Shown here one piece after another: positions 1-23,253 of a stretch of DNA of 23,253 nt. Location: the IMG/VR virus record IMGVR_UViG_2778261381_000011; one strand, written 5' to 3'. The notes under the pieces are model-generated. The model was not told where the DNA came from. It saw only the letters and a program-made list of their open reading frames with translations, and did not search any database. The translations under genes and the position numbers were made by a program. The DNA is from a virus. Its lineage: Duplodnaviria > Heunggongvirae > Uroviricota > Caudoviricetes. Numbering within the stretch: the first letter of the stretch is position 1; each line of letters opens with the position of its first letter.

Positions 1-1572
1 TCACCGATCTCCTTCACGGTAATACGCAGGAAGTGAATAAGATGTGTAAACTTCCCGCCATTCGCTCCATGAGCTGCCGGTAAAAACGCGCTCAAACGTG
101 CGACCTTTAAGGGTTGTACCTGTTCCGGCAGTTGTATAACGCTGCCATACGTTAACACCATCAAAGCGCCTCAACACTTCCAGAATACCGAGAACTGTCA
201 CGCCGTTTCCATCCAGTATTGGACCGTTGCTCGCTTTACCTGTAACGCTGTAAATACCTGGTGAAGTCACATCATTCAAATCCCCGTCGTAATAACGACT
301 CTCTGACTGATGACCGACTCTTAACCACGGTTCCCACTGCGGATTTGATGCATCCCAGCTTGCCGCAAGGCAGCGGACGTACATATTTCCACGGCGAGTG
401 GTATAACGTTGCGTTCTTCCATAATTCCCGCCTTCGAGGATCTCAAGCGTCCCCTGAGCAAAGCCGCCTTCCTCTGGATAATTGCGTTCATATGAAGCTA
501 TAGCCGAGCTACTGTTACGCCATAAACCAAGATGCTCTGCGGCTCCAAGCGTATTCAGGTCTATAGTCGTACTCAAAGGGCGGGTAGCTGATTGAGTGTG
601 ACGCCATATGCCCCACGGACCATCAGAGCCATTCCACTTATTGGCGAGTCTGCGTATGTATACATTGCCGTCTCTCGTGGTAAAGCGTTGTGTACCTGCA
701 AAATTGCCGGCAGCAAAAACCTCAAGCACACCGACAGCATTATCTTCCGGGAAATTTTTCTCCAGTGTTGCGTTAGTTGAGGTAGCTTTAGACCAGATCC
801 CCAGATAAGCCTTAACGGGACCAAATGTATTGAGATCAGCATCAAGCGGCATTTCGCCATTGTTTTTCATAAACGTCAGGCTGGTAACGCCAACATTGTC
901 CAGAAAAGCTGATTTATCCTGGATATCTGCACCGTTCTGATTTTTCGCCAGACGTGAATTTGCGTTGTCATTTGCTGCCTTGACCGCTTTTGGCGTTGCC
1001 GCCAGCTTTTCACTGGTGCTGTTTGTTGCACTGCTTAACTGAGTAAAACCTTTTTCTGTCAGCGTGGCGTCAGGATGGCGGCAGGACTGCTCATGCTCTG
1101 CGATTTTGTCATCGACGTAATCCTGCGTCGCCATCACCGTGCTGGCATCAATACTCAGCTCAACGGACGCCACGTTGCTGAGAATAATAACCATGCGGCA
1201 GGTCTGCGCACGTCCGGAGCCTTCAGCCAGTTCTGGCTTATAGCTTTCTGCCATGTTGGATACCGCAATCAGTGTTCCGGCATCGTCATACAGACCAAGC
1301 TCACGCATCCAGAAGCCGCCCACTTCGGGCGGTACAACCAGTTCAGCCACGATATAGTTTTTATTCTTGTTATCCACGCTGACTTTATTCAGAGCGTGAC
1401 GCCAGACCTCATGCACCAGTTTCGTCTGACCGGCATCCGGCACCGGCAATTTGCCATTACCGTCACCCACGGCCATTGCAGACAGGTTTACTTTTTTCCC
1501 GCCGGGGACAGTGGCGGCTGCCAGCTTTGCGGCTCCGGCAGTAGTGATAACGGTTTTAAATTTCGTGCTCAT
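1..1572 (-). CDS. H: Tail fibre protein gpH, N-terminal 523 aa; C-terminus lies beyond the left window edge
   Basis: Starts MSTKFKTVITTAGAAKLAAA..., highly similar to my recollection of the P2 gpH N-terminus; ORF runs open to position 1. Confidence 0.9.
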   Translation of the reverse strand: MSTKFKTVITTAGAAKLAAATVPGGKKVNLSAMAVGDGNGKLPVPDAGQTKLVHEVWRHALNKVSVDNKNKNYIVAELVVPPEVGGFWMRELGLYDDAGTLIAVSNMAESYKPELAEGSGRAQTCRMVIILSNVASVELSIDASTVMATQDYVDDKIAEHEQSCRHPDATLTEKGFTQLSSATNSTSEKLAATPKAVKAANDNANSRLAKNQNGADIQDKSAFLDNVGVTSLTFMKNNGEMPLDADLNTFGPVKAYLGIWSKATSTNATLEKNFPEDNAVGVLEVFAAGNFAGTQRFTTRDGNVYIRRLANKWNGSDGPWGIWRHTQSATRPLSTTIDLNTLGAAEHLGLWRNSSSAIASYERNYPEEGGFAQGTLEILEGGNYGRTQRYTTRRGNMYVRCLAASWDASNPQWEPWLRVGHQSESRYYDGDLNDVTSPGIYSVTGKASNGPILDGNGVTVLGILEVLRRFDGVNVWQRYTTAGTGTTLKGRTFERVFTGSSWSEWREVYTSYSLPAYYREGDR

Positions 1573-1582
1573 TGTTTCTCAC

Positions 1583-2113
1583 TTATCCGGGATAAACAGT
1601 AATAACATCACCATCACAGACCACACCGCCTGTATACAGATAGCCGGGAATGTCCTGGATAATGTTCAGACCGATAAGGTGGCGACTTGCGGGTTTGGCA
1701 TCGGCAATCAGCCGTTCCATTTCCAGATACATCTCCTCCGTGATACCGCTTTCCAGCACACCGATATCAAGGCGAAAGGTTCCGGGCGGGTCGTTTGTCT
1801 CCCACCATTCCTTTACGTTAATGAGATAGCCGAGCGGCTCCACCACACGCCGGATTGCACCTATAGTGCCCTTATGACAGTGGATGAAATAGGCATCGCG
1901 GATCACGGCGCGTTTTGTCGCTTCCGGCCACTTTTCATCCCACCTGTCGACCGAAAACGCCCACGCCAGCCACGGCAGCAGATTTGCCGGACAGGTATCC
2001 GGGTTCCACAGCTCACGAATACTGACCGGCGTTTTTTCAATTTCCGCACAGGCTTTTGCGGCAGCAACTTCAAGTGGTGATGAGCCGGTCGGCAGCAGTC
2101 GCGAATCACTCAT
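1583..2113 (-). CDS. I: Baseplate assembly protein gpI
   Basis: 176 aa, same length as P2 gpI; lies between J and H as in P2; overlaps J stop by 8 nt. Confidence 0.9.
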   Translation of the reverse strand: MSDSRLLPTGSSPLEVAAAKACAEIEKTPVSIRELWNPDTCPANLLPWLAWAFSVDRWDEKWPEATKRAVIRDAYFIHCHKGTIGAIRRVVEPLGYLINVKEWWETNDPPGTFRLDIGVLESGITEEMYLEMERLIADAKPASRHLIGLNIIQDIPGYLYTGGVVCDGDVITVYPG

Positions 2114-3014
2114 CCGAGCCTCCGGTCACGACGCGGTATTCGGTACAGAAAGACGCCTGCGTACTGTTGAGCACGATGTCGGCCAGTGGTGCAGCCAGTT
2201 CGACACGCTGCACACCTTCCACATGCAAAGCGGCATAAATGGCAGACAGACGGATGTCGCGCCCCAGTCGGTGCTGTGCCGTGATATATGCTTCCAGTTT
2301 TTTCACGGCGGCCGCGCGGATGGGTTCGCTTTCGGGACCAGGGTAAAGGTAAAGCGTGGCGTTTATCTGGTATTCAACAATGGCGGCAGACTGCACGGTC
2401 ACGCGGTCGGCCACCGGTCTGACGTCCTCGCCATTAAGGGCGTTACGCACCACGGCCAGCAGGTCTTCGGATGCGACGCCGTTATTTTCACGTGACAGCA
2501 CAGAGATGGTGACGCAGGCCGGAGACGGACTGGTGACAGAGATATCCGCGACGCGCCCGTCGGCACTGCGACCATGATACTGATAGGCACCCACCGACCC
2601 GGCGACGCTTAAACCCTCAAACGCCTGCTGAATACGCAGACGATAATCGGTGTCAGACTCCATCACTGCCGGTGTCGGCGGGATGGTCGAATCATCTGCC
2701 GGGGTGATAATCAGGCGCGTGGTGTTGTAATTGGCACCAATCACATCAAGGTCATTACCGGCGGCACAGGCCAGCATTACCGCCCGTGCGGCCTCATTCA
2801 CACGCTGACGCCAGATAAGCTCACGATAAGCATTTTCCTCCAGCAGTTTGAGGAGAGGCTCGGATTCCAGCGTCAGGGTACGGGCAACCGCCTCCTGCTG
2901 GTCTTCCGGGTAAAGGGAAATCAGTGTCGCCTTGCGTTCGGCAAGAATGGTTTCAAAGTCCAGCTCCTCGACCACATCCGGTGCGGGTAGCTGGTTCAGG
3001 TCGATAATCGGCAT
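2106..3014 (-). CDS. J: Baseplate assembly protein gpJ
   Basis: 302 aa, P2 gpJ length and position, immediately downstream of W. Confidence 0.9.
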   Translation of the reverse strand: MPIIDLNQLPAPDVVEELDFETILAERKATLISLYPEDQQEAVARTLTLESEPLLKLLEENAYRELIWRQRVNEAARAVMLACAAGNDLDVIGANYNTTRLIITPADDSTIPPTPAVMESDTDYRLRIQQAFEGLSVAGSVGAYQYHGRSADGRVADISVTSPSPACVTISVLSRENNGVASEDLLAVVRNALNGEDVRPVADRVTVQSAAIVEYQINATLYLYPGPESEPIRAAAVKKLEAYITAQHRLGRDIRLSAIYAALHVEGVQRVELAAPLADIVLNSTQASFCTEYRVVTGGSDE

Positions 3015-3018
3015 GGTT

Positions 3019-3366
3019 TCAACTCACAGGGATGGTTAACGAAAGTGGCTGGCCGGTGTCGTTGTGCTGACCGGTTAACGTGACCGTCATTCGCCCGTCA
3101 AAACTGCGCTCAGTGGTGACGGATGACAGGGTGACGCGGGGTTCCCATTTCAGCACGGCCATGTAACAGGCGACCTTAATCTGCAACTCAAGCGCCGGGG
3201 TCTGCGGCTGGTCAATCATTGACGCCAGCAACGAGCCGTAATCACGACGCATCACCCGTGAGCCGACCGGCGTGCGCAGGATATCGCCGATACTCTGGCT
3301 GATATGCTCAAGGTCAGTGACCGTCAGGCCATCACTGCGATTCATTCCGAGATAACGCGCTGTCAT
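3019..3366 (-). CDS. W: Baseplate protein gpW (GPW/gp25 family)
   Basis: 115 aa, P2 gpW length; overlaps V stop by 4 nt. Confidence 0.9.
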   Translation of the reverse strand: MTARYLGMNRSDGLTVTDLEHISQSIGDILRTPVGSRVMRRDYGSLLASMIDQPQTPALELQIKVACYMAVLKWEPRVTLSSVTTERSFDGRMTVTLTGQHNDTGQPLSLTIPVS

Positions 3367-3998
3367 AGAGGACTCCCGGTTGTGCCGCCGCTGTCGCCGG
3401 GGTGTTTATGGGTATGCAGTACCTTACCGTTTGATGAGAGTTCACCGCCGGTGTGTTCAATGTTGCCGCGCATCGTCCCGCCCTTCTGCACTTCCAGCGT
3501 GCCGGTAATCAGCCTGTTGGTGCAGACCACCTCTGGTGTGTCCAGGGTGACGCGGGTTGATGCTTTCACCGTGACCACCGGCACCGTGGCAGTAACAGAA
3601 TCAGAAGCCGTCACGCTGGCCGTTTTAATTCCGCTTACCGTAAGTGCACTGGTTTCGGGTTCATACTCAATCACCGCCCCGTCAGGGAAACGGATATGCA
3701 GGGCATCCGCCGACGCAGACGGCGCGGGATTATCGCCGGAATAAATCCCCGGCAGAACAAACGCCGTGTCGAGTTCACCGCCCACGGCCAGAATCAGCAC
3801 CTGTTCCCCCACGGAAGGTGCCCACCATGTGCGCGAACGCCCGGCACGATGGGTCAGCCACTGAAGCCAGTCGGTGCACATGCCGCCGGTCTGCACACGG
3901 CAGCGACCGGCGTTAAGGTCGGTTTCGACGATAACGCCGGTGCGAATCATGTTGCGCAGTGCGCGCGCGAGTTCCTGAATATTTGCGAGAGTGTTCAT
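3363..3998 (-). CDS. V: Baseplate spike/assembly protein gpV
   Basis: Track ORF starts at a TTG (4034); the internal ATG at 3998 gives MNTLANIQELARALRNM..., the P2 gpV N-terminus, and a 211-aa product. Confidence 0.9.
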   Translation of the reverse strand: MNTLANIQELARALRNMIRTGVIVETDLNAGRCRVQTGGMCTDWLQWLTHRAGRSRTWWAPSVGEQVLILAVGGELDTAFVLPGIYSGDNPAPSASADALHIRFPDGAVIEYEPETSALTVSGIKTASVTASDSVTATVPVVTVKASTRVTLDTPEVVCTNRLITGTLEVQKGGTMRGNIEHTGGELSSNGKVLHTHKHPGDSGGTTGSPL

Positions 3999-4075
3999 AA
4001 CGGGAAGGATGCCGCCGGACGATACCAGCAGCAATCATGGAGGACTCTGTCAGCCGTGACACAACATAATAAATA

Positions 4076-4831
4076 TTAGTTGTAACACTTCTCTATAATC
4101 TTCATACACTCCTCATGAGCTAAATCATGGCTGTCAAATTCTTTATTAAAAAAGAAGAAAAACGCCTTCTTAACCTGAGGCATTTCAATAAAAATAAATT
4201 CATCAACCTTATGAAAGAAATGAAAACTCTTGTTTGATGTTTCAAAAACCATCAAAGAATTATGTTTTTTATCCTTCCATTTCGACATCAGATTGCGTCG
4301 CGATTTTCGTATAATCCTGAAGACATCCCCCGGCGTCGTATCGACATTCCCCCAAAACATTGCAACCGGGAAGTTTGCAAGGAAAGGGATATAATCACCC
4401 CCTTTATACCTGAGAAAGCGGGTCCGTAAATCCATTAATTGCAACTTAAAGCCCATGTATTGCAACCACCATATGATGCAATCATATTCATAATCTGTTA
4501 ACTCATCCCCCCTTTTTTCCGTAAGAAATTTCTTCAGGTTATACTCAAACACTCCCAGCAAATCAGAATTGCACACTCTGCATGCTGGTACAGTGGCTTT
4601 AATGTAATGAGTTGACTGATTATTCTTTTTATTAATTAAAGATTTTTCAGCATTTGACTCAAAGGCCCACTGAGGAATAATGTGCTCACGAGTAATATCG
4701 TCAGAACTCCCGCATAACACACATATATCAGCATTATGGTCGGCAATAATACAATCCATAACTTTCTTTTGAGAATGCTTTACTCTTTTTCTCAAAATGG
4801 AAAACTTTTTATCCACAAACACCCGTCTCAT
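4076..4831 (-). CDS. Hypothetical protein with HNH-nuclease-like zinc-finger motif; AT-rich cargo gene in the P2 orf30 slot
   Basis: 251-aa ORF. CVLCGSS-DDITREHIIPQ ... NKKNN ... CRVCNSD fits the CxxC...(D/E)H...N...CxxC pattern of HNH (beta-beta-alpha-Me) nucleases. Composition visibly AT-rich versus flanking S and V. ATG overlaps the S stop (ATGA); an alternative ATG at codon 25 exists. Confidence 0.6.
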   Translation of the reverse strand: MRRVFVDKKFSILRKRVKHSQKKVMDCIIADHNADICVLCGSSDDITREHIIPQWAFESNAEKSLINKKNNQSTHYIKATVPACRVCNSDLLGVFEYNLKKFLTEKRGDELTDYEYDCIIWWLQYMGFKLQLMDLRTRFLRYKGGDYIPFLANFPVAMFWGNVDTTPGDVFRIIRKSRRNLMSKWKDKKHNSLMVFETSNKSFHFFHKVDEFIFIEMPQVKKAFFFFFNKEFDSHDLAHEECMKIIEKCYN

Positions 4832-5286
4832 ATAACATCTTTCGATAGAATCACTAATAACTCCCTTTCTATCAATTGTATAGATTCCTTGTCAAAACCA
4901 AATAACTCACGAACAGGATATTCCACCACAGCACTGTTACGCCCCGGCTTATCCCTAAGCCCTAATTGATGTACCCGCGCAATTCGTTGTACTCCGCTGG
5001 CAAACGCCACCACAGCCGCACTCTCGCTACCTGTTGCTTTCATAAACCGGTTAGTGCGTAATTTCACAAACATTTCCCGCTTTATCCGGCCTTTCTTATT
5101 TCGTACTGGTTGGTTTTTTCTCGGTACATACGGCGTACCATCCGGGGCTTTTTGTAATTTAATTCGCTGCTGCTGGCGCTGGCGCAGCTTCTTCGCAATA
5201 TCTACCGCCAGTCTCCGGCGCCCTGACGGTGACAGCGACTCAATAAGTCCGGTCAGCCGGTCTTCAAAACGCTTAAACTCATTCAT
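4828..5286 (-). CDS. S: Tail completion protein gpS
   Basis: 152 aa, begins MNEFKRFEDRLTGLIESLSPSGRRRL..., P2 gpS-like; position after R. Confidence 0.9.
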   Translation of the reverse strand: MNEFKRFEDRLTGLIESLSPSGRRRLAVDIAKKLRQRQQQRIKLQKAPDGTPYVPRKNQPVRNKKGRIKREMFVKLRTNRFMKATGSESAAVVAFASGVQRIARVHQLGLRDKPGRNSAVVEYPVRELFGFDKESIQLIERELLVILSKDVI

Positions 5287-5746
5287 CCCACTTGCTCACC
5301 AGTTCGCGATTGATATACAGCTCCATCGGGCGGGTGACCGGCTCCGGCGGCGGAGGTTCCGGGATATTCTTCACATGCAGCGCACCGTCAACCTCACTGA
5401 CCAGCGTGCGCTCGGTCAGCATCAGGCTGATACTGATATCAAAGCTGCTGTCATTGTTGATGTCTGCATAAAATGTGAAGCCTTTTTTCTGGCCTTCGTC
5501 AGTGGTCATGATGTCGGGCTGATTTTCCCGCAGCCACGCCAGCACCGGCACAATGAGCAGGTCAAAATCACCGGTAAAATCGGTCACAATGACATTGAGC
5601 GTGTAACGCTTTTCGAATGACAGCGACGTCGCCAGTGTGGAGGCAATACTCCCGTTATCCACGAATATCCGCAGCATCTCGGGACTGGTTTTCAGCACCG
5701 TGACGGCATCAGTCAGCGCCCTGCGCAGGCTGTCGGGTTTGAGCAT
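5279..5746 (-). CDS. R: Tail completion protein gpR
   Basis: 155 aa, P2 gpR length and position; overlaps S start by 8 nt. Confidence 0.9.
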   Translation of the reverse strand: MLKPDSLRRALTDAVTVLKTSPEMLRIFVDNGSIASTLATSLSFEKRYTLNVIVTDFTGDFDLLIVPVLAWLRENQPDIMTTDEGQKKGFTFYADINNDSSFDISISLMLTERTLVSEVDGALHVKNIPEPPPPEPVTRPMELYINRELVSKWDE

Positions 5747-5999
5747 CGTTTTCGTCCTGACAGTGTTTAATCATTTTTACCTGGCTGGCACAGCGTGCCA
5801 GCGCGTTCTCAAGCTGCCGGATATCGGCACTTAAATCGCCGTTCGTCTCCGGGTCACTGCCCGGCATCGGGCAAAGGCTCACTTTCGGGCAGGCGTTGGC
5901 GACAATCACTGGCGTCTGCGCAGGCCGGGCGCTGGTGCAACCGGCGCACAGCATCAGGCAGGTCAGCACCGTACCAGCGGCGAAAATCTTCGTTTTCAT
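5709..5999 (-). CDS. lysC: LysC, Rz1-like outer-membrane lipoprotein (o-spanin), nested out of frame in lysB 3' end and R 5' end
   Basis: Internal ATG at 5999 preceded by GAGG; product MKTKIFAAGTVLTCLMLCAGC... has a lipoprotein signal and lipobox (LCAGC); 96 aa. Confidence 0.85.
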   Translation of the reverse strand: MKTKIFAAGTVLTCLMLCAGCTSARPAQTPVIVANACPKVSLCPMPGSDPETNGDLSADIRQLENALARCASQVKMIKHCQDENDAQTRQPAQGAD

Positions 6000-6279
6000 T
6001 GAGTAACCTCGTGATGGTTTTCTCGCGCTGTGCTTCACGCTTCGCGGCGTTCTCCAGCTCCTGACGCAGTGCCACCTGCGCCAGCTCGTTTTTGTCTGCC
6101 CTGGTGAGCGCAACATGAAGCTGATTTTTCAGCATGGTGATGGTCGTCTGCTGCCCGCTGGCAACGTTGTTCGCCCTGTCCAGCGAGGCGCGCAGGCTGG
6201 CATTTTTGTGTTTCACAAGAAACAGACCGGCCACCGCCAGTGATAACAACACAACCAGCACAATCATCAGCCTTGACAT
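5854..6279 (-). CDS. lysB: LysB, Rz-like inner-membrane spanin
   Basis: 141 aa; N-terminal TM segment (LMIVLVVLLSLAVAGLFLV) then a charged helical region; P2 lysB position and length. Confidence 0.85.
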   Translation of the reverse strand: MSRLMIVLVVLLSLAVAGLFLVKHKNASLRASLDRANNVASGQQTTITMLKNQLHVALTRADKNELAQVALRQELENAAKREAQREKTITRLLNENEDFRRWYGADLPDAVRRLHQRPACADASDCRQRLPESEPLPDAGQ

Positions 6280-6692
6280 GGTTCCCGCCCCTCAAAACGC
6301 TGACGGCAGGCCGTACGTATCAGCCGGAAGAACACCGACACCACGAGGTAAATCAGCGCAGTAAAAATCCACCCGGCGGCAACCAGCGAGATAAATGTCG
6401 CCACCATCACCACCAGAGCTACTGCCCGTCTGCGCCACGGCACCGGCTGCAAAAACAGCGACATGACAATCTTCACGGCCAGCGATTCCGGCGGAAGCTC
6501 CCGCCCGTAGCGTTCCAGCACATACTCAGTGGCATACATGCCGACACCACCGGCAACCACACAGATAACCGTCGCCAGAATCGCCCAGGCAGCGACAAAA
6601 CTTACGGCCACGCTCTGCGGGTAAATCAGGGACAGTGCCAGCATCAGCGCCAGCGACACGTTCAGCATCAGTGAAAGGGATAATTTCTTCAT
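6267..6692 (-). CDS. lysA: LysA, membrane protein of the lysis cassette
   Basis: 141 aa with multiple hydrophobic segments; between K and lysB as in P2. Confidence 0.85.
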   Translation of the reverse strand: MKKLSLSLMLNVSLALMLALSLIYPQSVAVSFVAAWAILATVICVVAGGVGMYATEYVLERYGRELPPESLAVKIVMSLFLQPVPWRRRAVALVVMVATFISLVAAGWIFTALIYLVVSVFFRLIRTACRQRFEGREPCQG

Positions 6693-6706
6693 GGTGTTTA
6701 CTCCGT

Positions 6707-7204
6707 TTAAGCCGGTACGCCGCCAGCGGTACGCCAGACGGTGACCAGTTTTTCCAGTGAATGCTCACGCTGACCGTAACCGGCACCCGGCAGGGACGCC
6801 CAGATATTGCGACAGCGTGAAATGGCGCGCTCAATGCGTCCCGCCCGGATGTCATCCAGTGCACCGCGTTCGCGGATCAACTGAATGGCAAGTCTGTCCT
6901 GTGACAACGGACTGAAATCCGGCAGGGCAAGCTGTTTGCGGTAATGCGGCCAGAACAGGTAAAGCTGCTGATAACGACCGGAGGCCGTGGATTTTTCACC
7001 GCGACGGTTAAACACCTTCGCCGGTCGGCCATGTGCGAACGGGTGGTCACTGTAGTCGGTGAAGATTTCCGGCTTCCCGTCCAGTCCGGTGACTATCACG
7101 TCATAGCCCCGGTTTTTCGTCAGCGGATGATTCGCCGTCCCTTCGGACACGGCCAGCATGTCGAGAAAGGCGGCGATATTCTGATGCGTGTTAATTACCG
7201 GCAT
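6707..7204 (-). CDS. K: Endolysin gpK
   Basis: 165 aa, P2 gpK length; directly downstream of holin Y. Confidence 0.9.
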   Translation of the reverse strand: MPVINTHQNIAAFLDMLAVSEGTANHPLTKNRGYDVIVTGLDGKPEIFTDYSDHPFAHGRPAKVFNRRGEKSTASGRYQQLYLFWPHYRKQLALPDFSPLSQDRLAIQLIRERGALDDIRAGRIERAISRCRNIWASLPGAGYGQREHSLEKLVTVWRTAGGVPA

Positions 7205-7485
7205 TACGGTTTCCCCCTGCCCTTAAAGCGGCGCTGAATGGCAATCTCAATCACCTGATAACCGGCGATACCCAGCATGGAGCCAATGCCGCACACCGCT
7301 GGCAGTGACAGGTCAGGAAACTGCACCAGAACAACACCGGCAACCATCGAGACAAAACCACCGAGCAACATGCGCCCGATAAACAGACGCGGGGTGATGG
7401 GTTCACCACCGGCAAGCACCTTGCCGACAACAATCAGCACCCCAATCATGAAAAGCGACAGGACGCTTTTTTCTTCTGCTGTCAT
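7204..7485 (-). CDS. Y: Holin gpY
   Basis: 93 aa, hydrophobic TM segments and charged C-terminus (RRFKGRGKP); P2 Y length and position. Confidence 0.9.
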   Translation of the reverse strand: MTAEEKSVLSLFMIGVLIVVGKVLAGGEPITPRLFIGRMLLGGFVSMVAGVVLVQFPDLSLPAVCGIGSMLGIAGYQVIEIAIQRRFKGRGKP

Positions 7486-7488
7486 GCG

Positions 7489-7692
7489 TTACTCCCACAG
7501 ATTGACAGTTTCAGCCACGGGCGCGGTCTGAACGTCGGGCAGTTCGACGGCGGTGCCGTGTGGCAGCACCGCACCCAGTTCAGCCAGTCCCGGATTTGCG
7601 GCGAGCACGGTCTCAACCACGCCCTCAGTGCGCCCGTAATACCGGACACAAATGGCGTCGAGCGTGTCGCCCTGTAGCGCAAAGGTCTTCAT
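7489..7692 (-). CDS. X: Tail protein gpX
   Basis: Internal ATG at 7692 gives a 67-aa product MKTFALQGDTLDAICVRYYGRT... as in P2 gpX; start overlaps the L stop as TGATG. Confidence 0.9.
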   Translation of the reverse strand: MKTFALQGDTLDAICVRYYGRTEGVVETVLAANPGLAELGAVLPHGTAVELPDVQTAPVAETVNLWE

Positions 7693-8201
7693 CAGATTTG
7701 ACTCACGATGCAGCGCGGCTTGTCCTGGATACGCGCCACCGCCCAGCGCATATCCCGCCAAAGTTCATCAATGGTGCTGTCAATGCTGTCAGCCTTCTTG
7801 TCGCCTTTCGCACTGGCATCCACGCCGCGATAACGCTCATAAAGCGACGCGGTCGCCATCGCACACACAGCGCGCTCGTAGTAAAAAACTTTGATGCTTT
7901 CACCGTCGATGTCGTCCGCCGGAACGTCCGCCAGACGCGTAAAACCGGCGGCAATTTTCTGTTCGCGGTACTCGTACAGCTCCGCATTCGTCTCCGCCAT
8001 GCCTGACTTGATGGCCTCACGCAGACGGGCGGGGGCGACGGTCTGCTCAAGGCGCATACGTTCCCGGACGCGCTTCGGGTCGATATCAGGAAAAAAGAAC
8101 GTGTTTTTAATCACCGGCTCGTCGCCTGCCGGTTGCGGGATGACCACCGTACCCTCACCGGACACGGGAGCCTCCTTTCGCGGAATAATCAGCGTCATCA
8201 T
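7692..8201 (-). CDS. L: Head completion/stabilisation protein gpL
   Basis: ATG at 8201 gives MMTLIIPRKEAPVSGEG..., 169 aa as in P2 gpL; GAGG-containing RBS upstream. The track's longer N-terminus is not supported. Confidence 0.9.
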   Translation of the reverse strand: MMTLIIPRKEAPVSGEGTVVIPQPAGDEPVIKNTFFFPDIDPKRVRERMRLEQTVAPARLREAIKSGMAETNAELYEYREQKIAAGFTRLADVPADDIDGESIKVFYYERAVCAMATASLYERYRGVDASAKGDKKADSIDSTIDELWRDMRWAVARIQDKPRCIVSQI

Positions 8202-8300
8202 GACTACCTCTGAAAAGTCGGGCGGTGGACGCCGGTGCAGTGTCAGGTGATTCACTCCCACTGACCGGCGTGCCGCCCTGGCGCGGGGCGCATTCGGTTG

Positions 8301-9044
8301 TTAACTGGCTTTCTTTTTCGGGCGTCCACGTTTTGCCGGTGTCGCACTCCGGGTCTTACGCGGGGCGCTGGTGGCCGCTTTTGGCTGTGGCTCCGGCTTC
8401 GGTTTCAGTTCCCGCTCCAGTCGTTCAATCTCTTTTTTGACGCCTGCCTGACAGTCGAGCTGTGTCGCACGTTGCAGGTGCGCCAGCGCACCGGCGGCAT
8501 CACCAGCGTCACGCAGAAACAGACCGGTGATTTTGTGCAGCTTTGCGCGCACTTCATCAGGCATGTCTGCCGTGGCAGTCAGTTCAAGGGTGTCCGTCAG
8601 CAGGCGGGGTTCCACGGATTCACCGGCAGCGTGAGCGCGCATGGCCGCGAGCGCCACTTCCTCGGTGAACATGTACGGCGGGGTGCGGCGGTGTTTCCCC
8701 GGCATGGTCAGACCGTATTTCAGGGCATAACGGGCAATCTCCAGCGCACCGGCAATATCGCCGGTATCCAGACGCCACAGCATGACCGTCATCAGAATGT
8801 CATCCTGTGCACCTTTGCCCTGCTCCAGCACACCGTTCACCCACGGCAACCAGAACGGCAGCAGCTCGCGCTTTTTCGCGGCCTTAAGCTCTTTTGAATA
8901 AATCGCTTTCAGTGTGCGCTGGTCTGCGGCGAGCTTAACCAGCATCTGCTCATAGACAGTTGCATGTCGCAGCGGGGCGGCTTCCCGCTGCGCGGTCATC
9001 GCTGCCGAGACCCGCATCATGTGGCGCTGTGCGGGACTCGTCAT
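8301..9044 (-). CDS. M: Terminase endonuclease (small) subunit gpM
   Basis: 247 aa with basic C-terminal tail (PKKKAS); P2 gpM length; downstream of N. Confidence 0.9.
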   Translation of the reverse strand: MTSPAQRHMMRVSAAMTAQREAAPLRHATVYEQMLVKLAADQRTLKAIYSKELKAAKKRELLPFWLPWVNGVLEQGKGAQDDILMTVMLWRLDTGDIAGALEIARYALKYGLTMPGKHRRTPPYMFTEEVALAAMRAHAAGESVEPRLLTDTLELTATADMPDEVRAKLHKITGLFLRDAGDAAGALAHLQRATQLDCQAGVKKEIERLERELKPKPEPQPKAATSAPRKTRSATPAKRGRPKKKAS

Positions 9045-9047
9045 CGG

Positions 9048-10121
9048 TTACGCTCCCGGCTCTGCGGTCGCTTTAGCCGGTGTGGAAAAATCACCGACCT
9101 TAATTTTTTCCACCAGACAACCGGCGGCATAGTCTTCCACCACGTAATCAATGTTCATTGACTCGTAGTTCTCCACGCGGTCGAGTTTCGGGTTTTCCAC
9201 AATCACGCGGCGATGGCTGTCATCCATGTAGTAGATGGACAGGTTTTCCAGCTTCGTGATGAGCATCGCATCCGCCGGGAAGTACGGGACACGTACCGCC
9301 GGCAGGTTACCGATGCGTTTCTGGCTGATGATGACGTCAGCGGCCAGCATCTCGCTGTTGTCCTGCTCCTTGTTGACGATGGGGAAATACTTGTCCGCCA
9401 GTAGCTGACGCCCCACAATCACCACAAGGTCAGGGTCTTCCTGATACCACGGCTCAATCAGGTTGTTGGTCGCATCCATCACCAGTGCATCGAGGCTTAC
9501 ATAATCACCGCCCTTACCCACGCGGATGACCTCAGAGGTCGTGTGACCTTCCTCGTCAGTGACCTTGCTCATCACGCGCGCCGGTGCCTCATTGCGGTAT
9601 TTCTGCAGCCAGCCGACCGCCACATCCTGCAGCATCGGATTGCTGCTGCGGTCAGAGGTTTCGGCACGCTTCACGCCGTTAAAACCGGCCATGATGAAAT
9701 CAAGGGACTGGCGTTTGATAATGGCGTTACGGATACGGAGCTGGAAATCCTGATAACGCGCCCACAGGTCAAGCGTTTTGTAGCGGATATAAAAATCGAA
9801 GTTAATCTGGTCGCATTCGTACTTGTTAGACGCCAGCTTCGAGAAGTCCTTCGGCTGACGCTCGGTGCCACCGGCGGTGTCGGTGGTGCTGGCGATGGAG
9901 CCGGTGACACCGATACCAATTTTTTCCCCTTTCATTTCGCTGACCGGCACAATGTTGATGCGGGTCAGAAAATCAGAGGACTCCTGCATGGTGTTCATCA
10001 GGGTCTGGGTGACCGACGGTTCAACGGTGAATTTTTTCGACACATCACCGGCGTCGATGCCGTTCAGTTCGGCAACACGGGACAGGTAGGCATTAAATTT
10101 AAAGCGGGTTTCCTGGCGCAT
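9048..10121 (-). CDS. N: Major capsid protein gpN
   Basis: 357 aa, begins MRQETRFKFNAYLSRVAELNGIDAG..., P2 gpN-like. Confidence 0.95.
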   Translation of the reverse strand: MRQETRFKFNAYLSRVAELNGIDAGDVSKKFTVEPSVTQTLMNTMQESSDFLTRINIVPVSEMKGEKIGIGVTGSIASTTDTAGGTERQPKDFSKLASNKYECDQINFDFYIRYKTLDLWARYQDFQLRIRNAIIKRQSLDFIMAGFNGVKRAETSDRSSNPMLQDVAVGWLQKYRNEAPARVMSKVTDEEGHTTSEVIRVGKGGDYVSLDALVMDATNNLIEPWYQEDPDLVVIVGRQLLADKYFPIVNKEQDNSEMLAADVIISQKRIGNLPAVRVPYFPADAMLITKLENLSIYYMDDSHRRVIVENPKLDRVENYESMNIDYVVEDYAAGCLVEKIKVGDFSTPAKATAEPGA

Positions 10122-10179
10122 AGTTTTTCCTGAAATTAAGGGTTAATCGTGAAGGTTTTCCCGGACTGACTGACGCCGG

Positions 10180-11034
10180 TCAGCAGTTCGTCATCAGGGC
10201 GTCACCGCCACCACCGGTGGCCTTGCTGCGGCGCTGCTGGGTCAGACTTTCGGTGTGGTCGAGACTGTTTTTCAGGCGGGTGAATGCCTGGCTGGTTTCA
10301 TCCGCCCTGTCAGTCACCTCCTGCTTAAGTGCGGAAAAGGCGGTTTCCATCTCAGAGAGGCGCTGCTCAGTGGCGCTCAGTTTTTCCTGCACATGTTCAG
10401 CAACAGCGGTCACCGCTTCATGCACGTCATTCAGACGGGCGTCATCGCTGGCCTGTTTGCGGCCAAAAATGGATTTCACCTTTTCGGTCAGGGCGGTGAA
10501 CACGGTTTCAGGCAGGTCTTCAAATTCCAGCTCAACGGGCGTTGCCACTGAAATCAGATTTTCAGGGCTTAATTTGAAGCGGTTCAGGGGGTTGTGTTTT
10601 GCCGTGCGGCAGAATTCCAGGTATTCCGTGCCGAGGCTTGCCGGGTCATCGGTGACGGCCAGCCCCACCAGATAACATTTGCCGGTGTTGGCAAAGTTCG
10701 GCTGAATTTCCATTGAGGTGTAGACCTTCTGCGCGGCCTTGTTCATCGCGATAAGGTCATCGGTCGGGGTGATTTTCGCAAACAGCGCCCACTTGCCTTT
10801 CAGCGCCGAATCATCGTCAATCTTTTCGGCCTTCAGTTCGGCCACATCGCCATAACGCTTAAAAATACCGTCAGGCAGGATGCCGCGCAGATGTTCCAGG
10901 TTAATGCGGCAACCATAGACTCGCGGGTCAAAGGTTTCGGCCATTTCCTGAATATCCTGCGCACTGATGACACGCCCGTCACAGGTGTCACCCTCAACGC
11001 CGATACGAAAGAATTTTGAGACTTTTTTTGCCAT
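10180..11034 (-). CDS. O: Capsid scaffolding protein gpO
   Basis: ATG at 11034 gives MAKKVSKFFRIGVEGDTCDG..., 284 aa as in P2 gpO; the track's extension starts upstream of this ATG. Confidence 0.9.
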   Translation of the reverse strand: MAKKVSKFFRIGVEGDTCDGRVISAQDIQEMAETFDPRVYGCRINLEHLRGILPDGIFKRYGDVAELKAEKIDDDSALKGKWALFAKITPTDDLIAMNKAAQKVYTSMEIQPNFANTGKCYLVGLAVTDDPASLGTEYLEFCRTAKHNPLNRFKLSPENLISVATPVELEFEDLPETVFTALTEKVKSIFGRKQASDDARLNDVHEAVTAVAEHVQEKLSATEQRLSEMETAFSALKQEVTDRADETSQAFTRLKNSLDHTESLTQQRRSKATGGGGDALMTNC

Positions 11035-11207
11035 TGTCAGGAGTCCTGAATAGTGATTAGAGGAGTCACATGTCGGCATCAGTTTCCCGACGATACGCAT
11101 CCTCCGCCATCAGTCCCGGATGGCTTATCACTGACACAACAGCACCTTAGCGAATCGCAGGGCGCGACTCAGTAGCCTTGCCGTGTATTCATCACGGCGA
11201 GGTATTC
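11035..11207. promoter_or_regulatory. Divergent late-promoter region between O (minus) and P (plus)
   Basis: 173-bp non-coding gap between divergent late operons, the position of the Ogr-dependent P_O/P_P promoters in P2. I could not find a clean TGT-N12-ACA dyad by eye, so this is positional only. Confidence 0.4.
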
Positions 11208-12980
11208 ATGACCATCACCACAGACACCACTCTTTTACACGACCCGCGTCGTCAGGCGGCGCTGCTGTACTGGCAGGGGTTTTCCGTGCCGCAAATTGCC
11301 GCCATGTTGCAGATGAAACGCCCGACGGTGCAGAGCTGGAAACAGCGCGACGGCTGGGACAGTGTTGCCCCCATCAGCCGTGTCGAAATGAGTCTGGAAG
11401 CGCGGCTGACCCAGCTCATCATCAAACCGCAGAAAACCGGCGGTGACTTCAAGGAAATTGACCTGCTCGGACGCCAGATTGAACGACTGGCACGGGTCAA
11501 CCGTTACAGTCAGACCGGCAACGAGGCAGACCTTAATCCGAACGTCGCTAACCGCAACAAAGGCGGGCGTCGCCAACCGAAAAAGAATTTTTTCAGTGAC
11601 GAGGCCATCGAAAAGCTGGAGCAGATTTTCTTTGAGCAGTCTTTCGAATATCAGTTGCACTGGTATCGCGCCGGGCTTGAGCACCGCATCCGCGATATCC
11701 TGAAATCCCGCCAGATTGGCGCGACGTTTTATTTTTCCCGCGAGGCGCTGCTGCGCGCCCTGAAAACCGGTCATAACCAGATTTTTCTGTCGGCCAGTAA
11801 AACGCAGGCGTATGTGTTCCGCGAATACATCATCGCCTTTGCCCGGCTGGTTGACGTTGACCTGACCGGTGACCCGATTGTCCTGGGCAATAACGGCGCA
11901 AAACTGATTTTTCTCGGCACCAACTCCAACACCGCGCAGAGCCATAACGGAGACCTGTACGTCGACGAGATTTTCTGGATCCCGAATTTTCAGGTACTGC
12001 GTAAGGTGGCATCAGGTATGGCCTCACAGAGTCACCTGCGCTCGACCTATTTCTCCACCCCGTCCACGCTGGCGCACGACGCCTACCCGTTCTGGTCGGG
12101 TGAACTGTTCAACCGGGGACGTGCCAGCGCCGCCGAACGTGTGGAAATCGACGTCAGTCATAACGCCCTTGCCGGTGGGCTTCTCTGTGCGGACGGCCAG
12201 TGGCGACAGATTGTCACCATTGAGGACGCCCTGAAAGGTGGCTGCACGCTGTTCGACATTGAGCAGCTCAAACGTGAAAACAGCGCCGACGATTTTAAAA
12301 ACCTGTTCATGTGTGAATTTGTTGACGACAAGGCGTCGGTGTTCCCGTTCGAGGAGCTGCAACGCTGCATGGTCGACACGCTGGAAGAATGGGAAGACTA
12401 TGCGCCGTTTGCCGCCAATCCGTTCGGCTCCCGCCCGGTATGGATTGGTTACGACCCGTCACACCGTGGCGACAGTGCCGGATGCGTGGTGCTGGCACCG
12501 CCGGTGGTGGCCGGTGGCAAATTCAGAATACTTGAGCGTCACCAGTGGAAAGGCATGGACTTTGCCACCCAGGCGGAATCCATCCGCAAACTCACCGAAA
12601 AATATAACGTTGAATACATCGGTATTGATGCCACCGGCCTCGGTGTCGGTGTTTTCCAGCTCGTGCGCTCGTTCTATCCCGCCGCTCGCGATATCCGCTA
12701 CACGCCGGAAATGAAAACCGCAATGGTGCTCAAGGCAAAAGACGTTATCCGCCGTGGCTGTCTGGAATATGACGTCAGCGCCACCGACATCACCAGCTCG
12801 TTTATGGCTATCCGCAAGACCATGACCAGCAGCGGACGCAGCGCCACCTATGAGGCCAGCCGCAGCGAGGAAGCCAGCCACGCCGACCTCGCCTGGGCGA
12901 CCATGCACGCTCTGTTAAATGAGCCACTCACCGCCGGTATCAGCACCCCGCTGACATCCACCATTCTGGAGTTTTACTGA
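11208..12980 (+). CDS. P: Terminase ATPase (large) subunit gpP
   Basis: ATG at 11208 preceded by GAGG; product MTITTDTTLLHDPRRQAALLYWQG..., 590 aa as in P2 gpP. Track ORF begins at a TTG. Confidence 0.95.
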   Translation: MTITTDTTLLHDPRRQAALLYWQGFSVPQIAAMLQMKRPTVQSWKQRDGWDSVAPISRVEMSLEARLTQLIIKPQKTGGDFKEIDLLGRQIERLARVNRYSQTGNEADLNPNVANRNKGGRRQPKKNFFSDEAIEKLEQIFFEQSFEYQLHWYRAGLEHRIRDILKSRQIGATFYFSREALLRALKTGHNQIFLSASKTQAYVFREYIIAFARLVDVDLTGDPIVLGNNGAKLIFLGTNSNTAQSHNGDLYVDEIFWIPNFQVLRKVASGMASQSHLRSTYFSTPSTLAHDAYPFWSGELFNRGRASAAERVEIDVSHNALAGGLLCADGQWRQIVTIEDALKGGCTLFDIEQLKRENSADDFKNLFMCEFVDDKASVFPFEELQRCMVDTLEEWEDYAPFAANPFGSRPVWIGYDPSHRGDSAGCVVLAPPVVAGGKFRILERHQWKGMDFATQAESIRKLTEKYNVEYIGIDATGLGVGVFQLVRSFYPAARDIRYTPEMKTAMVLKAKDVIRRGCLEYDVSATDITSSFMAIRKTMTSSGRSATYEASRSEEASHADLAWATMHALLNEPLTAGISTPLTSTILEFY

Positions 12981-14014
12981 TGAGCAAGAAAAAAGGGAAA
13001 ACACCGCAACCTGCGGCAAAAACAATGACCGCCAGCGCCCCGAAAATGGAGGCATTCACCTTTGGCGAGCCGGTGCCGGTACTCGACCGCCGTGACATTC
13101 TGGATTACGTCGAGTGCATCAGTAACGGCAGATGGTATGAGCCGCCGGTCAGCTTTACCGGTCTGGCGAAAAGCCTGCGTGCTGCCGTGCATCACAGCTC
13201 GCCGATTTACGTCAAACGCAATATTCTGGCCTCGACATTTATCCCGCATCCGTGGCTTTCCCAGCAGGATTTCAGCCGCTTTGTGCTGGATTTTCTGGTG
13301 TTCGGTAATGCGTTTCTGGAAAAGCGTTACAGCACCACCGGTAAGGTCATCAGACTGGAAACCTCACCGGCAAAATATACCCGCCGTGGTGTGGAAGAGG
13401 ATGTTTACTGGTGGGTGCCGTCCTTCAACGAGCCGACAGCCTTCACGCCCGGCTCCGTGTTTCACCTGCTGGAGCCGGATATCAATCAGGAGCTGTACGG
13501 CCTGCCGGAATATCTGAGCGCCCTTAATTCTGCCTGGCTGAATGAGTCGGCCACGCTGTTCCGCCGCAAGTATTACGAAAATGGCGCACATGCCGGATAC
13601 ATCATGTACGTCACCGATGCCGTGCAGGATCGCAACGATATCGAAATGCTTCGCGAAAACATGGTTAAGTCGAAAGGCCGCAACAACTTTAAAAATCTGT
13701 TTCTCTATGCCCCACAGGGGAAAGCCGACGGCATTAAAATTATCCCCCTCAGTGAAGTGGCGACGAAGGACGATTTTTTTAATATCAAAAAAGCCAGTGC
13801 CGCTGACCTGCTGGACGCGCACCGCATCCCCTTTCAGTTGATGGGTGGCAAGCCGGAGAACGTCGGGTCGCTGGGTGATATTGAGAAAGTGGCAAAGGTC
13901 TTTGTCCGCAATGAGCTTATCCCGTTACAGGACAGGATTCGGGAAATAAACGGCTGGCTCGGCCAGGAGGTCATCCGCTTTAAAAACTACTCACTGGACA
14001 CTGACAACGGCTGA
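12980..14014 (+). CDS. Q: Portal (capsid vertex) protein gpQ
   Basis: 344 aa, begins MSKKKGKTPQPAAKT...; start overlaps the P stop as ATGA. Confidence 0.95.
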   Translation: MSKKKGKTPQPAAKTMTASAPKMEAFTFGEPVPVLDRRDILDYVECISNGRWYEPPVSFTGLAKSLRAAVHHSSPIYVKRNILASTFIPHPWLSQQDFSRFVLDFLVFGNAFLEKRYSTTGKVIRLETSPAKYTRRGVEEDVYWWVPSFNEPTAFTPGSVFHLLEPDINQELYGLPEYLSALNSAWLNESATLFRRKYYENGAHAGYIMYVTDAVQDRNDIEMLRENMVKSKGRNNFKNLFLYAPQGKADGIKIIPLSEVATKDDFFNIKKASAADLLDAHRIPFQLMGGKPENVGSLGDIEKVAKVFVRNELIPLQDRIREINGWLGQEVIRFKNYSLDTDNG

Positions 14015-14019
14015 ACATC

Positions 14020-14041
14020 GCCGCCTGCGGGCGGCTTTTTT
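14020..14041 (+). terminator. Rho-independent terminator downstream of Q
   Basis: GCCGCC-tgcg-GGCGGC hairpin (14020..14035) followed by TTTTTT (14036..14041), 6 nt after the Q stop. Confidence 0.65.
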
Positions 14042-14182
14042 ACACCCCGCCATCACGCCCTCACACGCTCATCACCGCACAAAAAATCCCGCAGACACAC
14101 CAACGCCCAGCAGGCCAAGTAAACGCCTTCACGACGCGCTCAGACGCTGAAAAAATAAAATCAGCGCCACCGCCAGCGCGCA

Positions 14183-14201
14183 GTGCTTTCCCCGCCTCGC
14201 C
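14183..14201 (-). other. cos: P2-type cos site (19-nt cohesive end sequence)
   Basis: Minus strand reads GGCGAGGCGGGGAAAGCAC, which matches the P2 cohesive-end sequence as I recall it; it lies beyond the Q end, as in P2. Confidence 0.75.
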
Positions 14202-14220
14202 CGCCCGCTTCATGGGGCAA

Positions 14221-14248
14221 TTTGAATGCAAATGCATTAGCATTCAAA
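14221..14248. repeat. 28-bp near-perfect palindrome between cos and the cargo genes
   Basis: TTTGAATGCaAATGCATTaGCATTCAAA: 9-bp arms TTTGAATGC/GCATTCAAA around a palindromic AATGCATT core, two mismatched positions. Further GCAT/ATGC-rich palindromic motifs (TGCATGCA) lie at about 14293..14320. Confidence 0.5.
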
Positions 14249-14338
14249 AGCTATCCCCCAAGCAGCCTGTAAGAGTTTTTACCTCTACTTGTTTTGCATG
14301 CAAATTAATGCAATAGCATATACACCTACAGCATCTGA

Positions 14339-15628
14339 CTACTTTGTAAAAAGAGGCCTATATTTTTCAAACAAGGAGGTTTCGGATGTATTAACATCAG
14401 TGGCAGGCTGCATCTCAGCATGTTGCTTTTGTAAACGTTTAAATCTATCAATTGAATCTTTAATTAACCAAGACATTGACACCATTTCTAAAGGAGTGCG
14501 AAGCATCATTTGCCATGACACACCCCAAATCAATGAGCTACCTAATTCTTTAAATATCATCGAATAGTCTTCACCATCGACAAAAACAAGCTCAAACCCT
14601 TCATTCAAAGCTATTTGTTTAAAACAACCCAAATCAAGAACACAGAGAATAGTTAACTCCCCATTTATAAAGTCACACAAATCACGCGCATCATTTATAA
14701 GATTAACAAATGGAGTTAAAGGAACCCACAATTGATTATTTTTATATTCATTCAAAAATATAGGTGCAATTTCCCTCCCTCTAAGATCCAACTGTGATAA
14801 TGCTATATCCAGATCACAGCCACGATTAGATACCACATAAAATCCATCTTCTAGCCTTACCCATGAAATTCCTTTTTTCCTGCATACATTCAGATGCTCA
14901 TTAAATTCTTTTTTATATGTAACTTCTGAAAAACACAGTTCTTTCCTTAACACTAATGGCATCCCTCTAAAATCTTCAGCTTTATCTTCTGCTAAAAATT
15001 CAGCCAGTCTATTAAGGTTATTTTTTTGACGTTCAACACGATCATTTTTATTTTGACTTGATTTCACCTCCACCAGTACTGGTGCACCTTCACCAAGTAA
15101 ACAAACATCACCATGCCTCATACTCATTGTAATATCATTGAGTAACGTAGGAACACCAGCCTTGCAGGCCTTCTTCACCAATTCCCATTCTTCTTTTAAG
15201 CCATCCTTCCCTCCCATATAGCCCGCTGACTCCTTGGGACTGTAATCCACAACATTATAGAAAAAATGCTTAATATCAAACTTATCCAAATACAAAAAAG
15301 CAACACTATCACCAAACATTTTGAAGATATATATTTTAAATTTCACATCATCAATAGCCTGCTCAACACTCTTAATATTTTCCTTAATAAGTTTAGATTG
15401 TTCTTTTTTTAAACCACCTTTTCTTTTTGTTGCCTTTAGTTCCCCTAAGAAAGACTTTAATCCTTTGATCATCCTTTCACTTCTAATTATATTCCTTATT
15501 ATTTTGAACTGAAACGACAACAACAAATCTGTATTTTTTAGGTTTCCCTCTAATTTTACCAGGTCTTTTTTCAAATCAAACACTACCGAGTCATGCAATT
15601 TTCGACTCAATTCAGTCTTAAACTTCAT
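14339..15628 (-). CDS. Hypothetical protein with PD-(D/E)xK nuclease-like motif; AT-rich cargo at the P2 old/tin locus
   Basis: 429-aa ORF with ATG start and GAGGGA RBS 4 nt upstream. Helical/charged N-terminal ~100 aa, then ...EEWELVKKACKAGVPTLLNDITMSMRHGDVCLLGEGAPVLVEVKSSQ... giving E, D, ExK and Q in the order and spacing typical of PD-(D/E)xK nucleases. No TM segments. Not recognisable as Old or Tin. Confidence 0.6.
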   Translation of the reverse strand: MKFKTELSRKLHDSVVFDLKKDLVKLEGNLKNTDLLLSFQFKIIRNIIRSERMIKGLKSFLGELKATKRKGGLKKEQSKLIKENIKSVEQAIDDVKFKIYIFKMFGDSVAFLYLDKFDIKHFFYNVVDYSPKESAGYMGGKDGLKEEWELVKKACKAGVPTLLNDITMSMRHGDVCLLGEGAPVLVEVKSSQNKNDRVERQKNNLNRLAEFLAEDKAEDFRGMPLVLRKELCFSEVTYKKEFNEHLNVCRKKGISWVRLEDGFYVVSNRGCDLDIALSQLDLRGREIAPIFLNEYKNNQLWVPLTPFVNLINDARDLCDFINGELTILCVLDLGCFKQIALNEGFELVFVDGEDYSMIFKELGSSLIWGVSWQMMLRTPLEMVSMSWLIKDSIDRFKRLQKQHAEMQPATDVNTSETSLFEKYRPLFTK

Positions 15629-15675
15629 AGTTCCCTCAATAAAAGCAACTTACAGTCAAGGTAATTACTCCTGTT

Positions 15676-15737
15676 GTGGAACAGACTATTGCAGTCTCGT
15701 TCCACCACTAGTATAACAAGTATCAATACGGCATCAA
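15676..15737 (-). promoter_or_regulatory. Candidate sigma70 promoter and leader hairpin in the gap between the two cargo genes
   Basis: Minus strand reads TTGATG (15737..15732), 16-nt spacer, TATACT (15715..15710), then an imperfect hairpin GTGGAACAGACT-attgc-AGTCTcGTTCCAC (15676..15705) with no U-tract, then the RBS of the 429-aa gene. Confidence 0.3.
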
Positions 15738-15740
15738 CGA

Positions 15741-16472
15741 TTAGTTATCTAATACTGAAACGACTTCGCCCGTTCGGATGTCGACACGCGCAGCAATAGT
15801 CTGTTTAACTACTCCTCCATAAGCATTAGTGCCACGAAATGTGGTTTTCACAATGGCGTGCGGGTCTTTATTCAAAACCAAATGATATACCGTTGACACA
15901 TGTTTATAAGATGAATCATCGTTCATATTATCCTTAATTAGTTTTTCCAATGGACGATAAGAACCATCCCAACCACTAAAATTGCTCTGAAATGTATCAA
16001 GATTGATTTTATTGTTTAGTGAATTCGGGTCATTTTCATAATCATTAAAGCACCATCCAAGAACATCACCGAGTTTCAACTCATCATCTTTGGTAAATGT
16101 ATACTCACTCATGCAGGCATAAAATGCATCTGATGCGGTGACTGGCACTTTCTTAAAGTTAATGTAACTATTCACAATATCGTGTCGAGTCTTCTTTGGC
16201 TCGTTCCGATATTCCTTGAGTGTTTTTTCAGTATATTCGAATGTTTTTTGAGCCTGATGTTCTGCTACGGTTGCTGTTTCAGTTTTAGCAACTGGCTGGC
16301 TTTTTTCTGTTGGGTAGAGTATTGAACCAATTATGCTCAATGCAAAACCACCTCCGAGATAAACCGCACTTGCACGTTTACGGTTTGGCATCCGCACCAG
16401 TGATGGCTTGATTAACCCGATGAAAAAAGCAACGAAAAAAGCGAGTGATAGAAAAGCGATTACAATATCCAT
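15741..16472 (-). CDS. Hypothetical membrane protein with two N-terminal TM helices and a ~190-aa soluble C-terminal domain; AT-rich cargo
   Basis: Track ORF starts at a GTG (16496); the ATG at 16472 has an AAAGGA RBS and gives MDIVIAFLSLAFFVAFFIGLI (TM1), KPSLVRMPNRKRAS (basic loop), AVYLGGGFALSIIGSILY (TM2), then a hydrophilic domain. Confidence 0.6.
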   Translation of the reverse strand: MDIVIAFLSLAFFVAFFIGLIKPSLVRMPNRKRASAVYLGGGFALSIIGSILYPTEKSQPVAKTETATVAEHQAQKTFEYTEKTLKEYRNEPKKTRHDIVNSYINFKKVPVTASDAFYACMSEYTFTKDDELKLGDVLGWCFNDYENDPNSLNNKINLDTFQSNFSGWDGSYRPLEKLIKDNMNDDSSYKHVSTVYHLVLNKDPHAIVKTTFRGTNAYGGVVKQTIAARVDIRTGEVVSVLDN

Positions 16473-16701
16473 AGCTATCCTTTTTGCATCATCCACATAA
16501 AAAATCGATCTTATGTTAGCAACAGGAAGCTTACTTTTGAATATTTGTAAGTTGTTAGCTTTAGCTCTCCGAGCTAACTCCTTTCAACCGTCAAAAACCA
16601 GCACCAACGCAGTAAAAATATGACTATCAACTAACGCCTCGCTTCGCGAGTTGTTCAACCCCGCCAGCCCTGAAAACAAGTTTCACGACTGGCGGCGTTC
16701 T

Positions 16702-16908
16702 CTATCGTCTTCGTGGTGGTGGCGTAACTCTTGATTGACCGATATGGTTAAACCGCCCGTAATTATCCCGGACTATTTCGGCACACCCGACTAGCTCATC
16801 TGGCGTCAGATTTTCGTTGACCATAATCCGCTGTAGACGGTGAACAATGGCCATCAGCTTGATATTTTTAGTTTTATGCTGAGGTATCTCGCCTGGTATT
16901 CTGTGCAT
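16702..16908 (-). CDS. Small hypothetical protein (68 aa) coupled to the orf91-like gene
   Basis: ATG at 16908..16906 overlaps the upstream TAA as TAATG; product MHRIPGEIPQHKTKNIKLMAIVHRLQRIM.... No recognisable domain. Confidence 0.3.
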   Translation of the reverse strand: MHRIPGEIPQHKTKNIKLMAIVHRLQRIMVNENLTPDELVGCAEIVRDNYGRFNHIGQSRVTPPPRRR

Positions 16909-17363
16909 TATCCAAGCCACCCGTTTTGCTGTGCACGCTCCATCTGTTCATCTGAATAGTTCCATGCTCCATCCGTGGCAACCATTGCCCCGCCAGACAT
17001 CCCCGTCTCTGGTTCATACATAACAGCAAGGCCGAGCTGATGCATAATTTCATGATTAATTCTGAATACCAGACCACGCTCACTAAGTTCTTTCCAGTTC
17101 ACAATCTCATGTGCACCTGTATTAAGCAGCTCAATACTTAGCAAGACATAATCTTCCAGCCAGTCTGACAGGTCAGTAACATCTGTTATCCGGGCTTCAA
17201 CCTTTCGCCCCGTATACACACCCTGCACCCATTCATGCAAAATCAACGTGTCCCCGCGCTCATAATTACGGTCATTTTTCCGAAACTCTGCGCGTTTCTT
17301 TCCTTCCAGCACAAGGTCGAAATATTTTGCGTGCAGCTTTACCTCGTGAATTTTAGCCATCAT
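16908..17363 (-). CDS. orf91-position protein: ASCH/DUF3850-like N-terminal domain with a ~70-aa C-terminal extension
   Basis: Tandem ATGs at 17363/17360 overlap the A stop (ATGATGA). N-terminus MAKIHEVKLHAKYFDLVLEGKKRAEFRKNDRNYERGDTLILHEW resembles the small beta-barrel ASCH-like family. C-terminal part contains HEIMH (an HExxH pattern). Confidence 0.6.
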   Translation of the reverse strand: MMAKIHEVKLHAKYFDLVLEGKKRAEFRKNDRNYERGDTLILHEWVQGVYTGRKVEARITDVTDLSDWLEDYVLLSIELLNTGAHEIVNWKELSERGLVFRINHEIMHQLGLAVMYEPETGMSGGAMVATDGAWNYSDEQMERAQQNGWLG

Positions 17364-19645
17364 GTCCACTCCATTACTGTTGAGAATCCCGGCCACTCAT
17401 CAGCGACCGAATACGTGAATTTTTTCCCGTCATAATTTACGGTTGCCCCACGCGCCAGCGCCTCAATCTCCCATCGCTGAGGCCTGATACCGTTCTGAGC
17501 AAGGTCAACGCGGATACGGGTAATTTGCATTCTTTCCGACCGGGTCAGTCTGGCCGATGGTGCAATTTCATGTGGTTTTAACGGGCTTCCGTTTCTTTGC
17601 TGACGGTTTGGCGTTCTCAGGTCGTGTTTTAATGCGCCCCTGAGCGCCCTCACGACCTCCGGTTCATTCCATTCAATAACACCGTTATCAACCAGATTAA
17701 GCACTGCTGCGGCGTGCTCAGAAGGTGTGGGAGCCAGTAACGAAGCATCACCACCAGTGAGCTTTCCACAGTTATTGACAGGACTCCGAGGCGCGGCGAT
17801 GCCGCTTTTTAAAGTCAAAGGCTCAACGACCGGAACTTTCGGCACAATGCGCCAGTCCGTCGTTCTGGTGATATGAATATGACGCGCGCCGAGATGCGGC
17901 GCGTAAATGCCGACCACTCTCTCGACTTCTTCCTCGTACTCGTTAACGTCATCCGACGGGCTACGGGCGACCCTGACAGTCTGACGATCGCGCGGAACAT
18001 TTGCCCCACCCTGCGCGCTGATATACAACGCAAAATCACCACTGTCTGCGGCGGCGCGTGCAGCCTCGACGCGTTCGTCAAACTCATCAGCAATGCTGAC
18101 GCCACGAGGCAATTTGCGTAGTTCACGGTAAGCCCCCATTGTCGGCAGACCAACCGTTTTAAATTGCGGGATGCGCCACGTTGACGCCCATGCGGTAACA
18201 GCCGCGGCAGTATCTTTAAGCGGCCTGCCGGTATCGTTATCGAGCTGACCATCCAGTGCATAGCCGTCGATATTTTTTGAGATGTATTTAGCGATATACC
18301 CCGCAGCACCACCCCGGTTAAGGTGTTTTGCCTGAAAACGGTTTCGCGCGGCTCCTCTTTCGTCGCCATCCTCTTTGAGCGCATAGCGACGCATGATTTC
18401 GATAATCTGGTTACGCTGGCGTGGATTACAAAAAAGCATCATATGCCAGTGCGGTGTTCCGTCGTGGTGTGGCTCGACGACACGCAAACCGTAGACCTGT
18501 AAATCATTATCCTTGAATGCCGTACGCATCAGGCTCCAGATACGGCAGAGATAACGCTGCGCATCCTTTGGATTAAATGCCTCATCATTCCAGCCGTGAT
18601 TAAGCTGGACGGTTTTACTTTCGCCTTTTCCGACCTGACGTGTCGGGTGATACTTTGACGGCGTGGTCAGCGTGATAAACATCCCCACATCACCCTCTGC
18701 GGCGGCGTAACGCTCAATACCGGCAATGGTGTTCATCAGCTCCATCCGGCGAATTTCAGGATTAGAAATACTGCCCATCACCTTACTGATAAGGTCGATG
18801 CGCTCGCCGGTTTCCCTGTTTTCAAGGTCACACGATTTAAGAAATTCCAGATTTGCCTGGCGGCGTGCACGCACATCACGAATGGCATGTTTACTGGCAT
18901 AAGGAGAACGGTCTTTATTCACCTCCCCGACAGCAATCAGTAACGCCTCATGCCAGCGCATACGCTGGCCTTTAAGCTGATGAGTCCACCACTCATCGTT
19001 AAACAGACGGGCAATGGCAGAATATGCCTGCCTCGTGGTCATCTGTCCTTTACGGTATTTTTTCCAGTAGAGAGGGGAAATATTGAAAGCACGTGCAGCG
19101 CCAGCAACATGACCATAGAGGTGAGCCTGCGCCTCATCCGTAAACAGCGATTCTTTTTCGCCATGTGCATCCACCCAGGCATCGCTGAGTTCCTCATACA
19201 TCATGAAAAGCTGCGATGAGATACGGGCAGCAAACTTTTTCAGGTCCTTGTCATTCATTCCCGGCAGGCGCGCATAGTGGTCACGCTCTGCCAGAAACAG
19301 TAACGACGCGTCGGTGTTCATTTCATGGCGCTGATTCACACGCTCAATGCGCGGCCATAAACGACGCTGAAAAGTGGATGTGAGGAAATAAAACCCGTGC
19401 ACCGGGCTTTTATTGCGCCGGATGTAGTCATAGCGTGAAGTAAACAGCGAGCGCAAAAAGTAAGGCAGGCGGTTAATCGTGGATAAAACACCTTGCACCT
19501 GACGCATCTCGTCACGTGTAAGGGGTCTTTCGCGCCCGACGGCCTCGCGTGGCGCGTTCCATGCATAAGCACCGGTAAACGTCTTACCGGTGCCTGCGGC
19601 AAATGCTGACGGAGGGACAAAACGCCCGGAGGCTTTAACGGCCAT
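17360..19645 (-). CDS. A: Replication initiation endonuclease gpA (rolling-circle initiator)
   Basis: ATG at 19645 gives MAVKASGRFVPPSAFAAGTGK..., 761 aa, near-identical to P2 gpA as I recall it. The track's 14-aa N-terminal extension is probably not used. Confidence 0.95.
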   Translation of the reverse strand: MAVKASGRFVPPSAFAAGTGKTFTGAYAWNAPREAVGRERPLTRDEMRQVQGVLSTINRLPYFLRSLFTSRYDYIRRNKSPVHGFYFLTSTFQRRLWPRIERVNQRHEMNTDASLLFLAERDHYARLPGMNDKDLKKFAARISSQLFMMYEELSDAWVDAHGEKESLFTDEAQAHLYGHVAGAARAFNISPLYWKKYRKGQMTTRQAYSAIARLFNDEWWTHQLKGQRMRWHEALLIAVGEVNKDRSPYASKHAIRDVRARRQANLEFLKSCDLENRETGERIDLISKVMGSISNPEIRRMELMNTIAGIERYAAAEGDVGMFITLTTPSKYHPTRQVGKGESKTVQLNHGWNDEAFNPKDAQRYLCRIWSLMRTAFKDNDLQVYGLRVVEPHHDGTPHWHMMLFCNPRQRNQIIEIMRRYALKEDGDERGAARNRFQAKHLNRGGAAGYIAKYISKNIDGYALDGQLDNDTGRPLKDTAAAVTAWASTWRIPQFKTVGLPTMGAYRELRKLPRGVSIADEFDERVEAARAAADSGDFALYISAQGGANVPRDRQTVRVARSPSDDVNEYEEEVERVVGIYAPHLGARHIHITRTTDWRIVPKVPVVEPLTLKSGIAAPRSPVNNCGKLTGGDASLLAPTPSEHAAAVLNLVDNGVIEWNEPEVVRALRGALKHDLRTPNRQQRNGSPLKPHEIAPSARLTRSERMQITRIRVDLAQNGIRPQRWEIEALARGATVNYDGKKFTYSVADEWPGFSTVMEWT

Positions 19646-20132
19646 ATGAGCCAAAAGCCTCTGAACAACGCTTGCTGAGTTGCTCAACCTGCGCGTTTAA
19701 ATCAGCAAAAGACTTTGCGCTTCCGGTCAGAATATCGTGATGCATCAGGCCGGAAACGAGCTGGCTTAATTTCGGGTAATAACCAACCACCGCCAGCCAT
19801 TCCTGACCGGCGTTTTTACCGCTTTCCGCTCTCTTTTTCTCGTGGAGAATAAACTGAAAGCTGTCACTGGTAACGACATAACGTTCGCCAATTTCAATAC
19901 GAATACTCATGCCGTTCTCCGGTAATGTTTGTTTTTTTGCTTCAAAGACTGACTGACAGGAAACACAACGCGTGGCTGACGGGTAAGCCGCACGACGGGC
20001 AGCAGGTATTGGCGCGTCACACTCTTCGCAAACCAGCGCAGAAGCACCGCAATGTTTTACCCTTGCCGCGTTAATCTGGCGCTCCAGTAATTCAGCCTGT
20101 TGTTCCTGAATAAAATCTACGTTGTCCGGCAT
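19635..20132 (-). CDS. orf82/orf83-like region read as one 165-aa ORF: TraR/DksA-type C4 zinc-finger domain followed in frame by a second small-protein domain
   Basis: N-terminal part has CEEC...(19 aa)...CVSC (TraR/DksA-like zinc finger). An internal ATG (MSIRIEIGERYVV...) marks where a second gene would start, but no stop codon separates the two parts. Confidence 0.7.
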   Translation of the reverse strand: MPDNVDFIQEQQAELLERQINAARVKHCGASALVCEECDAPIPAARRAAYPSATRCVSCQSVFEAKKQTLPENGMSIRIEIGERYVVTSDSFQFILHEKKRAESGKNAGQEWLAVVGYYPKLSQLVSGLMHHDILTGSAKSFADLNAQVEQLSKRCSEAFGSYGR

Positions 20133-20134
20133 TA

Positions 20135-20437
20135 TCAGCTCCTTTTATCGTTAAGTTTCCTGGATACATCAGCGCAATAACTGGCAAGTTCTGTCGTTAA
20201 TTTTGTCAGTTCATCCACTGAGGAAATTTGCTTGTGGAATACAGCGCGTTTAACAAGTAAATTGACCACATCAGACAGGAGGTTTAATTCATTCTGATAA
20301 ATCGCGATAACAGATTCAGTTATGTCGCGTTTTTCTTTATCAAGGCAAAGTTGAATAAGAGACAAATCGCCATTTTTCATAACGGCGATTTTTAAGGCGT
20401 TATTCAGTAATACAACTGAATGAGAACAGGACATCAA
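20135..20437 (-). CDS. Small early-region protein (orf81 position), hypothetical
   Basis: 100-aa ORF between B and A in the same orientation; start overlaps the upstream ORF stop (ATGA). Confidence 0.7.
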
Positions 20438-20658
20438 AGCACCTCCCCGCGAGACAATCCGATATTGTGAAATTTTTCCGACTCCTGACTGAGCAGCTCG
20501 ACTATCTCCACGCGGGATAACTCCGCCTTTGTGATATGGCGAATCATGGCGTCAAGATGAGAAGAAAAGCGTGTCGCTGCGTCGGCCTGTGCTTCGGCTC
20601 TGGCCTGTTGCAGCAGTAATGCGTATTTACCGCACTTGTTTTCAGAAACTGTATGCAT
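20434..20658 (-). CDS. Small early-region protein (orf80 position), hypothetical
   Basis: 74-aa ORF, ATG start, 63 bp downstream of the B stop. Confidence 0.7.
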
Positions 20659-20721
20659 GACTTTCTCCAGGCAAAAAGAAGCCCCGCACGATTAAGTGCG
20701 TTAAAAACTCTGGTTAATTAT

Positions 20722-21222
20722 TTAATGCAGATATTGCTCTGGTTTTACCGACGTCAGAATTGTCGGTGCATACTCAAACAGGCTGAATAATTCACGTAAT
20801 GCACGGAACAAAGCATCACGCCAGTAACATGATTCTTCATTAATTCGCCAGTATGGCTGGTTGAATTCTTTTTCAGTCAGTCGTGCGTGCATAAATAAAG
20901 TGCGACGCTGACTGACTGTTAAAAAACTAATATATGCATACTCACTTGCGCCAACCTGACGGCGTTTTGAGAATGCCCCACGCAATTCATCAATTGCACA
21001 TACCAGCCGTTCACGTTCGACGTCGTTCATTTCTTCAAAACGCATCGTTGCGTGACGCTGTTTTAACTGCGCATGAAAGCAAACCGTTAACCGTTCGCGC
21101 TCCATCATCTGATTATAATAATCACATGTATCCTGCCAGCGAGGGACGGCAAGATGCTTACCAATTATCCGGCGCATAGTTGCTGGCTGTTTTTCAACGA
21201 GATTGAGCGTCATCACTGTCAT
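20722..21222 (-). CDS. B: Replication protein gpB
   Basis: ATG at 21222 has GGAGGG 8 nt upstream and gives MTVMTLNLVEKQPATMRRIIGKHLAVPRWQ..., 166 aa as in P2 gpB; start overlaps the upstream small ORF stop (ATGA). Confidence 0.9.
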   Translation of the reverse strand: MTVMTLNLVEKQPATMRRIIGKHLAVPRWQDTCDYYNQMMERERLTVCFHAQLKQRHATMRFEEMNDVERERLVCAIDELRGAFSKRRQVGASEYAYISFLTVSQRRTLFMHARLTEKEFNQPYWRINEESCYWRDALFRALRELFSLFEYAPTILTSVKPEQYLH

Positions 21223-21389
21223 TTCCATACCCTCCGGCTTTTCAGAAAGGTCAGAGCCTTTTTTAACGGACTCTGTTTTTTGGTACGGATAATGATTCCC
21301 TTGCGTCCCTTCCCGTGGGTGATGGTGAAGTCAATCGCCATGGGGCTTTCGTTACGCAATAACTGAGCAATACAACGAGGCTCGTTCAT
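21219..21389 (-). CDS. Small protein between cox and B (orf78 position), hypothetical
   Basis: Internal ATG at 21389, just after the cox stop, preceded by GGTGGAAAGG; 56-aa basic product MNEPRCIAQLLRNESPMAIDFTITHGKGRKG.... The longer track ORF overlaps cox. Confidence 0.5.
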   Translation of the reverse strand: MNEPRCIAQLLRNESPMAIDFTITHGKGRKGIIIRTKKQSPLKKALTFLKSRRVWK

Positions 21390-21399
21390 CCTTTCCACC

Positions 21400-21771
21400 T
21401 TAAGCCGCACGGCCATGTCTTGATTTGCTGTAACTAATGCGATTTTTCCAGTCATGCCATTCTGTCGGGGCTTCATCAACCAGTTGGGCTGCGTACTTGT
21501 CCCACTCACGGCGATTAATCCATAATTCAGCTTTCCCTCTTGGTTTTAATGGGTCTGTCATGTAGAAGGCTGGCAGCTTGCCTGCTTTAGCCATTTCAGC
21601 CACCGCGCGTGGTGTCTTACCGATGTAAAGAGCAAAACCTTCTTTCGACAGCAAATCAGATGGGCGCTCTGAAATCTGAATGCTTTTACGTTTGGCTTCA
21701 TTTTCGAAACTTGCCTCATCGCTAGTTGGACAAGAAATTTCTACATTTGTCGTCACTTTGCTATCCTCCAT
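21400..21771 (-). CDS. cox: Cox-like excisionase/transcriptional regulator with an extended N-terminus
   Basis: C-terminal ~85 aa (FALYIGKTPRAVAEMAKAGKLPAFYMTDP...EWHDW) resembles P2 Cox. ORF starts at ATG 21771, but a GTG at 21756 has a GGAGGA RBS 7 nt upstream, so the true start is uncertain. Confidence 0.8.
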   Translation of the reverse strand: MEDSKVTTNVEISCPTSDEASFENEAKRKSIQISERPSDLLSKEGFALYIGKTPRAVAEMAKAGKLPAFYMTDPLKPRGKAELWINRREWDKYAAQLVDEAPTEWHDWKNRISYSKSRHGRAA

Positions 21772-21864
21772 AAGATTTGCGATTCACCAACTGGAGCCAT
21801 CTAGAGCCTTTTTGAGTGAATCACAAATTGCCAAGTAACAATATAATTGGAGATTAGCAAAATT
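21772..21864. promoter_or_regulatory. Immunity switch region between cox and C (candidate Pe/Pc promoters and operator)
   Basis: 93-bp gap between divergent cox and C. 11-bp inverted repeat TTGCGATTCAC (21777..21787) / GTGAATCACAA (21816..21826), 10/11 match, 28 bp apart. TATAAT hexamer at 21842..21847. Confidence 0.5.
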
Positions 21865-22164
21865 ATGTCAAGTGAACAAAGTGAGAAACTAAAGCTCATC
21901 CGTGAATCCGAACGCCTTAAAACTAAGGAACTTGCTGAATTAATTGGAATTAATTACTACACATATCATGGATATGAATCAGGAAAATCAAAAATGCCTA
22001 TGGAAGCAGGTATGAAGCTGTTTAAGCATCCACGCTTTCGCAAGTATCGTGACTGGTTCATGTTTGATGAAACAGATCCAGCAGCTGGACAAATAGCCCC
22101 GGCTCTCGCACACATTGGGCAAGACTCAACAACCTTGCACCACTCAGACCAGAAGACTGGCTGA
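21865..22164 (+). CDS. C: Immunity repressor C (HTH, Cro/CI-type)
   Basis: ATG at 21865 (track begins at an upstream TTG); product has a helix-turn-helix region (KELAELIGINYYTYHGYESG) and a C-terminus GQIAPALAHIGQD...HSDQKTG resembling P2 C; 99 aa. Confidence 0.9.
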   Translation: MSSEQSEKLKLIRESERLKTKELAELIGINYYTYHGYESGKSKMPMEAGMKLFKHPRFRKYRDWFMFDETDPAAGQIAPALAHIGQDSTTLHHSDQKTG

Positions 22165-22257
22165 CGATTTATTCAGCATATGTGTGTAGTAAATGTACGA
22201 AAGAAAATTGCATTAATTTTCAAGTAGTAGAAGTAAACAGCGTCATCGGAGGGCTTT

Positions 22258-23253
22258 ATGTCTATTAAAAAGCTCGATGATGGTCGTTATGAAGTGGACG
22301 TCAGACCGCAGGGTGCAGATGGAAAACGTATCAGGCGGAAATTTAAAACTAAAGGTGAAGCTCAAGCATTCGAACGTCATGTACTGGTTAACTACCACAA
22401 CAAAGAGTGGTTGGAGAAACCAGCCGACCGCCGAACTCTTACAGAGTTGTTAGGCAGATGGTGGATATATCACGGAAAATCACATGAGCGTGGAGATATT
22501 GAACGGGGGCGTTTAACGACAATAATCGCCAAATTTGCAGAAATGGGAGTGTCCAGAGCTGACCAGCTAACAAAGAAAACGATAACTGATTATCGCGTTG
22601 TAATGATGAACGATGGTCTAAAACCAGCCAGCGTAAATCGACATCTGGCAATAATGAGTGGGATGTTCACCAAGTTAATTGACGCCGGTGAATACCACTC
22701 TCACAACCCGTTCCGTGAGATTAAACGGTTACGTGAAGCTGTTACGGAAATGGCTTTTTTGTCCAGTGAAGAGATTACGCGGCTGTTATCCATGCTTGAT
22801 GGTGATGAATTAAATGCAACTCTGGTCTGCCTTTCTACTGGTGGACGCTGGAGTGAAGTGTCTAATTTAAAAGCTGAACACATCATTAACCAGATGGTTA
22901 CGTTTATGAAAACTAAAAACGGAAAACGCAGGACAATTCCCGTTTCGCAGGACCTGATTAAACGGATCAAGACCAAAAATTCAGGCAGGCTTTTTAATGC
23001 CAGTTACTACAAAGTGCGTAACGCTCTCAGGGAAGTAAAACCCGATTTACCTGACGGACAAGCAGTACATGTTTTGAGGCATACATTTGCCACACATTTT
23101 ATAATGAATGGAGGTAACATAATCACATTGCAGCGCATCCTAGGTCATTCTAACATTCAGCAAACTATGACCTACGCACACTTTGCACCGGATTTCTTAC
23201 AAGATGCTGTGACTCTTAACCCGGTGTCAGGAATGTCCATAATGCGTCCATAA
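22258..23253 (+). CDS. int: Tyrosine integrase (P2 Int family)
   Basis: 331 aa; GGAGGG RBS 5 nt upstream; C-terminal catalytic region with R...HVLRHTFATH...LGHSNIQQTMTYAH (R-H-R-Y recombinase signature). Stop codon is the last 3 nt of the window. Confidence 0.95.
   Translation: MSIKKLDDGRYEVDVRPQGADGKRIRRKFKTKGEAQAFERHVLVNYHNKEWLEKPADRRTLTELLGRWWIYHGKSHERGDIERGRLTTIIAKFAEMGVSRADQLTKKTITDYRVVMMNDGLKPASVNRHLAIMSGMFTKLIDAGEYHSHNPFREIKRLREAVTEMAFLSSEEITRLLSMLDGDELNATLVCLSTGGRWSEVSNLKAEHIINQMVTFMKTKNGKRRTIPVSQDLIKRIKTKNSGRLFNASYYKVRNALREVKPDLPDGQAVHVLRHTFATHFIMNGGNIITLQRILGHSNIQQTMTYAHFAPDFLQDAVTLNPVSGMSIMRP

Follow-up and report, generated by a model that had tools for sequence, protein, structure and literature searches.

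The closest described relative of the gene studied here is ORF16 of phage R18C (HYP91_gp15, YP_009883387.1). Svab et al. 2019 listed it as a rare moron of unassigned function in the gap between late genes S and V, which is a recognised moron slot, and their PSI-BLAST search found no motif in it (PMC6823313). That paper makes no mention of an HNH signature, of the late-operon wiring or of a wider family, and it was the only publication in which our literature search found the gene mentioned (PMC6823313). Nor does the S-V gap count among the main hotspots in recent surveys of such sites in P2 (PMC9122126, 10.1101/2024.10.15.618418). The cargo slots of P2-like phages are a proven source of new immune systems, and attention has so far been on the old/tin and Z/fun slots, with cargo that is expressed in the lysogen. 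Several well-known nucleases provide further points of comparison. The Mob proteins of phage T4 and I-HmuI are free-standing phage HNH homing endonucleases, McrA of prophage e14 is a type IV (modification-dependent) HNH restriction enzyme, and endonuclease VII is a zinc-binding beta-beta-alpha nuclease of comparable layout.

Here we describe the S-V junction in a 23,253-nucleotide stretch of a tailed phage genome (IMG/VR record IMGVR_UViG_2778261381_000011), hereafter the window. Its gene between S and V is the same gene as R18C ORF16, with 98% amino acid identity, the same place between S and V and the same annotated length of 741 nt. PHROGs places it only in phrog_10503, a family of unassigned function. 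The gene itself was thus already listed in R18C; the HNH signature, the late-operon wiring and the wider family are new here.

Results

An AT-rich gene between S and V

Positions 4076-4831 hold, on the minus strand, an open frame of 251 codons as read from its ATG; at the composition of this ORF, an open frame of such length has a chance probability of about 2e-9. The initial annotation, which gave no strand, had placed an AT-rich ORF between the two late genes, and Pfam does identify both neighbours: the tail completion gene S (4828..5286, minus strand; PF05069, E 2.5e-29) and the baseplate spike gene V, the first gene of the next late operon (3363..3998, minus strand; PF04717, PF18715 and PF18946). 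The comparison of GC content with the neighbours, which it had proposed as a check, gave a strong difference, 0.364 for the ORF vs 0.587 (3076-4075) and 0.514 (4832-5831) for the flanks. Elsewhere in the window only the region at 14.1-16.5 kb is equally AT-rich. An Rfam search of the whole window returned no match.

Two numberings are used below, one for the 251-aa frame from ATG 4831 and one for the 246-aa frame from the conserved start, GTG 4816. The gene with the conserved start occupies 4076..4816 on the minus strand, encodes 246 aa and ends in TAA at 4078-4076; PGAP annotates exactly this gene in a 100% identical prophage of E. coli 09-02E, and RefSeq annotates the same start in phage R18C. 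This position, at which the protein begins with MDKKF (codon 6 of the 251-aa frame), is the start, with ATG, in every homologue outside E. coli, while in the E. coli lineage it is polymorphic between ATG and GTG. The preceding five codons (4817..4831, minus strand) could add an N-terminal extension, MRRVF, which is confined to the E. coli lineage and found in all of its copies. As the initial annotation had read, the ATG at 4831-4829 overlaps the S stop codon TGA at 4830-4828 in an ATGA (4828-4831). However, the strict translational coupling that it deduced does not apply to the conserved start, which lies 15 nt downstream of that ATG and 11 nt past the S stop. The overlapping ATG may not be the start used, because the homologues outside E. 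coli and the PGAP and RefSeq annotations begin at MDKKF.

A zinc-finger HNH core with a family-specific remainder

The translation contains the signature C37xxC40 ... E49-H50 ... N70 ... C84xxC87-N88 (251-aa numbering) in its N-terminal third, as previously reported. In the 246-aa numbering the corresponding core (4517..4723, minus strand), which was delimited by alignment, AlphaFold2, Pfam and a PDB profile, comprises C32, C35, the E44-H45 pair, P48, W50, N65, C79, C82 and N83 with the helix that follows. All ten of these residues are invariant across 21 sequences at 26-41% identity, so the HNH-like residues, whose conservation had been put forward as a second check, are retained over deep divergence. 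AlphaFold2 predicts a strand at 45-49, a second strand at 79-83 and a helix at 84-104, with pLDDT about 90 in these blocks and pTM 0.80; the acidic residue-histidine pair E44-H45 falls at the first strand and N83 begins the helix. A profile of the family aligns both halves of the motif to the HNH endonuclease of PDB 4h9d, a marginal match in which both CxxC pairs (C32/C35 and C79/C82) align to CxxC pairs of that protein.

With HNH_5 and Gmet_0936 (PDB 4h9d) the protein shares the motif CxxCG...(L/I)T.EH..P...(V)PAC..CN, a zinc site of two CxxC pairs and an active site of HNN type. Unlike them, it carries extra N-terminal helices and about 145 additional C-terminal residues, and it scores below threshold against Pfam HNH_5 (PF14279; 16.2 bits and E 0.0099 vs a gathering threshold of 27.5, over the first half of the motif only). 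The same Pfam family matches 19 of the 21 family members at E<0.1, the best at E 3e-5, and one relative has a precomputed PF14279 match. We file the gene in the HNH (beta-beta-alpha-metal) superfamily and not as a curated HNH_5 member. The protein is probably a DNA endonuclease with a zinc-stabilised HNH active site, in which H45 would probably act as general base, N65 would have a structural role and N83 would bind the metal. C32, C35, C79 and C82 would hold the zinc.

Two helices precede the core, and it is followed by a C-terminal part of about 145 aa (4076..4516, minus strand), which is predicted to form helices and a four-stranded sheet; these flanks are family-specific, have no structural match, and the C-terminal part has no recognisable relative. 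A domain-fusion search found the C-terminal part only together with this HNH core, in the same architecture throughout. Nothing that would explain the rest of the protein was found in Pfam (above threshold), NCBIfam, PADLOC, PDB or BFVD. In particular, Pfam searches with the protein and its relatives hit nothing outside the HNH core, the single protein had no match in a PDB sequence search, a profile of the C-terminal part had none in PDB either, and Foldseek of the AlphaFold2 model against PDB and BFVD returned nothing at E<0.01. In PADLOC-DB 2.0 the best value for the window protein was E 0.03, and ten relatives had no match. No modified-base reader domain was recognised in the window protein. 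Nor were DNA-binding modules of homing enzymes (NUMOD, IENR1, HTH) found by Pfam or by structural match.

The replaced block at the S-V junction

DNA alignments show that S in the window is a mosaic of three parts. Codons 1-25 are as in P2, codons from about 26 to 95 are common to prophages that carry other cargo, and the last 55 codons or so are AT-rich and linked to the HNH gene. From residue 26 to its end the S protein is only 46% identical to that of P2, whereas R, V and W show 97-99% identity (97.6% for V). By megablast, the block unlike P2 and L-413C extends over ~4036..5210 and takes in most of S, the HNH gene and the region of the V promoter, pV; homology to L-413C and P2 stops near S codon 26-40 and restarts 41 nt past the HNH stop in 19 of 19 E. 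coli-lineage copies. All 19 thus have the same block boundaries, which is equally compatible with one recombination event and with several, since the position of the crossovers does not affect where a non-homologous block begins and ends. A search of E. coli genomes for an "empty" allele with the same S 3' end did not find one, and 77 of the 79 matches were full length. The initial annotation had described the gene as inserted at the junction. What is seen instead in the E. coli lineage is the replacement of a block to which two thirds of S and the pV promoter also belong.

The intergenic region between the HNH gene and V (3999..4075, minus strand) contains, from a reading of the sequence, the presumed late promoter pV. 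A TGT-N10-ACA dyad is at 4048-4063, 12 nt past the HNH stop and about 57 nt ahead of the V start. This position matches that of the activator-binding site which in P2 is annotated about 55 nt upstream of V, and the Enterobacter and Yersinia loci have the dyad too.

The slot of P2 itself is filled differently. As had been pointed out, P2 orf30 occupies the same S-V gap and is AT-rich (GC 0.34), and Orf30 and Fun(Z) resemble the HNH gene in being AT-rich and dispensable. The two S-V genes are, however, not counterparts, since orf30 is on the opposite strand and its sequence is unrelated; homology to Orf30 was rejected (BLASTP E 0.47 over 36 residues).

Conserved late-operon arrangement

The order R-S-hnh-V-W is common to 59 P2-like loci from several enterobacterial genera, and in all 59 the HNH gene is on the same strand as S. 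Its start follows the S stop by 7-19 nt, with the exception of two loci in which the genes overlap by 11 nt, which leaves no space for a promoter or terminator at the S-HNH junction. The spacing to V is 65-78 nt in 51 of the 59 loci, about 1-1.2 kb in six and 251 nt in the truncated L142 copy. No sigma-70-like promoter was predicted upstream of the HNH gene and no terminator at either junction; in a scan of 3800-5400, promoter and terminator sites were no commoner than in shuffled sequence. This late-operon anatomy is conserved, and the suggestion that the gene belongs to the late operon thus agrees with orientation, spacing and the promoter scan. In contrast, other cargo of the S-V slot lies on the opposite strand, and those genes of such gaps for which expression in the lysogen is known or presumed, for example P2 orf30 and fun(Z), are antisense and placed behind an operon terminator, while the HNH gene has the sense orientation and comes straight after S. 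Head, lysis and tail genes separate the HNH gene from the packaging genes, of which that for the small terminase subunit is about 3.5 kb away and those for the terminase ATPase and the portal are about 6.4-8.2 kb away.

Distribution, selection and co-divergence

Of the 59 P2-like copies, which come from lineages as far apart as 44% identity, 57 encode an intact protein of 245-251 aa; the other two, L142 and L139, are truncated or frameshifted. The dN/dS ratio is 0.16 for the HNH gene, compared with 0.24 for S and 0.20 for V. The ORF is thus a real, intact gene under purifying selection. Its GC3 is about 0.37 in every lineage vs 0.67 for V. In E. coli, where P2-like prophages occur in about 29% of complete genomes, the gene is present in 79 of the 1581 genomes that have this V allele, so that about 95% of the P2-like prophages with this allele are without it. 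It is dispensable, being missing from P2 and L-413C as well. A plasmid collection contained no match to the gene.

Pairwise identity of the nuclease tracks the identity of V and of S (rho 0.66 each). The largest excess of nuclease identity over the backbone is 74-77% vs 56-62%, and no near-identical nuclease copy was found on a divergent backbone among the compared P2-like loci. There is therefore no sign of the recent horizontal sweeps that would be expected of an active homing element, and across P2-like phages the gene, which co-diverges with the backbone, does not have the look of a recent insertion.

A wider family beside defence genes

The nuclease family includes at least 239 protein clusters from Proteobacteria and Bacteroidota. 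Its more distant homologues occur as stand-alone genes in variable parts of bacterial chromosomes, and in one conjugative element, often beside defence genes. Among 76 stand-alone loci no conserved partner gene was found, and the immediate neighbours, listed as raw occurrences, include Mrr, type IV restriction enzymes, LmuA, GajB, AbiZ, PD-Lambda-3, SoFic, relaxases and integrases. Two Bacteroidota homologues have AbiJ, Fic and RES-Xre genes only a few genes away. One further homologue is near the portal gene of another P2-type contig, where it probably sits in the hotspot of the old/tin type. Together with the stand-alone genes beside defence genes, this is consistent with a role of the wider family in defence. 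Among the other genes carried in the S-V slot is one for an ATPase with a match to the PADLOC defence candidate PDC-S59 (E 6e-31). Relatives of about 330 aa that share the HNH region only are all named "hypothetical protein".

Discussion

Our data show that one clade of P2-like phages has built an HNH gene into its late operon and has kept it AT-rich and intact through deep divergence. In this subclade the late "O" operon (...lysABC-R-S-hnh) ends with hnh as its last cistron. With no promoter or terminator of its own, the gene is predicted to be expressed late in lytic growth together with the tail proteins, by translational coupling or by re-initiation after S, and it would probably be silent in the lysogen. 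The nuclease activity, the target and the role discussed below are, like late expression, inferences. The roles in packaging, attack on the host's DNA or competition that the initial annotation had suggested are all compatible with these data.

We tentatively consider that the protein is best explained as a late-expressed nuclease for competition between genomes. It may cut DNA that competes with the phage during lytic development, such as co-resident or co-infecting P2-like genomes that are without the gene, or other foreign DNA, and it would then behave like a free-standing homing or marker-exclusion endonuclease and not like a lysogen defence gene. The anatomy resembles that of a homing or competition element. 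As with the genes for T4 Mob proteins and I-HmuI, the gene lies between conserved genes, is co-oriented with them, abuts the upstream gene, is AT-rich and sporadic in relatives, and has a strongly divergent flank in the adjacent, linked portion of S; its two neighbours are essential, and the gene itself is dispensable. Unlike homing endonuclease genes, it has co-diverged with V and S with no recent transfer seen, and it has many homologues outside phages. The missing "empty" allele, the lack of a known homing DNA-binding module, the sub-threshold HNH_5 score and the frequent position of stand-alone bacterial homologues beside defence genes also weigh against this interpretation. A nuclease that instead benefits the lysogen, by restricting other phages or aborting their infection in the manner of type IV HNH enzymes, is a rather unlikely alternative, and it would call for low expression in the prophage despite the late-operon position. 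In its favour, the S-V gap is a moron slot (PMC6823313) whose alternative cargo includes the PDC-S59-like ATPase, and a homologue lies near a portal gene in another P2-type contig. Like McrA, the protein is a single, prophage-borne HNH protein without a methyltransferase or immunity partner; its stand-alone homologues, likewise without a conserved partner, adjoin defence genes. A lone nuclease without an immunity partner needs to discriminate self from non-self, and type IV enzymes have such discrimination. Against this, no PADLOC (including its type IV models), NCBIfam or DefenseFinder-type match was obtained, the HNH core, of CxxCN type, is in the N-terminal part, the defence genes among the neighbours are raw occurrences, no promoter was predicted upstream in our sequence-level scan, and the gene is packed in the sense direction behind S in 59 of 59 loci, whereas the known lysogen-expressed genes of such gaps are antisense behind terminators.

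It is improbable, in our estimation, that the protein serves as an accessory enzyme of the phage's own late DNA metabolism, for instance by resolving, like T4 endonuclease VII, branched DNA or dimers ahead of packaging, by aiding terminase like HK97 gp74, or by degrading host DNA. Late expression beside morphogenesis genes would fit such a function, as would long retention and co-divergence with structural genes, and in its general type the CxxC...(D/E)H...CxxCN layout agrees with that of zinc-binding beta-beta-alpha nucleases. But most E. coli P2-like prophages with this V allele, as well as P2 and L-413C, do without the gene, and the stand-alone bacterial homologues would be left unexplained. 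The terminase-associated type of HK97 gp74 was rejected for this protein of 246 aa, whose gene does not adjoin terminase or portal genes; Pfam Endonuclease_7 had no match, nor did the PDB profile match endonuclease VII or gp74-type proteins. The view that the gene has no present function, and is a decaying or inert passenger left over from a mobile nuclease gene and kept by its linkage to S, could draw on the two damaged copies among 59 and on its absence from most relatives. The conservation data disfavour it so strongly that we give it hardly any weight: dN/dS is no higher than in the essential neighbours, full length is retained in 57 of 59 copies from lineages down to 44% identity, and all catalytic and zinc-binding residues are invariant.

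A more speculative idea, to which we assign only a slight chance, is that the helper phage uses the nuclease as a weapon against satellites, to cut satellite DNA or abort the cell. To take the capsids and tails of a resident P2-type prophage, P4-like satellites activate its late operons, and a nuclease encoded by the last cistron would be made exactly during this hijack. Such a function would explain the sense orientation without a promoter, which is unique among the slot cargo, as well as purifying selection on a gene that is dispensable for growth and its being kept AT-rich and silent in the lysogen. Finding the cleavage target could show how temperate phages compete mutually or with satellites in lytic growth, and it would give a function to a sizeable family of "hypothetical proteins". 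The question is directly testable, as the culturable phage R18C carries a 98% identical copy of the gene.

Results

The window derives from a P2-like prophage in reverse orientation, and the stretch of it that was tested is identical to a prophage of E. coli 09-02E (NZ_AP022650.1) sited between pflB and pflA. The nuclease ORF (4076-4831, minus strand) is an open frame of 251 codons with an ATG start, and the probability that such a frame without a stop arises by chance at its composition is about 2e-9. As the initial annotation described, the ORF is placed at the S/V junction, with the tail completion gene S (4828-5286) upstream and the baseplate spike gene V (3363-3998) downstream, and it is AT-rich, its GC content being 0.364 against 0.587 and 0.514 in the 1-kb flanks. 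Equal AT-richness occurs elsewhere in the window only in the 14.1-16.5 kb region. This second island (14100-16500, GC 0.33-0.39) lies between the portal gene (12980-14014, plus strand) and the replication gene A (17360-19687, minus strand), at the position of the old/tin-type cargo hotspot; its ORFs at 14339-15628 (minus, 429 aa) and 15741-16496 (minus, 251 aa) match nothing in Pfam or PADLOC and are hypothetical according to PGAP. The 09-02E prophage looks complete, from the integrase gene through ogr, and its Z/fun-type slot, just beyond the window, is occupied by a hypothetical gene of 259 aa in opposite orientation.

The idea that the gene was simply inserted at the S/V junction did not survive comparison with P2, as the divergent block takes in most of S plus the pV region. 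The R, V and W genes are 97-99% identical to those of P2, while S from residue 26 on shows only 46% identity. Homology to P2 and L-413C ends near S codon 26-40 and restarts only 41 nt past the nuclease stop, so that the presumed late promoter upstream of V falls within the divergent block. The S gene (4832-5286) is itself a three-part mosaic, in which codons 1-25 are identical to P2, approximately codons 26-95 are common to prophages with other cargo, such as that of CFSAN061770, and the last 55 codons or so are AT-rich (GC 0.29-0.37 over the final 100 nt), always linked to the nuclease gene and similar to those of Klebsiella and Enterobacter phages having this gene.

The nuclease shares 98% identity with gp15 (ORF16) of R18C, a culturable phage and the sole carrier of the gene among 50,697 phage records, and it matches phrog_10503, a family with no assigned function. 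Of 5426 complete E. coli genomes, 79 have the gene, in every case on the chromosome, and the plasmid collection contains no match. The V allele of the window is found in 1581 genomes, and about 5% of such prophages have the nuclease gene. Within the E. coli lineage the dN/dS values are 0.16 for the nuclease, 0.24 for S and 0.20 for V. The nuclease ORF is a real, constrained gene.

A nuclease-finger signature had been noticed in the first third of the protein, and it is indeed there (C37xxC40, E49-H50, N70 and C84xxC87-N88 in the 251-aa numbering). An alignment of 21 full-length homologues, 26-41% identical to the window protein, gives 13 invariant columns, C32, C35, E44, H45, P48, W50, N65, C79, C82, N83, L87, W117 and K124 (246-aa numbering), which by alignment contain a complete zinc-finger HNH signature; the HNH residues singled out from the sequence are thus invariant across these homologues. 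In an AlphaFold2 model built with a 20-sequence alignment (pTM 0.80), E44-H45 lie in a strand and C79-C82 in the following one, and N83 heads a long helix, with confidence of about 90 across the HNH blocks. Of the 21 sequences, 19 match Pfam HNH_5 (best E 3e-5); the window protein, at 16.2 bits, stays under the threshold of 27.5, and the family profile aligns with the small HNH endonuclease 4h9d over both motif halves. By motif and predicted fold, the protein is an HNH nuclease. A profile of the C-terminal part alone finds only proteins of identical architecture, 240-272 aa long, and has no match in the PDB.

The gene order R-S-nuclease-V-W on a single strand is kept in all 59 P2-like loci, which were collected from IMG/VR scans, one-genome-per-species scans and exact-protein look-ups and include Escherichia, Klebsiella, Enterobacter, Yersinia, Kluyvera and unassigned viral or metagenome contigs. 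The nuclease starts 7-19 nt past the S stop, apart from an 11-nt overlap in two loci. Between its stop codon and the start of V there are 65-78 nt in 51 loci, 251 nt in L142, where the nuclease copy is truncated, and about 1-1.2 kb in six, because a further cargo gene follows there. In the window, a TGT-N10-ACA dyad at 4048-4063, 12 nt past the nuclease stop and about 57 nt ahead of V, occupies the same position as the annotated activator site upstream of P2 V. Upstream of the nuclease gene, prediction gives no sigma-70-like promoter, and no terminator is predicted, or has space, at either of its junctions. From this conserved operon anatomy we infer that the gene is the last cistron of the late O operon and would be expressed late. 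Intact copies are found in 57 of the 59 loci; that of L142 is cut to 188 aa and that of another locus, L139, is apparently frameshifted near its start.

The proposed ATGA coupling stands in part. The ATG at 4831 does overlap the S stop in the window, but this overlap is not a conserved feature: all homologues outside the E. coli lineage begin with ATG at the codon-6 position (MDKKF...), 7-19 nt past the S stop. Within the E. coli lineage, to which the additional upstream ATG is confined, codon 6 varies between ATG and GTG from copy to copy, the window having GTG (at 4816), and both PGAP and RefSeq annotate the 246-aa version. Coupling to S would be compatible with either start codon.

From one locus to another the nucleases are between 99% and 43% identical, a value correlated with the identity of V and with that of S (Spearman 0.66 for each; S versus V 0.81), and no pair of P2-like loci carries a near-identical nuclease on divergent backbones. 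Because of this, the gene is, as judged from these identities, a long-standing resident of the S-V slot in a P2-like subclade; it evolves somewhat faster than the structural genes and is transferred between backbones within a larger block. In all lineages its GC content is 0.33-0.38 and its GC3 about 0.37 (0.67 in V and 0.53 in S), with no drift towards the composition of the phage despite co-divergence with the backbone down to a protein identity of 44%. Such persistent AT-richness suggests selection for it.

Discussion

HNH nucleases form a familiar superfamily. The novelty lies in the architecture of the present family, in its constant place within the late operon and in an AT-richness that persists. 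The R18C copy has been recorded once before, as a rare moron with neither an assigned function nor a motif (PMC6823313), and surveys of P2 hotspots, which focus on the old/tin, Z/fun and tail-to-CI loci, do not mention the gene.

The S-V gap also holds other cargo. P2 orf30, to which the gene had been compared, is likewise AT-rich (GC 0.34) but unrelated (BLASTP E 0.47), and it is encoded antisense, behind the terminator of the O operon, whereas the nuclease gene is co-oriented with S. Also antisense to the late genes are a PDC-S59-like ATPase gene, a Klebsiella ORF of 216 aa and, in two viral contigs, ORFs of 272-279 aa; so is P2 fun(Z), which occupies the next gap between operons and is a proven gene of lysogenic conversion. 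The ATPase, a 414-aa ATP-binding protein of E. coli CFSAN061770 (NZ_CP023142.1; L017, 991-2235), matches both PDC-S59 (E 5.8e-31), a defence candidate in PADLOC, and Pfam AAA_22. In six P2-like loci an extra ORF of 216-347 aa, with no Pfam or PADLOC match, stands between the nuclease gene and V (L005, 6926-7576; L131, 6846-7664; L132, 6873-7712; L021, 6785-7828). This ORF is antisense to its neighbours in the Klebsiella locus and in two viral contigs but co-oriented with them in L021. This last locus, labelled 'Chryseobacterium sp. 18061', and L020, a 'Sporobacter termitidis' MAG, have an enterobacterial-type P2-like R-S-nuclease-V-W region with flank GC of 0.55-0.59, and their labels probably reflect contamination or mis-binning.

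Beyond P2-like phages, the family profile matches at least 239 protein clusters at 28-43% identity, mostly from Bacteroidota and marine or other Gammaproteobacteria, all named 'hypothetical' or automatically 'HNH endonuclease'. No neighbour gene is conserved across 76 non-P2 loci. The immediate neighbours are heterogeneous and include Mrr and type IV restriction enzymes, LmuA, GajB, AbiZ, PD-Lambda-3, SoFic, relaxases and an integrase; two Bacteroidota homologues have AbiJ, Fic and RES-Xre genes no more than a few genes away. Judged from this uncorrected list of neighbours, an association with defence genes is suggestive only. Erwinia sp. S59 has a 62% homologue (L013, 5001-5744) in a conjugative element, placed directly after the TraU and TraG_N genes and ahead of an integrase and a KAP NTPase. 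Another viral contig encodes a 38% homologue (L151, 5971-6735) some 4 kb away from a portal gene of P2 type (phrog_68, E 1e-160). The site is probably the old/tin-type hotspot and not the S-V gap, and the ORF that comes next has a weak match to a homing-endonuclease PHROG. These data suggest that the family is a self-sufficient single-gene accessory nuclease travelling on mobile elements.

We tentatively favour, as a whole chain that is possible rather than probable, a reading in which a late-expressed HNH nuclease would attack competing DNA during lytic growth and would behave as a homing or marker-exclusion endonuclease. Its intergenic co-oriented position and tight junction with S, its AT-richness and sporadic occurrence among relatives, the divergent flank linked to it and its dispensability are consistent with such a role. 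However, co-divergence and the lack of recent sweeps, the lack of an empty-site allele or a known homing-type DNA-binding module, and the numerous homologues outside phages argue against it. It is unlikely that the enzyme instead serves in defence of the lysogen, as the neighbourhoods of family members and the S-V slot might suggest, given the wiring of the gene into the operon and the absence of a predicted promoter. A helper function in processing the phage's own DNA would suit late timing and long retention, but about 95% of close relatives lack the gene and it lies far from the packaging genes, which makes this role decidedly improbable. An anti-satellite role, set off when P4 transactivates the late operons of its helper, would be more improbable still, and an inert passenger, being contradicted by the conservation data, is hardly credible. 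An attack on competing DNA remains the best-supported reading.

Related HNH proteins are also found in other arrangements. In Flavobacterium aquatile (L010), a 318-aa HNH_5 protein (6866-7822) is encoded directly upstream of a 261-aa family member (8001-8786) on the same strand, the two having sequence in common only in the HNH motif region, and in a metagenomic protein of 595 aa (P0127) a related HNH region at the N-terminus is joined to an OTU-like cysteine protease domain at the C-terminus.

Follow-up and report, generated by a model that had tools for sequence, protein, structure and literature searches.

The cargo at the cos-proximal hotspot of an Escherichia coli P2-like prophage probably consists of two independently acquired single-gene cassettes: an exclusion gene and a separate candidate for a single-protein nuclease defence. 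The window, that is the whole stretch of 23,253 nucleotides that was analysed, belongs to an E. coli P2-like prophage and is 100% identical to strain 09-02E. Using megablast against P2 and other Peduovirus genomes, we found that homology to P2 ends at about 14238 and restarts at about 16629. This delimits an insert of about 2.39 kb between cos and the orf91/A block, with two minus-strand genes inside. A first reading of the DNA, made from the sequence only, had described an insert of about 2.1 kb. The insert is real, but its true extent is slightly larger than the span of the coding sequences, since P2 homology breaks at the two positions given above. The AT-rich island with two open reading frames proposed in the same reading was confirmed, and the ORF positions match. 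When computed, the GC content was 0.361 for 14250-16560 (0.341 for the gene encoding a 429-aa protein, 0.389 for the membrane protein gene) versus 0.547 in the left backbone (1-14000) and 0.477 in the right backbone (16900-23253). The expected contrast with the backbone, 36% against 55% and 48%, was thus present. The insert and the elements at its borders are:

14239 to 16628, no strand: variable insert (hotspot cargo) between the ends of the P2-like backbone, from megablast and GC content
14183 to 14201, no strand: cos cohesive-end sequence (reverse complement of GGCGAGGCGGGGAAAGCAC), one exact match in the window
14164 to 14179, minus strand: terminator-like hairpin with T-run, from a pattern scan, located 3' of the 429-aa gene, shortly beyond cos
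16661 to 16697, minus strand: backbone hairpin (CGCCGCCAG...CTGGCGG), from the sequence, just before the insert at the end of the conserved orf91 block

The cos site was placed by means of a 19-nt sequence that we take to be P2 cos and that occurs once in the window, at 14183-14201. Its location between portal gene Q and the cargo agrees with the P2 map of PMC9122126. The hairpin element at 16661-16697 also precedes the cargo in a Citrobacter P2-like prophage, and the block upstream of the membrane protein gene is of the P2 type here (orf91/DUF3850 plus a 68-aa ORF). Rfam families were not detected within the island.

The hotspot between gpA and gpQ next to cos harbours old and tin in P2 and diverse defence systems in P2-like prophages (Rousset et al. 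2022, PMC9122126), which supports the earlier assignment of the locus to the P2 old/tin defence hotspot. The insert analysed here lies between gpA and gpQ by cos and is variable among otherwise syntenic prophages. With the P2 pair it shares the genomic slot, the AT-rich moron character and a presumed exclusion of other phages, but neither island protein is related in sequence to Old or Tin. Old is described as an ABC-ATPase combined with a TOPRIM nuclease (10.64898/2026.07.10.737580). The hotspot survey comprises 1,650 arrangements, among them many unannotated cargo loci (Rousset et al. 2022, PMC9122126), and its cargo is not always defence but includes partition systems and toxins (PMC9122126). 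Among P4 hotspot loci without annotation, six of eight protected against phage (2026 NAR study). The locus can no longer be called undescribed, as had been proposed: Rousset et al. 2022 (PMC9122126, Table S5A) list the exact protein triplet WP_001704921, WP_000355825 and WP_001704922 as 'DUF3850/ASCH + hypothetical + hypothetical'. The accessions of the two island proteins do not appear in the supplements of DefensePredictor or of the language-model paper.

The gene proximal to cos encodes the nuclease candidate, for which the following features were obtained:

14339 to 15628, minus strand: 429-aa gene (WP_001704922.1) of an unnamed predicted PD-(D/E)xK nuclease family, an ORF starting with ATG
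15290 to 15592, minus strand: long antiparallel helical hairpin, residues 13-113 (helices 13-28, 33-70 and 75-113)
14963 to 15211, minus strand: predicted PD-(D/E)xK core of the order alpha-beta-beta-beta-alpha-beta, residues 140-222 (candidate catalytic residues E147, D174, E187, K189 and Q201)
14414 to 14962, minus strand: C-terminal alpha/beta domain without detectable relatives, residues 223-405 (E260 and R377 invariant)

WP_001704922.1 is labelled 'hypothetical protein' in RefSeq and is matched over its full length by phrog_14906, a family of unknown function in PHROGs. The statement that it belongs to no named system held after searches of PADLOC, Pfam and NCBIfam models, none of which matched. 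For the membrane protein, too, these three libraries yielded no significant match. Weak HMM matches to Zn_ribbon_ACC (E 0.044) and to mCpol (E 0.057; residues 76-154, a helix in the model) were dismissed. In PADLOC-DB v2.0.0, which includes Shedu, Hachiman, Lamassu, PARIS, Old, PD-T4/T7/Lambda and PDC, zero families were found at E<=1 for both island proteins. Among 62 relatives, PADLOC gave scattered single matches only (E 0.002-0.01), and Pfam gave no relevant match for the 62 aligned sequences, the 429-aa protein included. Toga, Bandua, Aernus, Crouga, Reve and Hailong consist of other domains and were excluded as its identity. The family is large, with about 1,380 clusters at 50% identity in many phyla from Proteobacteria to Chloroflexi and Bacteroidota. 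Within E. coli the gene is rare (17 of 5,426 complete genomes, in one of which it is disrupted by IS3), and tblastn against 50,697 deposited phage genomes gave no match, though PHROGs and IMG/VR contain the family.

The AF2 model of the protein (pLDDT 87.6, pTM 0.88) predicts a three-part architecture. Its core elements (H142-156, E161-163, E175-177, E184-186, H196-214 and E216-220) fit the order of the superfamily, with the aspartate opening strand 2 and the ExK lying in strand 3. The D...ExK motif that had been noticed by eye is real (D174, E187, K189): together with E147 and Q201 these residues are invariant in the first 22 homologues aligned and in all 62 diverse homologues, at a mean column identity of 29%. 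Curated HMMs of the PD-(D/E)xK clan in Pfam and NCBIfam left the protein unmatched, and a Foldseek search of the full model against the PDB returned nothing at E<=0.001; the best structural matches were Holliday-junction resolvases, at low scores. When the single sequence or either of two profiles was searched against the PDB, only coiled-coil noise came up, for example syntaxin and keratin. The C-terminal domain is a candidate sensor or regulatory domain.

For this protein we infer nuclease activity and an anti-phage function, with a trigger and a target, and an anti-phage gene is a plausible assignment. It would act in the cytoplasm as a self-contained sensor and effector, the non-catalytic parts keeping the nuclease silent until an infection cue arrives; after the cue it would cut phage DNA or, abortively, host DNA. 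Tentatively, and with slightly less than even confidence, we propose that it founds a new family of single-protein nucleases that act against phages and span a broad phylogenetic range. In this family the hairpin and the C-terminal domain would form an undescribed module for sensing or autoinhibition, and the cassette would shuttle from one carrier to another, be it a P2-like phage, a P4-like satellite or a chromosomal defence island. Matches among the 143 immediate neighbours of the family, based on crude ORF calls with no control, comprise LmuB (3), SduA (2), Dsr1, HerA, QatC and PDC-S19 as well as MADS mad3/mad8 and DndD/PbeC- and AriA/PtuA-like ATPases.

Among known systems, GAPS1 offers the best functional analogy, as it is likewise a widespread single protein borne by mobile genetic elements with a PD-(D/E)xK effector. 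In GAPS1 of the Vibrio parahaemolyticus island VPaI-6 defence is lost with either substitution, D313A or K328A (Mahata et al., bioRxiv 10.1101/2023.03.28.534373), and many homologues occur in Klebsiella and E. coli (bioRxiv 10.1101/2023.03.28.534373). However, its motif lies near the C-terminus (D313...DAK328), whereas that of the 429-aa protein is central (D174...EVK189). Identity with GAPS1 was rejected by negative hmmsearch scores against N-terminal fragments and the active-site peptide, and homology by an hhalign comparison with the nuclease-containing 355 aa of a Klebsiella homologue that has the VVDFL...FIDAKG motif (probability 0.2%). A protein search seeded with a fragment of a GAPS1 homologue yielded fragments only. 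Shedu (SduA, DUF4263) resembles the protein in being a single gene with a regulatory N-terminal part and a PD-(D/E)xK nuclease from islands of similar kinds, and two members of the family have an SduA gene as immediate neighbour. Here too the layout differs, as the nuclease of the 429-aa protein is central and followed by a domain of about 180 aa; the SduA/DUF4263 models of PADLOC and Pfam matched neither the protein nor 61 relatives.

The nuclease might instead serve the mobile element itself, be it in Hjc-like DNA processing or recombination, in counter-defence or as a weapon in the competition between phage and satellite. The low-scoring resolvase matches point in this direction, as do the carriers of the gene, P2-like helpers and P4-like satellites that compete with each other, and the partition systems and toxins found among the hotspot cargo (PMC9122126). 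We nevertheless consider such a role unlikely. The gene is present in <1% of the E. coli genomes with a P2-type locus and is therefore not part of the phage life cycle, and many members of the family have Lamassu, Shedu, Dsr1, HerA and Qat genes next to them, in chromosomal islands that lack phage genes. Moreover, Hjc/Hje and other minimal PD-(D/E)xK enzymes are dimers of 120-140 aa, whereas in the AF2 model the core makes up one-fifth of a three-part protein, without resolvase-like size and dimer architecture. A relationship to Hjc/Hje resolvases at the sequence level was not found.

Somewhat less probable still is a stand-alone restriction enzyme resembling Type IV, which would cut modified or otherwise marked DNA directly and constitutively as it enters, with neither an infection sensor nor an abortive outcome. 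Neither HMM nor fold searches revealed a modification-reader domain (SRA, PUA/ASCH, YTH or winged-helix McrB-N) in the protein, and to our knowledge the conserved helical hairpin has no counterpart among known Type IV enzymes. We retain the anti-phage nuclease with its own sensing parts as the preferred reading of the 429-aa protein.

The second gene of the insert encodes a membrane protein with these features:

15741 to 16472, minus strand: 243-aa orthologue of coliphage 186 Orf97 (WP_000355825.1), from tblastn, phrog_3403 and alignment
16317 to 16466, minus strand: two transmembrane segments (residues 3-21 and 34-52) around the basic loop KPSLVRMPxRKRSS, residues 3-52, from hydropathy and conservation
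15744 to 16244, minus strand: C-terminal domain with invariant C120 and C141, predicted periplasmic, residues 77-243, from a 28-member alignment

The sequence-only reading had found this protein unassignable, but homology identifies it as the phage 186 Orf97 orthologue. In tblastn it matched orf97 with 76.8% identity over residues 2-251 (E 1e-120; 78% in the alignment), and phrog_3403 covered 243 of 243 positions (E 1.3e-145). The ATG chosen in RefSeq gives 243 aa, whereas translation from an in-frame GTG at 16496 would yield 251 aa. Hydropathy bore out the two transmembrane segments seen earlier. Both proteins have 243 aa, with 77-78% identity over the full length, the same transmembrane segments, the basic loop and a cysteine-containing C-terminal domain, and both genes sit at the right genome end with the replication/A gene block on one side and cos on the other. 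Among the 28 aligned members of the Orf97 family, P23, V26, M28 and R31 of the loop are invariant. From the positive-inside rule we infer a cytoplasmic loop and a periplasmic C-terminus; the C-terminal domain of about 165 residues is probably periplasmic and disulfide-bonded. The C-terminal domain had no relatives in the PDB or Pfam, and a search of the PDB with the Orf97 profile was empty.

The annotation of U32222 notes on phage 186 Orf97 that 'expression from plasmid blocks 186 infection'. Because of its homology to this protein, the 243-aa protein, a predicted inner-membrane protein, is most likely an envelope superinfection-exclusion factor against 186/P2-type phages, and the step at which it acts would be the DNA entry of the superinfecting phage. 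Genes of this type are common in Enterobacterales prophages (>160 clusters at 90% identity). In contrast to phage 186, where orf97 is co-transcribed with tum from the LexA-repressed promoter p95 in the SOS operon that Brumby et al. 1996 described, the prophage analysed here has no tum upstream of the gene and no CTG-N10-CAG LexA box in 13900-17600. With both missing, the gene may be expressed at a different time than in phage 186 and may perhaps also have another role. Membership in a tum-orf97 SOS operon is a trait of the phage 186 operon and not of the protein family.

The 186 arrangement is also the starting point for a different view, namely that the protein belongs to the induction or lysis programme and that the block of infection is an artefact of over-expression. 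In phage 186 orf97 shares its SOS promoter transcript with the antirepressor Tum and is thus made at induction, not in quiescent lysogeny, and the sole recorded phenotype comes from plasmid expression, in a one-line GenBank note on the 186 protein. Such a role is nonetheless quite improbable. The gene occupies a variable cargo hotspot away from the lysis genes, is missing from most P2-like phages (it is present in 92 E. coli genomes out of about 2,100 that have a locus of this type) and is decoupled here from tum and LexA; an exclusion protein made at induction would also be sensible, since it would shield the producing cell. Envelope superinfection exclusion is kept as the favoured role of the Orf97-like protein.

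The two genes are separated by a gap of exactly 112 bp (15629-15740), which contains:

15710 to 15737, minus strand: promoter-like site TTGATG-16 nt-TATACT, TG-extended and sigma-70-like, from a scan of the 112-bp gap
15678 to 15703, minus strand: stem-loop GGAACGAGACU-GCAAU-AGUCUGUUCC, from RNA folding, starting 7 nt past the -10 hexamer

Each gene had been credited with its own ribosome-binding site and the gap with a promoter-like element. The former stands, as Shine-Dalgarno-like sequences (GAGGGA and AAGGA) precede both ATGs. The promoter-like site is present but only suggestive, because the region holds no more such sites than shuffled sequences (9 versus 8.0 +/- 3.1). It was not conserved upstream of homologues, whose upstream regions are not alignable. 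The segment 15629-15706 folds with -25.1 kcal/mol (z -4.0), a value equalled by 0 of 200 shuffles, and the stem-loop is putatively the 5' end of an mRNA or an operator.

The distribution of the two genes bears on whether they belong together. An orf97-like gene is present in 92 of 5,426 complete E. coli genomes, and only 18 of these copies are the allele of at least 99% identity found alongside the 429-aa gene. The gene that comes after orf97 in other prophages codes for a membrane protein of 218/232 aa or for an unrelated 224-aa protein, and in phage 186 only a terminator stands between orf97 and the end of the genome. The homology breakpoint separating the two modules falls at the 3' end of orf97, near 15784. 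Conversely, in a Citrobacter P2-like prophage a 69%-identical homologue of the 429-aa protein stands alone between gpA and the portal gene, P4-like satellites of E. coli and Pluralibacter carry homologues of 50-51% identity between psu and int, and distant relatives in viral contigs (27-38% identity) have Psu, a P4-type integrase, GPA or the portal protein as neighbours. Loci of the family were gathered with the 22-sequence alignment; in 78 genomes of many phyla, BLAST clustering sorted the 560 neighbouring ORFs into 523 clusters, and no Pfam family recurred at position -1 or +1 as a conserved partner. Two partner candidates did not recur elsewhere: an HTH_3 plus Peptidase_M78 gene upstream of the Ramlibacter member, and a gene for 457 aa that adjoins the P4 homologue of E. 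coli.

A single two-component system, in which the membrane protein would sense or anchor and the nuclease execute, is therefore highly improbable: the genes are adjacent, on the same strand and AT-rich, the 429-aa gene always occurs with orf97 in its 16-17 E. coli genomes, and an imperfect inverted repeat ties the 3' end of orf97 to the 5' UTR of the nuclease gene, but about 74 of the 92 E. coli genomes with orf97 lack the nuclease gene, as does phage 186, the nuclease family does without orf97 in Citrobacter P2-like prophages, P4-like satellites and all 78 other genomes examined, and the genes differ in GC content (0.34 versus 0.39) with a recombination junction and the promoter-like site between them. 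Of the two options offered by the sequence-only reading, one two-component system or two single-gene systems, independent assortment favours the second.

For phage 186, Orf97 is an exclusion gene noted in the genome record whose mechanism is still unexplained, and the predicted periplasmic, disulfide-bonded domain makes a block of DNA entry directly testable. Should the family of the 429-aa protein prove to function in defence, it would be a widespread single-gene nuclease system missed by PADLOC v2, Pfam and NCBIfam; it would then provide a compact one-protein model, with clear catalytic residues, for how a nuclease is silenced and which phage cue releases it. Inserts at the P2 hotspot are best read as stacked independent cassettes with their own breakpoints, not as operons.

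The window, an E. coli P2-like prophage, is homologous to P2 and its Peduovirus relatives up to about 14238 and again from about 16629, so that the foreign segment spans about 2.39 kb. Positions 14000-16900 are 100% identical to E. coli strain 09-02E (NZ_AP022650.1); for the flanks, matches were found in more than 2,100 genomes of E. coli and in many of Peduovirus. The sequence-only reading had placed two genes between the backbone blocks, and these were confirmed as minus-strand ORFs at the expected coordinates; a gap of 112 bp separates them.

11178-12980, plus strand: terminase gene
12980-14014, plus strand: portal gene
14183-14201: single occurrence in the window of the 19-nt P2 cos sequence
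14339-15628, minus strand: ORF of 429 aa (WP_001704922.1)
15741-16472, minus strand: ORF of 243 aa from the ATG used by RefSeq (WP_000355825.1, orf97-like)
from 16908, minus strand: DUF3850/ASCH (orf91-like) and replication endonuclease A genes

Computed GC contents of 0.34 (429-aa gene) and 0.39 (orf97-like gene), versus 0.55 and 0.48 in the left and right backbone, bear out the AT-richness noted by eye. The assignment to a P2 hotspot was likewise correct: cos-proximal P2/P4 hotspots have been defined and several cargoes validated there, and the exact arrangement of the window is tabulated as 'DUF3850/ASCH + hypothetical + hypothetical' (Table S5A) and that of a P4 homologue as 'hypothetical + hypothetical', with no sign in that study of either having been tested (Rousset et al. 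2022, PMC9122126). In a 2026 NAR study, 6 of 8 randomly picked unannotated P4 hotspot loci protected against phages.

A near-perfect palindrome (TTTGAATGCAAATG/CATTAGCATTCAAA, 14221-14248) adjoins cos where P2 homology ends; 70 bp deeper, the 3' flank of the 429-aa gene contains a second one (ATTTGCATGCAAAT, 14293-14305). A 68-aa ORF (WP_071607298.1, 16702-16908, minus strand) without a family match stands between the insert and the DUF3850/ASCH gene. Other P2-like prophages share this ORF as part of their conserved backbone, and a GC-rich hairpin (16661-16697) without a T-run comes after it.

The 429-aa protein had been considered assignable to no named system, and indeed no Pfam, NCBIfam or PADLOC v2.0.0 model matched it; RefSeq and every other source checked label it hypothetical. 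A word-indexed search returned only 22 clusters. With exhaustive profile searching, the number of representative clusters at 50% identity rose to about 1,380, of which 469 scored E<=1e-30; almost all members are 380-460 aa long and align end to end, with loci in Proteobacteria, Acidobacteria, Chloroflexi, Bacteroidota, Planctomycetota, Spirochaetia and others. Among 62 aligned members (mean column identity 29%) no relevant Pfam or PADLOC family was found, and G106, D107, G136, G143, E147, T167, D174, E187, K189, R197, Q201, E260 and R377 were invariant. AlphaFold2, run with the family alignment, gave a confident model (pLDDT 87.6, pTM 0.88) in three parts:

residues 13-113: three-helix hairpin
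middle segment: helix 142-156, strands 161-163, 175-177 and 184-186, helix 196-214, strand 216-220
residues 223-405: further alpha/beta domain

As modelled, the middle segment has the alpha-beta-beta-beta-alpha-beta order of PD-(D/E)xK nucleases, with E147 predicted on the first helix, D174 starting strand 2, E187-x-K189 ending strand 3 and Q201 on the second helix. The protein belongs to a large unannotated family of predicted nucleases.

Its nearest functional analogue is GAPS1, a single PD-(D/E)xK protein which, once a phage capsid protein has activated it, induces dormancy (10.1101/2023.03.28.534373). The nuclease motif is C-terminal in GAPS1 (D313/K328) but central in the 429-aa protein, and the N-termini are unrelated. 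When the family profile was compared with the nuclease half of a GAPS1 homologue from Klebsiella (VVDFL...FIDAKG motif), hhalign returned a probability of 0.2%. With no detectable homology and with motif position and N-terminus differing, we rejected the 429-aa protein as a GAPS1 homologue. In a Klebsiella aerogenes 186-like prophage (locus L118, 3001-4523 in its own numbering), a GAPS1 homologue, split into ORFs of 145 and 355 aa, directly follows the integrase and represents a further single-protein PD-(D/E)xK defence cargo on P2/186-type phages.

For 78 genomic loci of the nuclease family, crude ORF calling over four genes on each side gave 560 neighbours in 523 clusters, the largest limited to four loci. 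No Pfam family recurred in the -1 and +1 genes across loci; these were mobile-element genes mixed with defence-type domains, including SduA_C, SIR2_2, RES, FRG, AbiJ, HerA and YoeB. Among the 143 immediate neighbours, PADLOC detected LmuB in 3 and SduA in 2, together with Dsr1, HerA, QatC, PDC-S19, MADS components and SMC/ABC-type defence ATPases. A recognised defence gene thus adjoins about one locus in 8-10, a suggestive raw share without a matched control. Homologues also occupy related hotspots: one of 69% identity stands alone between gpA and portal in a P2-like prophage of Citrobacter, and others of 50-51% lie between psu and int in P4-like satellites of E. coli and Pluralibacter. A related 90%-identity cluster holds 960 member sequences, chiefly from Klebsiella, Salmonella and E. 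coli. Near more distant relatives on IMG/VR contigs, the genes encountered were Psu (3), GPA (3), portal and a P4-type integrase (3 of 6 integrases).

Such defence neighbours and the repeated capture in P2 and P4 hotspots fit a self-sufficient defence gene, and we regard the 429-aa gene as a credible candidate for one. The protein would combine sensor and effector: its PD-(D/E)xK nuclease would be under the control of the C-terminal domain and of the hairpin, which likely serves in oligomerisation or autoinhibition, and would be released on infection. That the nuclease instead serves the phage or satellite is a reading that we consider unlikely. That the protein is a Type IV-like restriction enzyme seems rather improbable.

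Several loci carry additional genes. In one sub-clade, 31-38% identical to the window protein, a conserved 72-aa ORF sits 0-13 nt downstream of the nuclease gene (L111 7282-7500, L112 7274-7492, L113 7268-7486, L114 7094-7312), once in a P2-like and three times in a P4-like context; it is absent from the window and from every other locus examined, and may be an accessory partner within its sub-clade. In E. coli P4-like satellites, one of them at tRNA-Sec of strain 07-4299 (L096, 2917-4290), the homologue WP_000742539 is convergent with WP_001406847, a protein of 457 aa unmatched in Pfam and PADLOC; Rousset et al. 2022 (PMC9122126) list this pair again in their Table S1. In Pluralibacter the 457-aa gene is reduced to a 64-residue remnant and the nuclease gene is intact. 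A Ramlibacter tataouinensis member (L004, 6846-7982) begins 19 bp past an HTH_3 + Peptidase_M78 (ImmA/IrrE-type) gene, a pairing not seen in other loci.

The membrane protein, previously thought unassignable, turned out to be an orthologue of phage 186 Orf97: it is a member of phrog_3403 (PHROGs, E 1e-145), and tblastn matched it in 33 deposited phage genomes, with 76.8% identity to 186 orf97 over the whole length. Across Enterobacterales, the family forms more than 160 clusters (90% identity), none of them named. In the 186 record (U32222), orf97 closes the SOS operon (p95 promoter with LexA site, tum, partial terminator t95a, orf97, terminator t95b) and bears the note 'expression from plasmid blocks 186 infection'; a Salmonella prophage paper cites Brumby et al. 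1996 for this operon. Since neither tum nor a LexA-type CTG-N10-CAG box was found near the orf97-like gene of the window prophage, its regulation probably differs from that in 186. An alignment of 28 members revealed the following parts:

residues 3-21 and 34-52: hydrophobic segments (hydropathy and alignment)
between the two: strongly conserved basic loop KPSLVRMPxRKRSS
after the hydrophobic segments: variable linker
C-terminal, about 165 residues: conserved domain with invariant C120 and C141

The positive-inside rule would put the loop in the cytoplasm and the C-terminal domain in the periplasm, and the C120/C141 pair is consistent with a periplasmic disulfide. No relatives of this domain were found in Pfam or among PDB sequences. 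Judged by orthology, and with the phenotype taken from the 186 record, this is probably a known, poorly understood phage 186 exclusion gene. Its product may be an envelope-level superinfection-exclusion factor against 186/P2-type phages that uses the periplasmic domain to act, DNA entry being the most likely step. The alternative that it is a protein of induction or lysis is doubtful.

The following putative expression signals lie in the gap and beyond cos:

15737-15710, minus strand: promoter-like TTGATG-16 nt-TATACT with TG extension, in the 112-bp gap
15678-15703, minus strand: 13-bp stem-loop that begins 7 nt past the -10 hexamer, at the predicted transcript start
14164-14179: terminator-like hairpin beyond cos

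The promoter-like element proposed for the gap is present, but over the whole region such sites are no more frequent than in shuffled sequence (9 against 8.0 +/- 3.1). For the 429-aa gene, the putative 5' leader (15629-15706, minus strand) folds at -25.1 kcal/mol (z -4.0), and its second hairpin partly pairs the Shine-Dalgarno sequence. No alignable upstream regions were found among the homologues, and no Rfam family in the island. The leader arm GCAATAGTCTGTT is repeated inverted at 15793-15812, inside the orf97 3' end and exactly where homology to other orf97-carrying phages starts; recombination may have left this repeat as a scar, or it may have a regulatory role.

Among 5,426 complete E. 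coli genomes, 17 carry the 429-aa gene at >=99% identity (split by an IS3-family element in one carrier, LR-45, NZ_AP027532.1) and 92 the orf97-like gene, the latter as the >=99% allele accompanying the 429-aa gene (18), as 90-95% identical copies (66) or as 186-like copies (8). Homology of the window to phages 9W, S164, P24A7b and P22H4 starts at about 15784, in the last codons of orf97, which marks this point as a junction between modules. The interval from orf97 to cos varies in content as well: towards cos, orf97 is followed by a 218-aa membrane protein in strain 50579417, by its distant 232-aa relative in phage 9W, by an unrelated 224-aa soluble protein in strain DG341-1 and by nothing but a terminator before the genome end in phage 186. 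Neither the 218/232-aa family nor the 224-aa protein has a Pfam or PADLOC match (loci of this alternative cargo: L094 2761-3417, L003 3355-4053, L095 2667-3341). Because orf97 and the 429-aa family assort independently, each occurring without the other, the suggestion of one two-component system is not supported; by their distribution, the two genes appear to be a stack of independent cassettes and not a system. The finding is of an ordinary kind for P2 hotspots, with a useful and specific lead.

Follow-up and report, generated by a model that had tools for sequence, protein, structure and literature searches.

The 429-aa protein encoded within the 23,253-nt stretch of DNA analyzed here (hereinafter the window) is probably a stand-alone, metal-dependent PD-(D/E)xK endonuclease that functions as an accessory, one-gene anti-phage or inter-element exclusion system. 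Motif and model evidence together make it very likely that the protein adopts the PD-(D/E)xK nuclease fold; by its sequence, the catalytic core appears to be most similar to those of archaeal-type Holliday-junction resolvases, with E in helix 1, D in strand 2 and E-V-K in strand 3.

The gene is real: the open reading frame of 429 codons starts with ATG, ends with TAG and matches the RefSeq coding sequence WP_001704922.1, a "hypothetical protein" that is 100% identical in E. coli 09-02E. The first-pass annotation had delineated this frame correctly and named no strand; the gene lies on the minus strand. Its GC content is 34.1%, compared with ~53% in the flanking phage core genes. A Shine-Dalgarno sequence and a sigma-70-like promoter match precede the gene, and a terminator-like hairpin follows it (Table 1). 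The putative promoter is consistent with an independent transcription unit; promoter-like sites show no excess over shuffled sequence, and this site is to be read as a consensus match only. Scans of the window for Rfam families and tRNA genes gave no matches. Neither the full-length protein nor any of its 83 relatives matches a family in Pfam, NCBIfam or PADLOC; specifically, in PADLOC-DB v2.0.0 (2023), the query is unmatched and the best score among the relatives is E 0.0017, from single sequences only. The only PHROGs match is phrog_14906, a family of "unknown function". No ATPase, reverse transcriptase or transmembrane matches were found in the protein, as had been noted from the sequence at first reading.

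Table 1. Features of the 429-aa protein gene and its locus (positions in the window).
Feature	Position	Strand	Remarks
Portal gene Q	12980-14014	+	Left flank of the variable region
Variable region, P2 old/tin hotspot (whole)	14015..17359	.	Between portal gene Q and replication gene A
Terminator-like GC hairpin, then T-rich tail	14164..14179	-	~160 nt past the stop codon of the 429-aa protein gene
Presumed P2/P4 cos packaging-site core, GGCGAGGCGGGGAAAGCAC	14183..14201	-	1 match, 0 expected; cos-proximal end of the hotspot
CDS, 429 aa (WP_001704922.1)	14339..15628	-	Example of an undescribed ~400-aa family
C-terminal alpha/beta domain, residues 236-405 (~170 aa)	14414..14923	-	Family-specific; conserved E260, G262, P306, F320, R377, E381, S384
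Predicted Hjc-like PD-(D/E)xK core, residues 132-230	14939..15235	-	From model, motifs and profile comparisons
Predicted catalytic codons	E147 15188-15190; D174 15107-15109; E187 15068-15070; K189 15062-15064; Q201 15026-15028	-	
N-terminal three-helix bundle, residues 13-123	15260..15592	-	Invariant E51 and invariant FGD motif (G106, D107)
Shine-Dalgarno GAGGGA	15632..15637	-	3 nt spacing to ATG
Sigma-70-like promoter match (TTGATG, 16 nt spacer, TG-TATACT)	15710..15737	-	In the 112-bp gap upstream of the 429-aa protein gene
2TM protein	15741-16472		Other independent cargo in the variable region
68-aa ORF	16702-16908		Other independent cargo in the variable region
DUF3850/ASCH protein	16908-17396		Other independent cargo in the variable region
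Replication gene A	17360-19687	-	Right flank of the variable region

The segment originally singled out as a restriction endonuclease-like signature corresponds to residues 146-192; the conservation of its motif across homologs puts it far beyond what chance would produce. E147, D174, E187, K189, R197 and Q201 are invariant in 83 of the 83 homologs (23-69% identity). In a second, independent set, taken from GTDB species representatives, D174, E187, K189 and Q201 are present in 79 of 79 sequences and E147 in 78 of 78, so that no loss of the D/E/K residues is seen across the family. The conserved motifs of the predicted core are GKxGxxxE147 in helix 1, DxT167 after strand 1, GD174 in strand 2, E187-V-K189 in strand 3 and R197xxRQ201 in helix 2. 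The proposed arrangement of the signature thus holds for the acidic residue and for ExK (E147 and E187/K189) but not for the Gln following ExK: Q192 is not conserved, with K, R or S found mostly at this position, and the invariant Gln of the family is Q201, in the helix after the ExK strand. Similarly, the proposed strand "ending in D" does contain a nearly invariant residue, D165 (kept in 82/83 homologs), but alignment with Hjc identifies D174, with which the following strand (strand 2) begins, as the canonical catalytic Asp.

The AlphaFold2 model of the protein (pLDDT 87.6, pTM 0.88) consists of three domains. The N-terminal region, correctly anticipated to be helical, contains helices 13-28, 33-70 and 75-113, along with a short one, 116-123 (pLDDT 90-96). 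When this bundle is removed, the pLDDT of the core drops to 48-75 and, because of this fall in confidence, the bundle appears to be packed on the nuclease core. The core itself comprises the elements H142-156 / E161-163 / E175-177 / E184-186 / H196-214 / E216-220, i.e., the alpha-beta-beta-beta-alpha-beta topology of the PD-(D/E)xK superfamily, and the same elements are present in the truncated model. The motif is indeed located in the middle of the protein, with a long C-terminal part that, however, amounts to ~228 rather than the previously estimated ~240 residues. Most of this part is occupied by the mixed alpha/beta C-terminal domain, for which a search for relatives (residues 236-405) detected none; we propose that this domain could be a sensor or a substrate-binding module. 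The possibility that it is a second, degenerate nuclease domain was ruled out by an hhalign comparison with the core, which gave 0.4% and served as the control for the comparisons that follow.

The first-pass assignment of a restriction endonuclease-like fold is borne out by the modeled core surrounding the motif residues and by alignment with Hjc in the catalytic register, with modest scores. When the core profile was compared with PDB sequences, the best three matches were all Hjc proteins, with E147/D174/E187/K189 aligned to Hjc E12/D42/E55/K57, and hhalign gave the core 79.5% against a single Hjc sequence; with an Hjc alignment as the target, the probability was 81% over 83 columns. The combination E / (S)D / EVK is the published signature of archaeal-type Holliday-junction resolvases (PMC8805305). 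Matches of the core to Pfam are weak and recurring, and include Hjc, PDDEXK_9, PDDEXK_15, RE_EcoO109I, TnsA_N, HSDR_N and NOV_C; for Hjc (PF01870), the core alone scores 13.7 bits, below the cutoff of 21.1, with weak matches in only 4 of the 50 core segments and none for the full-length protein. The full-length profile retrieved only coiled-coil noise from the PDB sequences (syntaxin, keratin), and a Foldseek search of the PDB with the full model returned nothing significant (none at E<0.7). The fold and profile scores that link the protein to solved nucleases are individually weak, below conventional significance.

The gene occupies the gpA-gpQ locus of an E. coli P2-like prophage which, in P2, holds old/tin and is a defense hotspot (Rousset et al., 2022; PMC9122126). 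The cargo of such hotspots also includes partition systems and toxins, and protection was seen for just 3 of the 8 P2 systems cloned in addition (Rousset et al., 2022). In the same study, the 429-aa protein and its P4 homolog are included in Tables S5B and S1B as the one-gene hotspot systems 138 and 32, the exact 429-aa protein being unannotated in that listing. The 429-aa protein is not one of the systems assayed there, and the sets tested in three relevant studies do not contain it, according to the respective construct and protein lists. The gene was identified in 27 of the 5,426 complete E. coli genomes. Another 16 E. coli genomes have it in the same gpA-gpQ slot, as does Citrobacter, where the homolog is the sole gene in the slot of a P2-like prophage. 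In prophages that otherwise resemble this one, as in strain AR_0372, the nuclease gene is replaced by an unrelated 218-aa gene, with the neighboring cargo retained. The gene is an accessory, swappable prophage cargo, not a phage core gene. At the cos-proximal end of the hotspot, 138 nt from the gene, lies the string GGCGAGGCGGGGAAAGCAC, which we take to be the cos core. The P4 constructs (Rousset et al., 2022, Table S2) carry the same string in the DNA that flanks the hotspot.

The family is large, with ~1,380 cluster representatives at 50% identity from many phyla. P4 satellites of E. coli and Pluralibacter carry homologs with 49-51% identity in their psu-int hotspot; the P4 allele has the accession WP_000742539. 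More distant homologs (27-38% identity) are found in IMG/VR contigs, no more than three genes away from gpA, terminase and portal genes or from psu, ogr and int genes. The presence of a stand-alone cassette in both the P2 and the P4 defense hotspots adds to the sequence-based case for a nuclease effector, the reading that was originally advanced for this protein. Most family members are located outside recognizable phages, next to unrelated neighbors, and a tblastn search of 50,697 deposited phage genomes (INPHARED) with the 429-aa protein gave no match. Loci from different genomes were collected with a 22-sequence alignment as the query. All-against-all clustering of the ORFs from 80 loci, representing many phyla, revealed no conserved partner gene; the only clusters common to more than five loci are antisense shadows of the nuclease gene itself. 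The immediate neighbors span 130 different Pfam families and include SduA, HerA, QatC, QatD, PD-T4-6, AAA_15/21 ATPases, integrases and transposases. By raw count, about a dozen of the 125 immediate neighbors match known or candidate defense proteins (SduA, HerA, QatC/D, PD-T4-6, mad3/6, PDC families). Outside Enterobacteria, most of the immediate neighbors are ordinary metabolic or housekeeping genes.

Several candidate partners were considered and rejected. The 2TM protein and the DUF3850/ASCH protein do not qualify given that the nuclease gene is alone in Citrobacter; the former was also rejected because 66 genomes carry the 2TM gene without the nuclease gene. The 457-aa protein encoded next to the P4 homolog is missing from the P2 loci and from Pluralibacter and contains no Pfam domain. 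A toxin-antitoxin or another two-component organization was likewise rejected given that there is no conserved adjacent partner in the 80 loci.

We infer the nuclease activity, defense phenotype, trigger and substrate of the protein according to the following scheme. The lysogen would produce the enzyme constitutively, from its own promoter, and the enzyme would be held harmless either through its substrate specificity or through autoinhibition by the helical bundle packed on the core. Upon infection, the C-terminal domain and/or the bundle would recognize a phage-specific feature. Candidates are modified DNA, a phage protein, and unusual DNA structures, for example free ends or the branched intermediates of replication or recombination. 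Nucleic acid would then be cut by the nuclease, so that the invader is stopped or the infection is aborted. How a partnerless, constitutively produced nuclease spares its own host is a point that we count against this explanation. The role in defense is probable; counted against it are the facts that hotspot cargo is not always defensive, that the neighbors outside Enterobacteria are mostly metabolic, and that no phage in INPHARED carries the gene. A stronger hypothesis, that this protein is the first representative of a new, widespread one-gene immune system in which an Hjc-like nuclease is gated by a C-terminal sensor of a hitherto unseen type and an N-terminal helical latch, and which was recruited independently into the P2 and P4 hotspots, appears to us evenly balanced.

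A specific version of the same explanation, which retains the defense role, is that the protein is a Type IV-like, modification-dependent restriction endonuclease whose C-terminal domain would recognize a base modification typical of some phages (hmC, glucosyl-hmC or another hypermodification). Cutting only modified phage DNA would explain why a lone nuclease, with neither a methyltransferase nor an antitoxin, is harmless. The absence of a conserved partner or methyltransferase and the architecture of a nuclease joined to a separate ~170-aa domain are compatible with this possibility, as is the presence of restriction genes in the same hotspots (Rousset et al., 2022). Nevertheless, we consider it unlikely: in our searches, nothing resembled the C-terminal domain, SRA-like and Mrr-N domains included; the domain is mixed alpha/beta as opposed to the mostly-beta SRA fold; and the protein matches no Type IV enzyme family (MspJI, PvuRts1I, Mrr), with no modification-reading domain recognized in it.

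The proximity of cos, the sharing of the family by P2 and P4, which have packaging machinery in common, and the nature of the nearest detectable relatives, namely Holliday-junction resolvases, one of them from a phage, could all point to a housekeeping enzyme of the mobile element, i.e., a resolvase or recombination nuclease that acts on branched or concatemeric DNA near cos, or else to a selfish, homing-type nuclease that helps its own cassette to spread between hotspots. However, well below 1% of E. coli genomes, and few of the P2 and P4 elements, contain the gene; since it is also freely replaced by unrelated genes, it cannot be essential to the phage life cycle. Furthermore, most of the family members are encoded outside recognizable phages among unrelated genes, the protein is three times the size of a resolvase and has two extra domains, and the P2 and P4 versions are only ~50% identical, unlike an actively homing cassette. 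Accordingly, we regard such a role as quite improbable.

RNases are known among proteins with the PD-(D/E)xK fold, CdiA-CT tRNases and EndA-like splicing endonucleases being two examples. By analogy, the protein could be an abortive-infection toxin that cuts RNA, for example tRNA, rather than DNA, and that upon activation by infection would halt translation. The sequence profiles, however, favor Hjc and DNA nucleases (PDDEXK_9/15, EcoO109I, TnsA, HsdR-N), and no variation is seen in the complete E/D/ExK metal-binding tetrad that typifies DNA phosphodiesterases, which makes this a very slim possibility. Slimmer still is the prospect that the protein is no active nuclease at all, the motif being a structural relic or a chance resemblance in a protein that instead, for example, binds DNA or acts in regulation: scores to solved nucleases all fall under conventional significance, but relics lose catalytic residues, whereas here all four, together with Q201, R197 and T167, are invariant in ~160 sequences from many phyla with 23-35% overall identity, and three independent methods point to one family, aligned in one register.

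If the defense nuclease prediction is true, a compact, single-gene nuclease defense family is gained, two of whose domains lack known relatives and could reveal a new route of infection sensing. The family is undescribed and widespread, and no Pfam, NCBIfam or PADLOC model exists for it; therefore, current defense-annotation tools miss every copy. The significance is tempered by the fact that nucleases of the PD-(D/E)xK type flanked by novel domains are now the commonest class of newly validated defense proteins, so that another one would be useful rather than surprising. This is also a rare cargo family that is common to P2-like phages and P4 satellites, recent work indicating that defense genes are almost never common to both; if the prediction holds, it would be one of the few families shared by helper phage and satellite, and might read an infection signal that is new.

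Comparison with previously characterized systems shows partial similarities only. The Hjc/Hje resolvases (PF01870, including the enzyme of Thermus phage 15-6) share with the 429-aa protein KGxxxE in helix 1, (S/G)D in strand 2 and E-V-K in strand 3, whereas the identity is only ~20%, below the Pfam threshold. Moreover, they are single-domain proteins of ~140 aa (141-151 aa in Sulfolobales), as opposed to 429 aa and three domains, and are encoded by conserved recombination genes rather than by variable cargo of bacterial mobile elements. The P2 genes old and tin lie at the corresponding site, bounded by genes A and Q and beside cos, and are likewise accessory genes expressed from the prophage. 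[quoted passage not shown] Bandua 4A (NERD), Aernus 5A (DUF4365) and 13-14 PD-(D/E)xK systems from DefensePredictor, all recently validated and conferring phage resistance, similarly combine this nuclease fold with novel flanking domains and reside in P4 or prophage hotspots. Unlike Bandua and Aernus, the 429-aa protein does not match NERD (PF08378) or DUF4365 (PF14280), and neither this protein nor its P4 homolog is present in the construct and protein lists of the Bandua, Aernus and DefensePredictor papers. Identity with Bandua, Aernus, Toga, Reve or Crouga, or with the three-gene P2 system "3HP" of Rousset, was ruled out by protein and DNA string searches of the construct tables, with a positive control, and by domain content.

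The Shedu system (SduA, DUF4263/PF14082) is also a one-gene PD-(D/E)xK system with an added non-catalytic domain, putatively one that controls the nuclease. However, no SduA_C/DUF4263 match was obtained with the Pfam and PADLOC models, whether for the 429-aa protein or any of the 83 relatives, the nuclease domain is C-terminal in SduA and central in the 429-aa protein, and the flanking domains are unrelated. In two family members, the gene is directly adjoined by sduA.

The PD-(D/E)xK-like motif that the first-pass annotation had read in this protein (WP_001704922.1, labelled as hypothetical in RefSeq) is real, its key residues being invariant in two sets of homologues. A word-indexed search returned 22 relatives, and when 1.84 billion cluster representatives were searched exhaustively with a profile, 1,380 matches came up at E<=0.001 (469 at E<=1e-30); among the matches listed, the length ranges from 254 to 463 aa, and most cover nearly the whole profile. 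In an alignment of 83 members with 23-69% identity to the query, G106, D107, G143, E147, T167, D174, E187, K189, R197, Q201 and R377 are invariant. In a second, independent set (78 homologues from GTDB species genomes plus the query), D174, E187, K189 and Q201 are present in 79 of 79 sequences and E147 in 78 of 78. Two of the proposed assignments have to be shifted, however: Q192, the glutamine originally singled out after ExK, is variable, and the invariant one is Q201; D165, which ends the first strand, is conserved in 82 of the 83 members, but the canonical catalytic aspartate is D174. The original observation is confirmed, and both residue conservation and structure prediction support the reading of the protein as a putative nuclease.

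The AlphaFold2 model, built from the 22-sequence alignment (pLDDT 87.6, pTM 0.88), consists of three domains, namely an N-terminal helical bundle, which bears out the helical N-terminus described initially, a core and a separate C-terminal domain. In the core, the first helix carries E147, D174 marks the start of strand 2, and strand 3 contains E187-V-K189. When residues 118-405 were predicted alone, the confidence of the core fell to 48-75, suggesting that the bundle packs against it. In a Foldseek search of the PDB, the full model had no significant match. The best PDB sequence matches of a core-only profile (residues 128-236, 50 sequences) are three archaeal-type Holliday-junction resolvases (Hjc), at E about 0.1, with the pairing GKxGxxxE147 to KGSAVE12, D174 to D42, and E187 and K189 to E55 and K57. 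All 19 proteins of a Sulfolobales Hjc alignment have the same residue at each of these four Hjc positions, and a profile-profile comparison of the core with that alignment left the register unchanged over 83 columns (81% probability, vs 0.4% for a control comparison of the C-terminal domain with the core). The 50 core segments, searched singly, gave recurring sub-threshold Pfam matches to Hjc, PDDEXK_9, PDDEXK_15, RE_EcoO109I, TnsA_N, HSDR_N and NOV_C, and archaeal-type junction resolvases are characterised in the literature by this E / (S)D / E-V-K pattern (PMC8805305). None of the fold-similarity scores is significant singly; given that three independent methods converge on one family and one register and that the residues are invariant, we consider it very likely that the protein adopts a PD-(D/E)xK fold. 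It nevertheless falls outside the Hjc family proper, being below the Pfam threshold and three times larger, and its C-terminal domain has no detectable relative.

The window represents a P2-like Escherichia coli prophage, with Pfam matches in P2 gene order (tail fibre, baseplate J/W/V, tail completion R/S, small terminase, P2-type capsid, scaffold GPO, terminase, portal, replication protein GPA and integrase) and 100% identity with E. coli 09-02E over 14000-17400. The nuclease gene lies between the portal gene Q (end 14014) and the replication gene A (end 17360). Its GC content is 34.1%, vs ~53% in these adjoining genes, and a GAGGGA ribosome-binding site directly precedes its ATG. A promoter-like site in the upstream gap and a hairpin with a T-tract on the 3' side, each of a kind of match no more numerous than expected by chance, fit an independent transcription unit. 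On the 3' side there is also an exact match to GGCGAGGCGGGGAAAGCAC, which we take to be the P2/P4 cos core; a 60-aa ORF that overlaps this match (14061-14243) and is annotated in some RefSeq genomes is probably spurious.

Features of the nuclease gene, its neighbourhood and its predicted product
Feature	Position	Strand	Description
cos-core match GGCGAGGCGGGGAAAGCAC, exact	14183-14201	-	138 nt past the stop codon of the nuclease gene
Nuclease gene	14339-15628	-	ATG-to-TAG, 429 codons
Predicted two-helix membrane protein, 243 aa	15741-16472	-	Pair of hydrophobic helices at the N-terminus, soluble C-terminal portion; phrog_3403 (function unknown)
68-aa ORF	16702-16908	-	Next after the DUF3850/ASCH gene; phrog_11386
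DUF3850/ASCH + DUF7415 protein	16908-17396	-	Directly downstream of replication gene A
N-terminal bundle	residues 13-28, 33-70, 75-113		Helices (AlphaFold2)
Core	residues ~140-230		Helix, three strands, helix, strand (AlphaFold2)
C-terminal domain	residues 236-405		Separate alpha/beta domain (AlphaFold2)

The A-Q interval is a hotspot of anti-phage systems, which in P2 itself holds old and tin (Rousset et al., 2022; PMC9122126). The other three genes of the island (for a protein predicted to have two transmembrane helices, the 68-aa ORF and a DUF3850/ASCH protein) are cargo independent of the nuclease gene, and the membrane and DUF3850/ASCH proteins were rejected as its partners: the membrane protein gene is present in 84 of 5,426 complete E. 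coli genomes, 66 of which lack the nuclease gene; in strain AR_0372, an unrelated 218-aa gene occupies the nuclease slot and all three companions are kept; and a Citrobacter P2-like prophage has no gene between A and Q other than a homologue of 69% identity. The membrane protein, without a Pfam or PADLOC match, could act in exclusion at the membrane level.

When all ORFs of 80 loci from many groups (Proteobacteria, Acidobacteria, Spirochaetes, Bacteroidetes, Chloroflexi, Planctomycetes, Chlorobi, Actinobacteria and others) were clustered, the only clusters common to more than five loci were antisense shadows of the nuclease gene, and the 125 immediate neighbours matched 130 different Pfam families. 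The nuclease gene therefore has no conserved partner among these loci, be it an antitoxin, a methyltransferase or an ATPase. The neighbours include integrases, transposases and scattered known defence proteins (SduA, twice, HerA, QatC, QatD, PD-T4-6, AAA_15/AAA_21 ATPases and several PADLOC candidate families), an association that, as a raw count, is suggestive. In Ramlibacter tataouinensis (L008, 5846-6982, plus strand), the homologue starts 19 nt after a same-strand HTH_3 + Peptidase_M78 (ImmA/IrrE-type) gene and has a PemK-like toxin fragment downstream; the HTH_3 gene may be a locally acquired regulator. Other loci do not share it.

Homologues with 49-51% identity occur in P4-like satellites of E. 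coli and Pluralibacter between psu and int, the other validated hotspot, and homologues of only 27-38% identity are found in IMG/VR contigs within three genes of gpA/terminase/portal or of psu/ogr/integrase genes. Among the 5,426 complete E. coli genomes, 17 carry the P2-type allele and 10 the P4-type allele; the only disrupted copy among these 27, a P2-type one, is that of E. coli LR-45 (NZ_AP027532.1, 4001-6551 of locus L014), where an IS3-family element interrupts the gene within a degraded P2 remnant beside yegQ/yegR. The two E. coli alleles (that of the window and 4001-5290 of L012, an E. coli A1 satellite) share about 50% protein identity and, at the DNA level, only a detectable 400-nt stretch at 68% identity. 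P2 and P4 elements therefore carry old, separate lineages of the family and do not swap it, which fits the published observation that defence genes are rarely exchanged between P2 and P4. In L012, the P4-type allele is convergent to a gene (5392-6765, minus strand) for a 457-aa protein without a Pfam domain (WP_001406847.1), which shares 4 bp with the integrase gene; it is a frequent co-resident of the P4 hotspot (Rousset et al., 2022, Table S1) but is found neither at the Pluralibacter locus nor at P2 loci.

Taken as a whole, our favored proposal, made with moderate confidence, is that the protein is a stand-alone Hjc-like PD-(D/E)xK endonuclease that the prophage expresses and that keeps out other phages or rival elements. 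Because no partner gene exists, self-protection would have to be intrinsic, either through selectivity for branched, unusual or modified DNA or through autoinhibition by the core-packed helical bundle, in which E51 and G106-D107 are invariant; the C-terminal domain, specific to the family, might be a sensor or a substrate-binding module. A Type IV-like modification-dependent enzyme, a special case of this proposal, seems rather unlikely. We give still less weight to a nuclease with a housekeeping or homing role in the element, given that the gene is rare and replaceable and that family members also occur outside phages. A non-catalytic protein is the least plausible option, the whole catalytic tetrad being invariant.

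No model in Pfam, NCBIfam (June 2026) or PADLOC v2 matches the protein or its 83 relatives; its PHROGs entry, phrog_14906, is of unknown function, and both alleles are hypothetical in RefSeq. The exact sequence of the protein is listed by Rousset et al. (2022) as one-gene P2-hotspot system 138 (16 occurrences, no domain; Table S5B) and the P4 allele as system 32 (48 occurrences; Table S1B); both are absent from their Table S2 of evaluated systems. A 2026 study of the P2 and P4 hotspots validated Crouga, Bandua, Aernus, Toga and Reve, and string searches with a positive control found neither allele among its synthesised constructs; nor was the protein found in the DefensePredictor supplements. 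As far as we have seen in the openly accessible literature, the gene is catalogued as hotspot cargo, with no annotation or test. PD-(D/E)xK nucleases are the most common domain among newly validated defence systems, and this gene falls into the well-known class of nuclease-based single-gene defence candidates, which is conceptually unsurprising. Beyond the first-pass annotation, the analysis supplies the strand of the gene, a correction of the catalytic residues, the division of the protein into three domains, a view of how large and broad the family is, and the recognition of a stand-alone cassette common to the P2 and P4 defence hotspots, catalogued yet uncharacterised.

Two further elements of the window deserve mention. 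The gap between the membrane protein and nuclease genes contains an imperfect hairpin, GTGGAACgAGACT-gcaat-AGTCTgTTCCAC (~15676-15705, minus strand), without a T-run after it and with the promoter-like site on one side and the ribosome-binding site on the other, which might serve as an operator, a site of RNA processing or a weak terminator. The other element, a 251-aa ORF (4076-4831, minus strand; phrog_10503, unknown function), is a second moron of low GC content (36%). It lies between the tail-completion gene S (4828-5286) and the gene for the baseplate spike, V (3363-4034), where P2 has orf30. It has no Pfam match, its PADLOC matches (E about 0.03) are insignificant, and it may be a further accessory or defence candidate.
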